In this document: piece by piece, positions 1 to 64,000 of the stretch
How the letters are laid out: each line of letters opens with the position of its first letter
How positions within the stretch are numbered: the first letter of the stretch is position 1
Virus record (IMG/VR): IMGVR_UViG_2974770163_000001
Location: 32,001 to 96,000 of that record
Length of the DNA stretch: 64,000 nt
From: a virus
Lineage: Duplodnaviria > Caudoviricetes
Direction: 5' to 3' (one strand)
Program-made: the position numbers and the translations under genes
The notes under the pieces: generated by a model
The model's database searches: none
Told to the model about the DNA's origin: nothing
What the model saw: only the letters and a program-made list of their open reading frames with translations

Positions 1-2763
1 AGCATTAGCATACATACGCTGTCTCTCATTCTCCAGCTCAACTAGCTTAGTTTCAGCAACTGCTATGTCCTGCTTTAATTTCAGGATCTTATCCTGGTCT
101 TTTGCCGTTCTTGTAGCCTCTGACGATGCCAATTCAGCATTGAGTCTCTCATTGAAGTCCGCAATATCACGTAATAGATTGTCCTGAGAAGTCTTAGTAG
201 AGTCAGTATTGAATAACGCACGACCAAAGTCGATAGAGTTCTCTGCCTGCTTAACCATCTCCGACTTTTCCATGAATGCAATGTCACGTTTGATCTGCGC
301 TTCATTTAAGAGAGCTTGGTTGTACTCATTTTGCTTATCGGCTTTACCCTTGTATTGCAGCATGTTCTGCTCATTAATACGCAGCTCTTCCTTCTTCATG
401 GCAACTTGGTACTCATAGCCGGATAGCATATGATTATTAACTAGGGCGATTTTTTGGGTAAGGTCTAGAATTGTCCTCTCTGTTTTAGCCTGCTTAACTG
501 TCTCCTTAGTCATTGCAGAGATCTGGTTATTAATTTCCTGAACCTTTAACTCATTAATTCGCTTTTTAATCCTAGTTTCTGCACCGGAGCCTTTGTCCAC
601 GGTTTCTAGTTGTTTGTACAGTAGTTTTATTTCTGAGGCTGCTTCTTGAGCTTGTTGCTTAGCATTTAGAGCCGCTACCTTAGTTGCTGCTCCTGCTTGC
701 CCCTGAATAGAGTCGGCTAAAGCCTTACGCTCCCTAGCTAGAGCTAGTGCATTCTCTCCTTTAGCATCGTATACTTCAAGTGCTTCCTCTAATATTTGCT
801 CCTGTGCTTTAAGCTTATTCAACTCTCCAGCAGCTATACCTATTGATGCTGCTATATTCTCCCACGAGGTACCAAACGCATCCGCCCCCGTTTTAAGAGC
901 CTTAATAGTAGCCTGAACTTGAGACAGACTAGCTTGTGCTTTGGAGGTGTCAGATAAGTTACCCATTGCATCGGAGATATTAGATTTGCCTTCCTTAGAG
1001 TACGCCCTCAGTTCATCTACGGATTGAAGCGCCCCCTTAAACCCTTCTTTAATCTGTACAGTTTCCTGTAGTACTCCATCTACCACGTTGAAGGAGGATT
1101 GGAATGCTGATTCTATCCCTGTTCCTGCGGACATCTCTCGCATCATTTTAAGGGTATCTGATACTTCTTTCATAGCATCATTATAAGAGTCTAAGTTTGA
1201 CTGCGCCTTATGTAAGTCATCTGTGGCAGATGCCCAACCCTTGATAGTTTTACTAGTAGTATCATCCCTAAGCATAGTAGTTAGGGCAGTCATAGCAGGT
1301 GCTTGTGCAAACTGAGCAACACGTGAAGCCAGACCGTTCATATCAGCGTCATTAATTGTTTTAGTCAATTCTTTGCTGGCAGCGGCCTTAGCCAGCTCTG
1401 CTTTCTTGTACTCCTCTATTAGCTTCTTCTCTTGCTCTATTACAGTGCTAAAAGTAGATACGAAACCAGCGCTTTCAGCATCGGTTGTCTTCAGCCCCTC
1501 TCTAATAAGCTTTAGATTATCCCCTAGATCTTTAACCTTGTTTCCTACTTCGAGCAGTCTGTTCAGTACGTCTACGATAGGAGTTAATCTGCTAGCCAGC
1601 AGTGAGGCTAGTTTTGACGAGCTAGAAGCAATATTTGCACCGAACTTATCCCAAGCCGAAGAGGCTAAAGCAGCATCTAGTTTACCGAATGCTGTATTAG
1701 ACTGCTCCACAACTGCATTTAGTAATGCTTGTTGTTTTTGAACTTTTGATAAATTTTGAGAATTATAGTTTAGCCCTGCCCCTGTGGCATTTAATTGATC
1801 AGCGTATTTCTTATACGCACTGTTTAAGTCTAGCGCTATACCAGCACCACTAAGAGATGCGGCGTCTAGCTTGTAAACCCCGTTCACTACTCTTTCCAGG
1901 GCATCAGACATAGAGGTAAACCCAGCTGCTGAAGCACGCTGTGCTACCTTACCAAGTTTTTCTAAATCCCCTGCTGATGCGCCTAGGCTTGTAGCTTTGG
2001 TAGCTTTAGACATAGCTTCCTCAAAACTAATAGCACTACCTGTTGCATCCTGAAGACTTTGAGCAAGTAACTGAGTGGGGGTACCTGTTATAGCCGTCAT
2101 AGCTATACCAAGTTTGTTCATAGTGTTAACTTGATCCCCTGCTTTAAGATAGGTAAACGCTTGTTGCAGTGCGAAAACGTTGGACATTATTTGCCCATAA
2201 AGCATTGGGATTGGGCCTGCAATACGCGCTAACGCTGCGAAGTCACGGGTTGCCCCCCTAGCCGCACCGGAGGTATCCCCTACAGCTCTAGTGAACTTAC
2301 CCGCTCGTTTAGCTGCGTCATCTGCTGCCTGACCGTACCCACGAGTATTTCTGGTAACTGCGTTCATAGAGTCACCTACATCCTCGATCGCCCTAACAAC
2401 ATTGTTCTCCATTTTATCAGCAAACTTAGTAATATTATTCATACCAACTACGAAGTTAGAGCTAAATTGTTGGAACTCTTGAGTAAGGAATCGGATTTCA
2501 GACGCTACTTCCTTGATGCTTCTATCAAGCATCTTAAGACCCTTACTATTACCTATCTTATCGAAGCTACCTGCCATAGCGTCTGCGTATTGCTGAACCT
2601 TTTGCATCTCCTTACTCATACTCTTCAGGGAGTCAGTGGTTAGTTCAGCTCCAGCAGCAGCGTCTTCTAAGGCTTGAGATAGGTTTTTAATGGAGGTTGT
2701 AGTTTTCGTAACACCTTTCTGGGTTACGTCTATTTCAACTCCCCTAATCATTTTATCTGCCAT
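1..2763 (-). CDS. pb2: Tape measure protein (T5 pb2-like), 5' part; runs off the window edge
   Basis: ATG at 2763, MADKMIRGVEIDVTQKG...GDTSGAARGATRDFAA resembles the T5 pb2 N-terminus; Ala/Lys-rich; follows the tail chaperones. Absent from the ORF track because it is truncated. Confidence 0.92.
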   Translation of the reverse strand, partial: MADKMIRGVEIDVTQKGVTKTTTSIKNLSQALEDAAAGAELTTDSLKSMSKEMQKVQQYADAMAGSFDKIGNSKGLKMLDRSIKEVASEIRFLTQEFQQFSSNFVVGMNNITKFADKMENNVVRAIEDVGDSMNAVTRNTRGYGQAADDAAKRAGKFTRAVGDTSGAARGATRDFAALARIAGPIPMLYGQIMSNVFALQQAFTYLKAGDQVNTMNKLGIAMTAITGTPTQLLAQSLQDATGSAISFEEAMSKATKATSLGASAGDLEKLGKVAQRASAAGFTSMSDALERVVNGVYKLDAASLSGAGIALDLNSAYKKYADQLNATGAGLNYNSQNLSKVQKQQALLNAVVEQSNTAFGKLDAALASSAWDKFGANIASSSSKLASLLASRLTPIVDVLNRLLEVGNKVKDLGDNLKLIREGLKTTDAESAGFVSTFSTVIEQEKKLIEEYKKAELAKAAASKELTKTINDADMNGLASRVAQFAQAPAMTALTTMLRDDTTSKTIKGWASATDDLHKAQSNLDSYNDAMKEVSDTLKMMREMSAGTGIESAFQSSFNVVDGVLQETVQIKEGFKGALQSVDELRAYSKEGKSNISDAMGNLSDTSKAQASLSQVQATIKALKTGADAFGTSWENIAASIGIAAGELNKLKAQEQILEEALEVYDAKGENALALARERKALADSIQGQAGAATKVAALNAKQQAQEAASEIKLLYKQLETVDKGSGAETRIKKRINELKVQEINNQISAMTKETVKQAKTERTILDLTQKIALVNNHMLSGYEYQVAMKKEELRINEQNMLQYKGKADKQNEYNQALLNEAQIKRDIAFMEKSEMVKQAENSIDFGRALFNTDSTKTSQDNLLRDIADFNERLNAELASSEATRTAKDQDKILKLKQDIAVAETKLVELENERQRMYANA

Positions 2764-2777
2764 TATATTTTTCCAAT

Positions 2778-2808
2778 AAAAAAGGCTCTAGGCATTACGC
2801 CCAGAGCC
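2778..2808 (-). terminator. Intrinsic terminator upstream of the tape measure gene
   Basis: GGCTCTGGGC-GTAAT-GCCTAGAGCC followed by T6 on the minus strand. Confidence 0.75.
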
Positions 2809-2841
2809 AAGCCCTCTCGTGGAACGCCCAGTGGAGGAAAT

Positions 2842-3195
2842 TTACGCACGCTTGTTAGTAACGTTAGGTTTGTTACCAGCTTTTGTTGCTTTCTTGTACT
2901 CTGTAATAGCGGACTTCTTAGCTTCACTATCTAGAACTCGTATGAACTCTAGCATCTGTAGTTTAGCCTCTCTGTCAGATATGTCAAACAGCTCGAAAGC
3001 AAGTGAAAGACCAGATAGGTCTTTACCGTTATACATAGGATACGTCCCAGGTACGAACGTATCGTTTAGAATATTAAATATTGCTACTGCTTCTTGGCAC
3101 AGCGGGTCTAGGCTGTGAATATCCATTGGCATTTGTGCTGGATCAGGAGTCATATTAAGTTGCTCACACATTGCAAGGTATGCCTCTTTAGTCAT
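2842..3195 (-). CDS. Tail assembly chaperone, downstream ORF (gpT-like, probably a frameshift partner)
   Basis: Lies between the upstream chaperone and the tape measure gene; its frame stays open upstream into the end of the previous ORF. Confidence 0.75.
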   Translation of the reverse strand: MTKEAYLAMCEQLNMTPDPAQMPMDIHSLDPLCQEAVAIFNILNDTFVPGTYPMYNGKDLSGLSLAFELFDISDREAKLQMLEFIRVLDSEAKKSAITEYKKATKAGNKPNVTNKRA

Positions 3196-3256
3196 TCTAG
3201 ACCCAGAGGGTACATTTACTTGCTTGGCGAACTTCTCTAGATCAGCGATTCGGCGT

Positions 3257-3667
3257 CTATGATCTTTTTGTACGAAAAGAGTCGATACGGAATACGGTTT
3301 CGTTAATAAATGTTAAAAACGCACGACTAGACTTTAATAGTTGCTCAGCGTTATCAGGGGAGTATTCAACTACGGTATCTGGATCTTGGTCAACTAAATC
3401 AACTAGCATTAGTTTCTCTACACCTTCTACAGTTAAACCTTTCCATCCTACGATAGCAGCGGCAGCTAGTTCTTTTACGAATTTTGCATCATCTTGCTCG
3501 TATCCTACAATCATACCGTTTTCCATCTGAGGTATTTGGCACTTCTCTAGAATCTCCTGAGAGCGAACACGGCTAACGTGGCGAACACGAATTACAAAAC
3601 CAGAGATACCTAAGTACTCGACTTCAGCTTCTTTAGTTTCTAATGCAACTTTTTTCAGATCAATCAT
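3257..3667 (-). CDS. Tail assembly chaperone (gpG-like)
   Basis: 136 aa, syntenic with the T5 tape-measure chaperone. Confidence 0.75.
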   Translation of the reverse strand: MIDLKKVALETKEAEVEYLGISGFVIRVRHVSRVRSQEILEKCQIPQMENGMIVGYEQDDAKFVKELAAAAIVGWKGLTVEGVEKLMLVDLVDQDPDTVVEYSPDNAEQLLKSSRAFLTFINETVFRIDSFRTKRS

Positions 3668-3674
3668 TATTTCC

Positions 3675-4568
3675 TCACTTAAATGTTATACTTACGGGGG
3701 CTGGAGAGTTATACATTGGAATTATATCCAAGCTCATTGAGAGAGTCTCATCAGCAGTTAGGCGTTTAGTCACCCTAGCACTAGGGATGTCCACTAAAAT
3801 TTTATTTGTGTAAATCTGGAGATGATGACCGTATAAAGGTTCATCAATCTTCAGAAAGTTACTTTCAGGCTTACCATGCATTTCTCGTTTGTACATATTT
3901 ATATTAGCTGAGAAATTCATTTCGTTTATTACAGCCTTTTTCGGATAACTCATTTGACCAATCTCGTAGATTGATTTCTCCTCTCTCCATGTACATTGCT
4001 GTTGGAAAGATAGACCAGATCCTCTAATAGATGGCAGGTCAATTCCGTTCAAAGTACAGAACAGAGGACTGGGGATACTAACTTCTGACTGATCCAATGA
4101 TGGATGCGGAAGTAATTCCCTTAATTGAGTAACGTTGGAGGCTATAATACCGACACTTAGTTCAGGGATACCTTTCTCTAGAGAGAAGTCAGCATTTGAA
4201 ACATATGCAGGGGTTAGCTCGAAAATCGCTCCACTTTGATATTGAATATATACTTTTAGGTAAGTAGGTTCAAGTTTGGAATTAAAAGGTAGGTATAGTG
4301 TATTACCCTCTCTCCCCATCCCTAACCACTCAAAGAACATAGACTCAAGACTATTATTGGAGAAGTTTACTATTAAAGAAAGAGTAACTGGGTTAAACCC
4401 AGTTACGATAGATACAGGATAGTTACTCTTTCCATGAACAGTCCGTCTATTTACTTTATATTCAGCCATAGTCGTGTCATAATTCATTGTTGACAGAGCG
4501 GAAAACGCATAGCGTCTTCCCTCGTGTTCTATGATTATTTTCGACTCTCTAAGAAAAGAGTAACTCAT
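3675..4568 (-). CDS. Baseplate tube / minor tail protein (T5 p140-like)
   Basis: MSYSFLRESKIII start parallels the tail tube N-terminus; synteny. Confidence 0.8.
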   Translation of the reverse strand: MSYSFLRESKIIIEHEGRRYAFSALSTMNYDTTMAEYKVNRRTVHGKSNYPVSIVTGFNPVTLSLIVNFSNNSLESMFFEWLGMGREGNTLYLPFNSKLEPTYLKVYIQYQSGAIFELTPAYVSNADFSLEKGIPELSVGIIASNVTQLRELLPHPSLDQSEVSIPSPLFCTLNGIDLPSIRGSGLSFQQQCTWREEKSIYEIGQMSYPKKAVINEMNFSANINMYKREMHGKPESNFLKIDEPLYGHHLQIYTNKILVDIPSARVTKRLTADETLSMSLDIIPMYNSPAPVSITFK

Positions 4569-4571
4569 TTA

Positions 4572-5717
4572 TTAACCCCCAGTTCCTGGGTCAGCAGGAT
4601 TCGCATCTCCCTTCTCAATAAACGTTTTAATTAACGCTTTGTTGAAGATTGGAGAGAAACCGAAGAATGCTTGGTCACCGGAGTCTAGTTCTGTAGGTTG
4701 AGCACTGAACTCAATCTGTGTACTTAATACGTCATCTACTTCCAGTGATGGAGTTGAAAGAATCGCATTAGGAGCAACTAGAACAGCAGCTGGACGAGCA
4801 TCGTCATATTCACCGCCAAGTACAAATGAAACACTGTAACTGTTTACTGTGCTCAGGTTAGTAAGCAGATCTTTATAGATCTCAGCAGTACCCAATGGGT
4901 TAGTGTTTAAGTACGCAGTCAAGTTACCTGTGATAGTGATACCACCAGTAAATGAACTGATTGGGCGGTCAACACGACTTAACGTGTTTGGAGTTAAGTA
5001 GGTGATGTTGTTATTGATAGAGAATGACGCTCCAGTAATAGGAATGTTATACTCTTTCTTAGCTCCTAGATTGTCTTTAACATGAAGAATAGTCAACTTG
5101 TTAACTAGATAGGACTGCTGCAGCTGTACGAATAATTCGTCACTAACTTCAACTGTTTTAATATCGAAAGGTTCTTTATCTAATGGAATTAGCTCAGTAC
5201 CGTTACCAGACCATGTTACCATTGCAATGTTATCGATATCAATATTAATTTCAGCTTGATTTACCTGAACTTTCTTAACTTGGTACCAAACTTCACCTGT
5301 ACGAATATAGATGTTTAGTCCAGCCAACTCGTGGTAAGCAGACGCCTTAAAGTCAACCATAGCGTTTGTTGCGTTTGTATGGAAACCATCTGTACCAGCA
5401 AGATCCAGTGGTTTACCACTTGTCAGTGCATGCCATAACATATAGTCTGGCAACATTACTTGCTTACTAGTGCTATCTATGTAAGGCAGAATGTATGTTG
5501 AGAAGCTCCAGTTTGCAGGGTTTAAAGAGTCATTATAACGCTTACTACCACGAGTAGGCACTGGCCCTGCCTCGTTTACTGTGATGTCTGTAGAGTTCCC
5601 GTCTACACCGAAACTAAGGTCGTCTTGAATCAAGATTTCCATAGTATTAGATTTATTGAAACCCTTGTCTACCGTTGAGACGAATAGTCGGGATTCCCTT
5701 AGTAATTGAATAGCCAT
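4572..5717 (-). CDS. pb6: Major tail tube protein (pb6-like) without the C-terminal Ig domain
   Basis: MAIQLLRESRLFVSTV...RGSKRYNDSLNPANWSFSTYILPY resembles T5 pb6; 381 aa. Confidence 0.92.
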   Translation of the reverse strand: MAIQLLRESRLFVSTVDKGFNKSNTMEILIQDDLSFGVDGNSTDITVNEAGPVPTRGSKRYNDSLNPANWSFSTYILPYIDSTSKQVMLPDYMLWHALTSGKPLDLAGTDGFHTNATNAMVDFKASAYHELAGLNIYIRTGEVWYQVKKVQVNQAEINIDIDNIAMVTWSGNGTELIPLDKEPFDIKTVEVSDELFVQLQQSYLVNKLTILHVKDNLGAKKEYNIPITGASFSINNNITYLTPNTLSRVDRPISSFTGGITITGNLTAYLNTNPLGTAEIYKDLLTNLSTVNSYSVSFVLGGEYDDARPAAVLVAPNAILSTPSLEVDDVLSTQIEFSAQPTELDSGDQAFFGFSPIFNKALIKTFIEKGDANPADPGTGG

Positions 5718-5742
5718 TTATAGTTTTCTCCTTTAAAATGCA

Positions 5743-6228
5743 CTATAATAGTCGTGTGTCCGTTAGGTATCTCACAGTAAAAGATATCTCAGCAAGGGCG
5801 AATGGGTTTAGTAGCCCTTCATCCGTACCAGTACTAGTAATACTGCAATCAATTATTGTTCCAGAGTCTCCTCCACCATCAGGTCTATTAATAGTATAGC
5901 GCAATTTCTTGTGACTGTCAAGGATTTTTTCTAAATCGTATATGAGAGTTTCCAATGCTTCTTCTCTACGAGCATCATCGTTATCCTTAACAAATATCAT
6001 CACCGTCATTGGCTGGTACTTCCAGCGTTGGGCGGACGGTTGGTAGTCTTGTGTTTCTGTCCCTAGGTTCAATGCAATATACGGAAATTGCTTGATCTCC
6101 TCAAAGGTTTTAAATTTGCCTACTAGCGCACCTGGAACAGTATTAAAGTACTCAGTTGGGTGAGTTCCGTCTAAGCACTCTCGGATACGCTGCTCATATG
6201 CTTTTCGTATTGCTAGTCTGTTAGACAT
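5743..6228 (-). CDS. Tail terminator protein (p142-like)
   Basis: 161 aa, TDEGLLNPFALAEISFTVRY C-terminus; synteny. Confidence 0.85.
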   Translation of the reverse strand: MSNRLAIRKAYEQRIRECLDGTHPTEYFNTVPGALVGKFKTFEEIKQFPYIALNLGTETQDYQPSAQRWKYQPMTVMIFVKDNDDARREEALETLIYDLEKILDSHKKLRYTINRPDGGGDSGTIIDCSITSTGTDEGLLNPFALAEISFTVRYLTDTRLL

Positions 6229-6989
6229 TACGTTCCCTCTCTTACTGTAATGTTGTATCTTGAGTGAATCAAGTCACGTGCTGCTTTTGCCAACGCTTCT
6301 CCGATTAGGGTCTGCGGGTTACGTGCGCCTGCAAAAGGTGTTAAAGATAGTCGGTTATAGGTAGATACAGCTGGATTAAATACAGAGTAGGGTCTGGTCA
6401 TGTAATTATAGGATATTATAGCTTCTACTTTCTTACCCTCACCACGTACCTGTAGACTTTTCACTTCAACTGAATTAGCAAATCGTCCTGTTCTCCATTT
6501 AAGTGGTGCACCAGCTTTTTTCATGCCCTGAGTTAAATACATCTTACCAAGTATTTCCAACATAGACATCATATTAGAATTACTTACAAACATACCAGAA
6601 GGCCCCTGTACCGGTCCAAAGTAGGCATCCGGATCATCCTCCGCAGGGTCTCCTAGACTAACACGTACGCTCCCTACGGTTCTCTTTTTACCTATCTTGT
6701 TCATTTGACCTATACCAAGTATTCTAGCAAACACATTAGCTAGGCTATCAATTTCTCTATCTATATCGTAACTTGAGTTTATTATTTCAAATATTTTAGG
6801 AGTAACTGTTTCCAGATAATCAGCAGATACTGGCTTACTAAACTTAAAGGTTAGTTTAGCGATCCTCCCGTCCCTACTAGGATCTTGCAAACCAGTTTCA
6901 ATAGTGTAATCTACCTTATCACGCTTGTACCCTGAAGGGTTGGATAACTCCTGTAATATGATTTGTTTTGCTAGATCGCTTAGTGCCAT
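6228..6989 (-). CDS. Tail completion protein (p143-like)
   Basis: MALSDLAKQII..., RTGRFANS and GARNPQTLIGEA motifs; synteny. Confidence 0.85.
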   Translation of the reverse strand: MALSDLAKQIILQELSNPSGYKRDKVDYTIETGLQDPSRDGRIAKLTFKFSKPVSADYLETVTPKIFEIINSSYDIDREIDSLANVFARILGIGQMNKIGKKRTVGSVRVSLGDPAEDDPDAYFGPVQGPSGMFVSNSNMMSMLEILGKMYLTQGMKKAGAPLKWRTGRFANSVEVKSLQVRGEGKKVEAIISYNYMTRPYSVFNPAVSTYNRLSLTPFAGARNPQTLIGEALAKAARDLIHSRYNITVREGT

Positions 6990-7507
6990 TATATAATCCT
7001 ATGTGAATTTACGATGGTCATAATATGTTTAGGTAAACCTGTTATTTGATTCATAAACGTGATGTTTTCACCACCGAAGCTACGAGAGTTACGGTACTCG
7101 TGTTTTTCCCAATACTCAACCGTTAATGCTACAGCCAACTTGAGGTCTTGTGCCCACTCTATAGTATCAGCGTCATATGTAATTTTGTACATCCCAGAGG
7201 GAACAGGGGGAGAAATATAAAGTCTACCCGAATCCAAGATATGGCAACGATCTGCCATATTATTACTTGGATCTGTTATGATATGGAATTTACTAATCTT
7301 GGTCGCCTGTAAGTTATTGATAAAATATCTATCGCGCCTATTGAACACTTCGAGGAACTCAGTACCTTCTTCTGATACTGACCAGTTAAGTTGGTTTAGG
7401 ATCAAAGCATTAGCTGCGGCTAGGTAGGATTTTACTTCTGAATCTAGAGCTTGAGGTAGGTTCCTCATCTCCATGTATTCAGCCTCTGATAAAATTTCTG
7501 TAGCCAT
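6989..7507 (-). CDS. Head completion / head-tail connector protein (p144-like)
   Basis: DLKLAV...GGENITF...PKHI motif; immediately downstream of the capsid gene. Confidence 0.82.
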   Translation of the reverse strand: MATEILSEAEYMEMRNLPQALDSEVKSYLAAANALILNQLNWSVSEEGTEFLEVFNRRDRYFINNLQATKISKFHIITDPSNNMADRCHILDSGRLYISPPVPSGMYKITYDADTIEWAQDLKLAVALTVEYWEKHEYRNSRSFGGENITFMNQITGLPKHIMTIVNSHRII

Positions 7508-7521
7508 TTATTTTTCCCAAT

Positions 7522-7547
7522 AAAAAAGGAGAGCCGAAGCTCTCCTT
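7522..7547 (-). terminator. Intrinsic terminator after the major capsid gene
   Basis: GGAGAGC-TTCG-GCTCTCC hairpin plus T-tract on the minus strand. Confidence 0.85.
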
Positions 7548-7572
7548 ATCCGGCATATTGCCTAAGTCTTGA

Positions 7573-9000
7573 TTACTTAGCGTAAGCAGCCACAACAATG
7601 TTGTGAGTGTCAAACTTACGTTGTAAGTTCAGACGTTGAGTAACGAAGATGTTGTAACGTTGTGATTCTGGATCACGTTGATCTTCAACAAACACGTTAC
7701 GTTGACGTGGTACTAAGAAGTCTGGTGTATATACGATTAACGCATACGCAGAACCAGCTGCTTTTGCTGGGAAGTACTCGGAAACCACTACAGGCATACC
7801 GTAGATACGACCTACTTGACCAGTCAGTTTGATAGCATTAGCTGCTTCAACCTGTGCAACGTCTTGGAATTCTTCGTCTAAGGTTAAGTCGAAGTAAGCG
7901 TCTAAAGAAACAACCAGAGCAAGTTTGTTCAGGTTTAAACCTTTAGATTTTAAGTGTGCACGCAGAGCGTGAATTTCTTTAGCAGTTACTTTAACTGTAC
8001 CATCGGCTTTAGCTTTAGTCTCTTTAACAGCGTTGTCTTTAGCAGCCATTGTTAATAGACCTTCTGGCTGACCAACACCAGTACCGCTCATGAAAGCTTT
8101 CTCAATTGAAACAGCGTGTGATTCAATGATGTTTGCACGGATGATTGGCAACAGAACGATGATAACGTCTTCTGTAGTTTCATCAGTGATGAATGCTTTA
8201 GCAGCAAGTTTGAAAGTTTTGAAACTGATTTCTGTCAGTTTATCTTTTTGCCACTCACCAGTTGTTTCTGGTTTACCATAAGTAGTTGCGTCTACCCAGT
8301 TTGCTTCTAATGGACCACCTTGCACTGGCATAACCAGGTTAGCAGCAGTCATAGGAAGTTCAGGGAACAAGTTACCAACAATAAGTTCTTTCTGAATATC
8401 ACGCAGGATGTTAGTAGTAAAGATAGTTTCATATGCTTCGCTAGAAACTGCCATTGAGCTAGATTCGTTCAGAGCTTTCAGGTAGCTAGCACCAGTCTCT
8501 GTTTCGAATACATCTTTCTTGCAAACTTTAGCTAACAGAACTAGGTCATCAACTGTTTTCTCGAAAGATTTAGTATCACCTAGCAGGCTTGTTGCAACAG
8601 AGTTTTCCAGAGGAGAACGACCGTGGCGAGCAACGTTTAATTGTTTGATCTGATCTTTAAGAGTTTCTAAAGTTGCAGCGTTATCTTCTACAGATTTAGC
8701 AAAAGCTTCTTCACTGTCTTTCAACTTCTGAGAAAGGGATAAGATTAATTCGTTAGCAGTATTAAGTGCTTTACGATCTTCTTCTTTCGCAGCAGCGATT
8801 AAATCATTAACACGCTTTTCCATAGCTTCTTGTTCAGCGGCTTTTTGTTTTGCAGCAGCTTCGCGAGCTTCCTTATTGCGCATCTCTTCCATAAATTTGA
8901 CGATATCAGCATTTTCAGCAGAAGCAGAAGGAGCTTTACCTGCCATAGCCTTTGCAAGCTCTGCAATCAGTTCGTCAGTAGATTTTTGTTGTACTGTCAT
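7573..9000 (-). CDS. pb8: Major capsid protein precursor (HK97 fold, coiled-coil scaffold N-terminus; pb8-like)
   Basis: 475 aa; SSEAYETIFTTNILRDIQKELIVG, KLAAKAFITDETTED and GQVGRIYGMPVVVSEY resemble T5 pb8. Confidence 0.95.
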   Translation of the reverse strand: MTVQQKSTDELIAELAKAMAGKAPSASAENADIVKFMEEMRNKEAREAAAKQKAAEQEAMEKRVNDLIAAAKEEDRKALNTANELILSLSQKLKDSEEAFAKSVEDNAATLETLKDQIKQLNVARHGRSPLENSVATSLLGDTKSFEKTVDDLVLLAKVCKKDVFETETGASYLKALNESSSMAVSSEAYETIFTTNILRDIQKELIVGNLFPELPMTAANLVMPVQGGPLEANWVDATTYGKPETTGEWQKDKLTEISFKTFKLAAKAFITDETTEDVIIVLLPIIRANIIESHAVSIEKAFMSGTGVGQPEGLLTMAAKDNAVKETKAKADGTVKVTAKEIHALRAHLKSKGLNLNKLALVVSLDAYFDLTLDEEFQDVAQVEAANAIKLTGQVGRIYGMPVVVSEYFPAKAAGSAYALIVYTPDFLVPRQRNVFVEDQRDPESQRYNIFVTQRLNLQRKFDTHNIVVAAYAK

Positions 9001-9006
9001 TTTATA

Positions 9007-9585
9007 TTATTTCCCGTTAAATACCGCATTATGAATGCGCTCAACTAAAGTTCTGAACGGATCTACCGGCTCAGCGTTATTAATAAATTCTTTTCTAAAG
9101 TCTAAGTAGTCTGAACCATTCATGCTCTTGGCTACTTGGAAAGTTGAATCTTGGTTACATGGGACGGCAACTACTGAAATCTCATGCAGTTCAAGGTCTT
9201 TGATAACAAAAGTATCAGAATGGTCTTCCCAGTCTGCATCTAGGCATCGGAAACCCACACTAAATGTTTTTAAGATACCATGCTCAACCATACTAAAGAC
9301 TTGGGGATCAGTATCGCGTACAATGTTAGCTGCAATGAACAGCCCTTTTTCGTCTGGTCTTAGCTCAATGCAACTTCCAACAGGTCTACGATGATCATGC
9401 CCAAATAATATGATAGGATTCTTCTGGTAATTAGTCAAAGCACTACGTGTTTTCCACGCAGAAGCTAGAATAATGTCCCCAGCCCTGTCCTTATCTACAG
9501 TATTGGCGTAACCCTCAATAGTGATTACACCATCGGATGCTGTAGTAGCCTTAGTGATCATGGAATCTAATTGAATTAGACTCAT
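9007..9585 (-). CDS. pb11: Prohead protease (HK97 family; pb11-like)
   Basis: IEGYANTVDKDRAGD, ILFGHDH, FSVGF and ELHEISVVAVPCN motifs. Confidence 0.93.
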   Translation of the reverse strand: MSLIQLDSMITKATTASDGVITIEGYANTVDKDRAGDIILASAWKTRSALTNYQKNPIILFGHDHRRPVGSCIELRPDEKGLFIAANIVRDTDPQVFSMVEHGILKTFSVGFRCLDADWEDHSDTFVIKDLELHEISVVAVPCNQDSTFQVAKSMNGSDYLDFRKEFINNAEPVDPFRTLVERIHNAVFNGK

Positions 9586-10793
9586 TACTCGGCTCCTTGT
9601 TTAGCTTTAATAGTGAATTGCCCTTCTCCACCGAACTGTTGCCGCCCTTTAGATGGGTAGTTTTCATCTACAGCAACTACAATAAACTTAACTACTTTGT
9701 CAGGTTGCCCAACTTCTGGAACTTTTTTAACCGTTAAAGGAATAGGGTTGTTACCTATTTTAACTCCTGGAGTTACATATTCTAGGTCATTAGAGTCGAC
9801 TAAAGATACTTCTAGTGAACCGCTTTGATATTGCCCCTTAACAAGGGTTGTCTCGAGCATAACAGAGTCGGTGGTATCGGAAATCTCCTCAACATCTTGC
9901 TCCCAAGTTAGTTCTAATTTATCAGCAGTAGTTTTAACAACTGTTACATTCAGAGTTCCGTGATTAGTAGGCGCTGATGCTCCGCTTCCCTGTTTAATAC
10001 TAAACAATGTTAGCGGGATAATAGCATCCTCTTCCTCTGCTAAGCTATTACATGTAATGGATATTTTATTTTCGTCATATATACGACTTGTATTTACTAG
10101 TCTAGCTAAGCTTTCTGGTAAGTCCTCTGGGAAGTCTATCCAAATTTGGTCAGGCTCCTCACCACTTAGTATAGTATAGTTAGCAAATACTTCATCATCT
10201 TTATGAGTTAAAGTATCGCGAGTAAGTTCCCAAGAGATCCTGGTCTCTTTCGTCTTACTCAAGGAGATAGATACAGTAGGGGAGCTTACAGTTGTGTCTG
10301 GATAATTCTTATCCTTAACTGTAAATGTTATAGACGCAGTTGCGTCTACGTTACCCTGTTCAGAGTAAGTAACTGTCATTGTATTTGTTTCTTCGTCAAA
10401 CGCAGAGAATTCCACATTGAGAGGATCAACATCTGAATCGACAACCGGTTCTACCCCAGTAGCGTAATTAATAGACCCCGGCAAGTACTCTCCCTCTAAT
10501 ATGTTAAGGGTAATGGTGGCCTTACTTCCCTTACTTGTAAGGGTAGCAGGATTTGCCAGAGCTTCAAATATGAGCTTCGGCTTTGGGGGCTCTACCTCTC
10601 CACCCTCTTCATCAGAAACTAATGCTTTCCAGTTAGCACGATTAGTGTACGCTGGGCTACGACTCATTGCTTTACGAAGCTCTTGATAAGACTTAAATGG
10701 GGCATCTTCTCGCGCCATTATTTCATTGCAAGAATCTGGAATTCCATCTGGGAACATCTCATTTAGTGCTCCCAGGATTTCTTCTCTAGTCAT
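9585..10793 (-). CDS. pb10: Capsid decoration protein (pb10-like N-terminal anchor plus about three beta-rich/Ig-like domains)
   Basis: SYQELRKAMSRSPAYTNRANWK resembles the pb10 capsid-binding domain; lies between portal and protease; acidic beta-rich repeats. Confidence 0.75.
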   Translation of the reverse strand: MTREEILGALNEMFPDGIPDSCNEIMAREDAPFKSYQELRKAMSRSPAYTNRANWKALVSDEEGGEVEPPKPKLIFEALANPATLTSKGSKATITLNILEGEYLPGSINYATGVEPVVDSDVDPLNVEFSAFDEETNTMTVTYSEQGNVDATASITFTVKDKNYPDTTVSSPTVSISLSKTKETRISWELTRDTLTHKDDEVFANYTILSGEEPDQIWIDFPEDLPESLARLVNTSRIYDENKISITCNSLAEEEDAIIPLTLFSIKQGSGASAPTNHGTLNVTVVKTTADKLELTWEQDVEEISDTTDSVMLETTLVKGQYQSGSLEVSLVDSNDLEYVTPGVKIGNNPIPLTVKKVPEVGQPDKVVKFIVVAVDENYPSKGRQQFGGEGQFTIKAKQGAE

Positions 10794-12031
10794 TCTTTAT
10801 TTTCCTCAGCGGGTGGTCTTCCACCCTCCTGACCTGATACGCTAGTAGCAGAGCCAGAGATGTTTGCAGGTATGCGAATTTCTTCCATTCGTGGATCGTC
10901 TAGAGGTTCTAGACCCAATTCAGCACGTACTTCATTACCTGTCATGATTCCGTTATTAACTAACGTTGAAAGGTATTTACCTTCACTATCTCTGTCAGGT
11001 GTTAAAGCACGAACATGTTTAGTCTCAGGTTCGACATAAAAGCCGAAGAAGAACTGAACAGCGCTTGCAAACTTTCTTAACATGGGAATAATAGTCATGT
11101 AATAGAAAAGTTCAACATTAGGACGTATGTTTGCGTTGTTTCCACCATCAATTAAGATCTGCGGAACCCCTAATGCTATACAAATGTCTTTCTCCTGACG
11201 AGCGATATCTTCTTTAAAGTCTAAATCCTTGAAAGATGATATTTGTGAATATGGTTTCGCTTTAAGACCACCATCTAGAATTAACACAGAAGATTGACCC
11301 GTATTCGGATTATAATTTAATTGTATCTCTTCTTGTGCACGTTCACGGTGTTTCTTGTTTAGTATGTCGTCAGTTTCTAGGATTAACCCAATTACAGTAC
11401 CGTTCTTAAGGAATGTATCCTTAAAGTGCAACATGGCATTACGTTTAGTAACAGAGTCTAAAGTCGCTTGGATACGTGACTGTCCTGAAATTTGGGATGT
11501 CAGTCCATTGACGAATGCGTTATCCTTAATAAAAATAATTTCGTCAACCGCAAATCTAACTTTACTATTACCGAACTCATAGTGACTTACAACTGTCGAT
11601 TTATCAGCGACAACTTTCATCATTATAGCTGGTAGGTGATATAATGCACCACCCTCTTTGTCGTAATGAATAAACGCAGTGCCTAGAAATAAAAGATCTG
11701 TAATAACGAGACGTCGGAACGTATCGATATCCATATAAGGGTTTGGCTTAACATTCATTAGTCTATCTAACGTAGCCTTTCTGATGCCTTGACCATAACT
11801 TATAATGTCTTTCATATTTTCGCCGATCTCATAAGAGCATTCAGCAGCACTGTCAATTACCATGTTTGCAGCACGACTCAACATAGGCACGTTTCTGTAT
11901 GCCTCACTGACCGTTATCGGTTTCTGTAATGTTGGTGAACTGCTAGATTGTGCGGCACTAATTTGAGCTTGCCCAGGATTACGTTTTTCATAACTCCCTA
12001 TAAGGGATTTTAAATCATCAAACATTCCCAT
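10790..12031 (-). CDS. pb7: Portal protein (pb7-like)
   Basis: 413 aa HK97-type portal motifs (LILDGGLK, ALGVPQILI, GIMTGNEVRAELGLEP). Confidence 0.95.
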   Translation of the reverse strand: MGMFDDLKSLIGSYEKRNPGQAQISAAQSSSSPTLQKPITVSEAYRNVPMLSRAANMVIDSAAECSYEIGENMKDIISYGQGIRKATLDRLMNVKPNPYMDIDTFRRLVITDLLFLGTAFIHYDKEGGALYHLPAIMMKVVADKSTVVSHYEFGNSKVRFAVDEIIFIKDNAFVNGLTSQISGQSRIQATLDSVTKRNAMLHFKDTFLKNGTVIGLILETDDILNKKHRERAQEEIQLNYNPNTGQSSVLILDGGLKAKPYSQISSFKDLDFKEDIARQEKDICIALGVPQILIDGGNNANIRPNVELFYYMTIIPMLRKFASAVQFFFGFYVEPETKHVRALTPDRDSEGKYLSTLVNNGIMTGNEVRAELGLEPLDDPRMEEIRIPANISGSATSVSGQEGGRPPAEENKE

Positions 12032-12576
12032 TACGCTCTAAGCTCCGATAACTCTGGTGCAGGTACTCGGAAATCGAGCAAGCCCATAGAGTCTATTTTA
12101 GTTTTACCTTTTCTAGATTGATTTGATATAAATGATTTGTCTCTCAGATGATCTTCGTCAACTTGAAAGATACTTGGTAAGCTCTGGTGATCTTCGCCAC
12201 CTAGATGCTTGATTCTTTGTTTCTCCACCCAGGCTTCTTGTTTTTTCGCTGTAAACAGCGGAGGCTCTTTTGTGTACACTTTGTGAAGTTGTACGTGGTG
12301 GTCTCGGCAAAGGGTAACGGCGTGCTCCACTAGCTCATGCATATATTTTTCGTAGAATGCTTCCCTATGACTAAGGACTACTTCTTCGTTATTGAAATCC
12401 AATTGGTTTTCTGCAGCATAGTTTTTAACTAGTAGAGCTACCGTATGGTAATGATGAAACTCTAAGTTTTCATCCGTACCACAGATTCTACATTCGGACG
12501 CTTTAGGATATCTGGACTTTATACCGTCTCTCATTATGGATATCGCATCTCTTTTGTACTTGACATTGGTAGCCAT
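12031..12576 (-). CDS. HNH nicking endonuclease (T5-like)
   Basis: CRICG...LEFHHYHT...TLCRDHHVQLH; position upstream of the portal gene as in T5. Confidence 0.88.
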   Translation of the reverse strand: MATNVKYKRDAISIMRDGIKSRYPKASECRICGTDENLEFHHYHTVALLVKNYAAENQLDFNNEEVVLSHREAFYEKYMHELVEHAVTLCRDHHVQLHKVYTKEPPLFTAKKQEAWVEKQRIKHLGGEDHQSLPSIFQVDEDHLRDKSFISNQSRKGKTKIDSMGLLDFRVPAPELSELRA

Positions 12577-12605
12577 TTATTTTTATCTCCCAACTCAATA
12601 TAACT

Positions 12606-12634
12606 ATTATATCGAAATTCTCATCGTTTGTAAA
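12606..12634 (-). promoter_or_regulatory. Late sigma70 promoter of the head/tail operon
   Basis: TTTACA-N17-TATAAT followed by AGTT. Confidence 0.8.
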
Positions 12635-12713
12635 GTAGAGTTTGAAAATCGAGGTGGAGCGACCTCAATGAGTACGGTCGCTTTCCTACAAAATATTTTA
12701 AATTACTATAAAA

Positions 12714-14036
12714 TTATAACTCCCTACGTATTGAGTAGATAGCATAGCGTATAGCATCAGAGTAGTGAGAATTATGGTCATGATACGGTCGTTCTCTAGA
12801 GATTTGCTTACTCTCTTCATCCATATGCCACTTATAACCTATCAAACTCTCTATTAGTCCTTTACATTTTGAATCTACTATAATCTTATCTTGCCAGAAT
12901 AAGTCTTGTAAGTATCTGATACCATCGTTAACAGACTTCTTAGCACCCTTAGTTGAGATATCAAAGTCGTGGGCTAGGTCATGTCTGAATTGGGCGGCAG
13001 CGGAGTCAACGAAAATATAATCAGGATCCATGCGCCTTACAAGATCCTCTATGTACTGAGCATGTTCAGAGGTTGTCTTCTCAGCCTGTAAGTATTCTTC
13101 TACCACATAGAACATATCCGTGTCATAGTGGTACTTAACAGTTACAATAGCGGTAGGGTCACGATAACCAACGTCAATACCAACGATAACTTCAAAGTCA
13201 TCAGTATTAGCAAAGAAGTGACGCATACCGGATAAGTCTTTAACATGCTTCTCAATATCAAATGTGTCGAAGATTTGCCCTTCGAACACACCAAAGTCTG
13301 CCTCGTATTCTTGTCGAAAATACGCTTCTGATGTAGTTCTTCGTGCGTCTTCGATAGTCTTTAAGTCTACTCTAGGATTATCACGATAGGTGGCATGGAT
13401 AGACACCCAGGTCTTCATGGAATCTGTTTCTGTAGACTTACCATATTCATAGAACGTCTTGAACCAGTTATTACCACGAGGTGTGGATATGAACAATGCT
13501 TTTGAATTAGGTTTGTCAAGTGTTGGCATCAACTGTACTTGGAAGGCATCCCCACCCTTATCAGAAATTGCTGCCTCATCAAATATAATGAAGTCATATG
13601 AACGACCAACTGCGGAGTCAGCGTTACCTGCTGATGCCAGTTTGAATAGTGAGCCATTCGATAACTCAATCTCCTTGTCCTTAGCATTCTCTTTTTCTGT
13701 CTTGATACCATGTTTACGAATCAGCCCCTTAATGAGATCCCATCCGATGTTAGCTAATGAATAGTTAGGTGCAATAACTAGCACCAACGTTCCAGGTTCT
13801 AGTAACTTTAAGAATCCTAGGTTATATGCAATAAAAGACTTCCCTACACGACGTGATACACAAGCCGTTACAAAACGGTGTCGAGGGTCGTTAAGAGAAT
13901 TTATAATTGCGATCTGAGGGCGATTAGGTGTAATGCCCTCTAGATCTAACATACCTTGTACGGATAACTTAAAGAAACTATTATCACCAAAGTCCAGTAG
14001 GTCTGTGGTGTTTATGTAGTCTCTAGATACTTCCAT
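12714..14036 (-). CDS. terL: Terminase large subunit
   Basis: Walker A SRRVGKS, Walker B FIIFDEAA, ISTPRG, nuclease GIDVGYRD and HYSDAIRY. Confidence 0.96.
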   Translation of the reverse strand: MEVSRDYINTTDLLDFGDNSFFKLSVQGMLDLEGITPNRPQIAIINSLNDPRHRFVTACVSRRVGKSFIAYNLGFLKLLEPGTLVLVIAPNYSLANIGWDLIKGLIRKHGIKTEKENAKDKEIELSNGSLFKLASAGNADSAVGRSYDFIIFDEAAISDKGGDAFQVQLMPTLDKPNSKALFISTPRGNNWFKTFYEYGKSTETDSMKTWVSIHATYRDNPRVDLKTIEDARRTTSEAYFRQEYEADFGVFEGQIFDTFDIEKHVKDLSGMRHFFANTDDFEVIVGIDVGYRDPTAIVTVKYHYDTDMFYVVEEYLQAEKTTSEHAQYIEDLVRRMDPDYIFVDSAAAQFRHDLAHDFDISTKGAKKSVNDGIRYLQDLFWQDKIIVDSKCKGLIESLIGYKWHMDEESKQISRERPYHDHNSHYSDAIRYAIYSIRREL

Positions 14037-14509
14037 TATTTACCTTGTAGTTTAGTAATAAGCGAAGCATAGTTAGGGTCATTAATTACCTGTACGTTAG
14101 TTTGGTTGGCTACGACTCTGTTTCCTGCTTGCTTAATCTTCTCAAGCTCTACTTCCATCTTCATCTCGTCCATCTTCATTCTATGGACAGTTTTTAAAAT
14201 ATCCATAATATCTTGATCTGAGCCGAGGCCGGTCTCGTCCATTTGTTCAAGCTTCATGTTGATAATCTTATCTAGGAGAGCGAATAGCTTATGTTTATTC
14301 CTAAATCCAGATTCGTTAAACAGAGTACTGATATACTGCTTAACTTCTGGCTTGTTATAGATTTTGACCACACCCTCTTTGGGCATATTTAAGGCTACAG
14401 CAGCCTTATCAATATCAAAACCATTATTAAAGTACGCCTCGACTACCATCATCCCCTCAGGGTCGATGAATTCAGGCGCCAATGCTGTTGGATTAGTTGC
14501 TGGTAACAT
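14036..14509 (-). CDS. terS: Terminase small subunit
   Basis: 157 aa, N-terminal HTH, directly upstream of terL. Confidence 0.85.
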   Translation of the reverse strand: MLPATNPTALAPEFIDPEGMMVVEAYFNNGFDIDKAAVALNMPKEGVVKIYNKPEVKQYISTLFNESGFRNKHKLFALLDKIINMKLEQMDETGLGSDQDIMDILKTVHRMKMDEMKMEVELEKIKQAGNRVVANQTNVQVINDPNYASLITKLQGK

Positions 14510-14518
14510 ATTATTTCC

Positions 14519-16384
14519 TTACGAAAGAGCAGCAATGCTCATAGTGTACGCTGGTACGTGAAACTTGGGATTAGCATTAAGAGACTGACCATTACCGCCT
14601 TTCTTACCAGGCATCGGGGCACCTCTGTGAGATACTGATATCTCCACATTACCATTACCTAAATTCCTGAACCAGAATGCGATATTTGTAAGCCAAGCGT
14701 TTACTACGGGATCTGAGAAGTCAGCCCACCCACTATCACTCTTATATGATTTTACTTCCATAAATTGCACATATTTATTTATGGGTAGGACAAGAATGCT
14801 ATGGTCTCCTCCTACATTTGGGACAGTATTACTGGAGAGCTTCATAATACCACCGCCTACTCTAGCATAATATGCCTCATTTGGCAACCATACTCGAACA
14901 TCAGTAGTATTGAGGTTCATTATAATTGTGGAAGATCTATTTGTAGCTAGGCCTAGTGCTACTGTGGCAATAACCTTGCTTTCGGGATTTGCCAGTGCGA
15001 TCTCAGATCCCCCGAAAGTAACTCTTTTGGTTGCCCCAGGAAGTAGTTTAAGCGCCATAGACCCACCTTTCCCCCATATCGTCCGAGTTTGAGTTCCTAT
15101 AGAATCGGGGGTAATTACCCACCCATTTCCGGAATTTTTCATATCTTGAATACCAAGGAAGTTATGTTGGTTTGGTGCTAGACTTACCATGGAGGACCCC
15201 GAGGTAGTATTAATACTCCTATCTGAAGCTACCCCCAATAAGGGCATTGCAGACCTCATATTGGGAAGACCATTACCATCATATGATGGATTAGCATACA
15301 TATAGGTATAACCAGACCCTGTAGTACTAGGATTGATTTGATGCAGCATTTTGGCTGCTAAGGTTTTTATAGATACTCCCCCCACCTTAAAGTCATTCCT
15401 ATCTAGCTTAATCTCCCCTGTTAAAGGGACTATATTAGTCAGAGAATACCCTGAGTTAACATTATAAGTTAGATTCAGCTTTCTGATAATAATCTTGGTA
15501 AAGGTTACCGTAGGGTAGTCCCACAACTCCATATAGCTGGCATTCCGGTTTCCATGCCATTTAGTAGTACCAGAAATAGTACCTAGTTTACGATGATTTA
15601 ACCACCAGTTAGCGTACCTATCGCGGTCACTATAATGCTGCATATCCTTTTCGAATTTCTGTGAAGCGTTAGCTAAAGCCCCTCGGGGGGCTCCTATTAA
15701 ATTGTTAAATGGAGGTACCAGAATCCCTGAGTAAGTCCCCCCATAAAATCCTACACGATAGAACTTACTGGTGTCAATGGTTACAAATGAGTTATTATAC
15801 CCGCACCTCCATAATCTATCCCTAGCAACATTGAAACTGTTAGCCTCACTATCACCACCAATTCTCATAGTATTGATACCAAAAGAATCTTGATCAAGGG
15901 TGGCTTGTCTAATATCAGTAGATTTATTGCCCACAAAGAAACCTACATGTACACCTATCCCTGGGCGCATTGTTACATGTAAATCGTAGTCATGGAAGTC
16001 CATACGCCCATCCCAGTCATCCCAGGCATCCCCCGTATCAAACGAGGAGGTTATACTATGGCCATTAATTACTTTAGAGTATTCCTTACCGTTTACTGTG
16101 TAGAATACTTCAATAAGTGTAACAGTAGAACTATTTTTAATAGCATTTATAGCACCCGCAGGTAGTGACCCTACTTTATACTTGCCAAGAATATTCCAAC
16201 CACCGTATGTATCTCCCACAGCGGAAGCATCAAAATTTGTTAGTGGAATAGTCCATTCATCAGTGATGAACACATGTGGCATTGAGGAGTGAAAAATAGT
16301 ATCATTGCCAACCCCATTTCTAGCATCACTGGATTCGGTTAAATGTAGGACAGTACCAGGACTCCCTTTTGCGTAAAAACCCAT
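14519..16384 (-). CDS. oad: Receptor-binding tail tip protein (pb5/Oad-like)
   Basis: MGFYAKG...VLHL...TIFHSSMPHVF N-terminus typical of the pb5 family; 621 aa; synteny. Confidence 0.88.
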   Translation of the reverse strand: MGFYAKGSPGTVLHLTESSDARNGVGNDTIFHSSMPHVFITDEWTIPLTNFDASAVGDTYGGWNILGKYKVGSLPAGAINAIKNSSTVTLIEVFYTVNGKEYSKVINGHSITSSFDTGDAWDDWDGRMDFHDYDLHVTMRPGIGVHVGFFVGNKSTDIRQATLDQDSFGINTMRIGGDSEANSFNVARDRLWRCGYNNSFVTIDTSKFYRVGFYGGTYSGILVPPFNNLIGAPRGALANASQKFEKDMQHYSDRDRYANWWLNHRKLGTISGTTKWHGNRNASYMELWDYPTVTFTKIIIRKLNLTYNVNSGYSLTNIVPLTGEIKLDRNDFKVGGVSIKTLAAKMLHQINPSTTGSGYTYMYANPSYDGNGLPNMRSAMPLLGVASDRSINTTSGSSMVSLAPNQHNFLGIQDMKNSGNGWVITPDSIGTQTRTIWGKGGSMALKLLPGATKRVTFGGSEIALANPESKVIATVALGLATNRSSTIIMNLNTTDVRVWLPNEAYYARVGGGIMKLSSNTVPNVGGDHSILVLPINKYVQFMEVKSYKSDSGWADFSDPVVNAWLTNIAFWFRNLGNGNVEISVSHRGAPMPGKKGGNGQSLNANPKFHVPAYTMSIAALS

Positions 16385-16412
16385 GTTTTCTCCTTAATAA
16401 TTAAAAAATTAG

Positions 16413-16441
16413 TTGCGTTCTGCCTCAATTCCTGATATAAT
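16413..16441 (+). promoter_or_regulatory. Early-type promoter, divergent from oad
   Basis: TTGCGT-N17-TATAAT followed by ATTTATATAAATT, as in the other early promoters. Confidence 0.8.
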
Positions 16442-16479
16442 ATTTATATAAATTAAAGAAGCAAATCGATAATAAACTA

Positions 16480-16508
16480 ATTATACAACAGATTTGCCAC
16501 GATGTAAA
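16480..16508 (-). promoter_or_regulatory. Late promoter for oad and the terminases
   Basis: TTTACA-N17-TATAAT. Confidence 0.75.
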
Positions 16509-16548
16509 GAACATTTTTAAAATCAATCTAGACAAAAAGAGGTATAGT

Positions 16549-17070
16549 ATGGAAGTTATTTATAAAACATTTAATGGTACTGCTAGGACCGATTTAATAC
16601 TAAGGGGTGAGAGAGCTAACCTGCTCAAATTTGACCAATCACACATCTTAGGCGAAGTACTAAAGGTAACACCAGTTCACAATTTGACAAACAGACTAAT
16701 AGATCTGTATATTGTGTTCAACAATAAGGAAGCTACCGTTATAAAAGAAGTAACAAGTTATGAAATAAGAGGTGAGTACGGAGAATACAAGGATTCTTGT
16801 GAATTGTACCTCTTACCACCAATACCCAAAGGACCTGCATGGAAAGCAGAACAGCAGCTTCTATCCGAGCACTCAGCGGAGATAATAAGACTCTTCAACA
16901 GCTACGAAGATCTAGATGAGAAGAAGCTAGATGAGATACATACTCGTCATGAGAAGTTAGAGAGGGAGGCTAGAGAAGCGGCAAGGATTGAGTTTGCTAA
17001 AAGCTTCTCCGCTGCGAAAGATCAGTTAATAAGTTGGATTAAGCCTCTAGGATGGAGTATAGTACAATGA
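16549..17070 (+). CDS. Hypothetical protein at the position of T5 llp (no lipobox)
   Basis: GAGGT RBS, 173 aa, no signal peptide. Confidence 0.75.
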   Translation: MEVIYKTFNGTARTDLILRGERANLLKFDQSHILGEVLKVTPVHNLTNRLIDLYIVFNNKEATVIKEVTSYEIRGEYGEYKDSCELYLLPPIPKGPAWKAEQQLLSEHSAEIIRLFNSYEDLDEKKLDEIHTRHEKLEREAREAARIEFAKSFSAAKDQLISWIKPLGWSIVQ

Positions 17071-17129
17071 CAACTATACTTGTTATAATTATATTCGAGA
17101 TATGTATATCTTCTACAATACTTAGCTAG
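17067..17129 (+). CDS. Small hydrophobic peptide (20 aa, MTTILVIIIFEICISSTILS)
   Basis: ATGA overlap with the upstream stop; GGAG upstream. Confidence 0.45.
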   Translation: MTTILVIIIFEICISSTILS

Positions 17130-17137
17130 GATATGTT

Positions 17138-17227
17138 ATGGGAATCTTAGAAATTACAGCCATAGTAGGTTTAGTATATGTGGTTATAGGACTACTTACC
17201 TGGGCAGCTCACAGAGGAGTATACTAG
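17138..17227 (+). CDS. Small membrane peptide (29 aa, MGILEITAIVGLVYVVIGLLTWAAHRGVY)
   Basis: AGGA RBS; single hydrophobic segment. Confidence 0.6.
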   Translation: MGILEITAIVGLVYVVIGLLTWAAHRGVY

Positions 17228-17320
17228 ATGATACCAGCTTGGGTATTAGGAGCAGTAATTGGTGGGGTAACAATCAGTATACCGTTAGCCTTATTTGTAG
17301 GAGCATGCTACGATGATTAG
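17228..17320 (+). CDS. Small membrane peptide (30 aa, MIPAWVLGAVIGGVTISIPLALFVGACYDD)
   Basis: GAGGAG RBS; TAG-ATG junction. Confidence 0.62.
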   Translation: MIPAWVLGAVIGGVTISIPLALFVGACYDD

Positions 17321-17453
17321 TTATCCGTTATTAATAGTTTGTGCAGTAGCTGGATCTATAGTTGGCGCATGTTTGGGCATAACTGGGTATATGCCTTTAA
17401 TTCTACGATTAGCAGGTAAACATGAGGAGAAACATAAAGATGCGGAAGTCTGA
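17313..17453 (+). CDS. Small membrane peptide (46 aa, MISYPLLIVCAVAGSIVGACLGITGYMPLILRLAGKHEEKHKDAEV)
   Basis: AGGAG RBS; overlaps the previous stop. Confidence 0.62.
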   Translation: MISYPLLIVCAVAGSIVGACLGITGYMPLILRLAGKHEEKHKDAEV

Positions 17454-17574
17454 TGATGGGAAAAGCATAATCTTCACTGAAAGTGAAGCCATGTGGTTCT
17501 TCCTCCTGTTCCCAGGCATATGGTTTACCTTAGTTCTTGGTGGAATAGCAATTCTGTTACCATTCTTTATTTAG
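17440..17574 (+). CDS. Small membrane peptide (44 aa, MRKSDDGK...FFLLFPGIWFTLVLGGIAILLPFFI)
   Basis: GAGGAG RBS; hydrophobic C-terminal half. Confidence 0.6.
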   Translation: MRKSDDGKSIIFTESEAMWFFLLFPGIWFTLVLGGIAILLPFFI

Positions 17575-17590
17575 ACTTAGTGAGGCTTTT

Positions 17591-17686
17591 ATGGACGTAG
17601 TGAAACTTTTAGAGATTGTAGTGGGTTTTGGTGGGATGGCATTAGTCTTCTTACACTATAACGACTTGTGGATCTTTCGTAAGTAG
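17591..17686 (+). CDS. Small membrane peptide (31 aa, MDVVKLLEIVVGFGGMALVFLHYNDLWIFRK)
   Basis: GAGG RBS. Confidence 0.6.
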   Translation: MDVVKLLEIVVGFGGMALVFLHYNDLWIFRK

Positions 17687-17702
17687 TAGTGAGACTTTAG
17701 TG

Positions 17703-17876
17703 AGACGCCTAAAGACTCTTTCATCGAAAAATCTTGATGCTTATAGACCATTGAGTGTGGTAGAACCGTTTAGACGCCTAAAGACCTTTCATCGAAAAAT
17801 CCTGATGCCAAGTTCCCATTGAACGTGGTAGAACCGTTTAGACGCCTAAAGACTAATTCATCGAAAAATCCTGATG
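17703..17876. repeat. About 2.5 tandem copies of a 68-69 bp unit near the presumed left terminal-repeat boundary
   Basis: AGACGCCTAAAGAC..TTCATCGAAAAATC(C/T)TGATG starting at 17703, 17772 and 17840. Confidence 0.9.
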
Positions 17877-17954
17877 GGTTACGTGTGGGTGTGTGCAATA
17901 GGGGTGGGGGCTTGGGCTAGTCTCCGAACCGCCCCCTATTGTATCACGGTTGCT

Positions 17955-18209
17955 TTAGTTTGTCAACGGTTGCACACTCAAAAGATTTGTAAAGTTTTGT
18001 AAGATAATTCTTAAAGCTAGGTCTTTACTATTTGGGCTACCATCTGACAAAGCACTTGATGCTATATCTATAATGGCATCAGCCGCTACCCGATTAATAA
18101 CTAAGTAACCTTTAGCATTTAATTCTACTACTAATTGATTAAGTTGTTCTTGGCTCATTTCTTTGTTAGGGCTTAATTCGATAACGTTTGACATAATGAC
18201 CTCACACAA
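17955..18209 (-). CDS. Hypothetical pre-early protein
   Basis: GAGGT RBS before the internal MSNVIEL start. Confidence 0.65.
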   Translation of the reverse strand: MCEVIMSNVIELSPNKEMSQEQLNQLVVELNAKGYLVINRVAADAIIDIASSALSDGSPNSKDLALRIILQNFTNLLSVQPLTN

Positions 18210-18290
18210 TTTAAGAATATTGATATTAGCTGGTTAACGTCTAACTAAGTAACTAACTAGGGCTAACCAACTAATAGAGATTATATCAAA

Positions 18291-19007
18291 CTAGGCAGAA
18301 ATAGCAACCAGTTTATTAAACTTACTGCTTAAATAGTCTCTTTCTTCCTGAGTATAACTACACCATGCCGTTTCGATATGTTCCGCTAATGCTTCAGGGT
18401 CGTGTAGTTCTTCCATCACTTGATCAATGAATTGTTCACCAGCCATGCGATAACCAACGTTTAACACGTCATTAACAAGCGTAGCATCTACAACTTGAAA
18501 GCCCATTTCACGAGCAACAGATAACACGCCTTGATGATCATCGTAAACGGTTATAACAGCGTTTGGATACATAGCTTGCAAGATTTCAAAGTATTTCCGC
18601 TTATATTCAGCATCACGGCTATAATAAACGTCTTTGATATCTTCAAGGGCAAAATAACGGGCTAAGGTAGTTCTGCTCATGATACTGGCGGCTTGCGGTT
18701 TATTAGTTGTTAAACCTTGTTTGCGTAGGTAGTAATAATCGGATTTATACATTGTTCTGGCTGTTACTATTACGTTATGAGTATCACCCTTATTGATATT
18801 CTCTTTCATGACAGCCGCTAAGGGTAGCAGTGTATCAGCTTGTACTAGCTCATGAGTACAAGCATTTTGGATATATCCAGTTAAATCTAGGTTGCCCGTT
18901 TCTTCGTCTAGGTATGGTCTAACACGATGAAAGCTATTTATTACAGTGCCATCAAGGTCAAAGATATTAAGAAACTTGATATCATTAAATACTCGTGTTT
19001 GTTGCAT
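18291..19007 (-). CDS. dmp: Deoxynucleoside 5'-monophosphatase (HAD family)
   Basis: FDLDGTVINSFHRV, TAR, KSDYYYLRKQGL and DDH motifs as in T5 Dmp; start placed at MQQTR after GAGGT. Confidence 0.93.
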   Translation of the reverse strand: MQQTRVFNDIKFLNIFDLDGTVINSFHRVRPYLDEETGNLDLTGYIQNACTHELVQADTLLPLAAVMKENINKGDTHNVIVTARTMYKSDYYYLRKQGLTTNKPQAASIMSRTTLARYFALEDIKDVYYSRDAEYKRKYFEILQAMYPNAVITVYDDHQGVLSVAREMGFQVVDATLVNDVLNVGYRMAGEQFIDQVMEELHDPEALAEHIETAWCSYTQEERDYLSSKFNKLVAISA

Positions 19008-19093
19008 GGTTGTTACCTCTCGCATTTAAGCGGTTTATTTTTGGAGTTCTAAGTATAAAGAAAGCCCCTGAGTATATCAAGGGCTTAACAGTG

Positions 19094-19558
19094 TTATTCT
19101 TCGGTGAACAAAGCAGGCTGAACAGGATTAATAAAAGTTACTTTAATTTTGTAAGGGCTTTCGCTTCTAGCATTAATAGGTGATACTAGCACTTGCCAGC
19201 CAGCTTCTACAAAGTCCGCTAGGTCTGAGAATAAAAAATCACTCTCTGTCATTAATACAATAACTTCGGTTACATTAACCTTAGTCGTATCAATATCAAT
19301 AAAGGAGTAATAATCCTCTAATGATTTTGCAACATTTTCTATATGTTGAGTAGGCAAGCCACCCGTTACACCCTCCGCAATGTTGCCAAAAATACGGGGT
19401 AAAGCCGATTCGATAGCAGCCGCAACGCTTGCCGCTTCTTGGTCGTTGTTGATCAAGCCTTTACCATAACGAATAATTGAGCCGTCAACAATGTTAATAT
19501 TCTCAATAGCCCCGTTGTCAAATGTTTTGCCGTTGCTGTATACAGTGATCATTTTCAT
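19094..19558 (-). CDS. Hypothetical pre-early protein
   Basis: ORF with RBS in the leftward FST operon. Confidence 0.75.
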   Translation of the reverse strand: MKMITVYSNGKTFDNGAIENINIVDGSIIRYGKGLINNDQEAASVAAAIESALPRIFGNIAEGVTGGLPTQHIENVAKSLEDYYSFIDIDTTKVNVTEVIVLMTESDFLFSDLADFVEAGWQVLVSPINARSESPYKIKVTFINPVQPALFTEE

Positions 19559-19580
19559 GGTTGTTCTCTCTTATTAAGGT

Positions 19581-19781
19581 TTATTCGATTTCGTAGCCAT
19601 CACTATCTAGGATAGTAGAATCTACATTTTCGTTAAGTTGTTCTTGCTCCGCTTCGGTACGGATAGCGGCTTGCTGATCATATGTTAAGGAGTTCCATTC
19701 TTCAACGGATAACCCCGTTTCTACAACGTGGGCAGCCCCTAGCCCATAACCAAAAGTAACATGAATGTTAACAGTTTTCAT
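19581..19781 (-). CDS. Hypothetical pre-early protein (acidic)
   Basis: AGGA RBS; operonic. Confidence 0.7.
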   Translation of the reverse strand: MKTVNIHVTFGYGLGAAHVVETGLSVEEWNSLTYDQQAAIRTEAEQEQLNENVDSTILDSDGYEIE

Positions 19782-20012
19782 TTAATTGTATTCCTGTTTA
19801 ATTCGTGCTATTTGGTGCATTGGGTAAAAGTATTCAGTATCGGGCGTGTCAGTGAAACTCACAAACAAGCCAGCCGTGTCAATATCAACGGTATCGACAT
19901 TCTCAAATACTACCTCTTTTGCATCTTCTTTAAGAAAGCCGTTAGCTTTTAACTTAGACATAACAGCATCAATAAAGATAACCTTAACAACAGTTACATG
20001 TTTCATATTCAT
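19782..20012 (-). CDS. Hypothetical pre-early protein
   Basis: GGAG RBS; YFYPMHQIARIK tail. Confidence 0.7.
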   Translation of the reverse strand: MNMKHVTVVKVIFIDAVMSKLKANGFLKEDAKEVVFENVDTVDIDTAGLFVSFTDTPDTEYFYPMHQIARIKQEYN

Positions 20013-20068
20013 TGCTCCAATGGTAGCCCCTACACAATATAGGGGCGTTGGGTTTAAATTTAAATTAA

Positions 20069-21832
20069 TTAAGCGCGATACTTGCCATTTGTAATTCTTA
20101 CTAGCTGGCGTTGCCCGTTGTTATAGGTAATCAAGTGCGTTTGAGTCCAGCTAGAAGCCCCGATATTATAGCCCATATCTAATGAGCCAGCAACTCCAGC
20201 AGTGTAACATAAGCCGTTTACGCTTGCACTATGAGTGTGACCAGTATTTAAGCGTCCTAACTTCGCAAACTGTTTTGGATTCCCTCGTGAGCCATTAGCC
20301 CCAACATGACCATGACAGCCCATTTCTACGCCAGCGACCTTGAAAGATTCGTCAACAACTAAGAAGCGTATTTGCTCGGCATTCTCTAGCTTAGCTATCT
20401 TTTTAAGCCCTACTTCTAGCGCATTCCAGCCACTGGCGGATTTATGTTCCGCAATATGGCGATATTTATCAAGGTTCATTTCATGATAGAGAATGGCGTT
20501 AGCAGGATCTAGCCCTATATTAACATCCCATGCTTTCAACCAATTTGCTAGGGCTAAATCGTGGTTTGACTCAACGACAACTATCTCACTAAATGGGCGC
20601 ATGATATCGCGGAAAATGTTAGCCGTATCAATGAGATCTTGTTTAACGCTTTCTTGCCCTAAATAATAACGCTCCGCAATAAAATCATAATCACGTCTAT
20701 TGTGATGATTTCGGCTTGTAAAGTCGTGGCTATCATGACAGATAGTAAACTTAGGCTTTAACAAGTCAATCATCGACGGGTAGCCATGCAAGCCAGCACC
20801 CCATGAACAAGCCGCTACAACATGATCAATCTTTTCTGCATGAAGATCACCGAACTGTAAAGCAGAAACATGATTTTCAGCTCTAAACACTTGATCACTT
20901 GTTACATAAGTATCAAGATCATAAAACGAGCCATCATCATTCATGCATTGTAAATGGCGTATAAATGGCGTGTCGTTATCGTCGAATTCTACTAAGATTG
21001 CACCATAGCAATGCAATGATTCTGCTTTCTGACCAGCTAGGCGCTGAATATAATTTCGATGCGTAACCGTTCCCGTTGTAGTTAACTCTCTAACTAGCTC
21101 ACCTTTTAGAGCAGGAATATTAAACATCTGATACTTGGCAGCAGGTACAACCGCATGATGATTGCCTATAATGCTTTCAATGCCTGTTAATGGGTTAATA
21201 GCAGTAGGGGAAATGCATAAAGCACCTAAGAAAGATACTTTCTTGCTTTCGCCTAGAAACACGTTTTCCTCAACAAAATAAGGGGTTAATTCTGGCGCAT
21301 ACCACAATGAATCATCTTGCGCGGTCGGATTCGCGTAGCCTTTCTTGTTATATGCAAATTTAGAGATGATTAATTCAGCCCCTAAATATTCTGCATACGT
21401 TTCTAAGGATTTCAGGAAAGGCACGTTAACAGACGTGTTATTTTGAGCCGTTGTCAAAATAAATGCCTTGCCTGATTTAACTTGCCATTTTGATTGAGCA
21501 GGTTTGAGCGAGCCACCATATACAGGCAAATCAGGGTTATCAGCTTTACGGGCTTTAGCCTTTGTTACTGGCTTGTTCTCATTCAGCCATACTCTGATAG
21601 CAGCCGTGAATTCTGGTTTAATGACTTGCTCCCCGTCCTCGGTGTCATACGCTAGATTTTCCGCTATAACATCCGCTAAACTAGACAGGGCAAACGCTTC
21701 GTTTGCCGTTTTATCTTTTACGGATTCTAGGCGTTTTCCATAGTAATTAACGCCTTTAGCGCATTCTAGCAGGTCAGCCGCCAGATTTTTATCTGCTAAT
21801 AGGTCTGAAATAGTTTTTAAAATGGGATTCAT
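20069..21832 (-). CDS. A1: A1 protein (host DNA degradation / second-step transfer; metallophosphoesterase-like C-terminus)
   Basis: NYYGKRL, TTAQNNT, GDLHAE, SNHD, CHGH and GHTHS motifs; 587 aa. Confidence 0.93.
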   Translation of the reverse strand: MNPILKTISDLLADKNLAADLLECAKGVNYYGKRLESVKDKTANEAFALSSLADVIAENLAYDTEDGEQVIKPEFTAAIRVWLNENKPVTKAKARKADNPDLPVYGGSLKPAQSKWQVKSGKAFILTTAQNNTSVNVPFLKSLETYAEYLGAELIISKFAYNKKGYANPTAQDDSLWYAPELTPYFVEENVFLGESKKVSFLGALCISPTAINPLTGIESIIGNHHAVVPAAKYQMFNIPALKGELVRELTTTGTVTHRNYIQRLAGQKAESLHCYGAILVEFDDNDTPFIRHLQCMNDDGSFYDLDTYVTSDQVFRAENHVSALQFGDLHAEKIDHVVAACSWGAGLHGYPSMIDLLKPKFTICHDSHDFTSRNHHNRRDYDFIAERYYLGQESVKQDLIDTANIFRDIMRPFSEIVVVESNHDLALANWLKAWDVNIGLDPANAILYHEMNLDKYRHIAEHKSASGWNALEVGLKKIAKLENAEQIRFLVVDESFKVAGVEMGCHGHVGANGSRGNPKQFAKLGRLNTGHTHSASVNGLCYTAGVAGSLDMGYNIGASSWTQTHLITYNNGQRQLVRITNGKYRA

Positions 21833-21907
21833 TTATATAGCTCCTAATTAAAGGGTTTTAGTGGTAACGAACTAGCCACCTCCGAAAAGGTGACTAGGGC
21901 GAATCAC

Positions 21908-22372
21908 TTATAAGCGATCGATGCCGTTTTCTTCCATAATGCCCTGTAATACATCATCAGGACATACCTTTTTAACAATCATAATGATTGTATCAAGGTT
22001 GGCTTTTTCAAGACTAGCCCAATCGTCTTTTTCTTGATCGTTGTCGGACATATCACGCTGAAGGGCACGAATCAGAGTGATTTTTTGTAATTTCTTACCG
22101 CCGCCAACTGGCTGCTTTACTTCAAGGGCACGATAAATTTTGTTGCCGTTTTCATCTTTAGAAGATGACAACTTAGTACGGACAGCCGTAGCCGTGTACG
22201 TTTCACCATCACCGCTAATTTGTTCACCGATAGACGCTAGATTATCGACAGCGTTTGCCGCTGTGATTTCCGCATCAGTTGGGGCGGTTGGGTCAGCAAA
22301 TGCCGCTAAATATAAATCGATAGCTTTTGCGGTTACTTCTTCATTCCAGCGTTTTTTAGATGGAGTAGACAT
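21908..22372 (-). CDS. A2: A2 DNA-binding protein (second-step transfer)
   Basis: WNEEVTAKAI...VRTKLSS...VGGG...ASLEKANLDT resembles T5 A2. Confidence 0.88.
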   Translation of the reverse strand: MSTPSKKRWNEEVTAKAIDLYLAAFADPTAPTDAEITAANAVDNLASIGEQISGDGETYTATAVRTKLSSSKDENGNKIYRALEVKQPVGGGKKLQKITLIRALQRDMSDNDQEKDDWASLEKANLDTIIMIVKKVCPDDVLQGIMEENGIDRL

Positions 22373-22570
22373 AATTTAATACCTCATTTTTCATGGTTTA
22401 AGTTTAAGTTATACACTTCTCATTAGTGTATTATGAATAGAGCCTGTCTGTCAAGCCCTATTAATTACACTATCAAGAGGAGTCTAAGCAATGGCAACTG
22501 CTTAATGAAGCCCTGAATTTCAAGGCTTGTTTAAGCATCCAATCTTAGCTATTTCACCGTGTTTTCCGTA

Positions 22571-22638
22571 TTGTTAAAGAGCGTGGTTAGTTGCCTAACC
22601 TTTGAATCTATCTTATATCAGCCGCCTGGTTAAGTCAA
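22571..22638 (-). promoter_or_regulatory. Pre-early promoter P1 with GNRA hairpin and boxA
   Basis: TTGACT-N17-TAAGAT, then GGTTAG-GCAA-CTAACC, then CGCTCTTTAACAA. Confidence 0.8.
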
Positions 22639-22642
22639 GCGT

Positions 22643-22942
22643 TTATTTCCAAATACTTCTATTAATGCTTTGTTGCGATTCTATCGTTTCTACAACTTGA
22701 ATCACTATACCTAGATTATGCCATGCTTCGCTTGCCTTGTCAAACAGTTTTTTATCACCGTTGAAATACTGATCTAGCGTAGCTTTGTAAGCGTTGCGAA
22801 TTATCTTAGCTTCTTTCTTAAGCCTTGTCAAGTCAATTTTATGATCAATTCGCTCGGTTAACGCTTCGTTTGCTGTTATGCCTTGTGAAGCTACTAAGGT
22901 ACATAACACTTGGTTAAAAGATTGTTTTGCCATGTTTGCCAT
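22643..22942 (-). CDS. Pre-early protein, probably conserved in T5-like phages
   Basis: SFNQVL...EALTERIDHKID motif; GAGGA RBS; upstream of A2. Confidence 0.75.
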   Translation of the reverse strand: MANMAKQSFNQVLCTLVASQGITANEALTERIDHKIDLTRLKKEAKIIRNAYKATLDQYFNGDKKLFDKASEAWHNLGIVIQVVETIESQQSINRSIWK

Positions 22943-22980
22943 TCCTCAATAGTTGGGTAGGCGGCTGATATAAGTTAGAT

Positions 22981-23037
22981 TATTAAAGAGCGTGTTTCTA
23001 TGGTTAGTATCTTAAAGCCTAGTAAAGTTTTTGTCAA
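22981..23037 (-). promoter_or_regulatory. Pre-early promoter P2 with boxA
   Basis: TTGACA-N17-TAAGAT, then CGCTCTTTAATA. Confidence 0.8.
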
Positions 23038-23379
23038 TTACTTATTTGAGTATTGCATAACATTTTCAATATATACGATTCTAGCCGCTATATATAAGCA
23101 ACGATAGAATCGTAAAGCTAACTGATCTTTACATATCCCATAGTGAGTGGGCATTTTTGACGCTTCGGGAAATTTTTCTTCTAGGTCTGATAATAAGCGA
23201 ACTAATGAAGCCCATTTAACAGAACCATTATCAAGCCCCTTTTCAAGATCTAACATGATGCAAGTTGCTACCTTATCGATATCATTTCTAACCACTATAG
23301 GAAATGATAATAATTCTAGTATTAACTGTAATGTATCATTGCTTAAAAAGGTTGCTTTAATCTTTCTTACTTTTGCCAT
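23038..23379 (-). CDS. Hypothetical pre-early protein
   Basis: GGAG RBS; flanked by a 22-bp inverted repeat. Confidence 0.7.
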   Translation of the reverse strand: MAKVRKIKATFLSNDTLQLILELLSFPIVVRNDIDKVATCIMLDLEKGLDNGSVKWASLVRLLSDLEEKFPEASKMPTHYGICKDQLALRFYRCLYIAARIVYIENVMQYSNK

Positions 23380-23427
23380 TTGTACTTACTCCGATAGTAT
23401 ACACTAGGCTTTAAGATACTAACCGTA

Positions 23428-23440
23428 TTTTTAAAGAGCG
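23428..23440 (-). promoter_or_regulatory. boxA-like element in the leader of the outermost leftward pre-early transcript
   Basis: CGCTCTTTAAAAA; candidate TTGCTT-N16-TAATAT promoter at about 23528-23555. Confidence 0.6.
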
Positions 23441-23733
23441 TTACTACTAGGAACTTATCCAGTCATTCATATGCCACTGGCGGCTACTTCGTGGGCTTTC
23501 CTTGCCTTGTTCCTTACTATGTGGAGTATATTATCACACTGATTAAAGAAAGCAACTATTATTTTAGATTATTTTGCTGGCGGTAGGATATAAGGAAACG
23601 GGCGCGTGATTATACACAAGTTAACTAGGAAGTAAAGAAAAACTATTTAGTAAAAGATGCAAAAAGAGCTTGCATTTAATAACCGTGGTGCTAATATGTA
23701 TCACATCGAAAGGCAAACAAAGGAGGGAGCAAA

Positions 23734-24813
23734 ATGACCGTCAAGGCACTTAAAAGCAATCGAGCGATAGCTCGAAGCGGTCACATTAACACAATTGAGC
23801 AATTAAGACAATCAGACGTTGGGGGTTTTCCATCAACTAGTATTGTTAGCCGAGCTACGCCTAGGCAGCTTAATAATATAATGCATACGGCAGGCAATGA
23901 GGAGCAATCTGTATTAACTCCTTTAAGTAGTCAAAGTGCGTATAAACATATTAAAAATTTGCTTGATTTACTTGTTTCCGGTGTGGTAGAATACATTACA
24001 ATCTACTCGCCAGATGGTACGTTAATAAGTGATCACTATTATTCTACACGTCGATCTATGGAGGAGGATTGCGATTCCGCTTACTCTAAGGCTAAGGACG
24101 ATTTACTAATCTTAGCTAGATCTAGTAATGGCATCATGTTAACATGGGGTAGCTATGACGCTAGAAAGTCGGCAGGTGTCGGGGTCAAGGTAGAGTGTGA
24201 GGTTTTCAATCAAAATGATAACCTATTTGACGCTATCTATGATATATTTAACCATGCTAACTATAACGATTTAATTGACGTGGATTTATCCGATAAGCTA
24301 CGCAATCAGGGCGTTATTATACAGGGTCATACAGTTAGCGAGAACAAGTATACACAAGTAATTATAGAGGAATTTTTAAAATCATCTATAAGCGAAGCTG
24401 GCGAAACAGCAGAGCAACCAATCGAAACCAAAGAGGAAACTAGCAAAATGAAAACAACATTCAGCACTATCTTAGCAGAAAACAAAGCAGCAGCAATCAA
24501 CGCTGGCGAGATGGAAACGGGGCGTTTAGTCGTTAATCGTATTGTGGCAGTCGTTAAAAAGCGTGCTCCGCTAATGGTTAAAGGTTACATTGATACACCA
24601 GTAGGGCGCATTGCAGTAGCAAATTTATTTGCCGCTTTAGTGCGAGAATATCTACCTGATAACGCACTGGCAGGACGTGCGGCAGACGGGGCGGTGAAGT
24701 CGGCAGCTTATGAAGTATTGCGCGATATTGATATACCAGCAATTCTGGAAGAAGTATTGGCAGGATTCAAAGAAGCGGAACCAGCACCAGCAGACGAAAA
24801 GATCGCACTGTAA
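23734..24813 (+). CDS. Hypothetical pre-early protein (possible internal start at MKTTFS)
   Basis: GGAGG RBS; Ala-rich C-terminal domain preceded by GAGGA. Confidence 0.8.
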   Translation: MTVKALKSNRAIARSGHINTIEQLRQSDVGGFPSTSIVSRATPRQLNNIMHTAGNEEQSVLTPLSSQSAYKHIKNLLDLLVSGVVEYITIYSPDGTLISDHYYSTRRSMEEDCDSAYSKAKDDLLILARSSNGIMLTWGSYDARKSAGVGVKVECEVFNQNDNLFDAIYDIFNHANYNDLIDVDLSDKLRNQGVIIQGHTVSENKYTQVIIEEFLKSSISEAGETAEQPIETKEETSKMKTTFSTILAENKAAAINAGEMETGRLVVNRIVAVVKKRAPLMVKGYIDTPVGRIAVANLFAALVREYLPDNALAGRAADGAVKSAAYEVLRDIDIPAILEEVLAGFKEAEPAPADEKIAL

Positions 24814-24861
24814 CATAAAGGCAGGGGCTAGAACTTAGCCCCTAATTAAAGAGGTGATACA

Positions 24862-25263
24862 ATGGCAAAAGTTATCAATTTTGAGTGTGTACACGTCTTA
24901 AATATCCGTACAACGGGGCAAGCGTTATCGTGGAAAAGCGCACTAGAACAGATTAGTAAGTGTACTAAATGCCAATATGTTACTGTTACATTAGGTCGCT
25001 TGGTTTTCCGTATTGACTGGCTAATACTGGCTAGTATTTACGAATCTTTACAATTAAATATGCCGTTTAGTGTTGCAGTAGGGGGCGAAATCTGGTATAT
25101 TGAACAATATCAGGACGTGGAACAATTGTTTTATAACGTTCCTGTAAGCCGTCTTTTTATGAAAGAGGGAGTAGCTTATTATGTGGGCGATATTATCGGG
25201 CTATGTGGAGAAGTTACTAAGGGTCAAGGGATTACGAATCATAGTACTGCTAATTTTAGCTGA
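24862..25263 (+). CDS. Hypothetical pre-early protein
   Basis: GAGGTG RBS. Confidence 0.75.
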   Translation: MAKVINFECVHVLNIRTTGQALSWKSALEQISKCTKCQYVTVTLGRLVFRIDWLILASIYESLQLNMPFSVAVGGEIWYIEQYQDVEQLFYNVPVSRLFMKEGVAYYVGDIIGLCGEVTKGQGITNHSTANFS

Positions 25264-25314
25264 GTTATTATATCGTGTTTTCTTTGAATCTAAGTACTAC
25301 TTTTATACGCTCCA

Positions 25315-25422
25315 ATGACCATATTTAAAGTGTTGCTAGTTAGTGGCTGTATATGTATAGTTTGGCATATATTAGCCCACTGGCTAGATAGTAGACGCTT
25401 AAAACGTATGGGTAAAGGCTGA
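25315..25422 (+). CDS. Small membrane peptide (35 aa, MTIFKVLLVSGCICIVWHILAHWLDSRRLKRMGKG)
   Basis: Hydrophobic N-terminus and basic tail; weak RBS. Confidence 0.45.
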   Translation: MTIFKVLLVSGCICIVWHILAHWLDSRRLKRMGKG

Positions 25423-25445
25423 TATCTAACCTATAGGGGGTTATA

Positions 25446-25562
25446 ATGTGGGATCTATTTCTATCCCCCAATGGGGATTTAAGCTGGCTTTCTTTGTTGC
25501 TGGCGGCTGTATGCACTATAGCTATTTTAGTGATCTTTGATGATAACGAGCCGTTACTATAG
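25446..25562 (+). CDS. Small membrane peptide (38 aa, MWDLFLSPNGDLSWLSLLLAAVCTIAILVIFDDNEPLL)
   Basis: AGGGGG RBS. Confidence 0.6.
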   Translation: MWDLFLSPNGDLSWLSLLLAAVCTIAILVIFDDNEPLL

Positions 25563-25570
25563 GGTTTTAT

Positions 25571-25657
25571 ATGAAGTGTGACAAGGTAGGCGTATATTGC
25601 AACATTCTAGCGGCTGGCATCTTTGGGTTAATGATTTTATCATGTATCTTAAAGTAA
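25571..25657 (+). CDS. Small membrane peptide (28 aa, MKCDKVGVYCNILAAGIFGLMILSCILK)
   Basis: AGGG RBS; follows the previous stop. Confidence 0.5.
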   Translation: MKCDKVGVYCNILAAGIFGLMILSCILK

Positions 25658-25740
25658 TTCTTTATATGTTGGCTATTTTATGCCCTGTGTTCGGGGCTTC
25701 AAGCGGCTTAATGTGGTTAATGACTGTATTAGCAGGATAG
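25642..25740 (+). CDS. Small membrane peptide (32 aa, MYLKVILYMLAILCPVFGASSGLMWLMTVLAG)
   Basis: Overlaps the previous ORF; strongly hydrophobic. Confidence 0.45.
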   Translation: MYLKVILYMLAILCPVFGASSGLMWLMTVLAG

Positions 25741-26140
25741 CACAAAAAGCTAAAACAATTTAATCTAGATAGGGTAATATTACCCTACCAACACAAAACG
25801 AGGGTTTAAATATGGAAAAATTAAAACTGGCATTCCCTACTGCATTTTCTGAGCTAGTTGAATGCTTTGGGGAAAAGCAAGCTGAAATTGAGCTTGAGAA
25901 GTTAGTCGAGCGTCAAAAGGTTAACCCTAAATTAGATTTAGAAGATAAGCCATTATTAGCCGCTTTTGTGTGGGAAGAAACGGAACAGGGTCATGAGTAC
26001 TGGCGAGAGCTTTTATACTCAAAAGACCTACTATCACCTTTGTTCTATTTCTTGTCCGACTCTAGCCATACAGACGACGAATAGCACGAAAAGCTAAAAC
26101 ATTTAAATTCAGGTAGGGTAATATAGCCCTACCAACACAA
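25738..26140 (+). repeat. Duplicated ~60-bp leader cassette (about 25738-25797 and 26082-26141)
   Basis: TAGCAC.AAAAGCTAAAACA.TT.AAT..AG.TAGGGTAATAT..CCCTACCAACACAAA twice, each upstream of a paralogous ORF. Confidence 0.85.
25812..26084 (+). CDS. Hypothetical protein with AAFxW...QGxEYW motif
   Basis: GAGGG RBS; AAFVWEETEQGHEYW. Confidence 0.8.
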   Translation: MEKLKLAFPTAFSELVECFGEKQAEIELEKLVERQKVNPKLDLEDKPLLAAFVWEETEQGHEYWRELLYSKDLLSPLFYFLSDSSHTDDE

Positions 26141-26169
26141 ATAAACCAATGATTTGAGAGGTAGTAAAA

Positions 26170-26598
26170 ATGACCATTATCCAACGTATGCCTAAATTTG
26201 TTTCTACTATGGTAGCAGTATTTGACGGGGACGCAGACCTTGCAGCGCAGATCATTAACGAGTTAGAAGCGGCAGGAGTAGAATTCGCAGAAAAAGATTG
26301 TGTTAGCTTGGGGGCGGCTTTTGATTGGCAGCAATCCCCGCAAGGTCGGGAGTATTGGGATATGATGGACGATAAAGCGGAGCAGGTACTAGGCGAAGAT
26401 TACCGCTTGCCAGACTTTCAAGAGTGTGGTTGTCCAGCTTGTCAAATGACCGTTAAACTAGGCGGCACAATTGATGCAATCATGGTTGTAGGATCGCTGG
26501 GCTTGCTAGTAGAGGCTATTCCTGAGCCAATGATCAAAGATATGGTAACTCGTGCTAAGGAAGATCGCCTTAAAGAAAGAGCAGGGCGCACGCACTAA
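26170..26598 (+). CDS. Hypothetical protein, paralog of the previous ORF with an extra CGCPAC motif
   Basis: GAGGT RBS; AAFDWQQSPQGREYW. Confidence 0.8.
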   Translation: MTIIQRMPKFVSTMVAVFDGDADLAAQIINELEAAGVEFAEKDCVSLGAAFDWQQSPQGREYWDMMDDKAEQVLGEDYRLPDFQECGCPACQMTVKLGGTIDAIMVVGSLGLLVEAIPEPMIKDMVTRAKEDRLKERAGRTH

Positions 26599-26669
26599 CA
26601 TTAATTTAGTTGCTAAGTTTATGCCCCCTCTATGTATAATAGGGGGCATCAAAAGAAAGGGGGTAGCAA

Positions 26670-26780
26670 ATGATCTTATTTACTTTGTGGGGCGTTATTC
26701 AGTGGGCTACATTGGTTTATATCCTCGTTACCCCGTATGTATTAAATGCCGTAGTAGCCGCACAGTTAGCAGGCGTATAA
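26670..26780 (+). CDS. Small membrane peptide (36 aa, MILFTLWGVIQWATLVYILVTPYVLNAVVAAQLAGV)
   Basis: AAGGGGG RBS downstream of TATAAT. Confidence 0.6.
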   Translation: MILFTLWGVIQWATLVYILVTPYVLNAVVAAQLAGV

Positions 26781-26831
26781 CTTCTAAGGAGGTTATACAC
26801 AAGTTAACCGTAAACAATCGAGGGTATTAAA

Positions 26832-27101
26832 ATGAAATTATCTAAACTGGTATTAGCTACTTTAGTGTTAAGCTTGGCAGGTTGTGCGACTACTGGCGAA
26901 AAACCAGCTATAACCCCTAAAACGTGTATGGGTATCATGGAAGTTTCGACCATGAATCGCACCTACTCAGTGGACTTGAAAGCCGTCAAAACTAACAAGT
27001 ATGGCGAAACGTTCTATCAGGTTAAAGGCTACAATCCATTTGTAGGCGGGGCAGGTTGGGTTCGTGAAGATGCTTTTCAGTCTGTAATATGTAATGAATG
27101 A
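26832..27101 (+). CDS. cor: Cor-like outer-membrane lipoprotein (receptor blocking / superinfection exclusion)
   Basis: LAGC lipobox; C..G....V..VK.....T.Y...G.....WV....F....C pattern of phi80/N15/T1 Cor. Confidence 0.72.
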   Translation: MKLSKLVLATLVLSLAGCATTGEKPAITPKTCMGIMEVSTMNRTYSVDLKAVKTNKYGETFYQVKGYNPFVGGAGWVREDAFQSVICNE

Positions 27102-27294
27102 GATCATATATATTAAACGCTTTATATCCCTATACTGGCATTTTATAGGGGTAGTCGAAGCGATGCACGAAAAGGCAGTTAGTGAGAATCACCAATACGG
27201 GATTGACCTAACTAGACGTAAACTAGACCGCCTTAAAATTGATCTGCTAGGCTGGCAAGATAAGCTGATGCACGAGATAAAAAATACAAAATAG
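27094..27294 (+). CDS. Hypothetical pre-early protein
   Basis: Overlaps the stop of the cor-like gene. Confidence 0.6.
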   Translation: MNEIIYIKRFISLYWHFIGVVEAMHEKAVSENHQYGIDLTRRKLDRLKIDLLGWQDKLMHEIKNTK

Positions 27295-27358
27295 TCATTG
27301 ACACTATAGCCCTTTCGATGTATATTATATGCATACACCAAAACGAGAGGGCTACAAA

Positions 27359-27628
27359 ATGATTATTCGTATTTCTGGCATTAACATAAATAACGATTTA
27401 GATATGTTTGACGCACTGGCGGGCGCAGGTTATGCAGGGGCACTAGATCGCCTAGACGATATAACAGCAGAGTTAGACGTGAGAGATTATGCCTTTAGAC
27501 AACGGGCAGGGATCGAGGAAGCAGATGTATTACAAATGATCAGTGAGCTTACATCATTAGGACTAACTCTAACGATAGTCGGAGAACCTAACACTAGCCT
27601 ATTAGAAGCCGTGATTGCAGGCAACTAA
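27359..27628 (+). CDS. Hypothetical protein, last pre-early gene
   Basis: GAGGG RBS before MIIRISG; own TTGACA-N17-TATATT promoter. Confidence 0.75.
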   Translation: MIIRISGININNDLDMFDALAGAGYAGALDRLDDITAELDVRDYAFRQRAGIEEADVLQMISELTSLGLTLTIVGEPNTSLLEAVIAGN

Positions 27629-27647
27629 CAACCATAACAACCATAAC

Positions 27648-27675
27648 AGCCTTGCAGAAATGCAGGGCTTTTTTA
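27648..27675 (+). terminator. Intrinsic terminator ending the rightward pre-early operon
   Basis: AGCCTTGCA-GAAA-TGCAGGGCT plus T-tract. Confidence 0.85.
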
Positions 27676-27786
27676 TGCCCCTAGCCTCTCAAGCCCCTAT
27701 AAGACTATCCCTATCACAATTAAACCTCTCACAATGGCTTACAGTGCGTTTCATTGGACAACCGCATTATATGCTATCAGAGACTA

Positions 27787-27802
27787 CTGTATAAATAAAC
27801 AG
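27787..27802. promoter_or_regulatory. LexA (SOS) box
   Basis: taCTGTATAAATAAACAG = CTGT-N8-ACAG with AT-rich core. Confidence 0.8.
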
Positions 27803-27840
27803 GTTCAAAACTGTGGATAAGTCCTGTGGATAAGTCGAAA

Positions 27841-27854
27841 TGAATCGATTCAGC
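27841..27854. promoter_or_regulatory. Cra (FruR) box
   Basis: GCTGAATCGATTCA on the minus strand. Confidence 0.65.
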
Positions 27855-27862
27855 AAGCCCCC

Positions 27863-27879
27863 AACTGGTCAGACCTGTG
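27863..27879. promoter_or_regulatory. FadR box
   Basis: AACTGGTCAGACCTGTG versus AACTGGTCNGACCAGTT, 2 mismatches where the DnaA box overlaps. Confidence 0.7.
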
Positions 27880-27892
27880 GATAACTTCTAAA

Positions 27893-27913
27893 TGCAAGTG
27901 AGAAGCATTCGCA
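27893..27913. promoter_or_regulatory. Fur-box-like site
   Basis: TGCAAGTGAGAAGCATTCGCA; 12/19 match to GATAATGATAATCATTATC. Confidence 0.55.
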
Positions 27914-27920
27914 TTCATTT

Positions 27921-27992
27921 AGCCGTCTAAACGTCTGGACGTCTAAACGTCTAGACGGCTGGACGTCTGGAAGGCTGGACGTCTAGACGTCC
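27921..27992. repeat. Nine in-phase tandem 8-mers matching the MetJ Met-box AGACGTCT
   Basis: agccgtct aaacgtct ggacgtct aaacgtct agacggct ggacgtct ggaaggct ggacgtct agacgtcc. Confidence 0.85.
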
Positions 27993-28120
27993 CTCTGCGC
28001 TTATGTGCATAATCGGGATCGCTTTTTCAAAACGTTACATGCGAGCTAGGCCACATGTGAATTTCTGAAAATGCAAATTCCAAAATTCTCGAAAAAATTT
28101 TTCCATTCGTAAAATATTCT

Positions 28121-28992
28121 CTCCTGCTCCCTGGCTGTTTCAATTTCCCTATACTATTTACTCTTCCACCAGCAGTTCTCCAGCCTCAAAAATAAAATGC
28201 AAATATAAAACTGAGTGCGTCTTTTCTATGGAACTCCATTTTATTTTTGATTCTCAGGAATGTGATAGCCTTAGTTTATAAATCAGTTTTGAAAACTCCG
28301 AAAATTTTAAATGCCCAGATCTATCCCAGCAATCCAGTCAGCCAGGGAAGAGGAGAAAACCAAAGAAATCACTTGACAACCAGTTTTGCTAAAGTCAATT
28401 AACCAAATTGATCCACCAGCGTTTTATAAACTAGAATATTATTTGCCCTCAGAATTTAGGTGTGAGCAATTCTCCTGTTCCCCTTCCGAATCTATTGATG
28501 CAGAGGATTCTAGGAATGCAAAATATTTATCGCTGCTAATTTGAGTTGTGGGAAACCTTGGGAAGTTGTTTGGTGGATGCTTGGGGATTTGATCAGTTGT
28601 GCCGGGGAACAGGAGAGGATTTTGTGGGATGCTCAGAAAAATCGTTGTTCGCAGAAAAACGCATTTAAAACAACCCCCCTGGTAGCTAACCGCCCTATAT
28701 CGAAAAATTATGACCTTAAAGGTGGGTAAAGGGCTTGAAAAATAAAAAATTCATGAGGCCCCAAGAACTGGATGATTCAACGGTCGGTATAAACAAATCT
28801 CTCCTGTTCCCAGGCTGTTTTAATTAGATATGATGTGAGATGTGGGTAGGATGAACTTTTATTGTCTAGATATGATGTGGCACGTGGGTAGTGTGATGAT
28901 TTATAAGGGTTAGGAAAGTCTAGGAGTGCACAATTTGTGGAGGGAAGTCACGAGAAGCTTATAGATGTGGAAGTTGAAAAAGGGAACAGGAG
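28121..28992. repeat. Dispersed CTCCTGTTCCC(T/A)GGCTG motif, six copies in alternating orientation
   Basis: 28121(+), 28339(-), 28472(+), 28605(-), 28801(+), 28982(-); further copies at 17503 and 30369. Confidence 0.85.
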
Positions 28993-29092
28993 AAATTTTT
29001 ATCTAGGAATATCTAGGTAAATGAATCTCACACCTAGCAGAATTCCAGGGTATCAAAGGTTCCAGTTCTATTATTATGTTTAGTATAGATAA

Positions 29093-29320
29093 TAAAAAAC
29101 CTCCTTGAGCGGAGGTTTATTGGTTTTATTAAACGAGTGGTTTTTAAAGAATAGAAGATCCCCAAGGATGCATAGCAGTCGCATGAAGCACTTACACGAG
29201 ACTATGTACGTTGTACCGTGATGTAATCTGTCTCTCCTTTGGTTCCGAGCCATATACATCACTTCCTAGTCAAGTAAGTGCTTTGCTGCTGTATTGACGA
29301 TAAATCTTGTTTATCTAATA
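29093..29320 (-). ncRNA. Candidate ~230-nt stand-alone structured RNA
   Basis: TTGACG-N17-TATAAT promoter (29354-29326), nested stems AAGCACTTAC/GTAAGTGCTT and GTGATGTA/TACATCAC, terminator AACCTCC-GCTCAA-GGAGGTTTTTT. Confidence 0.55.
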
Positions 29321-29372
29321 CAGATATTATAACATCAAAACTTTGTCACGTCAATGAAAAAATTTAATTCCG

Positions 29373-30359
29373 TCAAAGGTCAGTTGCACCGGGTGGAGGG
29401 CAACCGTTGACTCCTATACTTGGACTTAGATCTTTCTTAGGTGGAGTTCTCTTAGGGCTTACAATACGTTTAATCATGAATTGTTTGAATCCATTTAGTC
29501 CCACCGATATTGCTTTTACTGCTGAGTTTGATGAGGGTTTCAAAGACTTAGTTTCTTCTCTGTTAAAGTCTCCTAGTTCCATGCCTAGGTAAGAGAGGTA
29601 AGTCACGAAATCTTCATCAGAGTGCGCAAGAGCTTGCTTCACCCATTCTGGGGCCGGTGCCTTTATATGTGACCACATCGCCAATGTTGATGCGATAAAT
29701 GCTTGGGAAGTATTATGTGCATACTGTCTAGTGTATGGTAACGTTGGCTGATCAATCAGGATTGTATTTCCTTTATATAAAATACTATCTCCTGTTAATG
29801 TACCATTGTATACTACTTCCGGTATATCCTTTTCATCTAGCAGTGAGGTTAGTGGGGGTAATTCTACTACCTGTGTTCCTTCCCAGAACTCTGGTTCATC
29901 GGACATATACCCTACAACCTTACACATGTAGTAACCAGTCTTTTGTGTATGTCTGATTCGGTTGAACTCCTTGAGTTTATCCTTAGACTTAGATTTGTAA
30001 TACCTTAGAGGTTGATACTCTGGCTCAAAGATAGACTTGAACGCCACATCCATTGCAAATCTAGAGTTATGGATTCTTACAGCTGGGAAACTTACCTCTT
30101 TGTCCTCATGAATAAGTAAGTCAAAGTTTGCCACTGTCCTAGCTTCTGATAAGTCGATAGCTCCATGATAGGAGAGGAAGTGTAACGGATAAGCTGATAT
30201 GCTACGTATACACTTTCTATCTGCTGAGGGATAACGCTTGGTAAAGAAGTCCACTAGGCGCAACTCGTACTCGGAAAGCTCGGAGGTCTTCTTACCATTT
30301 AAGTCCATTAAGTCTTGATACGCTTGTTGAACTAGGGTTGGGTTTACTGATGATAACAT
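29373..30359 (-). CDS. Conserved T5-family protein, first gene beyond the FST region
   Basis: PSADRK, PLHFLSYHGAI, QPTLP and HNTSQAF motifs; AGGAG RBS. Confidence 0.85.
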   Translation of the reverse strand: MLSSVNPTLVQQAYQDLMDLNGKKTSELSEYELRLVDFFTKRYPSADRKCIRSISAYPLHFLSYHGAIDLSEARTVANFDLLIHEDKEVSFPAVRIHNSRFAMDVAFKSIFEPEYQPLRYYKSKSKDKLKEFNRIRHTQKTGYYMCKVVGYMSDEPEFWEGTQVVELPPLTSLLDEKDIPEVVYNGTLTGDSILYKGNTILIDQPTLPYTRQYAHNTSQAFIASTLAMWSHIKAPAPEWVKQALAHSDEDFVTYLSYLGMELGDFNREETKSLKPSSNSAVKAISVGLNGFKQFMIKRIVSPKRTPPKKDLSPSIGVNGCPPPGATDL

Positions 30360-30459
30360 AATTATTTTCTCCTGTTCCCTGGCTGAATGAGCAAGGAACT
30401 ACGGCTGTCTACGGAAGTCCTCTTACAGCCATCGGAGGACTTTCTGAATCTATACTTAC

Positions 30460-30488
30460 ATTATAACACAGTCCTCGGAAGACTGCAA
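30460..30488 (-). promoter_or_regulatory. sigma70 promoter with a pseudoknotted leader
   Basis: TTGCAG-N17-TATAAT. Confidence 0.75.
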
Positions 30489-30571
30489 GTAATCTTTCTT
30501 ATTTATTGTCTATAAGCCAACAGAAAGCACAAAGCCCCACACACCATAGGCATGTGAGGAGAGTTGTTAGA

Positions 30572-30868
30572 CTAAACATAAGTCTCTTCGTTGTTTAGTT
30601 TGACTTCTACGTAACGCTTAAGTACTGGTGCAATAAGACTCATTGCCTCTTTAATCTTGGTAGCGTACTTATCTGCGGATTCTTTCTCAGTGAATACTCG
30701 GTGTTCCCATTCAATGTTAGGCATGTCCATAGCACTATAACGAAGACTTGAGTAGACTGGGTATTTAACTGTCCATGAGCGAACCAATACTTTCTCTTTT
30801 AATTCGCCAATGTTATTTTCGTAAAGCTCTTTCTTAGGTGGAGTGAAGAAGAAATCTAGGAAAGCCAT
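30572..30868 (-). CDS. Hypothetical protein
   Basis: AAGGA RBS. Confidence 0.75.
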   Translation of the reverse strand: MAFLDFFFTPPKKELYENNIGELKEKVLVRSWTVKYPVYSSLRYSAMDMPNIEWEHRVFTEKESADKYATKIKEAMSLIAPVLKRYVEVKLNNEETYV

Positions 30869-30878
30869 ATAATTATCC

Positions 30879-30989
30879 TTATATAATGTTTGAGAAAAAT
30901 TCAGTAATTGATTTGCCTAGGTGTGCTGCAACTACATTTAGCGTAGTCCACAGCACCAGTATAACTACGATAGCAATAACTTTAAGCAT
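30879..30989 (-). CDS. Small membrane peptide (36 aa, MLKVIAIVVILVLWTTLNVVAAHLGKSITEFFSNII)
   Basis: GGGAG RBS; fills the operon gap. Confidence 0.6.
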   Translation of the reverse strand: MLKVIAIVVILVLWTTLNVVAAHLGKSITEFFSNII

Positions 30990-31200
30990 TTTTGTTCTCC
31001 CTATCAAGATCCCTTAAACCTTTGAGAGTCTTACTACCTGCCTTGATTGCCTTAGCCGTTATCTTCTTTAATTCTCTATCAGAAAGCTCTAACCTATCTG
31101 ACAGCGTTGGAGTGGTGCGGGTTATGGTGTATATTGTACCACCAACAACGGCGAAGATAATTACTAAGACGGTTAGGGCTATTAACATGATACTAATCAT
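30982..31200 (-). CDS. Small membrane-anchored protein
   Basis: N-terminal hydrophobic segment. Confidence 0.7.
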   Translation of the reverse strand: MISIMLIALTVLVIIFAVVGGTIYTITRTTPTLSDRLELSDRELKKITAKAIKAGSKTLKGLRDLDRENKNA

Positions 31201-31469
31201 TCGTCTTTCTCCGGTGGTATCTGTAACTTATATTGTCTAACCGCTTCTATAGCCTCATCTAGCGCACCGCTTAGTTCTTTGTACTTTTGCTCTTCCGAGG
31301 GTACAGATATTGACCATGTTGAATCATCATTCCAAGATGGTGTCTTATAGTTTATAATCTCTTTGTAGAGATCAAGGTTTTCCTTATTCTGTTTACTTGC
31401 TAACATGCCGATAAGGAAAACTATAATACCAGCCATTATGAGGATTATTACCGATAGAATCGTTACCAT
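31197..31469 (-). CDS. Small membrane-anchored protein
   Basis: N-terminal hydrophobic segment. Confidence 0.7.
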   Translation of the reverse strand: MVTILSVIILIMAGIIVFLIGMLASKQNKENLDLYKEIINYKTPSWNDDSTWSISVPSEEQKYKELSGALDEAIEAVRQYKLQIPPEKDE

Positions 31470-31478
31470 AATTGAATC

Positions 31479-31571
31479 CTAGAAAAATAAGGGGAGCCAA
31501 ATAGGCATTGATACCAACGCTGCTCCCAGGATTATAAATACTGGTAATACTATTGTGTCGTTGTTACCCAT
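31479..31571 (-). CDS. Small membrane peptide (30 aa, MGNNDTIVLPVFIILGAALVSMPIWLPLFF)
   Basis: GGAG RBS; fills the operon gap. Confidence 0.55.
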   Translation of the reverse strand: MGNNDTIVLPVFIILGAALVSMPIWLPLFF

Positions 31572-31573
31572 AT

Positions 31574-32203
31574 CTACTCCGTAATAACTAAGTTGTTTAA
31601 CTTACCCTTTACTTTATCTAGGAAGACTTGATCAGGCTGGTAGAAGCTTCTGATTTGCACTAGCTTCTTCAGTGCCCAGTTAGATGCAGCTTTCTTAGAC
31701 TTACTAAAGCTAATAGTTTCTGCGTTTCGATAAATGTCTGCCAACTTAACCTGAGCAACTGCCGGTACGAAACTATATAGCTTATTGTTAGTCAATTGCT
31801 GGTCAATATCTTTAGTTAGTCGGTCAACGATAAATGCAACATCATCACCAAATGCTCTTCTAACACTTTCTAGGTTGAGGTTTGTATCCTCAACGACATC
31901 GTGAAGCCATGCAGCGCATAGAGTCACGAGATGCTCATAGTCATTTGGGAAATCAAATTCTCTACCAACAATACGAGCTACCCCTGCTAGATGCATGTTC
32001 GTATAGTCGTCTTCATGACTAAAGCCTTCTCCTGAACGGAAAGCCTGATTTTTATGGGCTATTCTAGCTACGGAGCCTGCAATTTCCGCAGCAATCTCCT
32101 CTATATCTTCACCCTCTAGCAGAATCTCTAGATTAGCTCGGTTTTCCCAAGTAGGGTGTTTCAGTATAAAGATTACTGCGTCAATTAGTCTTTTGTCTTT
32201 CAT
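31574..32203 (-). CDS. HD-domain hydrolase (RelA/SpoT-hydrolase, Mesh1/SAH-like)
   Basis: AHKNQ..R, H..GVA, AAWLHDVVEDT, FG.DVA.IV..LT and VKLAD motifs. Confidence 0.8.
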   Translation of the reverse strand: MKDKRLIDAVIFILKHPTWENRANLEILLEGEDIEEIAAEIAGSVARIAHKNQAFRSGEGFSHEDDYTNMHLAGVARIVGREFDFPNDYEHLVTLCAAWLHDVVEDTNLNLESVRRAFGDDVAFIVDRLTKDIDQQLTNNKLYSFVPAVAQVKLADIYRNAETISFSKSKKAASNWALKKLVQIRSFYQPDQVFLDKVKGKLNNLVITE

Positions 32204-32517
32204 TTTTCTCTCCCGTAGTATGAGTCGAATGTATGTTGAAATGCTGTCTGGTCTACTCGAACTTTAAGAGTCCAGAACCATCTTGAGAAGAAAGTATGAA
32301 CTCTGCTTTCAGGGTGCGGCATTCTGGATGTTTCTACTAACGTTACCGCCGGATAGATACCACGTAAGACTTCCACCAGCAAGTGAATATTTAAAACTCC
32401 ATCATCGTTAATCTTAAAGATATTCTCTCCCTCTCGTAACTTTGGGCAGATATAACGTAATTCGTCTAGTGTTCTACGCAGTACATCACTATCTATATCG
32501 AATCTCATATTGCCCAT
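32200..32517 (-). CDS. Hypothetical protein
   Basis: Tightly packed operon ORF. Confidence 0.65.
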   Translation of the reverse strand: MGNMRFDIDSDVLRRTLDELRYICPKLREGENIFKINDDGVLNIHLLVEVLRGIYPAVTLVETSRMPHPESRVHTFFSRWFWTLKVRVDQTAFQHTFDSYYGREK

Positions 32518-32852
32518 CCTACTATTAACCAGATTAAAAGAATAATGATAACGTATATCATTGAGGAGTTCAGTGTACTTGCATCTTTCTTAGCCTGACT
32601 ATTTCTTATACACTTAGGAACTATTGGTACTCCACCTAGTGTGTAGTATACTGGAGTATATTTATCCTCGAAAAGCAGATGCCAATTATGTCCATCAAAC
32701 TCTTCTAAATTATCTGGAAACTCAGTTTGTAATTGGAAGTTTTCAACTATGAGACCTTTTGTCTTTACTCCTAAGATTAAAGCCTCACTTTCCTGTGCAA
32801 TAAACCAAGTTTTGAGATTTGGCAACTCTGTTGCCTCAACAAAAAGCCTCAT
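32505..32852 (-). CDS. Hypothetical protein with a C-terminal membrane anchor
   Basis: MIYVIIILLIWLIVGWAI tail. Confidence 0.7.
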   Translation of the reverse strand: MRLFVEATELPNLKTWFIAQESEALILGVKTKGLIVENFQLQTEFPDNLEEFDGHNWHLLFEDKYTPVYYTLGGVPIVPKCIRNSQAKKDASTLNSSMIYVIIILLIWLIVGWAI

Positions 32853-32863
32853 AAGTAAATCTC

Positions 32864-33196
32864 CTAGATTTTATTACCAAGAACGCTGTACTTAGTCTTG
32901 GCAATCATTATTGCATCAAATAGAGCTTTGTCCGCAGCAGCATTCATTTGTTCTATGTCCTTTAGTGTTGGACGTTTGTCTAATTGAATAACAATACGCT
33001 GAACAACAGATAGAGCACTATTAGTCTTTAGTACTGTAGTTCCTGGGTTGATTGTATTAAACCCCGAATGGTGAATAAAACTAGCTACCAGTTCAGGGGA
33101 ATCAAATTCCCTAGTTATGGTAAGATTCCTGAAGCGTACATCCTCCCTGAAATGATGGATGGGCTTATCTGCTAGACGAACAAAATAGAACGACAT
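32864..33196 (-). CDS. Hypothetical protein
   Basis: AGGAG RBS. Confidence 0.7.
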   Translation of the reverse strand: MSFYFVRLADKPIHHFREDVRFRNLTITREFDSPELVASFIHHSGFNTINPGTTVLKTNSALSVVQRIVIQLDKRPTLKDIEQMNAAADKALFDAIMIAKTKYSVLGNKI

Positions 33197-33202
33197 AAGA
33201 TA

Positions 33203-33529
33203 TTACTCCTGTTCTAAAATTTCCTGAAAATAATCGTTAACTAGATCACGACGCTGTTCATCTGCTGCACGCATTTCTAAGTAAACGTCTTCAGACGTTT
33301 CACATTCTGTAATGCGGAACTGTAACAGGCGGCCTCCTTTGATTACTGCATCGGCACCTTGAAGTTCTGCCACTGCTACTGGGCTAATTGCTAATGCTGC
33401 TTCTTCTGCCCCTGCCCATGTGGTTGCTGTTTTACATGCCATTACATCTTGTGGCAAGAATCCATTACGTGGGTCATTTAACCCAATGTTAACAACGCTG
33501 ACCACAAATACTGTTTCTTTATCTTGCAT
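33203..33529 (-). CDS. Hypothetical protein
   Basis: GAGGTG RBS. Confidence 0.75.
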   Translation of the reverse strand: MQDKETVFVVSVVNIGLNDPRNGFLPQDVMACKTATTWAGAEEAALAISPVAVAELQGADAVIKGGRLLQFRITECETSEDVYLEMRAADEQRRDLVNDYFQEILEQE

Positions 33530-33716
33530 CTAACACCTCTATGTTTATGTTGTCTAAGAAGTCTAAGACTTCATCGAAATCTAGCTTTGTTGCTAGGATT
33601 AAAGTTGAGTGGCTAATCTCTTTAACCACTCCATCGAATTTTCTGAACCTGTTGCAGGTATCTGCTAAATCTGTAGTGTCTACAGTAAGTATTACATCTT
33701 CTGACATGCCAGCCAC
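33519..33716 (-). CDS. Hypothetical protein
   Basis: Operonic overlap. Confidence 0.6.
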   Translation of the reverse strand: MAGMSEDVILTVDTTDLADTCNRFRKFDGVVKEISHSTLILATKLDFDEVLDFLDNINIEVLDAR

Positions 33717-34045
33717 CGCTTGTACTTGTAGTCTAGAGTCTTAAACTGATGTTCCACGTCCCTAGATGTATAGTCTAGCTGTACCCTGGCAGGGCTTCTA
33801 CCTTTTACCCATTCTAGGCTTAATCTATCATATGCTTCACCTGTCTGGTATACGAAAGTCCTACGAAGTCTTGTTTCTGCTGGTATGTGAATAGCAAAGA
33901 TGCCTACGATAAATACTATTACAGCTAACAGTCCAACCAACCAGAAATCAGTGTAGATTGCTAAAAGTCCTAAGATGATCATTGGCACTAAGATAAACTT
34001 AAAGCCGTCTCTATTCTCTTTCTTTACAATTTCTGAGTATGTCAC
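33692..34045 (-). CDS. Hypothetical membrane protein (2 TM segments)
   Basis: Hydrophobic hairpin; GGAG RBS with GTG start. Confidence 0.7.
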   Translation of the reverse strand: MTYSEIVKKENRDGFKFILVPMIILGLLAIYTDFWLVGLLAVIVFIVGIFAIHIPAETRLRRTFVYQTGEAYDRLSLEWVKGRSPARVQLDYTSRDVEHQFKTLDYKYKRWLACQKM

Positions 34046-34433
34046 GGGTGTCTCCCTCCATCATTATAAGTTTAGGCTTAAAACCTACATAGTTGTATAG
34101 TTTTGCTGCCATAGACTCGCTATCTGCTTCTATTTGCACTCGACTAATCCCAAAGTCGTAGAATTGCTGTACAGCCGTTTCTATTAATTTAGAGGCAAAG
34201 CCATGTCCACGATACTCCGGTTTAATATACAGAGAAGTGATTACACCAATCATAGTATTATCAATGTCTACTGCTACTGATGTTCCAACAAAGCCAAAAT
34301 ATTGGTAGCAGCCACTATTATAGTCACTGTACGCATGCGTTATCGTACCTAGATCAGAGTTAATACCAATTTCACTATCTAGTTCTTTTTTAAGTTCCGA
34401 TATCGCTTCTTTGTTTACGTTAATAACTATCAA
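34011..34433 (-). CDS. GNAT-family acetyltransferase
   Basis: LYIKPEYRGHGFASKLI (motif A) and AAKLYNYVGF. Confidence 0.85.
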   Translation of the reverse strand: MIVINVNKEAISELKKELDSEIGINSDLGTITHAYSDYNSGCYQYFGFVGTSVAVDIDNTMIGVITSLYIKPEYRGHGFASKLIETAVQQFYDFGISRVQIEADSESMAAKLYNYVGFKPKLIMMEGDTRDILRNCKERE

Positions 34434-34759
34434 TGTATGGTCTCCGGTATGTCATCTATTTCTTTGAAACTAGTCATAACTGCTTCAGCACTTTTAGTTG
34501 ATAAGGGTACAGACATTTCTATTTTAATATTTGCTCCCTCAATCTCTTTAGACTGGTGGAATGAAAAGGGCAGATTATCTTTAAATTGCTTCAATAGCCA
34601 CATTGACGGTGTGACGCTTTCAAATGGCATCTTAACTGATTCCACAAATAGATTATATACACCAGGTCTGCCCTCAAACTCTTTGATGTATATCTTATGT
34701 GGTATAAGAACTATTGAATCCATAAAATATACCCAATTAACCCAGTTGCCACAGCACAA
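34430..34759 (-). CDS. Hypothetical protein (likely start MDSIV)
   Basis: Operonic ORF. Confidence 0.6.
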   Translation of the reverse strand: MCCGNWVNWVYFMDSIVLIPHKIYIKEFEGRPGVYNLFVESVKMPFESVTPSMWLLKQFKDNLPFSFHQSKEIEGANIKIEMSVPLSTKSAEAVMTSFKEIDDIPETIH

Positions 34760-34908
34760 TAACTAATAAAGAAATCAACTGCCTTTTCCGCCTGTGGGTA
34801 GCCTAGCACACCAAACTTATCCCATATTGCAATTTCATATTTAGTGTGGGCAAACAGGCACACACAAAGGAACATTATGTATAATAACATTTTTACCTCT
34901 CTTATCAA
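34711..34908 (-). CDS. Small membrane protein (likely start MLLYI)
   Basis: GAGGT RBS after an early promoter. Confidence 0.6.
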   Translation of the reverse strand: MIREVKMLLYIMFLCVCLFAHTKYEIAIWDKFGVLGYPQAEKAVDFFISYCAVATGLIGYILWIQ

Positions 34909-34919
34909 TTTATATAAAT

Positions 34920-34948
34920 ATTATATCAAATATTTAGGGTTTTGGCAA
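34920..34948 (-). promoter_or_regulatory. Strong T5-type early promoter; similar copies near 37540, 39960, 44445, 47645, 49307, 51921, 53774, 55474, 57294, 59555 and 61380
   Basis: TTGCCA-N17-TATAAT followed by the conserved ATTTATATAAATTGA. Confidence 0.85.
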
Positions 34949-34958
34949 GTAATTTAAT

Positions 34959-34992
34959 AAAAAAGCCAAGTGGTTTCCCAGCTTGGCTTTTA
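34959..34992. terminator. Intrinsic terminator, possibly bidirectional
   Basis: AAAAAGCCAAG...CTTGGCTTTT. Confidence 0.75.
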
Positions 34993-34997
34993 AAAGA

Positions 34998-35243
34998 TTA
35001 CGATCCGGTAATCAGTAAATAAATAAACTGGGACATTGGTATTGTAAACCCAAATGCCACAGCTATCCACGCTAGGGCAGATACAACTAAAACTGTAACA
35101 ATAGTTTTACGAGAACGGATTGGGTAAATATACTTAATCAATGCTTCACGTACTGTCCTAGCCACTTCATATGCTGGATAAACCCCAAATAGGGCAACTA
35201 TTAGAGTTTTGAGAACAAGCAATGTTATTGCTAAACCTGTCAT
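34998..35243 (-). CDS. Membrane protein (2 TM segments)
   Basis: GAGGT RBS; hydrophobic. Confidence 0.75.
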   Translation of the reverse strand: MTGLAITLLVLKTLIVALFGVYPAYEVARTVREALIKYIYPIRSRKTIVTVLVVSALAWIAVAFGFTIPMSQFIYLLITGS

Positions 35244-35735
35244 TTATACCTCAATATCTAGTGTTTTGAATCTGTTATAGAATTGAATGCCTAGGTCAGT
35301 AATTCTATAACGATGAAAAATAGCGGGAACCTCAAAATCCCCTAGTTCGGTGTGTCGTATAGCTAGTTTCTTTGCGCAGTGAGGACATGAATGCCCATCC
35401 ATATGTGTTGAAGCACGCTGCATAAAGAAGTCTTCATGGTCAGGGCACCAAATCTTGACTGGTAACGAACCTCTGACATACTCCACCTCTCTGTATCCAT
35501 AAAATAATTCACCATGATATTTTATAGCCTGTAATATAAAATATGCGTTTAAAGCGTCTTGCTGGTGCCACGGTTGTAATTGTTTAATTTTCCTGTGGTT
35601 TAGAGTTCCTGAGCGAGTCAGGAACTTATGCAAAGGAAAAGTTTTGGCATCTTCAAGAATCGCTATCTCGATGCTCGTCACTAATTCTTGAGTCATTATG
35701 AGCCATTCCAACTGGTGCAAACGAGTTTGCTGCAC
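35244..35735 (-). CDS. Zn-ribbon protein (DUF723-like); likely start MTQEL
   Basis: VKIWCPDH..F.Q....H..G.SCPHC. Confidence 0.7.
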   Translation of the reverse strand: MQQTRLHQLEWLIMTQELVTSIEIAILEDAKTFPLHKFLTRSGTLNHRKIKQLQPWHQQDALNAYFILQAIKYHGELFYGYREVEYVRGSLPVKIWCPDHEDFFMQRASTHMDGHSCPHCAKKLAIRHTELGDFEVPAIFHRYRITDLGIQFYNRFKTLDIEV

Positions 35736-36123
35736 GCTCAGGTCGTTGAGTTGCTATCCACCCTAGTGCTACTGGTCTAGGGATAACAAGACCTGTTTCT
35801 TCAAATACGCGCTGAATCCACTTGATTCCAGATTCATACTCGCCAAACACATAGTTAGCTTCTAGCCAATCTAGTGCGTCGGTATCAAAGATTTCCATTA
35901 CACGGTACTTCACCAACTTAGAGCCACTAATGTCTAGTAGCACGTTAGCCCAAGTACCGAATGGTAAATCAGTTTCTGTCATTTCATTTAATAGCTGTAC
36001 ATTTAGGCGGTTATCCAATGAAATATACAACTGCATAAATAAATCATTAAACTGACCAACACCATCTGGTGTAACTTCCCAATAAAGTTTAGAGATTGTA
36101 TCTCTCATTAAATGTGTCTCCAC
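35653..36123 (-). CDS. Conserved T5-like early protein (likely start MRDT)
   Basis: Operonic; GGAG RBS. Confidence 0.7.
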   Translation of the reverse strand: METHLMRDTISKLYWEVTPDGVGQFNDLFMQLYISLDNRLNVQLLNEMTETDLPFGTWANVLLDISGSKLVKYRVMEIFDTDALDWLEANYVFGEYESGIKWIQRVFEETGLVIPRPVALGWIATQRPERAANSFAPVGMAHNDSRISDEHRDSDS

Positions 36124-36440
36124 TTAAACGACTTAGCTGGTAGTACTAAGACTTCTGCTGGGGCATTATGGATATTTGTTACGTCTTCTAGTGTTACTGT
36201 TTCTGGCGAGTAAGACCCACTTAGCTCTTTACGAATTACCACACGTGTCCTTATTTCCCCTTCAACCGCTATGATAAACGGGGTAAACATTGGAGTAAGG
36301 ATCTTACCTGAATTCCACGCCTCTTTTATAGAGGTCTGTAATCTGCGATAAATTGAGTCAACTGCTTCAGAGTCAACGTCAATAAACTCCAGCACAGATG
36401 CTAAAGTTGTTGCTTCATCATAAGTTAGATAAAATTCCAT
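36108..36440 (-). CDS. Hypothetical protein
   Basis: Operonic ORF. Confidence 0.7.
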   Translation of the reverse strand: MEFYLTYDEATTLASVLEFIDVDSEAVDSIYRRLQTSIKEAWNSGKILTPMFTPFIIAVEGEIRTRVVIRKELSGSYSPETVTLEDVTNIHNAPAEVLVLPAKSFKWRHI

Positions 36441-36442
36441 TA

Positions 36443-36811
36443 CTAGTACCCCACATCTATCTCGTTATCAACAATACGCTTAATATCCGCAATTGCCTTA
36501 ACTTTCTGTGTTCTGTGGATATTCATATCTGCTACTAAGTTGGTAATTTCTCTACCTAGTGAGCCAATTTTATTATCAGCACTAGAACGAATATTGTCAA
36601 TTTGATTCTTAAACTCAGATTGCATTGCCTCTAGACGAGCGTCTGCCTGTTCCATAGCCTCCTTTGCTATTTTCTGATAGTCTTGATACAAGGATTCTGC
36701 CACACGTTTGTCCTTTCTAGCTTTCATAGTATTATATGATGCGTATATTGACCACACTAAACATACTAGACCAAAGATCCAAGCCCCTACCGCTACTGTA
36801 AAAGGAGTCAT
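36443..36811 (-). CDS. Membrane-anchored coiled-coil protein
   Basis: N-terminal TM segment and heptad-like region. Confidence 0.72.
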   Translation of the reverse strand: MTPFTVAVGAWIFGLVCLVWSIYASYNTMKARKDKRVAESLYQDYQKIAKEAMEQADARLEAMQSEFKNQIDNIRSSADNKIGSLGREITNLVADMNIHRTQKVKAIADIKRIVDNEIDVGY

Positions 36812-36993
36812 TATTTCTCCTTAGTCAGAGACTTAACTTTTTGCGTAAAGCGATCAATACGCTCACCAGCAAATTCGAAGCTAAACTTCCAATTCAGTTC
36901 AAACCAAGAAGAATTACCATCTTTCTTACGAGCTAAATTAGCCTTACTTCCTAGTACTAAGGTTATTGCAATAATCCATAGTAAAAATGCCAT
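36811..36993 (-). CDS. Small membrane protein
   Basis: AAGGAG RBS. Confidence 0.7.
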   Translation of the reverse strand: MAFLLWIIAITLVLGSKANLARKKDGNSSWFELNWKFSFEFAGERIDRFTQKVKSLTKEK

Positions 36994-36994
36994 A

Positions 36995-37207
36995 TTAATG
37001 TTTCTCCTTATTTAGATCTGCTAAGTATAGGTCAATCACTTTTTCTGCTGATTCTAGTGCTCGATCAGCTTCTGTTTTATAGTCTGTAAATAAAATAGTA
37101 AGCTCAATATAGTTATGTTTTAGCTTTAGATATTTACAATACAGAGATAGTGCTACTATAGTACTTAGTATGGTAATAGCACTCAGTAGAATATAGAATA
37201 TTGTCAT
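36995..37207 (-). CDS. Small membrane protein
   Basis: N-terminal TM segment. Confidence 0.65.
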   Translation of the reverse strand: MTIFYILLSAITILSTIVALSLYCKYLKLKHNYIELTILFTDYKTEADRALESAEKVIDLYLADLNKEKH

Positions 37208-37208
37208 T

Positions 37209-37502
37209 CTACTTCTTCTCTTTCAATTTGTTTTCAGCTTTACGCAGATCACGAGATAGTGCACGATTTCGTGCTTCTTCAACTTTTAGTAGTTCATACT
37301 GATTACGTTCTGCCTTACGAGCTTTATCACACTGCATAGCCATATTGCTAAGTGAACCATATAATGCGTTTAGAGCTTCGATGCTCATTTTATCAAACTG
37401 CTTACCTAAATGATCATCCAAACCTGTTAAAATTAACAGAGTGTTTACCATTTGTGCTTTGGTTAAGTTCAGTTCTTGCATGTGGTTAGGTACTGTAGCC
37501 AT
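37209..37502 (-). CDS. Conserved T5-like early protein
   Basis: First gene after an early promoter; AAGGA RBS. Confidence 0.75.
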   Translation of the reverse strand: MATVPNHMQELNLTKAQMVNTLLILTGLDDHLGKQFDKMSIEALNALYGSLSNMAMQCDKARKAERNQYELLKVEEARNRALSRDLRKAENKLKEKK

Positions 37503-37576
37503 AATTTATTTTCCTTTCTTCTCATCAATTTATAAATATATTATACAGAAAAATTGGCATTTTAGCAAATGAATTT

Positions 37577-37945
37577 TTAAGATAAAATCATTATATCTTC
37601 TAAAGCCAGAACCATCTTCTTAAAGCGCTGCATCTGTGTATCCCATGCAGGGTTCGGGTAGGAGAATTCACCTAAGTCTAGCTTAGCCATACTTTCACGA
37701 AGTGGCATTGCTGTTGCTCGCACACGTATGAGATTGTCAGTATCGATAAATACTTCTACATTGAAGTGCCCCGGCTTAGTAGGATTAGTAGCTAAAGAAT
37801 ACCAATCCTTGCATGCGGAGTGAGCATATACATCCATATCATATTCTTCGCAGATTTCTTCTACAGCCCACTTAAGCTTAACTAATGCAAGCACTTCCGG
37901 TGAAGACTCCTCTAGAAGTGCTTTTAGTTTTTCTTTATTATCCAT
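37577..37945 (-). CDS. Hypothetical protein
   Basis: GGAG RBS. Confidence 0.72.
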   Translation of the reverse strand: MDNKEKLKALLEESSPEVLALVKLKWAVEEICEEYDMDVYAHSACKDWYSLATNPTKPGHFNVEVFIDTDNLIRVRATAMPLRESMAKLDLGEFSYPNPAWDTQMQRFKKMVLALEDIMILS

Positions 37946-37947
37946 GA

Positions 37948-38751
37948 TTACTCCAAAATAGTTTGACTAACTTCATGACAGTGTGTATCTTTATCCAGCT
38001 TAACAACTAATAACTCGTTCAGAGATGGTAAAGCTACAGCATACGTACCATAGAATACACCACCAAGATCTAGATAGACCCTGTTCCCTGACACGAGTGG
38101 ATTGTCAATTACGGTGTGCCCATGGAATACCATATCTATATTTTTAACTGGGTCGAAGATTCTGCCATGAATAACATCAGTTACTAAGTCACGATCCCAA
38201 ACAAATGCTTCTAATGCTTGAGTGCCGAATGTGTGTAGAGCTTTTTCTACAAAGTTCCAGTCGTTATCAATAAATGTACCAACACCACCGTGAACTGGGA
38301 TACCTGCATGAACGATACCAAACTTCTTACCGCGATGCAGAACTGTCATTACCACTGGATGTTTAATCATTTTCATGAAAAAATCATGGTCAGTCTTATA
38401 ACGTCCACCCTCTTGGTAGATGATATTCTGTTCCATAGCCCATGAACCACCATTCATAACCCATAGGTTATATGCACTGGTAATAGGGAACAAGTCGTGA
38501 TTTCCTAATACTGTGAACCAATTTGTTTCTTCGTTGAATGCATCTACTACTTCTAAGTTTTGGTGTCCACGATCTATAAGATCCCCACAACATACAAGGT
38601 AATCCGTGCCAAAACGAAAACCTACTGAGTCTAATACTTCGTAGAGGTCATCTAATTTACCATGAATATCACCAATGACAAAAAGTTCTGATTCATCTGG
38701 AACTCTTAATGTCATGTGCATTTTAATACTTTCAAAATTGTCTAAAATCAT
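37948..38751 (-). CDS. Serine/threonine protein phosphatase (PPP family, lambda NinI-like)
   Basis: GDIHG, GDLIDRG, GNHD, HAG and GHT motifs. Confidence 0.92.
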   Translation of the reverse strand: MILDNFESIKMHMTLRVPDESELFVIGDIHGKLDDLYEVLDSVGFRFGTDYLVCCGDLIDRGHQNLEVVDAFNEETNWFTVLGNHDLFPITSAYNLWVMNGGSWAMEQNIIYQEGGRYKTDHDFFMKMIKHPVVMTVLHRGKKFGIVHAGIPVHGGVGTFIDNDWNFVEKALHTFGTQALEAFVWDRDLVTDVIHGRIFDPVKNIDMVFHGHTVIDNPLVSGNRVYLDLGGVFYGTYAVALPSLNELLVVKLDKDTHCHEVSQTILE

Positions 38752-38782
38752 AATAACCTCTAGGCGTAAAAAGCCAGCCCGA

Positions 38783-39331
38783 TTAAAGGCTGATTAATGG
38801 GTGGTGAGAAAAAAGCGTACCATCCTGTTTATTAACATGTTTTCTAACAATATCTAGATTTACTGGTCTACCGACATTATCTACAGACACATTGATATAT
38901 CTAGGGTCTTGAATAGTTTGATCATGAACATGCCCGTGAATATTAACTTTATGCCATAACTCATCTGGATGAATTGGTGCATGGCTAGCCCACATTTTGT
39001 ATGAGCGTAATTTCATTAGACCTGAGCCAAAGTCTGATACTTTCGGGTGGTTAGCCACCTCTCTAAAGTACGATTTTCCTCGTTCAAAGTCATGATTACC
39101 GCCCATGTATATGACATTAGTGCTATCTGGGATAGCCGACATTAGTCTTTCAAAGCTTTCTAGATTAAACGCGTTATCTCCTAATAGGTAGATTTTATCA
39201 CGTTTACGTATAGTCTCTGAAAGAGTGGTCAAGATATACTCATCATGCTCTGCTACTGTAGTAAACATTGGTCTATACTTTAGGATGTTTCTATGACCTA
39301 AGTGGGTATCTGACCATGCGAATACTGCCAT
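38783..39331 (-). CDS. Calcineurin-like metallophosphoesterase
   Basis: SDTHLGH, LLGD, GNHD, SHAP and HGHVH motifs. Confidence 0.9.
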   Translation of the reverse strand: MAVFAWSDTHLGHRNILKYRPMFTTVAEHDEYILTTLSETIRKRDKIYLLGDNAFNLESFERLMSAIPDSTNVIYMGGNHDFERGKSYFREVANHPKVSDFGSGLMKLRSYKMWASHAPIHPDELWHKVNIHGHVHDQTIQDPRYINVSVDNVGRPVNLDIVRKHVNKQDGTLFSHHPLISL

Positions 39332-39333
39332 CT

Positions 39334-39486
39334 TTACTCTCCTAAGTCTCTCAATTCCAATTCATCGTATACTTGCAGTACAGCAGCTTCGGTTGGCTCA
39401 TTCAACCCCCAGTCACCTGTAGTACCATCTAGGTAGCCCATCTCGTAAAAATACTCAATAAGTCGTAATACTTGCTGAATATTCAT
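39334..39486 (-). CDS. Small hypothetical protein (50 aa, MNIQQVLRLIEYF...)
   Basis: AGGAG RBS; fills the operon gap. Confidence 0.6.
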   Translation of the reverse strand: MNIQQVLRLIEYFYEMGYLDGTTGDWGLNEPTEAAVLQVYDELELRDLGE

Positions 39487-39488
39487 AT

Positions 39489-39923
39489 TTATTCTCCTGC
39501 TCTAATTTTCATTAAGCCTTCGATTAATAATTTCATATTAGCAACCGTTAGCTGTTCAATTCCGTCCTCTTTAACACCAATCATTTCAACTAAAGTCTCT
39601 ATGTATGGTCGTTTTAGTCTACCCTCCGGACAATCCATAGCGCATATCTTTTTTGTTTTAATTGCTTCTATGATACATTCCAGTGCTTCTAAGTTTGCTT
39701 TTGATACGTCTAGATCTACGCCCAGATCGTTAGCAATTTGTTTTGATATATCTTTCTTTGTCACTCGTTTTTTAGTCGAAGTTGCTGAGTATGAGTTAAG
39801 AGCCAATTTATCCAACTTAGCTTCAAGTTGTGCTCTACCCTCGTCTGTACGCATTTTTTGTTTCAGCTCACCCTCTGTCATATTAAAGGATTTAGCCATT
39901 TGAGAATAGTAGCGATCTGACAT
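39489..39923 (-). CDS. Conserved T5-like early protein
   Basis: MSDRYYSQMA start after GAGGGG; GRLKRPYIE motif. Confidence 0.78.
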   Translation of the reverse strand: MSDRYYSQMAKSFNMTEGELKQKMRTDEGRAQLEAKLDKLALNSYSATSTKKRVTKKDISKQIANDLGVDLDVSKANLEALECIIEAIKTKKICAMDCPEGRLKRPYIETLVEMIGVKEDGIEQLTVANMKLLIEGLMKIRAGE

Positions 39924-40001
39924 AATAAAAAAACCCCTCATTTCCGATTTATGATATTATTATATCAAAGAAATGAGGGGTTTGGCAAGTGATTTTATAA
40001 A

Positions 40002-40427
40002 TTATTCACTATCTAGAAGTTCAATATGTGGGGCGTCTAGGAACTTCGCAGGTTTATCGTTAGGATTAGAAGTCCAGGTATACCCAAATTTAATTCCAAT
40101 CCCAAGTTCTGCTGCTACATTCATGATATGAGTTAGAATAGGTAACCACAATTCAGGGCGTTTACCCCAGTCCTGAGGTAGCTTAGTAGGGTAGATATCA
40201 ACTGCACGTGCGTACCCATCTTTCTTACTAGCTAAGTGTTTAGACCCATCTATAGTCCTAGAAACACCTTTACGGTAATTCTCTAATTGTTGCTCTCTAG
40301 AACGTAAGCCTTCCTGGATACGGAAGTCACGTGGCGAGTCAACAATTGATGCTTCCATTAGTTTAACTAATTTAGGGTTTACACCCTCCAGCATCTTCTT
40401 ACTCTGTGTCCCAAAATAGAATGCCAT
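40002..40427 (-). CDS. lys: Endolysin, L-alanyl-D-glutamate peptidase (M15 family)
   Basis: EGLRS.EQQ, SKHL...AVD and DAPHIEL motifs. Confidence 0.93.
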   Translation of the reverse strand: MAFYFGTQSKKMLEGVNPKLVKLMEASIVDSPRDFRIQEGLRSREQQLENYRKGVSRTIDGSKHLASKKDGYARAVDIYPTKLPQDWGKRPELWLPILTHIMNVAAELGIGIKFGYTWTSNPNDKPAKFLDAPHIELLDSE

Positions 40428-41095
40428 TATATAGATCTCCCTAAGTACCTAGATGCAGAGTTACATATCTTTCCTAGGTATTCTTCATAATTAAGAAGTG
40501 ACTGCGTATCCTCGATTTTCACTGGTAGTTCGTTCCATGCAATACCAATGTAACCAGAGTATATATTGTTTAAGTTGAAGAACGGGCAAGTATATACAAA
40601 ATCAAAGTTTTGATTCCTGAATGTAGGAATGTTTCTCCCTTTGAAGTATTCACTTTCCATGTCCCACCTGACCGCTAAATTCTCTCCGGCTAATTGTGTG
40701 GAATAAAGTTCAGAAGACTTATCCACCGGTTTTGGCTCATAATCTATTTTTTCTAGTGGCATTTTTCCTTCCCAAACAAGTACACGTTGGTAGTCGTTAA
40801 CTGCTTCTGGTTCATACTTCATAACGAATACCGCGTCTGCTTGAGTCTGTAGAAATAGAGCCATTGCCTTCTCTCTTGCTACAGCTGGAAACCTATCTTC
40901 TCTCTGCACTTGTATCTCTCTAAGTACAGAGGTGGTAGACAATGATTGTCCCCACTGTATCAAAGCTGGAAAATGCATAACTAATAAATATAGACAAACT
41001 GCAATAAACACTGATACTACGTTTGCCAATAATGCGCCAGGGCTTTTGCCGAAGTTAGCGAAGATTACTCCTAAAAGTTTTAAAAAGTTTTCCAC
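40427..41095 (-). CDS. Holin (T5/T4 T-like, single TM segment plus periplasmic domain)
   Basis: GTG start after GGAGG; TM segment; CPFFNLNNIYSGYIG; adjacent to the endolysin. Confidence 0.88.
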   Translation of the reverse strand: MENFLKLLGVIFANFGKSPGALLANVVSVFIAVCLYLLVMHFPALIQWGQSLSTTSVLREIQVQREDRFPAVAREKAMALFLQTQADAVFVMKYEPEAVNDYQRVLVWEGKMPLEKIDYEPKPVDKSSELYSTQLAGENLAVRWDMESEYFKGRNIPTFRNQNFDFVYTCPFFNLNNIYSGYIGIAWNELPVKIEDTQSLLNYEEYLGKICNSASRYLGRSI

Positions 41096-41120
41096 ACGAA
41101 TATCCTCCTAGCTAATAACT

Positions 41121-41149
41121 ATTATACTACACCTCCGTGTATTTTGCAA
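41121..41149 (-). promoter_or_regulatory. Late-type promoter of the lysis genes
   Basis: TTGCAA-N17-TATAAT followed by AGTT. Confidence 0.78.
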
Positions 41150-41213
41150 GAAGTATTTGAAATTCGAGTAGGCATAGGTTGAATAAAATGTCAAGTAAAG
41201 AATTCAAAACAAG

Positions 41214-41245
41214 AAAAAGCCCATCAGCAAAAACTGATGGGCTTT
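41214..41245 (-). terminator. Intrinsic terminator
   Basis: GCCCATCAG...CTGATGGGC plus T-tract. Confidence 0.8.
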
Positions 41246-41252
41246 AATTACA

Positions 41253-41957
41253 TTAGGCAGGTGTGAAAGTAAATTTAATGTCCCCTGCACCCTGGTCAAC
41301 ATTAACTGATGCACCAGGATTTCGCTCGGCTATTGCAGCCTCGATAGCCGCTTTTTGAGCATCCAGGATTTCTAACTCCATCTGCTTCTCAGCCAACATA
41401 CGCTGTTCGTGCAGAGCACCTAAGCGGTTAGTTAAATCTTCACCTTGGAACCACAAATCTTTACCATGCTCGATCATATCGTACAACTCCTCTTCTGTAC
41501 AGAAGTGGGTAGCAAGGTCACGTAGGAACGTATTGATTTGGACAGTGTCTGCTTCAACACTTTGACGAATCTCTGGAGCCTTACCAAATACACCACCACG
41601 GTATGTGTGTAACATAACGCGAGAAGTCGGATAAGTATACCAAGAATCACATGCTAAAGCAATCATACCTTGAGCGGATAGGGCATCACCTAAGATATGT
41701 GCTTCTACCAGAGCATCGCAAGACTGAATCAGGTTACACAGCTGAACTGCTGTTGTTAAGTAGCCACCAGGTCCGTTGATCATCAGGCGGATAGTATCCT
41801 GTTCTGGTGCTGTCATGAGCAAGAGTGATAGATCACGGTACTGTGAGGCTTCCTCAATATTCGTATCCAAGAAATATGTGTGTACATTACCTAAAGATGC
41901 AGGCTGTGTCAACATGTGAGTTGATGCAGGTAATTGATCTAATTTTTCTTCGCTCAT
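41253..41957 (-). CDS. ClpP-like protease
   Basis: INGPGG, ALSAQGMI (Ser) and VMLH (His) motifs. Confidence 0.85.
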   Translation of the reverse strand: MSEEKLDQLPASTHMLTQPASLGNVHTYFLDTNIEEASQYRDLSLLLMTAPEQDTIRLMINGPGGYLTTAVQLCNLIQSCDALVEAHILGDALSAQGMIALACDSWYTYPTSRVMLHTYRGGVFGKAPEIRQSVEADTVQINTFLRDLATHFCTEEELYDMIEHGKDLWFQGEDLTNRLGALHEQRMLAEKQMELEILDAQKAAIEAAIAERNPGASVNVDQGAGDIKFTFTPA

Positions 41958-41968
41958 AAAATCCCCTA

Positions 41969-42673
41969 TTAAGAACCATACATAGCTTCACGAATTAGCT
42001 CCGTGAAAGTTTCATCGTAATTATTTGTGATAGAAAAGTCTACCTCAAAAGTGTGTGACGCAGATGGGTGGGTACTCTGGATAGCATAATCATCCTTAGT
42101 GGCAACTATACCCCAACGTGTTCCACCAGCTTCTTTTACCCAATCATGTTCATTAGGGAATCGTACATCTGTAATAATAACGCCTTTTTCTGACTTAGCA
42201 TACTTAGCAGCTACTAAGTCTAGCCAAATGCCCTCTGAAAACCTTACTCTCCCTAATTCCGTTCCTAGATGTTCCAATATTTTACGTGGTGATATACGGT
42301 AAGCTGCTACCATATCATCACGTTCATTTAGGGCTATTGGTGCACGATATTGAGCTAAGTCAAACGTTAACCATTCAACTAACTCAGTTCTGGCATCTAT
42401 ATAGTCTAGATCTAGCATTTTAAGGATGTTTTCTGTATACTCAACTGCTTTGATAAGGTTTTCGTTATCCACTTGGAGAAAGAAAAACTTCTCTTTAGTA
42501 GGGCGATTGCCAAGTTCTTCTGCTGTCACGCCAAATATTAGTCCAGCTAAGGTATATACTGGTTCTGCAAACGAGACGATTTCCACGTCTAATTGCTGAG
42601 CTACAAAATGAGCAGCAAAGTCTTTACCAGACCCTGCTGCCCCACTCAGACCTATTAAAGTCTTACTTGTCAT
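41969..42673 (-). CDS. dnk: Deoxynucleoside monophosphate kinase
   Basis: GAAGSGKD P-loop, SFAEP, SPRKILEHLGTE and ITDVRFPNE motifs. Confidence 0.92.
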   Translation of the reverse strand: MTSKTLIGLSGAAGSGKDFAAHFVAQQLDVEIVSFAEPVYTLAGLIFGVTAEELGNRPTKEKFFFLQVDNENLIKAVEYTENILKMLDLDYIDARTELVEWLTFDLAQYRAPIALNERDDMVAAYRISPRKILEHLGTELGRVRFSEGIWLDLVAAKYAKSEKGVIITDVRFPNEHDWVKEAGGTRWGIVATKDDYAIQSTHPSASHTFEVDFSITNNYDETFTELIREAMYGS

Positions 42674-42989
42674 TTAGTTTAGAACACCTTGTTTCGTCAT
42701 ATTGATAATAGCAAACCATTGCCATAAGGTCTCGAACAAATCGTTCCTTAGAAACTTGACCTTTGGAATAGTTCAGATAGTCTTTCAATGTAACCATAGC
42801 CCAGACTTCCCCATTGATGTTCTCAAATTTAAAGCTAGGCATAGTATAAGGTTGTACTGGTGCAGGCCACGGTATAGGTGGCTTCTGTACTTCTACTACA
42901 GGGTTAGGCAACGGTTCAGACAGCTTAGAAGTACACCCTACTATTGTGCTGGAGAGGATGAGCAATAATCCGTATTTCCAGTTAGACAT
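42663..42989 (-). CDS. o-spanin lipoprotein (Rz1-like)
   Basis: IVGC lipobox, Pro-rich, C-terminal cysteines; overlaps the i-spanin. Confidence 0.8.
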   Translation of the reverse strand: MSNWKYGLLLILSSTIVGCTSKLSEPLPNPVVEVQKPPIPWPAPVQPYTMPSFKFENINGEVWAMVTLKDYLNYSKGQVSKERFVRDLMAMVCYYQYDETRCSKLNDK

Positions 42990-43393
42990 GAGAAGTTCTC
43001 CTCGTTTTCCTTGATAGCTTTTTTAGCTTTAAGGGTTGTTAACCCAGGCTTAGCTTCAAATGTACTTGCACGTGAAGCTGCTTTCTCTAGAGCTGCTATT
43101 CTAGCCTCAGATATGTTAAGATTTCTATTGATAGTAGAATAATGAGCATCTAACCTCTTATTGTTCTCTTCCATCTGTAACCTAAGATTATTCATGCTCT
43201 TTCGTATATCATTGTACGAGGCTGCATATATGTCATTAGTGTTAGAGATGATTTCAATAGTCTTTTCTTGGGTATAGATCATCCTGATCCCTGACAAAAT
43301 CAATAGTATTAATATTAAAATTGTCGCCCAATTAGCCGAAATAATACTGAAAAACCCCGCAGTTTTCGACAGTTGTTTAACTCCTTGTTCCAT
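42941..43393 (-). CDS. i-spanin (Rz-like)
   Basis: N-terminal TM segment, coiled coil, AKPGL motif, C-terminal cysteines. Confidence 0.8.
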   Translation of the reverse strand: MEQGVKQLSKTAGFFSIISANWATILILILLILSGIRMIYTQEKTIEIISNTNDIYAASYNDIRKSMNNLRLQMEENNKRLDAHYSTINRNLNISEARIAALEKAASRASTFEAKPGLTTLKAKKAIKENEENFSCLTGNTDYCSSSPAQ

Positions 43394-43778
43394 TTAGTAG
43401 TTTACCTCGATTTTGAAGAAATGTTTCAATTTCTTGATGCATCCTATATGGATTGCTTTCAATTTTAGAGATACCCTGTACTATCATAGTGGAAGGATTT
43501 ACAAGTACTAATGACCCCCCTCTATCAGCCGGTACTGCTAGCAAAAGAGGCTCATCTTCTTTTTTCTTAAATACACTCATTGTGTCTATACCTACTACGG
43601 GTATTACCAGTTCCCCGCTTATAGCGTATACTTTGCCGACATAGTATATAAGGGCGTCTAGAGTCTCTGGTATTTTGTAATCATCAAAGTACGTTGATTG
43701 TCTACGTTCCCAAACAAACTCTTTATCCATTGAGTGTTGTAAATCATAAGAGTCTATGTAACTAGACTTAATTTCCAT
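43377..43778 (-). CDS. Hypothetical protein
   Basis: AGGAG RBS. Confidence 0.7.
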   Translation of the reverse strand: MEIKSSYIDSYDLQHSMDKEFVWERRQSTYFDDYKIPETLDALIYYVGKVYAISGELVIPVVGIDTMSVFKKKEDEPLLLAVPADRGGSLVLVNPSTMIVQGISKIESNPYRMHQEIETFLQNRGKLLNGTRS

Positions 43779-44064
43779 TGTTTAAGCTCCTAACTATATC
43801 TCTCGCTATGGTGTCTGCCCAGACTCCAAAGGGTGATAGTAGGGCGGACACTATTACAAATGTTAGTGGTATGGGTAGTAAGTGGGACTTACTTTTAACA
43901 CCTAATCTGCGTAAGTGCGGGTTAACTGAGATTGATTTCATATTCCTTATAGCAGTGAAAGCTAGGTAAAACCCAGTTACACACCATAGTAAAATAATTA
44001 TTAGTAATAACATTATTCCTCCTACTATCTTGACTAGTATAACACACTTAGTCATAGATTGCAA
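43768..44064 (-). CDS. Membrane protein (likely start MLLLII)
   Basis: GGAGG RBS; 2 TM segments. Confidence 0.65.
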   Translation of the reverse strand: MQSMTKCVILVKIVGGIMLLLIIILLWCVTGFYLAFTAIRNMKSISVNPHLRRLGVKSKSHLLPIPLTFVIVSALLSPFGVWADTIARDIVRSLNNGN

Positions 44065-44072
44065 GCTAATAT

Positions 44073-44411
44073 TTAAAAATCTTCTAGGCTACTGGCTAGG
44101 TCATTCCAAAAGTCGGTTTTAAGTTTTTTCTTACGTGCTTCTAGCTCTTTCTCTTGGGAGAACATTTTAATCGACATATTAACGCTATCAGGATCTAGAA
44201 TCTTATATTTAATTCCCATATCTAAGTCGTCCATTAACCCTTTAACACGCGACACTCCACATTTAGCTAGTTTACCCTTTGCCCCTACTGGTACTAGTAT
44301 TTCATCCCCACGTTTTAATGGAAGTTTTGATGGGTCATACAGGTACGCGTACTCTTTACCTAGTGAGCCAGGCTGATATCTGACATGAACAACATAAAGA
44401 TCTGCTTTCAT
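44073..44411 (-). CDS. Hypothetical protein (SH3-like)
   Basis: KEYAY...LKRGDEILVP; GAGGA RBS after an early promoter. Confidence 0.72.
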   Translation of the reverse strand: MKADLYVVHVRYQPGSLGKEYAYLYDPSKLPLKRGDEILVPVGAKGKLAKCGVSRVKGLMDDLDMGIKYKILDPDSVNMSIKMFSQEKELEARKKKLKTDFWNDLASSLEDF

Positions 44412-44593
44412 TATAAAATCCTCAATATCTATTTAATATAAACATTATATCAAAATTGAATCAATTATGCAAGTGAATTTTCAATTAAATAACTTAATCC
44501 TGCGCCCTGGCGGCTATTCAATATCCTAGCTCAAATTGTTACATGCGTATATACAAAAATACCCAGAGCACTTTCGTACACTGGGTATGGTTA

Positions 44594-45085
44594 CTATAGG
44601 CTCTCAGTGAATGTTCTAGCAACCACATCAGCTTGTTGTTCTGGTGTTAGCGCATTAAATCTCACCGCATACCCCGATACTCGAATTGTTAAGTTAGGGT
44701 ATTTGTCAGGGTTCTTAATTGCATCTTCTAACATCTCACGTTGTAAGACGTTAACGTTTAAGTGCTGACCTCCCTCGATTCTAATAGTTGGGGTTTGCTC
44801 AAGTTCAGAACCTACCTGCTCAACAGAAATAAATTCTGCAATGTTTCGAGTGAACAATTCCTCTGGCACGCTTCGTGCTGCTTGGGCTACTTCATCGAAC
44901 TTCTCTTGAGTCATTATAGAACCAGTAGGCACAAAGTCTTCATTAGTTGAAACTATAACTTTATTCCCTACTAGATCTACAGTGCTAGTATCTTGGTCGA
45001 TTGGACACACCATAATAAAAGATACTACGGTAGGGATAGTAATGACCGCACCAACCATATTTGTTAGAACTGTTATTTCTCCCAC
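44594..45085 (-). CDS. grcA: Autonomous glycyl radical cofactor (GrcA/YfiD-like)
   Basis: [10 protein letters not shown]...[39 protein letters not shown]; start placed at GTG after AAGGA. Confidence 0.92.
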
Positions 45086-45095
45086 TAGACGTTCC

Positions 45096-45350
45096 TTATT
45101 GAATTTGTGACACAAGTTCCACAACTTCTGCTGTAATTAGTAGTCGTGTAAGATCACTAATTTCTTTTGCTACTCCTTGTTCGCCAGATGCATCAACTTC
45201 CGCACACTTAGCGAACTCTGCCTTTAAAGGAGCTACTGCGTCTTCTGCAAACTTAGAAGCAATTGCTACTATTTCAGGATCAGTCAATGCTTTGGCTGTA
45301 GCCAAAAGACCACGTAACATAACTAATTGTGGATTAAGTTGGTTAGACAT
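45096..45350 (-). CDS. Hypothetical protein
   Basis: MSNQLNP start. Confidence 0.7.
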
Positions 45351-45351
45351 A

Positions 45352-45708
45352 TTATTCGCCTTCTTTAGTTGGTTTAACATCGAATAAATCACGAGCATAG
45401 ATACTAGTGTTAGGATCGTCGGATGTAAATACTGTAATCATTGGATAATCTTCTGGAATCTGCTCGGGAACTGCATCATGTAAATAAGCGGTTGCAATAC
45501 CAGCTAGGCTTTCTGTAATTTCACCATGGAATACATACTTAACCATATCTTCGTATGTTAAGTTATACTGACCAAACGCAATGAATGCTAGGTCTAATGC
45601 TACTTTCTCTACTAAGAAAGACTCTAAATCATCTTCTCCATCCCAAAAGGATTCAAAGGCTTGGTGACGGATAATTTTCAAAAAGGATTCAGTTAGACGT
45701 TCGTTCAT
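45352..45708 (-). CDS. Hypothetical protein
   Basis: GGAG RBS. Confidence 0.72.
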   Translation of the reverse strand: MNERLTESFLKIIRHQAFESFWDGEDDLESFLVEKVALDLAFIAFGQYNLTYEDMVKYVFHGEITESLAGIATAYLHDAVPEQIPEDYPMITVFTSDDPNTSIYARDLFDVKPTKEGE

Positions 45709-45710
45709 TA

Positions 45711-46268
45711 TTACTCCGCGTATTGTGACGATAACGAGATCGTGATTAGATTTTGTGGATGAATTCTAGGATTAATTATAGTTAAAATATTCACTAACGG
45801 TTGTAGCCCAGTGGGTTCATCTATAATAAGTAATACCTCTTCGTATTGTGCCCCCGCTAATTCAGTAGCTAATACGTGTGGGTTTTCTGAGCTATCACAT
45901 GTTACTATAACTTTAGTAAATATGTAATGATCTCTAGATCCTAGTCGGGTTTTACGAAGTATTTCTTCTTTTTCCACCATACTACGAACCGCAAATATAA
46001 CTAACTTGGTACGTTTAGGTTCAAAATTGTTGTCTAGGTCTACCAGAGATTTTGGAACTTGTAGTGCCCAAGTATGGGCTGCATCGCGTAAAATCTGAGA
46101 TTTACCAATACCACGTGGGACTGTGTAGTTGTGGTACTGAGATCCTGGGAGTGCAGTTGCTGCAAGCACAGCAGTTCTAATAGCTAGCTGAACTTCTTGT
46201 GCTGCTTTTAATTCCTCTGAAGCCTTCGCAACTTCCCGTTCAAGTACTGCAATAGGTTTTTTGACCAT
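45711..46268 (-). CDS. Small P-loop NTPase-like protein
   Basis: PRGIGKS and LLIIDEP motifs. Confidence 0.6.
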   Translation of the reverse strand: MVKKPIAVLEREVAKASEELKAAQEVQLAIRTAVLAATALPGSQYHNYTVPRGIGKSQILRDAAHTWALQVPKSLVDLDNNFEPKRTKLVIFAVRSMVEKEEILRKTRLGSRDHYIFTKVIVTCDSSENPHVLATELAGAQYEEVLLIIDEPTGLQPLVNILTIINPRIHPQNLITISLSSQYAE

Positions 46269-46282
46269 AAAATCCTCAAATG

Positions 46283-46358
46283 TGGAGGTTCTAGCTGGAT
46301 TTGAACCAGCGACACACGCCGTATGAGAGCGCTACTCTACCAACTGAGTTATAGAACC
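46283..46358 (-). tRNA. tRNA with CAT anticodon (Met or Ile2), U73
   Basis: GGTTCTA acceptor, GCGCT-CTCATAC-GGCGT, encoded CCA. Confidence 0.85.
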
Positions 46359-46364
46359 GGTTAA

Positions 46365-46476
46365 TGGGGCGGGTCGTAGGGTTCGAACCTACATCGTTAT
46401 TTCTAGTATTCCTATGGAGATACTAGTTTCAAAGCACGCCTTGAGAGCGCCGTCATTACATTATGACTATAACCGC
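46365..46476 (-). ncRNA. Atypical tRNA-like RNA (112 nt): shortened anticodon loop, very long variable arm
   Basis: D-arm GTCAT/ATGAC, GCGCT-CTCAA-GGCGT, CTAGTAT/ATACTAG arm, T-arm GTAGG-TTCGAAC-CCTAC, CCA. Confidence 0.7.
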
Positions 46477-46485
46477 AGTGTAAAT

Positions 46486-46561
46486 TGGAAGGGGAAGCGG
46501 GATTCGAACCCACGCTGTCAGAGTCAAAGGCTGATGTGCTAACCACCTACACCATTCCCCA
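46486..46561 (-). tRNA. tRNA-Gln(TTG)
   Basis: Loop CTTTGAC; CCA. Confidence 0.9.
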
Positions 46562-46567
46562 ATTGTT

Positions 46568-46650
46568 TGGTTGCGAGTACCGGAATCGAACCGATCTTGG
46601 CTATTGCCGGAGGGAATGAGCCTCCTGAGTTCCCAGAACTCTAACTCGCT
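46568..46650 (-). tRNA. tRNA-Met(CAT), initiator-like (1:72 mismatch) with an extra arm
   Basis: GGAGG-CTCATTC-CCTCC; GGC-AATA-GCC variable arm; CCA. Confidence 0.78.
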
Positions 46651-46837
46651 ATTGAAATTTTATATCTTTAATATGGATAGCACTTGGGTAGTACCCTTCC
46701 TCTCTTCCGAGAGTACGCTGAATATCAGCAGTGGTAGTGCCTTCCTCTACCCATAACAATTTTGGCTGTCTGGCTATATAACAATCAAGGTAGCCAGTGT
46801 TAATGCTATAATGAACTACAACTGGTACTTTAGCCAT
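46649..46837 (-). CDS. Hypothetical protein
   Basis: TAATG coupling to the upstream gene. Confidence 0.62.
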   Translation of the reverse strand: MAKVPVVVHYSINTGYLDCYIARQPKLLWVEEGTTTADIQRTLGREEGYYPSAIHIKDIKFQ

Positions 46838-47100
46838 TACTCATCCTCACAATCTTGGCAAACAGGGTCACAATGCTTATCAGACATTTCTGCGTATTCA
46901 CAGTACCAACCACAGTTAGTACACTCAAATACTTCAGCTTCTACCAAAGCTGCTTCAAAAGTTTCTGAATCATCCTCTGGTAAATTAAATTCTTTGTTAA
47001 AATCTAAACGAGCATTGAAGTTTCTGTAAGTACAAGAACCCATAACATGGTCAACTACCCAGTTGTGCATGTCTGATGTTATAACCATTCTAAACTCCAA
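46837..47100 (-). CDS. Zn-finger-like small protein
   Basis: CTNCGWYC...CQDC. Confidence 0.72.
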   Translation of the reverse strand: MEFRMVITSDMHNWVVDHVMGSCTYRNFNARLDFNKEFNLPEDDSETFEAALVEAEVFECTNCGWYCEYAEMSDKHCDPVCQDCEDE

Positions 47101-47611
47101 ATGTTGTATCTAAAACTTGTTTAAACGCTAACAGCTCGTCGTGTGTCATATCGTCTAGGTCTTTAGGTGACTGAACACCACCATGCTTAAATTTCTTTAT
47201 TAACTTAGCACCAGCATTATCGGGATCACCTATCCAAACGAATTTTACGTTTGATTTATTTAATAATCGTAATAATGGTTTGTGCATTGAAGAACCTAGA
47301 ACGCTTACTGCCGGAACACCAACACTATGTAAAGCTGTAGCTCTGAAAACTGCTTCTGTAACGTATACCACTTTTGCATCTTGAGGGACTGTATCTAATC
47401 CCCAAAGAGCTGGTTCTGACGACCAAGTAAAGTATCTTGCATCACTTGGTTTATCTGCTTTCTTAGGTGAATCAGGAGAAAATACCTGAAAACCTACAAA
47501 ACGACCATCTGTTGCGAAAAGAGGAAACGTTGCTTTGTTATTGTCGAGATCAACCCACACTTTGTGCTGGTCAGTAACTCGTTTTGCTTTAAGAGCATCT
47601 AAAACGTTCAT
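47090..47611 (-). CDS. Toprim-domain primase-like protein
   Basis: VYVTEAVFRA..L..VG.PAVSVLGS...GDPDNAG...PKDLDD. Confidence 0.8.
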   Translation of the reverse strand: MNVLDALKAKRVTDQHKVWVDLDNNKATFPLFATDGRFVGFQVFSPDSPKKADKPSDARYFTWSSEPALWGLDTVPQDAKVVYVTEAVFRATALHSVGVPAVSVLGSSMHKPLLRLLNKSNVKFVWIGDPDNAGAKLIKKFKHGGVQSPKDLDDMTHDELLAFKQVLDTTFGV

Positions 47612-47693
47612 TTATCAATTCCTCTCAATCAATTCAATATAAATATTATATCAAATCTGAAAGGAATTTGCAAATGATTTTTTGCTTTTAATT

Positions 47694-47782
47694 TGGCGGT
47701 AGGAGGAGGAATCGAACCCCCGCCATGTCCCCACAACGTACCTGATTTCAAGTCAGGCTGCCCACCATTGAGCACTCCTACC
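47694..47782 (-). tRNA. tRNA-Ser(TGA)
   Basis: CCTGA-CTTGAAA-TCAGG; long variable arm. Confidence 0.92.
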
Positions 47783-47785
47783 AAA

Positions 47786-47953
47786 TTAGTTTTTAAATAA
47801 ATCCATCAATACATCTAATATTTCTTCTACTGCATGCTCTTTTTCTGTTGGATGAAAGTCTCGAACATCATTACAGATGGATTCACGAACTATTAATGCA
47901 TCAACTGCTGTATATAATAGTTCTCTAAGATCTTTGTTTTCGTACTTTGACAT
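47786..47953 (-). CDS. Small hypothetical protein (55 aa, MSKYENKDL...)
   Basis: AAGGGG RBS. Confidence 0.6.
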   Translation of the reverse strand: MSKYENKDLRELLYTAVDALIVRESICNDVRDFHPTEKEHAVEEILDVLMDLFKN

Positions 47954-47954
47954 A

Positions 47955-48119
47955 TTACCCCTTAATAGAGTTAATTATCTTAGCAGCTTCGTCAGCATCA
48001 TCTTTGTGGTAGTGCTTGCTAATAAGCCTGCCGTCTTTAGTGACAACAGCATACTCTCTGCAAGCACAGGTTTCTGGATGACAGCCCCAAGAATGACCAA
48101 TATAGGTTACTATCACCAT
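47955..48119 (-). CDS. Small hypothetical protein (54 aa, CHPETCAC motif)
   Basis: TAATG coupling. Confidence 0.6.
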   Translation of the reverse strand: MVIVTYIGHSWGCHPETCACREYAVVTKDGRLISKHYHKDDADEAAKIINSIKG

Positions 48120-48409
48120 TATGCGTATACCTTACCTAAATCAACAATCTTAATCTCAACGGATATTAAAGACTGGAAGTAATCAGAGTTCCAGAAGTTA
48201 TGGAATTTATGTACAGTTCCATCGTCCAGCTCTAACTCAACCATGTAATCTTCGTACATTGAGTCGCTACGATCAGCGGTTCTTAAAATTACTTCAGAGG
48301 CTTTCTTAGCCAGTTCAATGCTTTCCCATTCATAAGGGATCTCATCTACTTCATCGTAAGAACCGAAAGAGTTACCATCACGGTACTCTATTACGATTTT
48401 GAATCTCAT
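48119..48409 (-). CDS. Hypothetical protein
   Basis: AAGGTG RBS. Confidence 0.72.
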   Translation of the reverse strand: MRFKIVIEYRDGNSFGSYDEVDEIPYEWESIELAKKASEVILRTADRSDSMYEDYMVELELDDGTVHKFHNFWNSDYFQSLISVEIKIVDLGKVYA

Positions 48410-48624
48410 TTAATCACCTTTGCAGTATAAGTCGTTTTAAAGTAATCAGGTGTTTCAATAGTTTCCATATTTTCTGGCTTACCTAAGAATCTAGCAATAA
48501 ATCCATCACCAGCATCGAATCCAACTGAATCACACTTACACATCCAAAATTCACCGTATTCGGTAAAAGTATGTGTGTCACCACAAAGTTTACAACGTTT
48601 CGTTATAGGCGTGTACTTTTCCAT
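48406..48624 (-). CDS. Small Zn-ribbon protein
   Basis: MEKYTP start after AAGGA; CKLCG...CKC. Confidence 0.7.
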   Translation of the reverse strand: MEKYTPITKRCKLCGDTHTFTEYGEFWMCKCDSVGFDAGDGFIARFLGKPENMETIETPDYFKTTYTAKVIK

Positions 48625-48642
48625 TAGAAAGTCCTTATAAAT

Positions 48643-48716
48643 TGGCACAGGCTGGAGGAATCGAACCCCCGTCATTGGGTTTGGAAGCCAAGGTATTACC
48701 ACTATACGAAGCCTAT
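48643..48716 (-). tRNA. tRNA-Trp(CCA)
   Basis: Loop TTCCAAA; G73. Confidence 0.8.
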
Positions 48717-48728
48717 ATAAATATTATT

Positions 48729-49292
48729 CTAGAAAAATTCAACACGATCACGAATATCGAATGTAATAGAATAAACATCACCTTTAAACTCTTTTTCTGT
48801 TGTGAAGTTGTATTCCCCATCGTATTGGTGACGGTAGAAATGCACACCTTTATAAGTGAAGTCTTTTAAGTTTTCTAACTCACGAATAAACTCAAAGTAA
48901 GATAAGTTATTAGCCTTAGCTTTCTCAGAAAGTTCAGTAAAGTATTCAGTAAATATTTTACGTTCTTCAATAAAAATCATACCTGATTCAATGCGGGATA
49001 GCACAGAAGAGATATCTAGGATACCATAAGAATCCCCTAATACAGATTGAATAGTACGATACTCTTCTTCTGTAAGTTCTTTAACACAAAAAGTTGTGTC
49101 ATGCAAGAATATTTGTTCATTAGTTCCAAAGTAAATTTCTTGGTTCTCGACCTCTTCAAGACTGTTAAGTAGTTTAAGAGCTTGTTCTAATTCTTCACCC
49201 TTAAATAAGCCAAAACCTTCTACATCGAACTCGTCAGCATAGTTGTTTTCAACAGTGATTAACGCGTATTTCATTTTTATTTTCCTTCTCAT
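48729..49292 (-). CDS. Hypothetical protein (likely start MKYAL)
   Basis: NYADEFDVEGF and YFGTNE motifs; follows an early promoter. Confidence 0.75.
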   Translation of the reverse strand: MRRKIKMKYALITVENNYADEFDVEGFGLFKGEELEQALKLLNSLEEVENQEIYFGTNEQIFLHDTTFCVKELTEEEYRTIQSVLGDSYGILDISSVLSRIESGMIFIEERKIFTEYFTELSEKAKANNLSYFEFIRELENLKDFTYKGVHFYRHQYDGEYNFTTEKEFKGDVYSITFDIRDRVEFF

Positions 49293-49353
49293 TAATTTAT
49301 ATAAATATTATATCAAATAAATGAGATTTTGGCAAATGAATTTAAAATTAAAT

Positions 49354-49477
49354 TGGTAGTCACTAAGGATTTGAACCTTATCACTGACTGCGGATTTACG
49401 GAGAAACCATCTAACCTAGGAATCGAACCTAGACCTACCCTCGTGCCAGCCGGATTACACCACATCCGCGTTGACTA
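49354..49477 (-). ncRNA. tRNA-like RNA with two T-arms (about 124 nt)
   Basis: AGTCA/TGACT-ACCA ends; CGGAT/ATCCG D-arm; CTAGG-TTCGATT-CCTAG and TAAGG-TTCAAAT-CCTTA. Confidence 0.7.
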
Positions 49478-49563
49478 TATTAGTTGGGAGGGTTAGCAGC
49501 CCCTTAATAAGCATTTAGCAGATGCTTACTTACCCTTTAGCTTAGCTATATCGAATGATAATT

Positions 49564-49655
49564 TGGCAGAAGAAGTGGGAGTCGAACCCACAAGGCATAT
49601 CGCTATACTCAGCTGCTTTCCAAGCAGTTCCCGTCGCCGATCGGTTTGTTCTTCT
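49564..49655 (-). tRNA. tRNA-Ser(GGA)
   Basis: Loop TTGGAAA; long variable arm; G73. Confidence 0.9.
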
Positions 49656-49661
49656 ATAAAT

Positions 49662-49738
49662 TGGTGGGACTAAGGAGAGTCGAACTCCTAAAATCTGCGT
49701 TCTAAGCACAGCACGTATGCCAGTTCCGTCATAGTCCC
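49662..49738 (-). tRNA. tRNA-Leu(TAG), short variable loop
   Basis: CTGTG-CTTAGAA-CGCAG. Confidence 0.9.
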
Positions 49739-49857
49739 TAATCTAATTTTATACTACGTACTTCATTATTCTGTTCTGCTTTTTCCTTAGCATCCATAAA
49801 TCTTTTTAGTAGTAGATCCTTATCTCTCTTTATCTTATCAAAATCGATATTATTCAT
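49738..49857 (-). CDS. Small basic protein (MNNIDFDK...)
   Basis: GGAG RBS; stop codon overlaps base 1 of tRNA-Leu. Confidence 0.5.
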   Translation of the reverse strand: MNNIDFDKIKRDKDLLLKRFMDAKEKAEQNNEVRSIKLD

Positions 49858-49874
49858 GTCTACTCCCATATGTT

Positions 49875-49951
49875 TGGTATCGAGGGCGGGGATCGAACCC
49901 GCAGAACCAGCATTTTAAGTGCTGTACGTTTGCCAATTACGTCACCTCGAC
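49875..49951 (-). tRNA. tRNA-Leu(TAA), short variable loop
   Basis: CAGCA-CTTAAAA-TGCTG. Confidence 0.9.
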
Positions 49952-49960
49952 ATTTTAAAT

Positions 49961-50034
49961 TGGAGCACCCTACTGGATTTTAACCAGTCTACGGAAGTTT
50001 GCAATTTCCTACCTAGTCACTCGGTCAAAGGCGC
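49961..50034 (-). tRNA. tRNA-Cys(GCA)
   Basis: Loop TTGCAAA; U73; atypical T-loop TTAAAAT. Confidence 0.82.
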
Positions 50035-50041
50035 ATTGAAT

Positions 50042-50353
50042 TTATTTTTGAGCAACGAATACTTCGATGCCTTTATCTAACAGTTGGTCAAGTTCTACGT
50101 CAACTTTAATATCTAAGCCCTCAACACGGGCTTTTATACCCAGTGCGGTACCTGTCCATGGGTACTCATGACCATGATCGTAATCAACACCACCGTATTC
50201 CCAGATCATTAACTTAAACTTGATACCATTGATCTTAACAGTATATTTCTTTTTGTCTTTGTAGTGAATATATACTGTCTCACCAGCTTCGTTAATAAAG
50301 AAGTAGCGGCGAGGTCCCCAATCTTGCTCGAACTGCATTTTAAAAAAGTTCAT
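50042..50353 (-). CDS. Hypothetical protein
   Basis: MNFFK start after AAGGAG. Confidence 0.72.
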   Translation of the reverse strand: MNFFKMQFEQDWGPRRYFFINEAGETVYIHYKDKKKYTVKINGIKFKLMIWEYGGVDYDHGHEYPWTGTALGIKARVEGLDIKVDVELDQLLDKGIEVFVAQK

Positions 50354-50368
50354 AGTAAACTCCTTATA

Positions 50369-50730
50369 GAGTTGATTAAAGCTATATGTATATGGTCTCG
50401 TTGAAGCCCCTTCGGTATATTCCACGGAGCAACCGAACAACCTAGACCCTTAAGATACTGACTCGCCAAAGTCAGGTGAGAAAACCACTTCTCACATCTC
50501 TGCATACTCAGTGTATCGCAGTCTTTTTGTTGGCAGCTGGTTCTGGTCATTTATACATATACTTTAATCAACTCAGTTGATTAAAGGTGAGCATAGCCGA
50601 GTACTCACGTTGAATTAGTTAGATTCATTTGTTTACGGTGCGAGCCACTTAAGGCGTCGGTTGGCGGAGCGCATTCTCCGTTCCCAACCCGTCCATACTA
50701 ACTTCCAGCGGTAACTAGTCGCTATCCGTT
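50369..50730 (-). ncRNA. Candidate structured RNA(s)
   Basis: Long closing stem 50369-50392/50552-50574 around several hairpins ending in GAGACCA; second GC-rich hairpin block at 50587-50730. Confidence 0.55.
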
Positions 50731-50741
50731 AATATAAATTT

Positions 50742-50927
50742 TTAGAATCTAGATGGATAAATTTCTTTCAGCCTAGACTTTACATATCCTGTATCATCTC
50801 TAACGGCATTCTCAAGCTGTAAAATGTAGTCATACACTGGTTTTGGTACAGCTACATGCTCAATAACACCATCACCTACCTGAACTGCCACGTTACAGTT
50901 ACCATCTGAGTATGGTCTAAATGTCAT
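50742..50927 (-). CDS. Hypothetical protein
   Basis: AAGGTG RBS. Confidence 0.65.
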   Translation of the reverse strand: MTFRPYSDGNCNVAVQVGDGVIEHVAVPKPVYDYILQLENAVRDDTGYVKSRLKEIYPSRF

Positions 50928-50929
50928 GG

Positions 50930-51889
50930 CTACACCTTTCCTTTAAAGTAGGCAACAGCTACTCGACTGATAGCCTTAGCCACATCTTTGAATTCGAGAC
51001 CGGATGCTGCTAGTGTGTCACTTTCTTCTTTTATGATATCCTTATTCAACCACTTAAGAAATGCTCCGGTATTAGCCAAATCAGCACCACCAACTTCAGT
51101 AATGCCTTGATCGAGTCTAGACTCGGTAGTCACATATTCGACGAACTCGGTGATAGACTTAGCTACTTCAGGGTCTACAGACGCCAATGTACGAACTTTA
51201 GAAGATGAGTGTTTATCTCCTTTGACCTTAAACCACAAATCTTTATTTTTAACAAGTTCATCGTCTAGTGGGCGCCATACAACTCCTTCTCCTGTACCAG
51301 AGATTCCGAAGTACGCTCCAGCTGGGCATTCCGCTTCAACCCTAACTGTAAGGTCAACTAATTCATTCTGAACTTCTGCCGGATTAGTTGGATCAATAGT
51401 AACGTAGTAAGCACCAAACTGTGAAATATTATAAATCACTGGGCTGTATTGACCAATGTCATGATCAAACGGAAGCCATTCGATACTATCGTTGTTAGTA
51501 ATATTTCCGTAGCCGAACACGGAGAAGAATTTTGGTAGACCATTTAACGCAACTCCACGTTGAATGTTGCCACCAGCAAACTCGCCACACATAATGATTG
51601 GCAATTTAGCCTCTGGATGGTTCTCTAAGATTTCCTGAGCCATCGCTTCAAATTTGTTGGCATAATCTTGGACGTACTGTGCAAAACCAGCGTTATCCTC
51701 GTCAACTGTTAAAAAACGTGTTTTGGATTGTGGATACAAGTTAAAATTCTCATCCACAATTACAGATGCGTTCGTACCGTGCAGTTTTGTGTATCCAACA
51801 TATTCTACGCTAGAAACACTGTCTAATCTACGTAATTGAGAAACTGCATTACGAAACTGTTGAATAGATGGGAACTTTACGTTATTCAT
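50930..51889 (-). CDS. RNA ligase, Rnl2 family
   Basis: Motif I KLHGTN, GEFAG, GEGVV, FKVKG; C-terminal VTTESRL...DIIKEE. Confidence 0.88.
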   Translation of the reverse strand: MNNVKFPSIQQFRNAVSQLRRLDSVSSVEYVGYTKLHGTNASVIVDENFNLYPQSKTRFLTVDEDNAGFAQYVQDYANKFEAMAQEILENHPEAKLPIIMCGEFAGGNIQRGVALNGLPKFFSVFGYGNITNNDSIEWLPFDHDIGQYSPVIYNISQFGAYYVTIDPTNPAEVQNELVDLTVRVEAECPAGAYFGISGTGEGVVWRPLDDELVKNKDLWFKVKGDKHSSSKVRTLASVDPEVAKSITEFVEYVTTESRLDQGITEVGGADLANTGAFLKWLNKDIIKEESDTLAASGLEFKDVAKAISRVAVAYFKGKV

Positions 51890-51957
51890 TATTTATTTCC
51901 TCATTTCAGTTTATAAATATATTATAACTGAAATTTAAGTATTTGACAATTGATTTT

Positions 51958-52167
51958 TTAATTTAATATCCGTAAACTATCAAAGGACATTAACGGTATT
52001 TCTTTAACAGGTACTTGTTCCATCACTAGAGTCTCTTCAAATACCTTTCGATCTACAAGAACTAACTGTTTACGAGTTGTTCTTTCAGGAATCTCCATAA
52101 CTAAAATAGTTGGAGATTCTAGGATAATTGGCATTCGTAACAGTGAGATCTTTGCTCTACTACGCAT
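51958..52167 (-). CDS. Hypothetical protein
   Basis: AAGGA RBS. Confidence 0.62.
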   Translation of the reverse strand: MRSRAKISLLRMPIILESPTILVMEIPERTTRKQLVLVDRKVFEETLVMEQVPVKEIPLMSFDSLRILN

Positions 52168-52185
52168 AGTAATTATCCTTAGAAT

Positions 52186-52261
52186 TGGCGCGGGCGAGGG
52201 GACTCGAACCCCTGCTGTACGGGTTGGAAGCCCGACCGAATAGCCGCTATCTTACGCACGC
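52186..52261 (-). tRNA. tRNA-Gly(TCC), atypical G73
   Basis: CGGG-CTTCCAA-CCCG; GCG acceptor end. Confidence 0.85.
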
Positions 52262-52542
52262 TTAAATAATTGTTTAAACTTATCCCAAAGTGTTGGCTCA
52301 GCTTTTTTAGTTGGCATTGCCGATGGGATGGTATGTGCCTGCTTATATTCTTGTTCCGCTTGATCTCTAGTTTTTGCTAGAGTAGAGAACAAAGTATAGG
52401 ATTCACCAAGTTCATCCAGTTCCTGTAATGTGATGGTTTGATTATCTTCAAGATACACAAAATCTATACCCTTCTTAGTTGTATAAACTTTACTTACAGG
52501 ATACTTCAGTAAAATATAACCTGATGCTAAGTATTTTTGCAT
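52252..52542 (-). CDS. Hypothetical protein
   Basis: TAATG coupling; stop codon inside tRNA-Gly. Confidence 0.68.
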   Translation of the reverse strand: MQKYLASGYILLKYPVSKVYTTKKGIDFVYLEDNQTITLQELDELGESYTLFSTLAKTRDQAEQEYKQAHTIPSAMPTKKAEPTLWDKFKQLFKRA

Positions 52543-52898
52543 TAATAATGTACTCTTGTTAGTGTAACACCCATATCCGCTAAAAATTTCTTTGCAGACA
52601 TCATAGATTCTGCCGCAGCAGGATTAGAGGTATGCACTGTAATACTTTCTAGTGCTGGAAACTCTTCGAAAAATACCATTGCTTCAACAGTATTGAAGAT
52701 GTCTCTTCCCTCAACTTGCTCACCTAGGTCATTATCAAGGTGAATATGTGTAATTAATTCTTTGTCACGATCAATAAACATCATCGCAGACTTAGAGTCT
52801 TGAGCTACCAAAATCTTTTTAAAATGATTTAATTCTGTCAGAAAATTCATGGGTAGACGTTCATCGTCTACCCACAGTAAAACTTTATCTTTAATCAT
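52542..52898 (-). CDS. Cyclic-phosphate-processing Receiver-like domain protein
   Basis: LWVDDER, HLDNDLG and VHTSNP motifs. Confidence 0.75.
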   Translation of the reverse strand: MIKDKVLLWVDDERLPMNFLTELNHFKKILVAQDSKSAMMFIDRDKELITHIHLDNDLGEQVEGRDIFNTVEAMVFFEEFPALESITVHTSNPAAAESMMSAKKFLADMGVTLTRVHY

Positions 52899-53077
52899 GG
52901 CACGATCTCTATTGGTTGCTTACCGTCCCAATTTGAATCAGCTAGGACACGTTTGTAGAACAAATATCCAATATCACCTTGATCTTGTGGATCTGTAATG
53001 ATTTTGCCTACATCCTTATCGGAAAAGTAAAATGCTTTCGCTGCATCTGAACCTACGGATAACTTGAAAGTTTCCAT
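52895..53077 (-). CDS. Hypothetical protein
   Basis: GGAGGT RBS. Confidence 0.68.
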   Translation of the reverse strand: METFKLSVGSDAAKAFYFSDKDVGKIITDPQDQGDIGYLFYKRVLADSNWDGKQPIEIVP

Positions 53078-53097
53078 AAAACCTCCGGTAATAAAAT

Positions 53098-53182
53098 TGG
53101 CGGGCGGTGTAGGATTTGAACCTACGTTGTCCTTTCGAACACGGATTAACAGTCCGTCGCTAAACCACTCAGCTAACCACCC
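53098..53182 (-). tRNA. tRNA-Asn(GTT) with a long variable arm
   Basis: ACGGA-CTGTTAA-TCCGT; GTTC-GAAA-GGAC arm; G73. Confidence 0.9.
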
Positions 53183-53188
53183 TTAAAT

Positions 53189-53265
53189 TGGTACTGCGAC
53201 CTGGGTTTGAACCAGGGAACCTCTCGATTATCAGTCAAGTGCTCTACCAACTGAGCTATCGCAGT
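53189..53265 (-). tRNA. tRNA-Ile(GAT)
   Basis: Loop CTGATAA. Confidence 0.95.
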
Positions 53266-53365
53266 ATTAACTGTAAAAACACTCCTTGAATGTTCTTACA
53301 GTTAATTTTGTAAAACTAACTGGTTCAGCCTCTATTGAGTTACGACAAGAACGTGCCGATGCATT

Positions 53366-53555
53366 TGGTGCTCTGGAACGGGAGTCGAACCCGCAAATAC
53401 TAAGATCCTCATTCCTACTCACTGGTCTGCGTAGTCCAGCCCCTCGGTGCTATTGGATTCTTTTCTTCTGTACCCGAACCTAGTTACTATTTTAACCTCA
53501 CAGCCTCAATCCACGCAGATGAAAGAGCTAAGCAACCTAGTTGTACAACCAGACC
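53366..53555 (-). ncRNA. 190-nt tRNA-like RNA with a long helical insert replacing the anticodon arm
   Basis: GGTCTGG/CCAGAGC-ACCA; T-arm GCGGG-TTCGACT-CCCGT; internal TCTGCGTGG/CTACGCAGA helix. Confidence 0.72.
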
Positions 53556-53561
53556 ATAATT

Positions 53562-53639
53562 TGGCACTGTAGAAGGGAGTCGAACCCTCAATGCTCCACC
53601 TTGAAAGGGTGGTGACTTTACCAGTTTGTCCACTACAGT
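53562..53639 (-). tRNA. tRNA-Glu(TTC)
   Basis: CCACC-CTTTCAA-GGTGG. Confidence 0.93.
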
Positions 53640-53645
53640 ATAATT

Positions 53646-53730
53646 TGGTGCAGGATCGTGGACTCGAACCACGGAACCCCGAGGGGTGGAGATTTACAGT
53701 CTCCTGTCATTGCCGCTAGACTAATCCTGC
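53646..53730 (-). tRNA. tRNA-Tyr(GTA)
   Basis: GGAGA-CTGTAAA-TCTCC; long variable arm. Confidence 0.93.
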
Positions 53731-53819
53731 TTAATTCTTTATCAATTTCCTTTCTCTCAATTCAATATAAATATTATATCAAAGATTTGAGTATTTGGCA
53801 ATTGAATTTTTAAATAATT

Positions 53820-53895
53820 TGGAGCACACTACAGGATTCGAACCTGTGACCGCTTCGTTCGTAGCGAAGAACTCTGTCCACTGAGTTAAGCGTGC
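53820..53895 (-). tRNA. tRNA-Arg(ACG)
   Basis: CTTCG-CTACGAA-CGAAG. Confidence 0.93.
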
Positions 53896-53896
53896 T

Positions 53897-53972
53897 TGGT
53901 GCCGACAGAGGGAATCGAACCCACGACCTGATGCTTACAAGGCAACTGCTCTACCTGCTGAGCTATATCGAC
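53897..53972 (-). tRNA. tRNA-Thr(TGT)
   Basis: Loop CTTGTAA. Confidence 0.93.
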
Positions 53973-53977
53973 TAAAT

Positions 53978-54051
53978 TGGTACTCGCTGATGGAATCGAA
54001 CCACCGCCTAGACCTTGTAAGGGACTAGTACTACCATTATACTAAGCGAGT
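53978..54051 (-). tRNA. tRNA-Val(TAC)
   Basis: Loop CTTACAA. Confidence 0.9.
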
Positions 54052-54052
54052 A

Positions 54053-54259
54053 TTATAAGTGACCTGCTTTCTTCAACTGACGTTCCATAAACTTCTGACA
54101 CACTTTCTGTAAATAGCCAGACTTAGTATGATCGTACAAAACTCTCATTTTATTAGTGAATAGGGTTGCCCCGTCTTCACGTGTTGCTGAGTACGTCATT
54201 GTTACTAGTCCGTCTCTGTAATCAGAGAATTGGTAGTTAAAGCTGATTTTCTTAGACAT
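54053..54259 (-). CDS. Hypothetical protein
   Basis: AGGAG RBS. Confidence 0.7.
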   Translation of the reverse strand: MSKKISFNYQFSDYRDGLVTMTYSATREDGATLFTNKMRVLYDHTKSGYLQKVCQKFMERQLKKAGHL

Positions 54260-54276
54260 ATAAGACTCCTATAAAT

Positions 54277-54354
54277 TGGGGTGACGGACGGGACTTGAAC
54301 CCGCACATTCCCGAATCACAATCGGGGGCATTAAACCAATTCTGCTACCGCCAC
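54277..54354 (-). tRNA. tRNA-His(GTG)
   Basis: CCCGA-TTGTGAT-TCGGG; G-1:C73. Confidence 0.93.
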
Positions 54355-54495
54355 ATCTAAGAAACCTCGTAAAGTACCTTAGATGTAGGCGGTAAAGCCT
54401 ACACTAGATTTATGAGTATATTTTGTATCTGTCACGATACTCAACACTACCGTTAATCTACAACGCCGTAAGCACCCCCTCACGGTGGAGACTTC

Positions 54496-54570
54496 TGGTG
54501 CACCATAGTGGTATCGAACCACTCTATCAGGCTCTTCAAACCTGCGCTAATCCATCTCAGCTAACGGTGC
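54496..54570 (-). tRNA. tRNA-Phe(GAA)
   Basis: CAGGT-TTGAAGA-GCCTG. Confidence 0.92.
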
Positions 54571-54794
54571 AAAATTCTTGTACTCACATGAAACCCCTGA
54601 TATGGAAGAACTGTGGAGAGTACCTTTCTCAGTTTTGGCGATCTATTCTCTCAGGTTTTGCACGTCTCATAAATGGAGTGCTTCGTAAGGCTGCCTTTAG
54701 CTCAGACATTCACCATTACACGCCCAACCGTACCTCGGAATTTATAGTCTAGGAGGGTTGACTTAGAGCTATCTTATCTGCTTTTCAGCAAATT

Positions 54795-54871
54795 TGGCAG
54801 GTATGACGGGGATCGAACCCGCTATCTCCGCAGTGACAGTGCGGTGTCTTGACCATTTCGACCTCATACCT
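54795..54871 (-). tRNA. tRNA-Asp(GTC)
   Basis: CCGCA-CTGTCAC-TGCGG; G73. Confidence 0.93.
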
Positions 54872-54877
54872 ATTGTT

Positions 54878-54954
54878 TGGTGGAGTCACTCAGGTTTGAA
54901 CTGAGTTCAAAAGCTTGCAAGGCTAATAGTTTAACCATATTAACGTATAACCCC
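54878..54954 (-). tRNA. tRNA-Ala(TGC), divergent copy
   Basis: G3:U70; loop CTTGCAA; weak D and anticodon stems. Confidence 0.72.
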
Positions 54955-55070
54955 ATAATTAATAAGTAACCTCGAAGTAGGTGCTGTCTCTACTTCAAGA
55001 TAGCCATCAGCACTGGTAAGACTATTTGGAGTTACTTATTAAGTGACCTTTATAAGTAAAGGTCGAAAAC

Positions 55071-55146
55071 TGGTGGAGAAGATGGGAGTTGAACCCACGA
55101 CCGTCTGCTTGCAAAGCAGGTGCTCTACCAATTGAGCTACATCCCC
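55071..55146 (-). tRNA. tRNA-Ala(TGC)
   Basis: G3:U70; loop TTTGCAA. Confidence 0.95.
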
Positions 55147-55153
55147 ATAAATT

Positions 55154-55230
55154 TGGTCTCGAATAAAGGATTTGAACCTTTGACCCCACCGCCCCAAACG
55201 GCGTACTCTACCAGACTGAGCTAATCCGAG
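55154..55230 (-). tRNA. tRNA-Pro(TGG)
   Basis: CGCCG-TTTGGGG-CGGTG; C1:G72. Confidence 0.93.
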
Positions 55231-55442
55231 ATGATCTCACTACCTAGTTCAATATGAGCTATTTCTAGACGATCTCCACGTTCCCAATCATCACACTGCA
55301 TATCAACTTTTTCAAATATGAAGTCTTGACTTTCTTGACTAGTCATAGACTTCAGGCTTTCAAATTCTTCATCAGTCAAAACTACTTCTGATGTAACTTC
55401 AATAACTTCTGTTGCATATACTTTATAAACACGTTTAGTCAT
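55221..55442 (-). CDS. Hypothetical acidic protein
   Basis: Follows an early promoter; AAGGA RBS; stop codon inside tRNA-Pro. Confidence 0.72.
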   Translation of the reverse strand: MTKRVYKVYATEVIEVTSEVVLTDEEFESLKSMTSQESQDFIFEKVDMQCDDWERGDRLEIAHIELGSEIISD

Positions 55443-55523
55443 TTTTTATTTCCTTTCTCAAGTTTATAAATATATTATACAGTAAATTTAAGCATTTAGC
55501 AACTGATTTAATAAACTTTTTGC

Positions 55524-55733
55524 TTACTGCATACCTAGGAACTCATACGGTGTAAACACGTCGAAACCATTAAAATCTTCTGGATGGTTTATATCTTGAG
55601 TGTACGTATGTCCAAATTTATTTCTCTCTTGAGAAAAACATTTACCTTTCCATATAGCTATAGTAGAGTTTCGGCTAGTACCTTTATAGATACCACCAAC
55701 AACTAAATCACTCTTCGGTATTACATCTTTCAT
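55524..55733 (-). CDS. Hypothetical protein
   Basis: MKDVIPK start after GAGGT. Confidence 0.72.
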   Translation of the reverse strand: MKDVIPKSDLVVGGIYKGTSRNSTIAIWKGKCFSQERNKFGHTYTQDINHPEDFNGFDVFTPYEFLGMQ

Positions 55734-55748
55734 AAAGACCTCGGAAAT

Positions 55749-55843
55749 TGGAGGAAGAAGCGGGACTTGAACCCGCACACCATCTTTCGACAGCTACTAA
55801 CTGTTTAGCAAACAGCTCCCTTACCTATTAGGGTTACTCTTCC
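55749..55843 (-). tRNA. tRNA-Ser(GCT)
   Basis: GCTGT-TTGCTAA-ACAGT; long variable arm. Confidence 0.92.
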
Positions 55844-56025
55844 AAATTTAAATAGACTAATTCATTAGATAGCCGCAAAAGTTCTTCTTTCTTCAGATCA
55901 AACCCAGCATCTGGCTTTTCAGCATGGGCTTTATCTAAGATAGGGAGCATTGCTTCAACTAATGCAAGTGCTGCCATACTCATTTTATGTAGGCTTTCTC
56001 TAGCTCCTAGTTTATCGTGTGTCAT
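55834..56025 (-). CDS. Hypothetical protein
   Basis: AGGGGG RBS; stop codon inside tRNA-Ser. Confidence 0.68.
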   Translation of the reverse strand: MTHDKLGARESLHKMSMAALALVEAMLPILDKAHAEKPDAGFDLKKEELLRLSNELVYLNLEE

Positions 56026-56077
56026 GTGTGCCCCCTATTTATTTTGCTTTTTCTAACCGGTATTATAGGTATAATAG

Positions 56078-56545
56078 TTAATCATCATATTCGCCATAAT
56101 CACCAAAATATTCATTGTTGCGTATAGCGGTAACACTACTCTTGTATACCCTAGATAGGTATTCCTCAATAAGTTGAATGTTGTCAACTTTGCAGATGAC
56201 TTCATCATAAAACACTACGTCACCTTTCGTATTTGTATAGCTTTGCTTAACTACCTGATATAGGTCAGGCATTAAAAAGCGCATAAAATCCCAATCATTA
56301 AGTTGATCTTCTGTTAGAACCGGAGCATCTGCAATTACAATACCATTTTTAATCCATTCACGAAAAACGTTCTCTACATAGTCGTAGTCTACACTATCAT
56401 AACAGTGAGCTGAAGGGATCAGGCTAATATTAGCTTCTGGGTGCTTCTCACACTCAACAAGCCAGCCCGATGCGTAACCACCCCCACAAGTTTCGCAATC
56501 CATAGAATCATGTAAATAAGTTACTTTAACACAAAACTGTTCCAT
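56078..56545 (-). CDS. Hypothetical protein (DCETCG motif)
   Basis: MEQFC start after AGGAG; the upstream extension in the ORF track overlaps tRNAs. Confidence 0.72.
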   Translation of the reverse strand: MEQFCVKVTYLHDSMDCETCGGGYASGWLVECEKHPEANISLIPSAHCYDSVDYDYVENVFREWIKNGIVIADAPVLTEDQLNDWDFMRFLMPDLYQVVKQSYTNTKGDVVFYDEVICKVDNIQLIEEYLSRVYKSSVTAIRNNEYFGDYGEYDD

Positions 56546-56563
56546 CTTGTCTCCTAGTAAAAT

Positions 56564-56637
56564 TGGTGCAGCGTACAGGAGTCGAACCTGTCTCCCCAGA
56601 TTAAAAGTCTGGTGCTCAGCCGATAAGCCAACGCTAC
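56564..56637 (-). tRNA. tRNA-Lys(TTT)
   Basis: CCAGA-CTTTTAA-TCTGG. Confidence 0.9.
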
Positions 56638-56643
56638 TAAATT

Positions 56644-56719
56644 TGGTGCGTAGTATAGGATTTGAACCTATGACCTTGGGATTAAAAGTCCCCTGCTCTA
56701 CCAACTAAGCTAACTACGC
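56644..56719 (-). tRNA. tRNA-Lys(TTT)
   Basis: Loop CTTTTAA. Confidence 0.93.
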
Positions 56720-56720
56720 A

Positions 56721-56963
56721 TTATTCTTTTGGATGTTTGTTAACTTCTGCCTTAGCAAAGGCTAATTCGTCTAACAGAGATGTTACCAAATCTTCCGCTA
56801 AGAGTTCTAAATCATTGATGCTTTGTAAGAACCCCTCCGCTTTCTTATTAGAAATGCTAGATGCGTAAAGCTCGGCATCTAAACTCTCTAGGAACGAGTT
56901 GATTTTTCTTACAGCTTCAATTGCACTAATTCGTGTACCGATCATATTTGACTCCCTGGTCAA
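56721..56963 (-). CDS. Hypothetical protein (likely start MIGTR)
   Basis: GGGAG RBS. Confidence 0.65.
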   Translation of the reverse strand: MTRESNMIGTRISAIEAVRKINSFLESLDAELYASSISNKKAEGFLQSINDLELLAEDLVTSLLDELAFAKAEVNKHPKE

Positions 56964-56964
56964 A

Positions 56965-57275
56965 ATTAATTAAGGTTGATTTCCCTGTGCCCTGGCAGAG
57001 GCAAACTAAGCCACCACAGCTTAGAACTTCTTTGAGACGGTCTTGCGAAGAGAATTAGTCACCTAGTTATTCACACTCACCGTTTCAAGGAGTAAATGTT
57101 ACTAGAACTGGTACGAGGTATGCTCTTTCTCACCACTCGAGCTGCTGTAGGGACTCGAACCCTACAGAGCATAGGTTTACCCTCTAAACTGTACCTTCGC
57201 CCGTTTCGTGCTTGCCACACGCTCGTATCGGACTCAGTAATAACTCAAAGATTTCAGGAAAATCACTTAATTAAT
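56965..57275 (-). ncRNA. Promoter-proximal structured RNA unit containing a CCA-ending T-arm RNA (57109-57227)
   Basis: Closing stem 56965-56987/57255-57275; TACGAG/CTCGTA-CCA; GTAGGG-TTCGAGT-CCCTAC. Confidence 0.62.
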
Positions 57276-57401
57276 CTCGATTTCATAAAATATATTATAT
57301 CAATAAATTAACCATTTGACAAGTAATTTTTTAAATATTTACTAGAGAGCTAGTGGCTAACTGTCTAGTAAATATCCCCTCCAGAGAGGGAATATTACAA
57401 T

Positions 57402-57971
57402 TTACTTGGTGAACTTAATGGATTCTTGAACACGAGTTTCAAAGATACCTTGAGTTCTAGCATCAGATACGATTTCACATAATGAATCAATATCTTTCTT
57501 AGGGAATCCAGCAAAGGCTAAGAATCGACCCTTCCAGAAGTATTCTAATTGATTACGATACGTCGCACACTGTTCCAACTTACGATTCTGAGCAATAGCA
57601 AATTCGTTACGACCAGCCGTGATTTCATGTTGGATATTCAAGTATAATGCTGAATCCAAGTTCAGGTTACGTTCTTGAATCCATTGAAAAACAGCCTTAG
57701 AGCCGTCTGCACCATAACGACCTTGGAAAGTCTCTTTAATAACTTCTTTCAAATCGTTTTTATACATTTCAGGGACTTGAATGATTTCCCCAATTTTTAC
57801 GGTGTAGTTGCTAAGTTTGTTCTCGGACTCCTTATCTAAGCGAACGATGTTGTTTTCCATTCGTGTAGCTTCGTTTGATGTAGATACGTACCCTGCAAAG
57901 ATACCTAAACCACCAACGATAAGAACAGTTAATAACACTAGAATAGCTACTAGACCTTTGGTCAATTTCAT
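57402..57971 (-). CDS. Membrane-anchored protein, LemA-like
   Basis: N-terminal TM segment; AGRNEF....Q....C.TY motif. Confidence 0.65.
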   Translation of the reverse strand: MKLTKGLVAILVLLTVLIVGGLGIFAGYVSTSNEATRMENNIVRLDKESENKLSNYTVKIGEIIQVPEMYKNDLKEVIKETFQGRYGADGSKAVFQWIQERNLNLDSALYLNIQHEITAGRNEFAIAQNRKLEQCATYRNQLEYFWKGRFLAFAGFPKKDIDSLCEIVSDARTQGIFETRVQESIKFTK

Positions 57972-59017
57972 TATAAATCCTCTTTAATACAAAAGATTGC
58001 AAAGCCGATATTGGCAATAAAGTTTAATACGATTACAAAGATTAATGCACTAGTTGGAATATCAACTACATCATCTAGGTACTTAAATGTATCATTTGGT
58101 AATCGCTTGTAGTGTTTAACAATTAAATCGTACTGTGTCTGTACTAGACTTAAATTGAACTCTGGAGACTCAAGACCGGTAGCTGCTAATTTAGTCAGCA
58201 ATAGTTGGTTGTCTTGTCCATTTCCTATGGTATTCGCTCTTAACCATTTTACCCTATTATCGTCATCCAAACTGTAGACGATAACAACATCATTCTTTTT
58301 ACCACCATGCCACTTGTTCATTAGTGCGTCAAAGAAATCTTCACCAGCTTGTGTAACCACTAACGTTACATTGAGTTGGTAAGTAGAACCATCTAACCTC
58401 AACTTTTCGTTGAGAAAGTTGTTGATATCAGGTGCATACTTACCAACAATTCTATTCATTCTGTAGTAGTCGTATACTCGCGGATACTCCGGTAAACTAT
58501 CAGCGTACTTTTCTAAAGTAGCATCTTCCACAACGTACATACCTTTATCCAACTTAGTGTAATTATTAACACTAAAGGTAGAGGAGTAGGGCTCACCTAC
58601 TACTGCTGCTGACCATCTAGGTGGTTCTTTAAGTCCACGTCGATCTACTCGGCTAATTCTTGAGTAATCAATAGTAGATTCAACAATCCAATCTACGTCG
58701 TATGAATGCTCATCACAATAGATTGGTATACAAGTCCTATTGCCTTTTGAATCTGTAGAACATGTTTCACCACATTTATATTGGTGTTCACAACTAACAC
58801 GTTCAGAATATTTTTTGGTTACATAACCATTTCGTATTTCAGTATCCCATTTACCGGAGCTTGCTGCAAAAACAGCCATTCCTAGCATTAATAGAGAACT
58901 GAATGCTGCTACCCCTAACTGAATAAGTAGCTCTTTTCTAGAGATCTTATGTCTAAAGAAAATGTTAGAGATAGCAACTACAAACAGGGAACAGGCAAAT
59001 AAGATAATGAAATACAT
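57971..59017 (-). CDS. Multi-pass membrane protein with a Cys-rich periplasmic region
   Basis: 3 TM segments; CEHQYKC..CDEH; WHGGKKNDVVIV. Confidence 0.75.
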   Translation of the reverse strand: MYFIILFACSLFVVAISNIFFRHKISRKELLIQLGVAAFSSLLMLGMAVFAASSGKWDTEIRNGYVTKKYSERVSCEHQYKCGETCSTDSKGNRTCIPIYCDEHSYDVDWIVESTIDYSRISRVDRRGLKEPPRWSAAVVGEPYSSTFSVNNYTKLDKGMYVVEDATLEKYADSLPEYPRVYDYYRMNRIVGKYAPDINNFLNEKLRLDGSTYQLNVTLVVTQAGEDFFDALMNKWHGGKKNDVVIVYSLDDDNRVKWLRANTIGNGQDNQLLLTKLAATGLESPEFNLSLVQTQYDLIVKHYKRLPNDTFKYLDDVVDIPTSALIFVIVLNFIANIGFAIFCIKEDL

Positions 59018-59052
59018 CTGGTTTCCTTAGATTGTAGTTGCTTTATTAAAAT

Positions 59053-59128
59053 TGGTGCACCTAGGAGGGACTCGAACCCACAACCAAGCCCTTATGAGGG
59101 GCACGCTCTACCATTGAGCTACTGGTGC
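59053..59128 (-). tRNA. tRNA with CAT anticodon, probably Ile2 (lysidine)
   Basis: GCCC-CTCATAA-GGGC; C4 and C5 in the acceptor stem as in TilS substrates. Confidence 0.82.
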
Positions 59129-59136
59129 GGTAAAAC

Positions 59137-59517
59137 TTAAGCTACTAACGCGTATAGATCGCCCGCTAACAGTTCGTAAGATTCTCCTGTCTCACCATGA
59201 GTAACGCCCATGATAACAACATCTTCATCTTCACCACCTTGTTTAACTTGCTCAGCCATAACAGAGAATACATGTACTGCATTATCATTTAGGTCGCCAT
59301 TCTCGATTGCGAAGATAACATCTTCCATCATCAGAGTTGCTTCGCCGTCTTCACTTGGAACTACGATGAACCAATCTTCTAACATACCCTCTGCGATTGC
59401 TAATCGCATGAACTCAACAACGTCTGCTGGAGTTTCAACGTTGATACCTTGGTTTTCCAGTTCCGCAGTCATAACAGCAGAAACAACACCAGCGATTTTA
59501 ACAGATACTTTAGACAT
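59137..59517 (-). CDS. Hypothetical acidic protein
   Basis: Follows an early promoter; AAGGA RBS. Confidence 0.75.
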   Translation of the reverse strand: MSKVSVKIAGVVSAVMTAELENQGINVETPADVVEFMRLAIAEGMLEDWFIVVPSEDGEATLMMEDVIFAIENGDLNDNAVHVFSVMAEQVKQGGEDEDVVIMGVTHGETGESYELLAGDLYALVA

Positions 59518-59605
59518 ATTTTATTTCCTTTTGGATTGATTAATTTATAAGATATATTATACAGAAAAATTCAGGATTTGACAATTGAATTTTTAAGTTT
59601 TAAAG

Positions 59606-59680
59606 TGGTACTCCCTGTAGGATTCGAACCTACGTCTATCGGTTTAGAAGACCGATGCCTATCCTCTAGACTAAGGGAGT
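59606..59680 (-). tRNA. tRNA-Arg(TCT)
   Basis: TCGGT-CTTCTAA-ACCGA. Confidence 0.93.
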
Positions 59681-59955
59681 GGAATTAATTCTACTGTTAC
59701 TGGAACACAGCCTGTTGGAGGATTTTCAAAAACATCCTCACACTTAACAGTATATGCCGGTTCTGGAGCAAATTCTAGCATTTGGTTGGCTAGGGCACTA
59801 TCTGCCTGAATGTTGTTATTTATGAGCCATGATCGGAGAGTTGGAACCATCCAACCCTTAATCTGATCTTTGTCTTTGGCAGGAGACTCTAAGATCTCCT
59901 GTTCTCCGGTATCAATATATGTAATAAGAATATCTTCTTTAAGAATAATTGGCAA
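59671..59955 (-). CDS. Hypothetical protein
   Basis: GGAGG RBS, TTG start; stop codon inside tRNA-Arg. Confidence 0.68.
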   Translation of the reverse strand: MPIILKEDILITYIDTGEQEILESPAKDKDQIKGWMVPTLRSWLINNNIQADSALANQMLEFAPEPAYTVKCEDVFENPPTGCVPVTVELIPLP

Positions 59956-59964
59956 GATTGCCTC

Positions 59965-60189
59965 CTACACCTCTAGCATAGTTATGTTTACTAGACTATT
60001 AGTAGCAGTGTGAGTACCTACACACTCTTCTCTAATGATTAGATCAAATAGGGCTTGGTCATCGATATTGATACCTAAATCATCAGCCAACATGTTCTGT
60101 ACGTCTGCTGGAGTAGTCTCATCCCCATCAAGCATAATCTGAACTTGTTCAAATTTCTCTGTCTGTAAAATCGTAATAATGTAGTCCAT
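59965..60189 (-). CDS. Hypothetical protein
   Basis: MDYII start after AAGGAG. Confidence 0.7.
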   Translation of the reverse strand: MDYIITILQTEKFEQVQIMLDGDETTPADVQNMLADDLGINIDDQALFDLIIREECVGTHTATNSLVNITMLEV

Positions 60190-60267
60190 TAATGACTCCT
60201 TGTAGGTTATAATTAGTGAGCAGTTTTGGAGATGCTCAGCTCCACGGTTCCCCAAGGTAGTAGGGAA

Positions 60268-60675
60268 TTAATCTAATTCAACCCAATCATTATTGGATAT
60301 ATTTTGACCGAAAACACCGCCGTAGAAATAATCATCTTCATCCGTGCTCGGGAACACGATATTACCTCCGTAGTACCCATTATGCTCAGTGCGGCATTCG
60401 ATATCCATTACACCAGTAGTTGTATTGATCTTGCAACCATAACGGTCTGTAACATCTCCCCATTCACTATCACTTATAGAATCAAGAGTATATGTATCTA
60501 TACTAGTGATCGTAAAAGGCATACTAACTGGTAGATCTACGTGCTGGAAGAAGCTATTAGCACAGCAGTCTCCGTCTACACGGATGATTAGATCCTCGCC
60601 TTGATCTGTAACTAATTTAATAGCTAAATCGTCGGACGCTTTAAACACTTGTACAATTGTTTTTCCGATTAACAT
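60268..60675 (-). CDS. Hypothetical protein (DCC...HNGYYGG family)
   Basis: AGGAG RBS. Confidence 0.75.
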   Translation of the reverse strand: MLIGKTIVQVFKASDDLAIKLVTDQGEDLIIRVDGDCCANSFFQHVDLPVSMPFTITSIDTYTLDSISDSEWGDVTDRYGCKINTTTGVMDIECRTEHNGYYGGNIVFPSTDEDDYFYGGVFGQNISNNDWVELD

Positions 60676-60699
60676 TGTTTAATCTCCTAAAGTTGAAAG

Positions 60700-61373
60700 T
60701 GGTATGGGTTTAGGCTTTCTTCGTCTGCTTGACTGCCGGTTAGACCTGGCTTGCTGCATGTAGTGCCAGCGATGCTTAATTATAAGCCTCAGTTATCCTA
60801 TTCTTTGCCATGTTATGGTTAACTGCATAGTCCATCACCCCATAGCCAGTGTTATAACATAAGCGAGTTCGACACACCCATTTCGGGAAGTACTCTACAC
60901 TTTTTCCAAATATCCATCTTAGATATGCAATCTAGGTCGGAGGTAGCCTCTCCTTTTATTTGGTGTGCTACGAGTAAAGTATATCCCGAAATGGGGAGTG
61001 ATCAATTCCTCATTTCCAAGTTAAGTACTTGGGACTCAGTAGTTCTAGTTCGCGACCTAGACTACCTATTCGTTGTTTTCACACATCATGCTCCTCGGGC
61101 GGAGGAATCGAACCTCACTAGAGCGCTATTTCCCAGAACCCCGTATCTTCGCAGTCTTTGTGCTACTTACTGCTTCTCCATACACTGCCCAGAGGGGGTT
61201 TCACCGTATTCGGCTCTCGTATATGGAAAGACAGAGTTTAGTGAGAGGGTTAACTTACTCTCAACATATTCTCTCAGACTCTGCACATTGTACTATGAGT
61301 CTCAGCGTAGTATGCCCGCTGTGCCTCTTATTAAATCGTACTTTTAGACTTAATTGCCGTGTTCCGATTCAAT
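60700..61373 (-). ncRNA. Candidate large (~670 nt) structured RNA region
   Basis: Perfect TTGACA-N17-TATAAT (61408-61380); no sense-strand ORF of 60 aa or more; T-arm at 61102-61116; ACCA ends at 60961 and 60700; 12-bp pairing 60877-60888/60984-60995. Confidence 0.6.
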
Positions 61374-61420
61374 ATAAATATTATATCAAATAATAAATCA
61401 AATGTCAATTGATTTTTTAA

Positions 61421-61705
61421 TTATTTTATTTCGAACCCTGCAACTAGAGAATCTAGAGTTTCTAGAAACTTTAACGTTTCATTACGTTCTGCATACAAGC
61501 GCTGGCGTTCTGCATCAAGTATATCAGTTATAGCCTGTAGCACCTCAGGGCGTAAATCCCCGTGCCTAAACTCAGTTCCGAATATGTATGGACTTACTCC
61601 TACTCCGGAATTAATTTTATGGGCTGTTACTAACGCTTTGCCTACCCTATCTAGGACTCTCTCAAGAAACTCCTGGTGTAGTTGAACTTCTTTAACTGTT
61701 TTCAT
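61421..61705 (-). CDS. Hypothetical protein
   Basis: AGGTG RBS. Confidence 0.7.
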   Translation of the reverse strand: MKTVKEVQLHQEFLERVLDRVGKALVTAHKINSGVGVSPYIFGTEFRHGDLRPEVLQAITDILDAERQRLYAERNETLKFLETLDSLVAGFEIK

Positions 61706-61712
61706 TAAACAC

Positions 61713-62147
61713 CTACTTAGTGATTAGTGGTAAAACTGAACGAGCTACAGAGCTAGCTAACTTACCGTCGTATTGACCTAAGCGACGTGCTTTTAGAGTA
61801 GCCATAAGCTCACCTAAGTTTTCAGCACCTGCACACTCTTTTGTGAAGAAGTCATACAGATCATCCTCAGTCATTTGTACTGGTAACATACTTGTCAAAA
61901 GTTTTACGTACAGAGGGTCAGCTTCATATACTTGACCACTTAAAGCTGCCTTAGATCTAGTATCCTCTATAGCTTTTAACTGAGATTTAGCCCAAGTAAT
62001 CATTTGATCACGAGAAACAAAATCTTTGCCAAATTTGTATTCTAAGTCACTGATGGCTGTAGAAACCACTTTAACCCATGCAGTGTCCTTACGTAAACGT
62101 GCTTGAAGCATTTCAGCTCGCAGGAAGTCTAACATTGACTCTTCCAT
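61713..62147 (-). CDS. YqeY/GatB-domain protein
   Basis: LPVQMTEDDL...LGELMA.LK....GQYDGKLAS. Confidence 0.8.
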   Translation of the reverse strand: MEESMLDFLRAEMLQARLRKDTAWVKVVSTAISDLEYKFGKDFVSRDQMITWAKSQLKAIEDTRSKAALSGQVYEADPLYVKLLTSMLPVQMTEDDLYDFFTKECAGAENLGELMATLKARRLGQYDGKLASSVARSVLPLITK

Positions 62148-62148
62148 T

Positions 62149-62586
62149 TTATTTTCCTTTTAGTGAATAGAAACGGTGTCCACCAATCTTCTCAATGAAA
62201 TCCAACCTAGAATGATAAGCTAAAGGTTTTCCACTATGGAAGAATAGTGCATCGGGTACTGTCTCAGTAATATTACCAAAGTGGTAAGATACCATTGCTA
62301 CTGCCTTAGATCTTATCCACATTTTAGGTTCTCTAATCGGGTATTTATGTGCCGTCCAAGAGAACTGGTACTTTTGGTATATTACTCCGCAGTGTGTCGT
62401 AGGCTTAAATACTTTACTGTCTACTCGGTTATTTGTAACCTCAGCAACAGCAAATAATCCTCTAAGCGGCTCAGCTCTAGCCTCGTAGTAAATATTCTCA
62501 GTAAGGCAAGTAACTTGAGGATTATCAGCTAGGCTAGGGACATTAGCCATTAACATCCCTAGTGTAAATGCTAGTTCAGGAGCCAT
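62149..62586 (-). CDS. SleB-like cell wall hydrolase (Hydrolase_2)
   Basis: CLTENIYYEARAE, VTNNRV, QFSW and IGGHRFY motifs. Confidence 0.9.
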   Translation of the reverse strand: MAPELAFTLGMLMANVPSLADNPQVTCLTENIYYEARAEPLRGLFAVAEVTNNRVDSKVFKPTTHCGVIYQKYQFSWTAHKYPIREPKMWIRSKAVAMVSYHFGNITETVPDALFFHSGKPLAYHSRLDFIEKIGGHRFYSLKGK

Positions 62587-62963
62587 TAAAGACCCTTTTG
62601 CTCCATCAGACGTAACGCAGCATCGTTGTCAGAGGCTACTCGTCCACCTGTGGCGCGGTCTAAAATACGCAGCATCTTACGAATACCTGCTTCACGAACT
62701 TGAGCACGTTCTACAAGACGTTCCATTTTGCGATGAATCAATTTAGGACTTACCATACGACCACCAGCGTATTTAGACGCACGACCCGCCTCATCACGCA
62801 TACGAATCATTTTTGCGTAGTTAAATACGTTTTGTGCTTGTTCCGCTGTTAAGCCGTATCCAGTCATTAATCCAGCAATACTAGAAGTGTCTACACCATC
62901 TAATTCATCATGGGTGATTAGGTCAGCTTTAGTACCTACTAATTGAGTTTCTTGTTTAGTCAT
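62586..62963 (-). CDS. Hypothetical protein
   Basis: AAGGA RBS. Confidence 0.75.
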   Translation of the reverse strand: MTKQETQLVGTKADLITHDELDGVDTSSIAGLMTGYGLTAEQAQNVFNYAKMIRMRDEAGRASKYAGGRMVSPKLIHRKMERLVERAQVREAGIRKMLRILDRATGGRVASDNDAALRLMEQKGL

Positions 62964-62974
62964 TTTTGTTATCC

Positions 62975-63757
62975 TTAGTTAATTGCGTCAGTTAAAATTG
63001 CATGGCTTAAGTGAGCTTCTGCTAGTGCGTCGAATAATGCATCATGATAATTCGGTACTAGGTCAAAGTGTTCAATCAAAGACTTAGGAAGATTTGAGAA
63101 TACCCATTTAGCATATTCTTCAGCATTCTTCACTAAATACCCGTAGGTTTCTGGACTGAAACGCTGTCTTGCCAACCATTTAAGCGTTCTTGCAGATCCC
63201 ACTTCTGTAAATCTGTACACCTTATGGTCAGGAAAGTGCAGATCGAAGATACCCATGTCAAACTCTGGTCCATTTCCTAGTGCGTGAGGTTCCTTACCTA
63301 GGTGGCTACGGAAAATTTGTGATACATCTTCGAATTGCCTACTTCCGATAAACGACATAGTGTTGCCAGTATTAAATACATCGTTAAGCACAGGACCTAC
63401 CATAGCGTATAGGGGCTCTGCATTGTTCCAGGTACGCAACTGAGACTCTCGTACAGCCTGAGCTATACGTTCAGATGTAAGCCACCAGTTCTCTGTATCT
63501 GGGTCTGAGTGAAAATTTCCACTATCAACTTGAGACATAACATCCATCTTACCAATAAATAAGTACGGAAGTTCATGCTCTGGTACTATTGCGGCAAACG
63601 CAAATGTAGTCATGATAGGAATCAGTCCTGCAAATGCTGCTTCTTTAGGTCGAGATCTAGTTTCGATATCTAGAGCTACGACCGCCTTAGTTAATTCTTT
63701 CATTATTGTCCTCTTAGTATAAAGAAATCTATCAAAGACGTGCTCTTTGATAGACAT
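62975..63757 (-). CDS. DEDDh 3'-5' exonuclease (likely start MKELT)
   Basis: ALDIET, GNGPEFD and HDALFDA motifs. Confidence 0.8.
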   Translation of the reverse strand: MSIKEHVFDRFLYTKRTIMKELTKAVVALDIETRSRPKEAAFAGLIPIMTTFAFAAIVPEHELPYLFIGKMDVMSQVDSGNFHSDPDTENWWLTSERIAQAVRESQLRTWNNAEPLYAMVGPVLNDVFNTGNTMSFIGSRQFEDVSQIFRSHLGKEPHALGNGPEFDMGIFDLHFPDHKVYRFTEVGSARTLKWLARQRFSPETYGYLVKNAEEYAKWVFSNLPKSLIEHFDLVPNYHDALFDALAEAHLSHAILTDAIN

Positions 63758-63941
63758 CCTCGTAAGGATTGTCTAATTCATAATGATATTGCTCATCTAA
63801 CATATCTTCATATTCGGATAAGCAATCATCTAAGTTAGGTTTCTGGCGAACAAAATCCTTGGCGGAGCGATGTGCTCCACCTCGGTTAAAGTCATGCTTT
63901 GCGACTAGGTTTCTGGCGGCGACGGGTTTTGCGTTTTTCAT
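63732..63941 (-). CDS. Small conserved phage protein
   Basis: NLVAKHDFNRGGAH motif; AAGGA RBS. Confidence 0.72.
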   Translation of the reverse strand: MKNAKPVAARNLVAKHDFNRGGAHRSAKDFVRQKPNLDDCLSEYEDMLDEQYHYELDNPYEDVYQRARL

Positions 63942-64000
63942 TATCCTTCTCCTTTAGTGCCTTAGCACGTTTTTCTTCGTCGCGAATACGACGTGTAGTT

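Follow-up and report, generated by a model that had tools for sequence, protein, structure and literature searches.

The DNA analysed here (64,000 nt, hereafter the window) is part of a 109,434-nt virus record from a T5-like phage that shows 94% identity to Providencia phage PR1. The pre-early operon of this phage runs leftward on the minus strand, and the region upstream of genes A2 and A1 contains promoter-like sequences, boxA elements, long-range complementary arms and small open reading frames (Table 1). No terminator-like site was detected when the minus strand was scanned from the leaders to A2.

Judged by its sequence, the upstream promoter may possibly be the first of two tandem promoters. 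The proximal promoter of the first leader was not flagged by the promoter scan, and its predicted start lies near 23521; PR1 has a different sequence here, in which the -35 and -10 elements are kept at the same spacing. In addition, a weak promoter-like site on the plus strand (23373-23400) abuts the first proximal arm.

Each inverted repeat encloses exactly one gene, as had been described in the initial annotation, and searches of both genes against PHROG and Pfam returned no family match. For the second gene, the 96-aa form starting from the second ATG (22933) corresponds to the PR1 annotation. The two promoter-like sites within this gene (22831-22803 and 22743-22715) have a parallel in T5, where P-H22 lies within the enclosed gene hdi. 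Promoters located within enclosed genes would yield transcripts carrying the distal arm only, which counts against the main reading presented below. The hdi product is described as a toxic division inhibitor in the available portion of the T5 literature, and difficulty in cloning the gene is on record.

Table 1. Features of the pre-early region, listed in the direction of transcription (positions refer to the window)
Feature	Position	Strand	Remarks
Upstream sigma-70-like promoter	23609..23636	-	TTTACT-16-TATAAT; 10/12 consensus matches; stretch conserved in PR1
Proximal promoter of first leader	23528..23555	-	TTGCTT, 16 nt, TGaTAATAT; read by eye; -35 3/6
Structured leader RNA motif	23450..23513	-	Covariance model R1
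boxA 1	23429..23440	-	CGCTCTTTAAAA; fits GYTCTTTAANA
Proximal arm, helix 1	23403..23427	-	Begins 3 nt past GCTCTTTAA core of boxA 1
Enclosed gene 1, 113 aa	23038..23379	-	Inside repeat I1; PR1_7 counterpart annotated hypothetical protein
Promoter P2	22999..23037	-	TTGACA-17-TAAGAT; TTGACA 23037-23032, TAAGAT 23014-23009; consensus match
Distal arm, helix 1	23023-22999	-	Within promoter P2
boxA 2	22981..22992	-	CGCTCTTTAATA; 7 nt past distal arm of helix 1
Proximal arm, helix 2	22959..22981	-	Begins 1 nt past boxA 2 core
Enclosed gene 2, 99 aa	22643..22942	-	Inside repeat I2; two promoter-like sites within
Promoter P1	22605..22638	-	TTGACT-17-TAAGAT; TTGACT 22638-22633, TAAGAT 22615-22610; consensus match
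Distal arm, helix 2	22627-22605	-	Within promoter P1
boxB-like hairpin	22585..22600	-	GGTTAG-gcaa-CTAACC; 6-bp stem, 4-nt loop; 2 nt before boxA 3 core
boxA 3	22571..22583	-	CGCTCTTTAACAA; fits GYTCTTTAANA
Untranslated stretch, two local hairpins	22455..22570	-	Between boxA 3 and A2 promoter; PR1 identical
A2 promoter-like site and gene A2	21908..22454	-	Site 22454-22425; gene 22372-21908; phrog_1725, E 3.9e-27
Gene A1, 587 aa	20069..21832	-	Anchor for gathering relatives

boxA Elements and Inverted Repeats

The sequence CGCTCTTTAA occurs three times in the window, exclusively on the minus strand (23431-23440, 22983-22992 and 22574-22583), against a chance expectation of 0.15 copies, and none of 100 shuffled sequences reached three. 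Across the whole virus record, GCTCTTTAA is confined to these sites. The three copies (GCTCTTTAAAA, GCTCTTTAATA and GCTCTTTAACA) all agree with the gamma-proteobacterial boxA consensus GYTCTTTAANA, as given in the available text of PMC5725501. They are found on the operon (sense) strand, 10-90 nt past predicted starts (the promoters being consensus matches only), and the spacing from boxA to start codon is 41-52 nt. All of the boxA elements listed on the minus strand in the initial annotation were thus recovered, and the boxB-boxA order that it had reported at the third copy was found as well.

Two inverted repeats accompany these elements. The first, I1, pairs 22999-23023 with 23403-23427 (25 nt, 96%) and is perfect over 23002-23023/23403-23424; the second, I2, pairs 22605-22627 with 22959-22981 (23 nt, 96%). 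Both complementarities, including their overlap with the -10 elements of P2 and P1, respectively, had been noticed previously by inspection and were reproduced here. The distal arms lie 331-379 nt downstream of the proximal arms, on the -10 of the next promoter, and no downstream partner arm was found for boxA 3. I1 and I2 are the only inverted repeats with a score of at least 20 and a loop of 100-900 nt in the 64-kb window, and none was found in 20 shuffles. Chance as the source of the boxA copies and the arms was ruled out by the shuffles.

Conservation and Covariation in Related Phages

Because the A2 protein gave no confirmed relative as a query in the IMG/VR search, and tblastn yielded distant A2s only, A1 was taken as the anchor for gathering relatives. 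In eight of nine Demerecviridae records, from different genera, GCTCTTTAA was present on the operon strand upstream of A2/A1, and in seven of the nine a boxA is followed by a long-range arm pair. The arm pair was absent from Vibrio phage Chester and Aeromonas phage AhSzw-1, and one of these two is also without a strict boxA. In IMG/VR, boxA and arms were identified in all 32 non-duplicate T5-like loci, and of the 36 non-duplicate A1-like loci belonging to other phages, none has a boxA upstream. The gap between boxA and arm in relatives ranges from 1 to 18 nt; in most units, an arm of 22-29 nt begins 1-6 nt past boxA, and the loops measure 140-410 nt.

Neither different genera nor consecutive units of a single phage share related arm sequences, and Pectobacterium phage DU_PP_V carries three different arm pairs in series. 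The enclosed genes also vary between genera, with the surrounding frame being kept. The -10 is not covered by the distal arm in Enterobacter phage KKP_3711, where the arm is found further downstream. The constant trait of the arms is that both adjoin boxA sites, the overlap with the -10 not being constant.

Within the T5 group (29 sequences, 28 pairs), 99.1% of the cells are paired, compared with 24-44% in slid controls. Four pairs show double changes and seven vary on one side only with pairing kept, and the path from C-G via U.G to U-A can be seen. The non-Watson-Crick positions of 24 unique arm pairs, read on the sense strand, comprise 35 G.U/U.G, 9 A.C/C.A and 4 others; these G.U and covariation counts take in related sequences and do not represent independent events. 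Since the arm sequences differ, their changes are compensatory and the mismatches are mostly G.U, the arms pair in the read-through sense RNA. Covariation of the arms across T5-like genomes had been suggested earlier as a check, and such compensatory changes were observed. Moreover, the long helix appears in both the minimum-energy and the centroid folds of the two read-through RNAs of the window (z -2.86 and -4.58).

RNA data for T5 were also considered. A contig from an RNA library spans the P-D/E20/arm region of T5, and its depth differs from that of its neighbours. RNA therefore exists on the two sides of the arm, though not necessarily as one transcript. The contigs, which are assembled and do not resolve transcript starts or ends, pass unbroken through the distal arm. 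Contig boundaries coincide with the first boxA base and, within the distal arm, with the promoter's own start, off the positions predicted for a simple mid-cut of both arms.

Comparison with Known Systems

When E. coli rrnH was examined with the same script, its boxA was found to be followed after 3 nt by a 26-nt arm, which pairs 22 nt 3' of 16S; the spacer contains a further boxA. Both GCTCTTTAAcaattt and GCTCTTTAAaaatctgg, comprising the boxA core and its flanks, are common to rrnH and T5-like phages. The rrn leader and spacer carry a nut-like site with the order boxB-boxA-boxC. The two systems also share the order of hairpin then boxA, a distal arm just beyond the cargo and a further boxA after it. 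On the other hand, the phages have a small protein-coding gene of 100-340 nt as cargo where rrn has a 1.5-kb rRNA, an internal promoter overlaps the distal arm, and the operon is that of a phage in the first minutes of infection. According to the available text of PMC8632103, the rrn 16S leader-trailer helix is an RNase III site, and boxC is delivered by a complex tethered through Nus/SuhB. Because the cargo in the window is a 113- or 99-aa open reading frame, the T5-like helix would work like the rrn processing helix rather than be a member of that class.

The arm pair of T5 (4951-4975/4683-4707) and the first pair of the window have a 13-nt core in common (ATCTTAAAGCCTA/TAGGCTTTAAGAT) and are positioned alike with respect to boxA and the promoter that follows, which is P-D/E20 in T5. 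The available part of a preprint by Davison describes IRA, IRA' and IRB in Repeat Region 1 (4682-5310) of the T5 left terminal repeat. Judging from the coordinates, IRA/IRA' around hdi (T5.008) appear to be the boxA-adjacent arms; the T5 GenBank table lists no such feature. In the accessible portion of the T5 literature, the repeat is given no function, and boxA and RNA pairing are unmentioned. No published description of boxA in T5 was found, nor any published work on NusB/NusE binding or RNase III cleavage in this phage. A single pair, around hdi, and a single strict boxA are present in T5, whereas three boxAs and two consecutive pairs, which enclose two orphan genes, are present in the window. 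Although the T5 repeat itself was already known, the two-stem, three-boxA chain around orphan genes is new.

Lambda-type nut sites resemble the T5-like leaders in that a boxA is located in the leader of the earliest phage operon, from which the use of host Nus factors would be expected. However, nut consists of boxA followed by boxB and depends on protein N, whereas in T5-like phages the hairpin precedes boxA. At the time of the first transcript, an N-type protein could not yet be present. No GNRA-like boxB pentaloop was identified in T5-like leaders, and lambda offers no counterpart to the long-range arms. T7 is a virulent phage in which double-stranded RNA signals (RNase III sites) located between genes serve to separate the mRNAs of the first operon; these are local hairpins without boxA, in contrast to the long-range helices of the window, each of which encloses a gene.

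A Structured RNA Motif in the First Leader

The first leader contains a structured motif composed of an outer stem (GGAAC/GTTCC), a small hairpin (GGC..GCC), a conserved linker (CACGAAGUAGCC) and a second hairpin (CCAGU..ACUGG) with the loop GGCAUAUGAAUG. Covariance model R1 matched 23523-23430 with 75.5 bits (E 2.7e-21), the window row being itself part of the seed alignment. Compensatory changes were observed at 7 of the 15 pairs among 51 sequences. Folded alone, the motif is no better than shuffles (z +0.47), and its support therefore comes from covariation, not from energy. An Rfam search of 20000-26000 at E <= 1 gave no match.

Leader-like DNA was found in lambdoid phages, just downstream of a cI-like repressor gene, and these copies begin a few nucleotides after the promoter, as in the window. 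The put RNAs of HK022 are antiterminators that stand at the start of the PL and PR transcripts and bind the polymerase, acting in cis on its beta' zinc-binding domain with no protein factor. In lambdoid prophages, the motif fills the putL slot, right after PL downstream of a cI-like gene, and it is, like put RNA, highly structured and approximately 65 nt long. The HK022 PL/putL region gave no meaningful blastn match to the leader, and R1 matched neither HK022 putL nor the annotated putL-like RNA of HK639 at E <= 10. Furthermore, a three-way junction is predicted for the motif, whereas put RNAs form two side-by-side stem-loops (PMC9378689, available text). The T5-type leader (GUAGG..CCUAC, GGCGG..CCGCC) was considered as a diverged copy of the motif and dropped: it is missed by R1, in a search for such two-hairpin leaders that covered 13 T5-like loci, and what is shared amounts to short words. 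Also new is a first leader whose covarying RNA motif occurs in the PL leaders of lambdoid prophages and has no Rfam counterpart. As a candidate for a new RNA controlling transcription in cis, the motif is well supported.

A Possible rRNA-like Processing Pathway and Its Alternatives

We consider it fairly probable that the pre-early operon is built like an rrn operon, with a boxA-loaded Nus complex, a tethered arm and gene loops processed by RNase III. In the pathway that we infer, from Nus loading through tether-assisted annealing to RNase III cleavage and its consequences, host RNA polymerase would start at the strong sigma-70 promoters of the leaders, each of which carries a consensus boxA, sometimes with a boxB-like hairpin ahead of it. 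As in rrn leaders, boxA would load the host NusB/NusE(S10)-NusA-NusG-SuhB complex on the elongating polymerase, which would render transcription fast and Rho-resistant and keep the boxA RNA end tethered at the exit channel. The long-range helix takes its 5' strand from the 22-25 nt that immediately follow boxA; its 3' strand is found shortly after the stop codon that ends the next small gene, atop the next promoter. In the read-through RNA, the tethered arm could be handed to its partner, closing the gene in a loop of 330-380 nt, in parallel to the delivery of boxC to the 16S trailer. Perfect RNA duplexes of 22-25 bp are canonical RNase III substrates in enterobacteria, and this one would probably be cut, leaving a monocistronic mRNA whose ends are paired, together with a downstream RNA that starts at about the internal promoter's own start, right before the next boxA, which may reload the Nus complex.

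A rather unlikely alternative that still deserves weight is that the helices form in RNA without a role for RNase III, closing the small gene in a loop that either tunes its translation or shields the mRNA ends from RNase E and 3' exonucleases, with boxA acting mainly as a translational or Rho attenuator of often toxic early proteins, as at suhB. The covariation, the G.U bias and the folds, which support pairing in the sense RNA, speak for this explanation too, as do the T5 contigs that continue through the distal arm and the toxicity ascribed to hdi in the available T5 literature. At suhB, a boxA located about 50 nt ahead of the start codon acts as a repressor of translation and favours Rho termination (available text of PMC5725501), and therefore the effect of boxA here could have either sign; the spacing between boxA and start codons in the window falls in the suhB repression range. 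However, a perfect duplex of this length is what RNase III typically cleaves, the geometry copies the rrn helix that the enzyme cuts, and the new boxA right after the distal arm is best explained by the first tether having been severed.

It appears quite improbable that the leader arm exerts its effect in trans or at the DNA level, where RNA complementary to the non-template -10/+1 region would block the open complex and time a promoter cascade. In most genera, the distal arm spans the spacer, -10 and +1 of a promoter, and an RNA:DNA hybrid would tolerate G.U too, but the arm of KKP_3711 is displaced from the -10, arm length and position track the boxA sites and not the hexamers, and the intramolecular helix dominates the predicted folds. 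We know of no precedent for an RNA that displaces sigma from the non-template strand. Of the rrn-like chain put forward in the initial annotation, the looping-out of genes by boxA and arms is strongly supported by the conservation across genera with different arm sequences, the compensatory, G.U-biased changes and the rrnH geometry, whereas the antisense action on the next promoter's open complex, offered there as an alternative, gained nothing.

Marginally less probable again is an action of the repeats on DNA, as paired protein sites (e.g., for A1/A2-mediated shut-off by looping), inverted partial promoter copies or cassette recombination sites, which could be suggested by the exchange of enclosed genes within a kept frame, by the treatment of IRA/IRA' as a DNA feature only in the available T5 literature and by the plus-strand promoter-like site next to the first proximal arm, but the proximal arm is without a -35 partner, a G.U on the sense strand is an A.C on the other strand and irrelevant to DNA binding, and no single protein could read the repeats because successive pairs in one phage are unrelated in sequence. 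The interpretation of the repeats as a mobile element or cassette was ruled out by the G.U bias on the sense strand.

Implications for T5-like Phages

Taking the rrn-like reading further, we tentatively propose, as a possible but still doubtful extension, that T5-like phages borrow the rrn Nus/SuhB complex for their first operon and exploit its tethering of RNA to bring distant arms together around each small host-takeover gene, so as to produce serial, RNase III-cut single-gene RNA cassettes, and that the Providencia leader RNA represents a new put-like class of antiterminator. In the Providencia lineage, the operon starts with a structured RNA of about 65 nt common to the PL leaders of hundreds of lambdoid prophages. 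Since this RNA belongs to the earliest transcript that a virulent phage makes, it must work with host factors alone, and the class would therefore, if the proposal is true, be protein-independent. The cassettes, for their part, would be the first use of the rRNA folding and processing machinery on messenger RNAs.

T5 is a classic model, and its pre-early programme, which includes host shut-off, DNA degradation and second-step transfer, is poorly understood at the RNA level. The boxA/arm geometry provides a small and genetically tractable test of the long-standing proposal that the rrn complex, by retaining the 5' arm at the exit channel, chaperones long-range pairing; a reporter gene in a 350-nt loop is much simpler to alter than 16S rRNA. 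T5-like virulent phages are now used in biocontrol and therapy work, and a conserved boxA in every leader would make the Nus factors host dependency factors of the whole virulent family.

Layout of the pre-early operon and its boxA chain

The window lies in an IMG/VR virus record of 109,434 nt and shares 94% identity with the terminal-repeat (first-step-transfer) region of Providencia phage vB_PreS_PR1, a Priunavirus of the family Demerecviridae. All the elements named in the initial annotation were present. CGCTCTTTAA occurs three times in the 64 kb, every copy on the operon strand, against 0.15 expected by chance, a number reached in 0 of 100 shuffles, and the 9-mer GCTCTTTAA is found nowhere in the whole genome beyond the three boxA sites. 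All three boxAs fit GYTCTTTAANA, the gamma-proteobacterial boxA consensus according to the accessible text of Baniulyte et al. (PMC5725501). The two arm pairs (25 nt at 96% and 23 nt at 96%) are the top inverted repeats of the window and the only ones with a score of at least 20 and a loop of 100-900 nt, whereas twenty shuffles contained none. Their distal arms, the partners at the next promoter, sit in promoter-like TTGACA-17-TAAGAT (23037-23009) and TTGACT-17-TAAGAT (22638-22610), and no terminator-like sites could be detected on the minus strand from the leaders to A2. Neither ORF ahead of A2 matched a PHROG or Pfam family.

Features of the operon and copies of its first-leader motif
Feature	Position	Strand	Remark
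ORF, 113 aa	23379-23038	minus	first in operon order
ORF, 99 aa	22942-22643	minus	second in operon order
A2	22372-21908	minus	third in operon order
A1	20069-21832	minus	fourth in operon order
Divergent gene	start 23734	plus	
Structured motif, ~65 nt	23513-23450	minus	between first promoter and boxA 1
Motif copy, locus L002	2476-2567		
Motif copy, locus L003	2489-2580		
Motif copies, loci L093-L172			
Tandem promoter-like sites	23528-23636	minus	ahead of first leader
Promoter-like TTGACA-17-TAAGAT	22803-22831	minus	strong; inside 99-aa ORF
Promoter-like TTGACA-17-CATAAT with TG	22715-22743	minus	strong; inside 99-aa ORF
Untranslated stretch, 115 nt	22455-22570	minus	after boxA 3

Several further features accompany the chain. 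The sequence of the proximal tandem promoter-like site is wholly different in PR1, with the -35/-10 spacing kept and the flanks identical. Transcripts from the two sites within the 99-aa ORF, which recall P-H22 within the T5 gene hdi, would hold the distal arm of helix 2 alone. Two local hairpins (AAGCC..GGGCTT and TAAGCA..TGCTTA) lie in the stretch after boxA 3, which PR1 carries unchanged despite differences in the ORFs on either side; the stretch may represent a small RNA or structured leader.

Conservation among T5-like phages

PR1 has the same leaders, boxAs and arms as the window, its ORFs differing at many positions. PR1 being too close to be informative, the A1-upstream region was gathered from eight more Demerecviridae records, giving nine in all. 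Eight of them, PR1 included, have GCTCTTTAA upstream of A2 on the operon strand; it is absent from Aeromonas phage AhSzw-1. A boxA followed by an arm with its complement 140-410 nt downstream was found in 7/9 records; Vibrio phage Chester has only the boxA, and AhSzw-1 lacks both boxA and arms. In most arm-bearing records the distal arm covers the -10 of the promoter that follows and lies just ahead of the next boxA. The arm sequences vary from genus to genus, and Pectobacterium phage DU_PP_V has three distinct pairs one after another. Among 80 IMG/VR loci retrieved with an A1 protein alignment, boxA plus an arm pair was found in all 32 non-duplicate T5-like loci, and no boxA lay upstream of A1 in the 36 non-duplicate A1-like loci of other phage groups (one has a boxA downstream of A1, with no arms).

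Pairing of the arms in the sense transcript

A common DNA-binding protein recognizing the arms is excluded, because successive pairs of one phage are unrelated in sequence. Pairing in sense RNA is well supported. In 24 unique arm pairs (related sequences included), the non-Watson-Crick positions comprise 35 G.U/U.G, 9 A.C/C.A and 4 others, and since G.U here would read A.C on the opposite strand, what is constrained is pairing in the sense transcript. When 29 T5/Epseptimavirus-type units were aligned over a helix of 28 pairs, 99.1% of cells were paired, compared with 24-44% when the partner was slid by 1-3 columns. Both sides changed in four pairs; seven varied on one side only, and in these pairing was always kept through G.U. 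One pair is C-G in 14 sequences, U.G in 13 and U-A in two. In the window, each distal arm stops at the predicted start of the internal promoter or 2 nt short of it, and the whole distal arm is present only in read-through transcripts from the upstream promoter. In both read-through RNAs folded, the long helix appears in the minimum-energy and centroid structures (z -2.86 and -4.58).

Comparison with the rrn operons

The script used on the phages was applied unchanged to E. coli K-12 rrnH. Its leader boxA, tGCTCTTTAAcaattt, is followed 3 nt later by a 26-nt arm, whose complement lies 22 nt beyond the 3' end of 16S, and its spacer holds a second boxA, GCTCTTTAAaaatctgg. The accessible text of a review (PMC8632103) describes the rrn leader-trailer duplex, involving boxC, as the primary RNase III site. 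This geometry (boxA, then arm, with the partner past the cargo) recurs in the phage units: arms of 14-29 nt begin 1-6 nt after boxA in most units and 17-18 nt in a few, and any further boxA follows the distal arm by 1-37 nt. Several phage boxAs equal E. coli boxAs over 15-17 nt including flank. In many units, among them the third of the window as initially reported, boxA comes directly after a hairpin, which is the rrn order and not that of lambda.

A structured motif in the first leader

The first leader contains a motif with a conserved core, CACGAAGUAGCCGCC, and loop, GGCAUAUGAA, which is 83-92% identical to unannotated DNA in ST64B, SfV, SfII, mEp460 and many other lambdoid phages, located there just downstream of a cI-like repressor gene and PL-like promoter. 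An exact 15-mer of it occurs in at least 119 IMG/VR stretches, some GC-rich ones being coding-sequence false positives. An alignment of 51 copies revealed a three-way junction with compensatory changes in 7/15 pairs (for example GC 19, UA 16, CG 11 and AU 5). No match was found in Rfam. A covariance model detects the window (a row of its seed alignment), PR1, ST64B and Eeyore; HK022 putL, the annotated putL-like RNA of HK639 and the T5-type leaders among the 13 T5-like loci searched were not found by it. HK639 also carries an annotated "M3-like RNA" after cII (37910-37969 in its record, L212), and neither of its RNAs matches the motif. A GYTCTTTAANA boxA follows within about 150 nt in 13 of 54 unique lambdoid copies, as in the window. 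By megablast, the motif occurs in 247 of 5,426 complete E. coli genomes, with no annotated feature under it among the 12 matches listed. The motif covaries strongly and is a candidate new cis-acting transcription-control RNA; as it lies on a virulent phage's first transcript, it would have to act with host factors alone.

The T5 counterpart

In T5, the arm pair (4951-4975/4683-4707) surrounds T5.008, described in the accessible text of PMC10714956 as Hdi, a division inhibitor directed at FtsZ; hdi is overlapped, wholly or in part, by the characterised promoters P-H22 and P-D/E20, according to the available part of a 2026 preprint. For Repeat Region 1 (4682-5310), the available text of Davison's preprint names "IRA and IRA' and IRB"; it calls the region conserved, gives it no function, and nowhere uses the words promoter, antitermination or RNase III. 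Judged by coordinates, the arm repeat is already on record as IRA/IRA'. Full-text search of the accessible literature found no description of boxA in T5, nor any mention of NusB in T5 pre-early antitermination. The annotated ORF T5.009 (4915-5022 in T5 copy L007) may not be a real gene, because it overlies the hairpins and boxA of the first T5 leader.

Among public RNA libraries, the region was present for T5 only, as assembled contigs. Two libraries each contain one contig extending over the full 1.8 kb. One RIP-type library contains a contig with a depth of 135 that begins at the first boxA base (2859 in T5 copy L027), crosses hdi and the P-D/E20/arm region and reaches 3329; its upstream neighbour has a depth of 8. 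At the resolution of assembled contigs, which delimit neither single molecules nor their ends, RNA covers both sides of the T5 distal arm. A 120-nt contig of very high depth (2837) from one RIP-type library (L027 3155-3274, T5 about 4573-4692) extends from the P-D/E20 start region to just past a boxA-like GTTCTTTAAAT, followed by adapter sequence, and contigs of two studies both break at L027 3330 (T5 about 4517), right after a hairpin. At most, these contigs hint weakly at a processing site and a short, abundant leader RNA in T5.

Implications for T5-like phages

The chain is real, non-random and conserved. The layout of the rrn-like chain initially proposed is strongly supported and pairing in sense RNA is well supported; the putative Nus loading and RNase III processing are made plausible by the analogy with rrn. 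The window has two features of its own: the series of units around orphan genes and the leader motif of lambdoid type. The best reading is an rrn-like Nus/boxA design in which long-range RNA helices bracket single early genes.

Follow-up and report, generated by a model that had tools for sequence, protein, structure and literature searches.

The DNA of phage T5 stops entering the cell after 8% of it has been transferred. The cause of this stop has been a standing question since the 1960s, and DnaA boxes are the only current molecular proposal. The 206 bases at positions 27787–27992 of the DNA analyzed here (a 64-kb window of a 109-kb phage record) bear on this question. A preliminary description of the window had claimed that they form an array of operators for host master regulators at the end of the first-step-transfer DNA. 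The locus raises the question of whether the last DNA to enter before the pause is covered with sites for host proteins and, if so, what such proteins might do there.

To place the segment, we compared the window with relatives. The segment aligns with positions 9487–9691 of Providencia phage PR1, which fall in the annotated terminal repeat of that phage (1–10461; 10,461 bp), and by the PR1 annotation it lies ~770 bp inward of the end of the repeat. The features that surround it are as follows.

20069–21832, minus strand: A1-like DNA transfer protein gene (phrog_1745, E = 2e-198)
21908–22372, minus strand: A2-like DNA-binding protein gene (phrog_1725, E = 4e-27)
27648–27677, plus strand: intrinsic terminator with a 9-pair stem (27648–27669) and then a T run, which ends the rightward pre-early operon
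27995–28000, plus strand: CTGCGC motif, at the position of the annotated 7.9% single-strand nick of T5 (AY587007)

The last ORF of the rightward pre-early operon occupies 27329–27628, and the order from there is terminator, module and T5-type nick motif CTGCGC. A terminator is annotated in PR1 at the place matching 27648. No ORF of substance was found downstream of the module before 29373, no promoter-like site is common to the module and PR1 (compared by eye), and no Rfam family was found in the region, in keeping with the earlier assertion that there is no downstream gene or clear promoter to regulate. In T5, the pre-early genes A1 and A2 are required for injection to resume (Davison 2020, 10.1101/866236), and section 4.2 of the same work estimates the shear point of T5 first-step DNA at ~9618, which adjoins the T5 counterpart of the module. 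The CTGCGC motif also lies 3′ of the module in Sugarland, Stubb, AAS21, phiR2-01, SPC35, and five Proteus phages. It probably marks the first-step boundary, where a nick would be expected by analogy. The alignment to PR1, the A1-like and A2-like genes upstream, and the matching positions of T5 palindrome D, DnaA repeats, and nick bear out the location that had been claimed for the segment, the end of the first-step-transfer DNA. By these sequence comparisons, 27787–27992 is the noncoding injection-stop module (iss, “Repeat Region 3”) of a PR1-like phage of the T5 family (Demerecviridae), for which Providencia is the presumptive host, judging from PR1.

We then examined the module for the sites that had been proposed. 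All of the motif strings (LexA, three DnaA, Cra, FadR-like, Fur-like, and nine Met boxes) are present where the preliminary description had placed them, and a DnaA-consensus variant lies just outside the segment.

27785–27804, no strand: LexA-box-like palindrome, core CTGT-N8-ACAG at 27787–27802, 16/20
27812–27820, minus strand: DnaA box 1, perfect TTATCCACA
27825–27833, minus strand: DnaA box 2, perfect TTATCCACA, 4 bp after box 1
27841–27854, minus strand: Cra (FruR)-like operator, with a perfect 12-bp palindromic core at 27841–27852
27863–27879, plus strand: FadR-like or GntR-type site, 13/15, overlapping DnaA box 3 by 4 bp; assignment insecure
27876–27884, minus strand: DnaA box 3, perfect TTATCCACA, present in PR1 in a one-mismatch version
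27893–27913, no strand: Fur-like remnant with a short inverted repeat, 12/19, chance level
27921–27992, no strand: nine in-phase 8-bp Met boxes resembling a MetJ operator, eight of them 7/8 and one 5/8, mean 6.78
28004–28012, minus strand: DnaA-consensus variant TTATGCACA, from a TTWTNCACA scan, just beyond the nick-type motif

These sites span 163 of the 206 bases, or 129 if the two weak ones (FadR-like and Fur-like) are set aside. Their frequency by chance was estimated with first-order Markov surrogates of 206–216 bp, trained either on the window or on the region, in sets of 3000 or 5000. Note that sites were scored by counting mismatches to a consensus rather than with RegulonDB or RegPrecise matrices.

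LexA 20-mer, best 16/20: P = 0.0002 (window-trained); 0/5000 (region-trained)
At least one perfect DnaA box (three present), 9/9: P = 0.002 (window-trained); 0.003 (region-trained)
Cra 16-mer, best 14/16: 0/3000 surrogates (window-trained and region-trained)
FadR IUPAC consensus, best 13/15: 0/3000 (window-trained); P = 0.0013 (region-trained)
Double Met box, best 14/16: P = 0.0003 (window-trained); 0.0003 (region-trained)
Fur 19-mer, best 12/19: P = 0.27 (window-trained); 0.14 (region-trained), which is chance level
Nine control motifs (CRP, FNR, PurR, ArgR, TyrR, TrpR, IHF, LacI, PdhR): P = 0.06 to 0.94

Thus, in the comparison with chance controls, the LexA, DnaA, Cra, FadR, and MetJ sites stand above background, whereas the Fur site does not. 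Within the 64-kb window, the LexA 20-mer (at no more than five mismatches), the Cra palindrome, and the FadR consensus (at no more than two mismatches) are each unique to the module, which also holds three of the four perfect DnaA boxes and all 12 of the double-Met-box matches on both strands; the Fur consensus, at no more than seven mismatches, is matched at 182 places. The LexA, DnaA, Cra, and MetJ sites have independent support beyond the surrogates, and the FadR site does not.

The LexA-like and DnaA sites are the part of the module that recurs throughout the family. In each of the 14 T5-family loci examined, the module begins with a LexA-like palindrome and DnaA boxes; the hosts of these phages belong to Escherichia, Salmonella, Yersinia, Klebsiella, Pantoea, Proteus, Providencia, Vibrio, and Aeromonas. 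Across these loci, CTGT and ACAG are constant and the central eight bases vary, and in T5 the palindrome occupies the position annotated as “palindrome D”. The 16-mer of the window phage is identical to two SOS-box sequences of E. coli K-12, one between istR and tisB (3853301–16) and one upstream of sokE/hokE (607642–57). Unlike E. coli SOS boxes (of the tisB/istR, hokE, and umuDC type), it does not overlap a promoter-like site that PR1 also has, and the phage that carries it is virulent and lacks a repressor circuit. A minus-strand promoter-like match over the LexA box was considered as a regulated promoter and rejected, in that its −10 element is missing in PR1 and T5 (by eye). Many T5-like phages carry a second LexA-plus-DnaA copy in the divergent pre-early promoter region, which hints at a transcriptional role; in the window phage, no second LexA-like site was found in the 64 kb and no inverted partner in 18000–29400.

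That DnaA boxes are published for the T5 stop region, as had been stated, was verified in section 3.3 of the bioRxiv version of Davison 2020 (10.1101/866236), from which the consensus TTATCCACA (or TTWTNCACA) is quoted. T5 Repeat Region 3 comprises palindrome D, an IRD′-spacer-IRC′ arrangement with DnaA boxes, DRC/DRE repeats, the 7.9% nick, and DRD repeats (AY587007; Davison 2020). The window phage resembles it in location (after the pre-early genes, noncoding, within the terminal repeat, and with A1 and A2 upstream) and in the order of palindrome, DnaA boxes, spacer, DnaA box, AT-rich repeat, and CTGCGC, and a 21-nt direct repeat (27805/27869) fits the “direct repeat B” arrangement of T5. 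It differs from T5 as follows: it has no inverted partner copy (IRC/IRD) in the first-step DNA; its spacer contains the Cra-type operator; the AT-rich repeat block has shrunk to one remnant; the nine-box Met array is inserted ahead of the nick-type motif; and the DRD consensus has no matches, with other alternating repeats following CTGCGC instead. “Type 4” phages without IRC/IRD are described in Davison 2020 (10.1101/866236). The addition found at the same slot varies by lineage, being either Fur-like repeats (T5, SPC35, phiR2-01, AAS21, and Stubb) or Met arrays.

In the literature searched, only the DnaA boxes are mentioned, which agrees with the claim that a multi-repressor array had not been described, although an earlier mention in Heusterspreute 1987, Wang 2005, or the Davison 2020 supplement is possible. 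The body text of Davison 2020 contains no occurrence of LexA, MetJ, FadR, Cra, or “operator”, and its five matches to “fur” are the words further and furthermore. Among viral contigs, a protein scan with the last pre-early ORF returned a single weak locus, and the DNA pattern of a DnaA box plus a Cra site was found in none.

The Cra-like operator is a lineage-specific feature. It matches 14 of the 16 positions of the motif gcTGAAtCGaTTCAgc (PMC5888115), a quality equaled by only three sites in the E. coli K-12 chromosome. The columns TGAATCG.TTCAGC are invariant in seven of seven Providencia and Proteus (Morganellaceae) phages, and the spacer to the right of the site cannot be aligned across the same seven. 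Both Cra and FadR scored above the curated cut-off in all five Providencia and Morganella genomes.

The nine-box array has the column consensus of the Met box and is the only array of more than three boxes in the 109-kb record, which otherwise holds two three-box runs at 5.0/8. As in natural MetJ operators (metJ-metB and metF), the 8-bp boxes are in phase, and they are of the same variants as those of E. coli and Providencia. When scored with the same detector, the metJ-metB operators of 80/80 Enterobacterales loci, Providencia included, have three to six boxes with a mean of at most 6.5, in contrast to the nine boxes and mean of 6.78/8 in the phage; the phage array is longer and nearer to consensus than every one of them. 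Double boxes with no more than two mismatches number six in the phage array and one in E. coli K-12. Unlike the natural operators, the array has neither a promoter nor a met gene and lies in a virulent phage. The cognate protein is likely to be at hand, in that Providencia and Morganella MetJ are 91–93% identical to E. coli MetJ, and MetJ is listed for all of the nonsymbiont Enterobacterales, Vibrionales, and Aeromonadales surveyed in PMC3228920. The array would be a ready-made and very strong MetJ-binding element. With regard to a possible reading of the array as restriction sites, GACGTC occurs six times in the 109-kb record, against 15.7 expected, with four of the six inside the array.

Met arrays occupy the same slot in the window phage, PR1, Vibrio phage VPT02, and Aeromonas phage AhSzw-1, and a jumbo coliphage carries a Met-like array within its annotated 21.5-kb terminal repeat. 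A degenerate triple-Met-box pattern was found in 10 viral contigs, mostly high-GC phages with two to four boxes; a long array was found only in the contig L016. A 21-nt stretch of the array was found in three metagenome contigs, all of them unrelated high-GC DNA. Tandem 8-bp arrays of the same kind are present in the unrelated contigs L016 and L025. Because such arrays occur in L016, L025, and the jumbo phage terminal repeat, other array readers are conceivable, and these occurrences lend something to the view that phage proteins are the readers of the sites (A2, for instance, or a ribbon-helix-helix protein that escaped detection and binds the 8-bp array), with their likeness to host operators due to convergence or mimicry. 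An A2-like DNA-binding protein is indeed encoded upstream. We nevertheless regard this view as unlikely. Four different host consensus motifs are matched nearly perfectly side by side, a search of the 109-kb record with the MetJ and RHH_1 Pfam families had no matches (although it could overlook ribbon-helix-helix proteins that are small and divergent), and the T5 stop itself is not known to require phage protein synthesis.

The jumbo phage array also bears on the possibility that the module acts at the boundary of the terminal repeat during a later stage of the cycle, in recombination, in circle or concatemer formation, in replication priming from DnaA boxes, or in positioning a terminase or nickase, with host proteins as architectural helpers. 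The location of the module just inside the terminal-repeat end and beside the nick-type motif would suit such a role, as would the model of Davison 2020 (10.1101/866236), which has cleavage and circularization near the region. However, section 3.3.3 of that work puts the T5 replication origins at the genome center, and nothing was found that links LexA, Cra, or MetJ to packaging, which leaves a later role with a low probability, at best marginally above that of phage readers.

The FadR-like and Fur-like sites are less secure. The match of 13/15 to the putative FadR consensus exceeds the surrogates, but the assignment is insecure: at the same stringency E. coli K-12 yields 16 matches versus 19 for the control. 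The 17-mer is identical in PR1 and its core resembles the verified fadL and fadBA probes, and these observations favor a genuine site. In contrast, it is not present in the five Proteus phages, which have a different palindrome there, and it occupies the place of the second DnaA* box of T5. It also matches 10 of 14 positions of the PdhR motif. A blastn search of E. coli genomes with 33 bases around the site returned nothing at E ≤ 10. At no more than two mismatches, the 17-mer was found in 4 of 24 Providencia genomes versus two control matches, and the two of these look-alikes that were inspected are flanked by an asnS-like gene and a gene for an OmpF-like porin rather than by fad genes, which lends FadR no support. 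The FadR, GntR-type, and decayed DnaA-box readings are equally plausible. The claimed Fur site did not survive scrutiny: at 12/19 (P = 0.27 and 0.14) it is at chance level in the window, and no position in the module reaches 14/19. Fur-like repeats of 14–16/19 do occur at the same position in T5, SPC35, phiR2-01, AAS21, and Stubb. Taken alone, these two matches are thus somewhat more probably accidents than operators, the first a decayed DnaA-box partner and the second a decayed copy of the AT-rich repeat of the family.

The expectation of equivalent sites in relatives was borne out for LexA and DnaA (14/14), for Cra (7/7), and, in some phages, for the Met arrays, but the FadR-like site is shared only with PR1. 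Between the window and PR1, substitutions affect 9 of 163 box columns versus 55 of 304 columns outside. Because the 100 bp past the boxes are equally conserved, conservation in this pair does not single out the boxes. Overall, the presence of an array of host-regulator sites is partly confirmed. LexA and DnaA sites are common to the family, and the Cra site and nine-box MetJ array are the additions of this lineage.

What might such an array do? We tentatively favor, at somewhat less than even confidence, the explanation that the module is a landing pad for host proteins, which would assemble there into a nucleoprotein barrier where first-step DNA gives way to second-step DNA. Both the binding of these proteins and the link to the pause are predictions from the sites and their position. 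Of the first-step DNA, the module would enter the cytoplasm last, and pre-existing host proteins could load on it within seconds, independently of phage gene expression. A large complex, at least roughly 15 protein dimers or monomers on 200 bp, might then sit just inside the membrane, where it would set the boundary and anchor or brake the DNA. It could bar DNA-tracking machinery, such as RNA polymerase running past the pre-early terminator, from pulling in the remaining genome, and the block would persist until A1 and A2 act. The protein-loading anchor or brake that had been suggested fits the position of the module and its family-wide conservation.

The brake step would be the weakest link in this explanation, because a protein on DNA already in the cell has no obvious way to halt further entry. 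In vitro, T5 reportedly delivers its entire genome into FhuA liposomes, a result that implies no more than a requirement for some component of the cell. In phage T7, RNA polymerase pulls the DNA in, and events on DNA that has entered decide further entry. This transcription-driven entry is a precedent, although the proposal for T5-type phages would be its reverse, with bound proteins preventing the pulling. In the DnaA model of Davison, membrane-bound DnaA holds the DnaA boxes of iss; the idea is the same as for the landing pad, namely that a host protein already present catches the first-step DNA at its end. Equally good sites exist for at least three other host regulators, none of them a membrane protein, so tethering by DnaA at the membrane alone would not explain the module.

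A related proposal puts the release of the proteins, rather than their binding, at the center. The sites would form a timer or sensor that ties second-step transfer to the state of the host, with LexA cleaved after the breakdown of host DNA activates RecA, MetJ responding to a fall in SAM, and Cra and FadR to their effectors. All of the regulators involved are effector-controlled, and LexA is the sole universal site besides DnaA. The degradation of host DNA by T5-type phages during the pause (10.64898/2026.04.02.716235) also accords with a sensing role. Nevertheless, Fur, Cra, and MetJ sites are swapped among lineages at the same slot, which is hard to reconcile with a specific signal and argues for a generic role of the add-on sites, and resumption in T5 depends on A1 and A2 and not on a metabolite change. 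We consider a sensor improbable.

More improbable still is the suggestion that the array is a sponge, which would titrate host repressors and derepress the SOS, methionine, carbon, or lipid regulons. The near-ideal sites with no promoter, and the two copies per genome that become numerous after replication, would be appropriate to a sponge. However, one LexA site is not expected to titrate the LexA of a cell, given the abundance of this protein, and during the pause there is a single copy of the array per infecting genome. The window phage has A1-like and A2-like genes, and the host chromosome is degraded in the same pause (10.64898/2026.04.02.716235), which would leave derepressed host genes without a template.

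Returning to the landing pad, its strongest form would make host regulators the cause of the injection pause. LexA and DnaA, together with the MetJ, Cra, or Fur arrays of each lineage, would clamp the last 200–300 bp of first-step DNA into a plug, to be opened by A1 and A2 or by effector-driven or cleavage-driven release. We regard this form as doubtful, about on a par with the sensor. If it were true, the similar MetJ-type arrays in the terminal repeat of the jumbo coliphage would mean that the same strategy had been put to use a second time, independently.

The 200 bases that end the first-injected DNA appear to consist almost wholly of near-ideal sites for host proteins, which points to host candidates for the pause. 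If no host protein binds, the palindrome conserved across the family and the arrays would call for a reader all the same, and a phage protein would have to fill that role. Should the stop region prove to be a pad that offers several named host proteins near-ideal sites, the old question of why T5 DNA stops would become a matter of cheap experiments, and the T5 family would offer a rare case of a virulent phage that uses host repressor operators for something beyond gene regulation.

The window spans positions 32001–96000 of a viral record 109,434 bp long. The closest named relative of this record is Providencia phage vB_PreS_PR1 (PR1; Priunavirus, Demerecviridae), with 88% identity over 27645–28100. 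The 206-bp region (27787–27992) aligns with PR1 9487–9691, just past an annotated terminator and within the annotated 10,461-bp terminal repeat of that phage. The gene layout around the region is that of T5 first-step-transfer DNA, and the region occupies the place of T5 "Repeat Region 3", a candidate injection stop signal according to the available text of Davison 2020 (bioRxiv 10.1101/866236).

Features around the 206-bp region
20069–21832, minus strand, A1-like DNA transfer protein gene, upstream
21908–22372, minus strand, A2-like DNA-binding protein gene, upstream
27628, plus strand, end of rightward operon, followed by an intrinsic terminator
27648–27669, intrinsic terminator after the rightward operon
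29373, next substantial ORF past the region, on the strand opposite to the rightward operon

The region is best described as a lineage variant of a known one. DnaA boxes in the T5 iss have already been published, and the accessible portion of the same preprint proposes that membrane-bound DnaA holds them (10.1101/866236); the statement in the preliminary description that DnaA-box-like repeats are reported at the injection stop is borne out there for T5. That text has zero mentions of LexA, MetJ, FadR, Cra, or operators, and a 2023 BF23 paper, in its available part, reports only DnaA boxes and states that functional studies are lacking. Among the matches listed by full-text searches pairing LexA, MetJ, or Fur boxes with T5 and T5-like phages, none was relevant, and a host-operator composition beyond DnaA boxes was not found in the literature so covered.

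A direct sequence check located every string named in the preliminary description at its stated coordinates. Significance was assessed by comparing the best consensus match with surrogates of the 206-bp region, with two P values where given.

Best matches in the 206-bp region
LexA 20-mer: 16/20, P = 0.0002
Perfect DnaA box: three present, P = 0.002 for at least one
Cra 16-mer: 14/16, 0/3000 surrogates
FadR consensus: 13/15, P ≤ 0.0013
Double Met box: 14/16, P = 0.0003
Fur consensus: 12/19, P = 0.27/0.14

None of nine control regulator motifs exceeded surrogates in this region (P 0.06–0.94). Because a few hundred regulator motifs are, by estimate, available to a reader, a single P value near 0.001 is not safe alone. 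Across the record, 12 double Met boxes with ≤2 mismatches were counted on both strands versus 0.03 expected, all inside the array, and Fur consensus matches at ≤7 mismatches numbered 305 versus 261 expected. Of the proposed operator array, the putative LexA, DnaA, Cra, and MetJ sites, which exceed surrogates and have independent support, are confirmed as sequence matches, whereas the FadR site is insecure and the Fur-like site stands at chance level.

The E. coli K-12 chromosome carries seven sites matching the LexA 16-mer consensus at ≤2 mismatches (control, two). Two are letter-identical to the phage 16-mer, one between istR and tisB and one upstream of sokE/hokE; both loci are SOS-regulated. 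At the homologous position in T5, the annotated "palindrome D" matches the LexA 20-mer at 19/20. A minus-strand promoter-like match (10/12, 27766–27795) has a −35 region overlapping the LexA-like box; it was set aside, its −10 element being absent by eye from PR1 and T5.

The phage Met array comprises nine in-phase boxes with a mean of 6.78. Run on 8.5 kb of E. coli DNA, the box detector recovered exactly the metJ-metB and metF operators, with four boxes each and means of 6.0 and 5.5. It found the metJ-metB operator in 80/80 Enterobacterales loci (three boxes in 3 loci, four in 73, five in 1, and six in 3), with a highest mean of 6.5; Providencia operators have five to six boxes and means of 6.0–6.17. 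The 4.6-Mb K-12 genome holds one double Met box at ≤2 mismatches, and MetJ from Providencia, the likely host genus, and from Morganella is 91–93% identical to that of E. coli. The record has fewer GACGTC sites than expected (6 observed, 15.7 expected), and four of the six copies fall within the array (27938, 27962, 27978, and 27986).

Similar arrays occur elsewhere. Escherichia jumbo phage vB_Ec-M-J (L006:765–916) carries 18 in-phase Met-like 8-bp boxes (4+14, mean about 6/8) inside an annotated 21.5-kb direct terminal repeat, ~800 bp from the left end of the record, with no LexA, DnaA, or Fur match nearby; a similarity search matched the corresponding part of the query to ~28 further records from jumbo coliphages and Salmonella phages. 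A 42,685-bp viral contig (L016:4046–4313) has at least 27 such boxes in four adjoining runs, followed by at least two to three copies of ~100-bp tandem direct repeats containing TGTGGAT. A metagenome contig (L025:1455–1500) has boxes of this family in a short tandem array, flanked on both sides by sequence that by eye appears to be coding, and proteins other than MetJ may read arrays of this kind.

The Cra-like site has a perfect core and agrees with the published motif gcTGAAtCGaTTCAgc (available text of PMC5888115) at 14/16 positions; K-12 has only three sites as good. Cra and FadR proteins score above curated cut-offs in four Providencia genomes and one Morganella genome. The FadR assignment of the predicted site at 27863 is insecure. 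Its stringency applied to E. coli gave 16 matches versus 19 for the reversed control, it also matches the PdhR/GntR pattern (10/14), and T5 has a second, degenerate DnaA box in its place. Look-alikes in Providencia genomes adjoin a porin gene, not fad genes: three genomes (L107:1501–1517, L109:1501–1517, and L110) carry a one-mismatch copy of the 17-mer, which in the two loci inspected (L107 and L109) is intergenic, with an asnS-like tRNA synthetase gene on one side and an OmpF-like porin gene on the other. The corresponding spacer position in Proteus phages holds a 22-bp AT-rich palindrome (L019:9194–9215; same columns in L113–L116).

Motifs were mapped in ten loci (the window, PR1, T5, SPC35, phiR2-01, Pantoea AAS21, Klebsiella Sugarlandvirus, Proteus phage Stubb, Vibrio phage VPT02, and Aeromonas phage AhSzw-1), and four more Proteus phages were aligned. 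The palindrome CTGT-N8-ACAG, with constant arms and variable central eight bases, opens the region beside DnaA boxes (≤1 mismatch) in 14/14 T5-family loci. The Cra-like site is invariant in seven phages (PR1, five Proteus phages, and, allowing one central change, the window) beside a spacer unalignable between Providencia and Proteus phages. Met arrays are present in four of the ten loci (9 boxes in the window, PR1, and VPT02; 16 in AhSzw-1) and absent from the other six. The FadR-like site was present only in the window and PR1.

AT-rich repeats come next in most loci, matching the Fur consensus at 14–16/19. The match is significant in T5, SPC35, phiR2-01, AAS21, and Stubb and weakly significant in VPT02 and AhSzw-1; the window, PR1, and Sugarlandvirus give no significant match. 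The T5-group "direct repeat C / palindromes E–I" block has several such matches per phage (14–16/19), far above composition-matched surrogates.

Positions of this block in comparison loci
L003:775–840 (T5 AY587007 about 9574–9640)
L022:7465–7611
L021:7205–7393
L020:9382–9562

A CTGCGC-type end motif occurs in seven of the ten loci (T5, where a 7.9% nick is annotated at this point, SPC35, phiR2-01, AAS21, Sugarlandvirus, Stubb, and VPT02) and was not seen adjoining the array in AhSzw-1. Stubb, AAS21, phiR2-01, and SPC35 have a second, inverted LexA+DnaA copy in the pre-early promoter region, which the window phage lacks. Its own divergent pre-early promoter region (22570–23445) contains a 19-mer with TTAAAGAGCG in three spaced copies, together with two inverted pairs of 23–25 nt that are nearly perfect (22605/22959 and 22999/23403). 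Of two identical 16-mers starting with a DnaA-consensus variant (TTATACACA), one (23610–23625) precedes the first rightward pre-early gene and the other (26793–26808) precedes the ORF at 26832. Copies of a CTCCTGTTCCC-type element in alternating orientation fill the remaining non-coding region (28117–29005), with inverted pairs at 28117/28339, 28601/28799, 28470/28979, and 28788/28982, where T5 has DRD repeats.

The region is built of predicted maximal-affinity sites for proteins present before infection. Its universal parts are LexA and DnaA, and the others vary by lineage (Fur-like, Cra, or MetJ), a pattern in keeping with a function that depends more on bulk and affinity than on which regulator binds. 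The region has no promoter, comes after a terminator, and forms the final stretch of first-step DNA ahead of the nick-type boundary. Taken together, this pattern and position lead us to favor, tentatively and as possible rather than probable, a landing pad for host proteins, for which we infer both binding and function. Proteins already present would form a nucleoprotein barrier at the first-step boundary, which might anchor or brake the DNA and also obstruct RNA polymerase, or other factors tracking along it, that would otherwise be able to pull in more DNA. How bound proteins would halt the entry of DNA is the weakest point of the proposal. Titration of host repressors by the array is unlikely because the region is single copy during the pause, when host DNA is also degraded (available part of 10.64898/2026.04.02.716235). 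Less likely than the landing pad, though possible, are a release timer or sensor made of host proteins on the region, a phage protein that reads the sites, and a function later in the cycle at the boundary of the terminal repeat. The region turns the old question of the T5-type injection stop into direct experiments.
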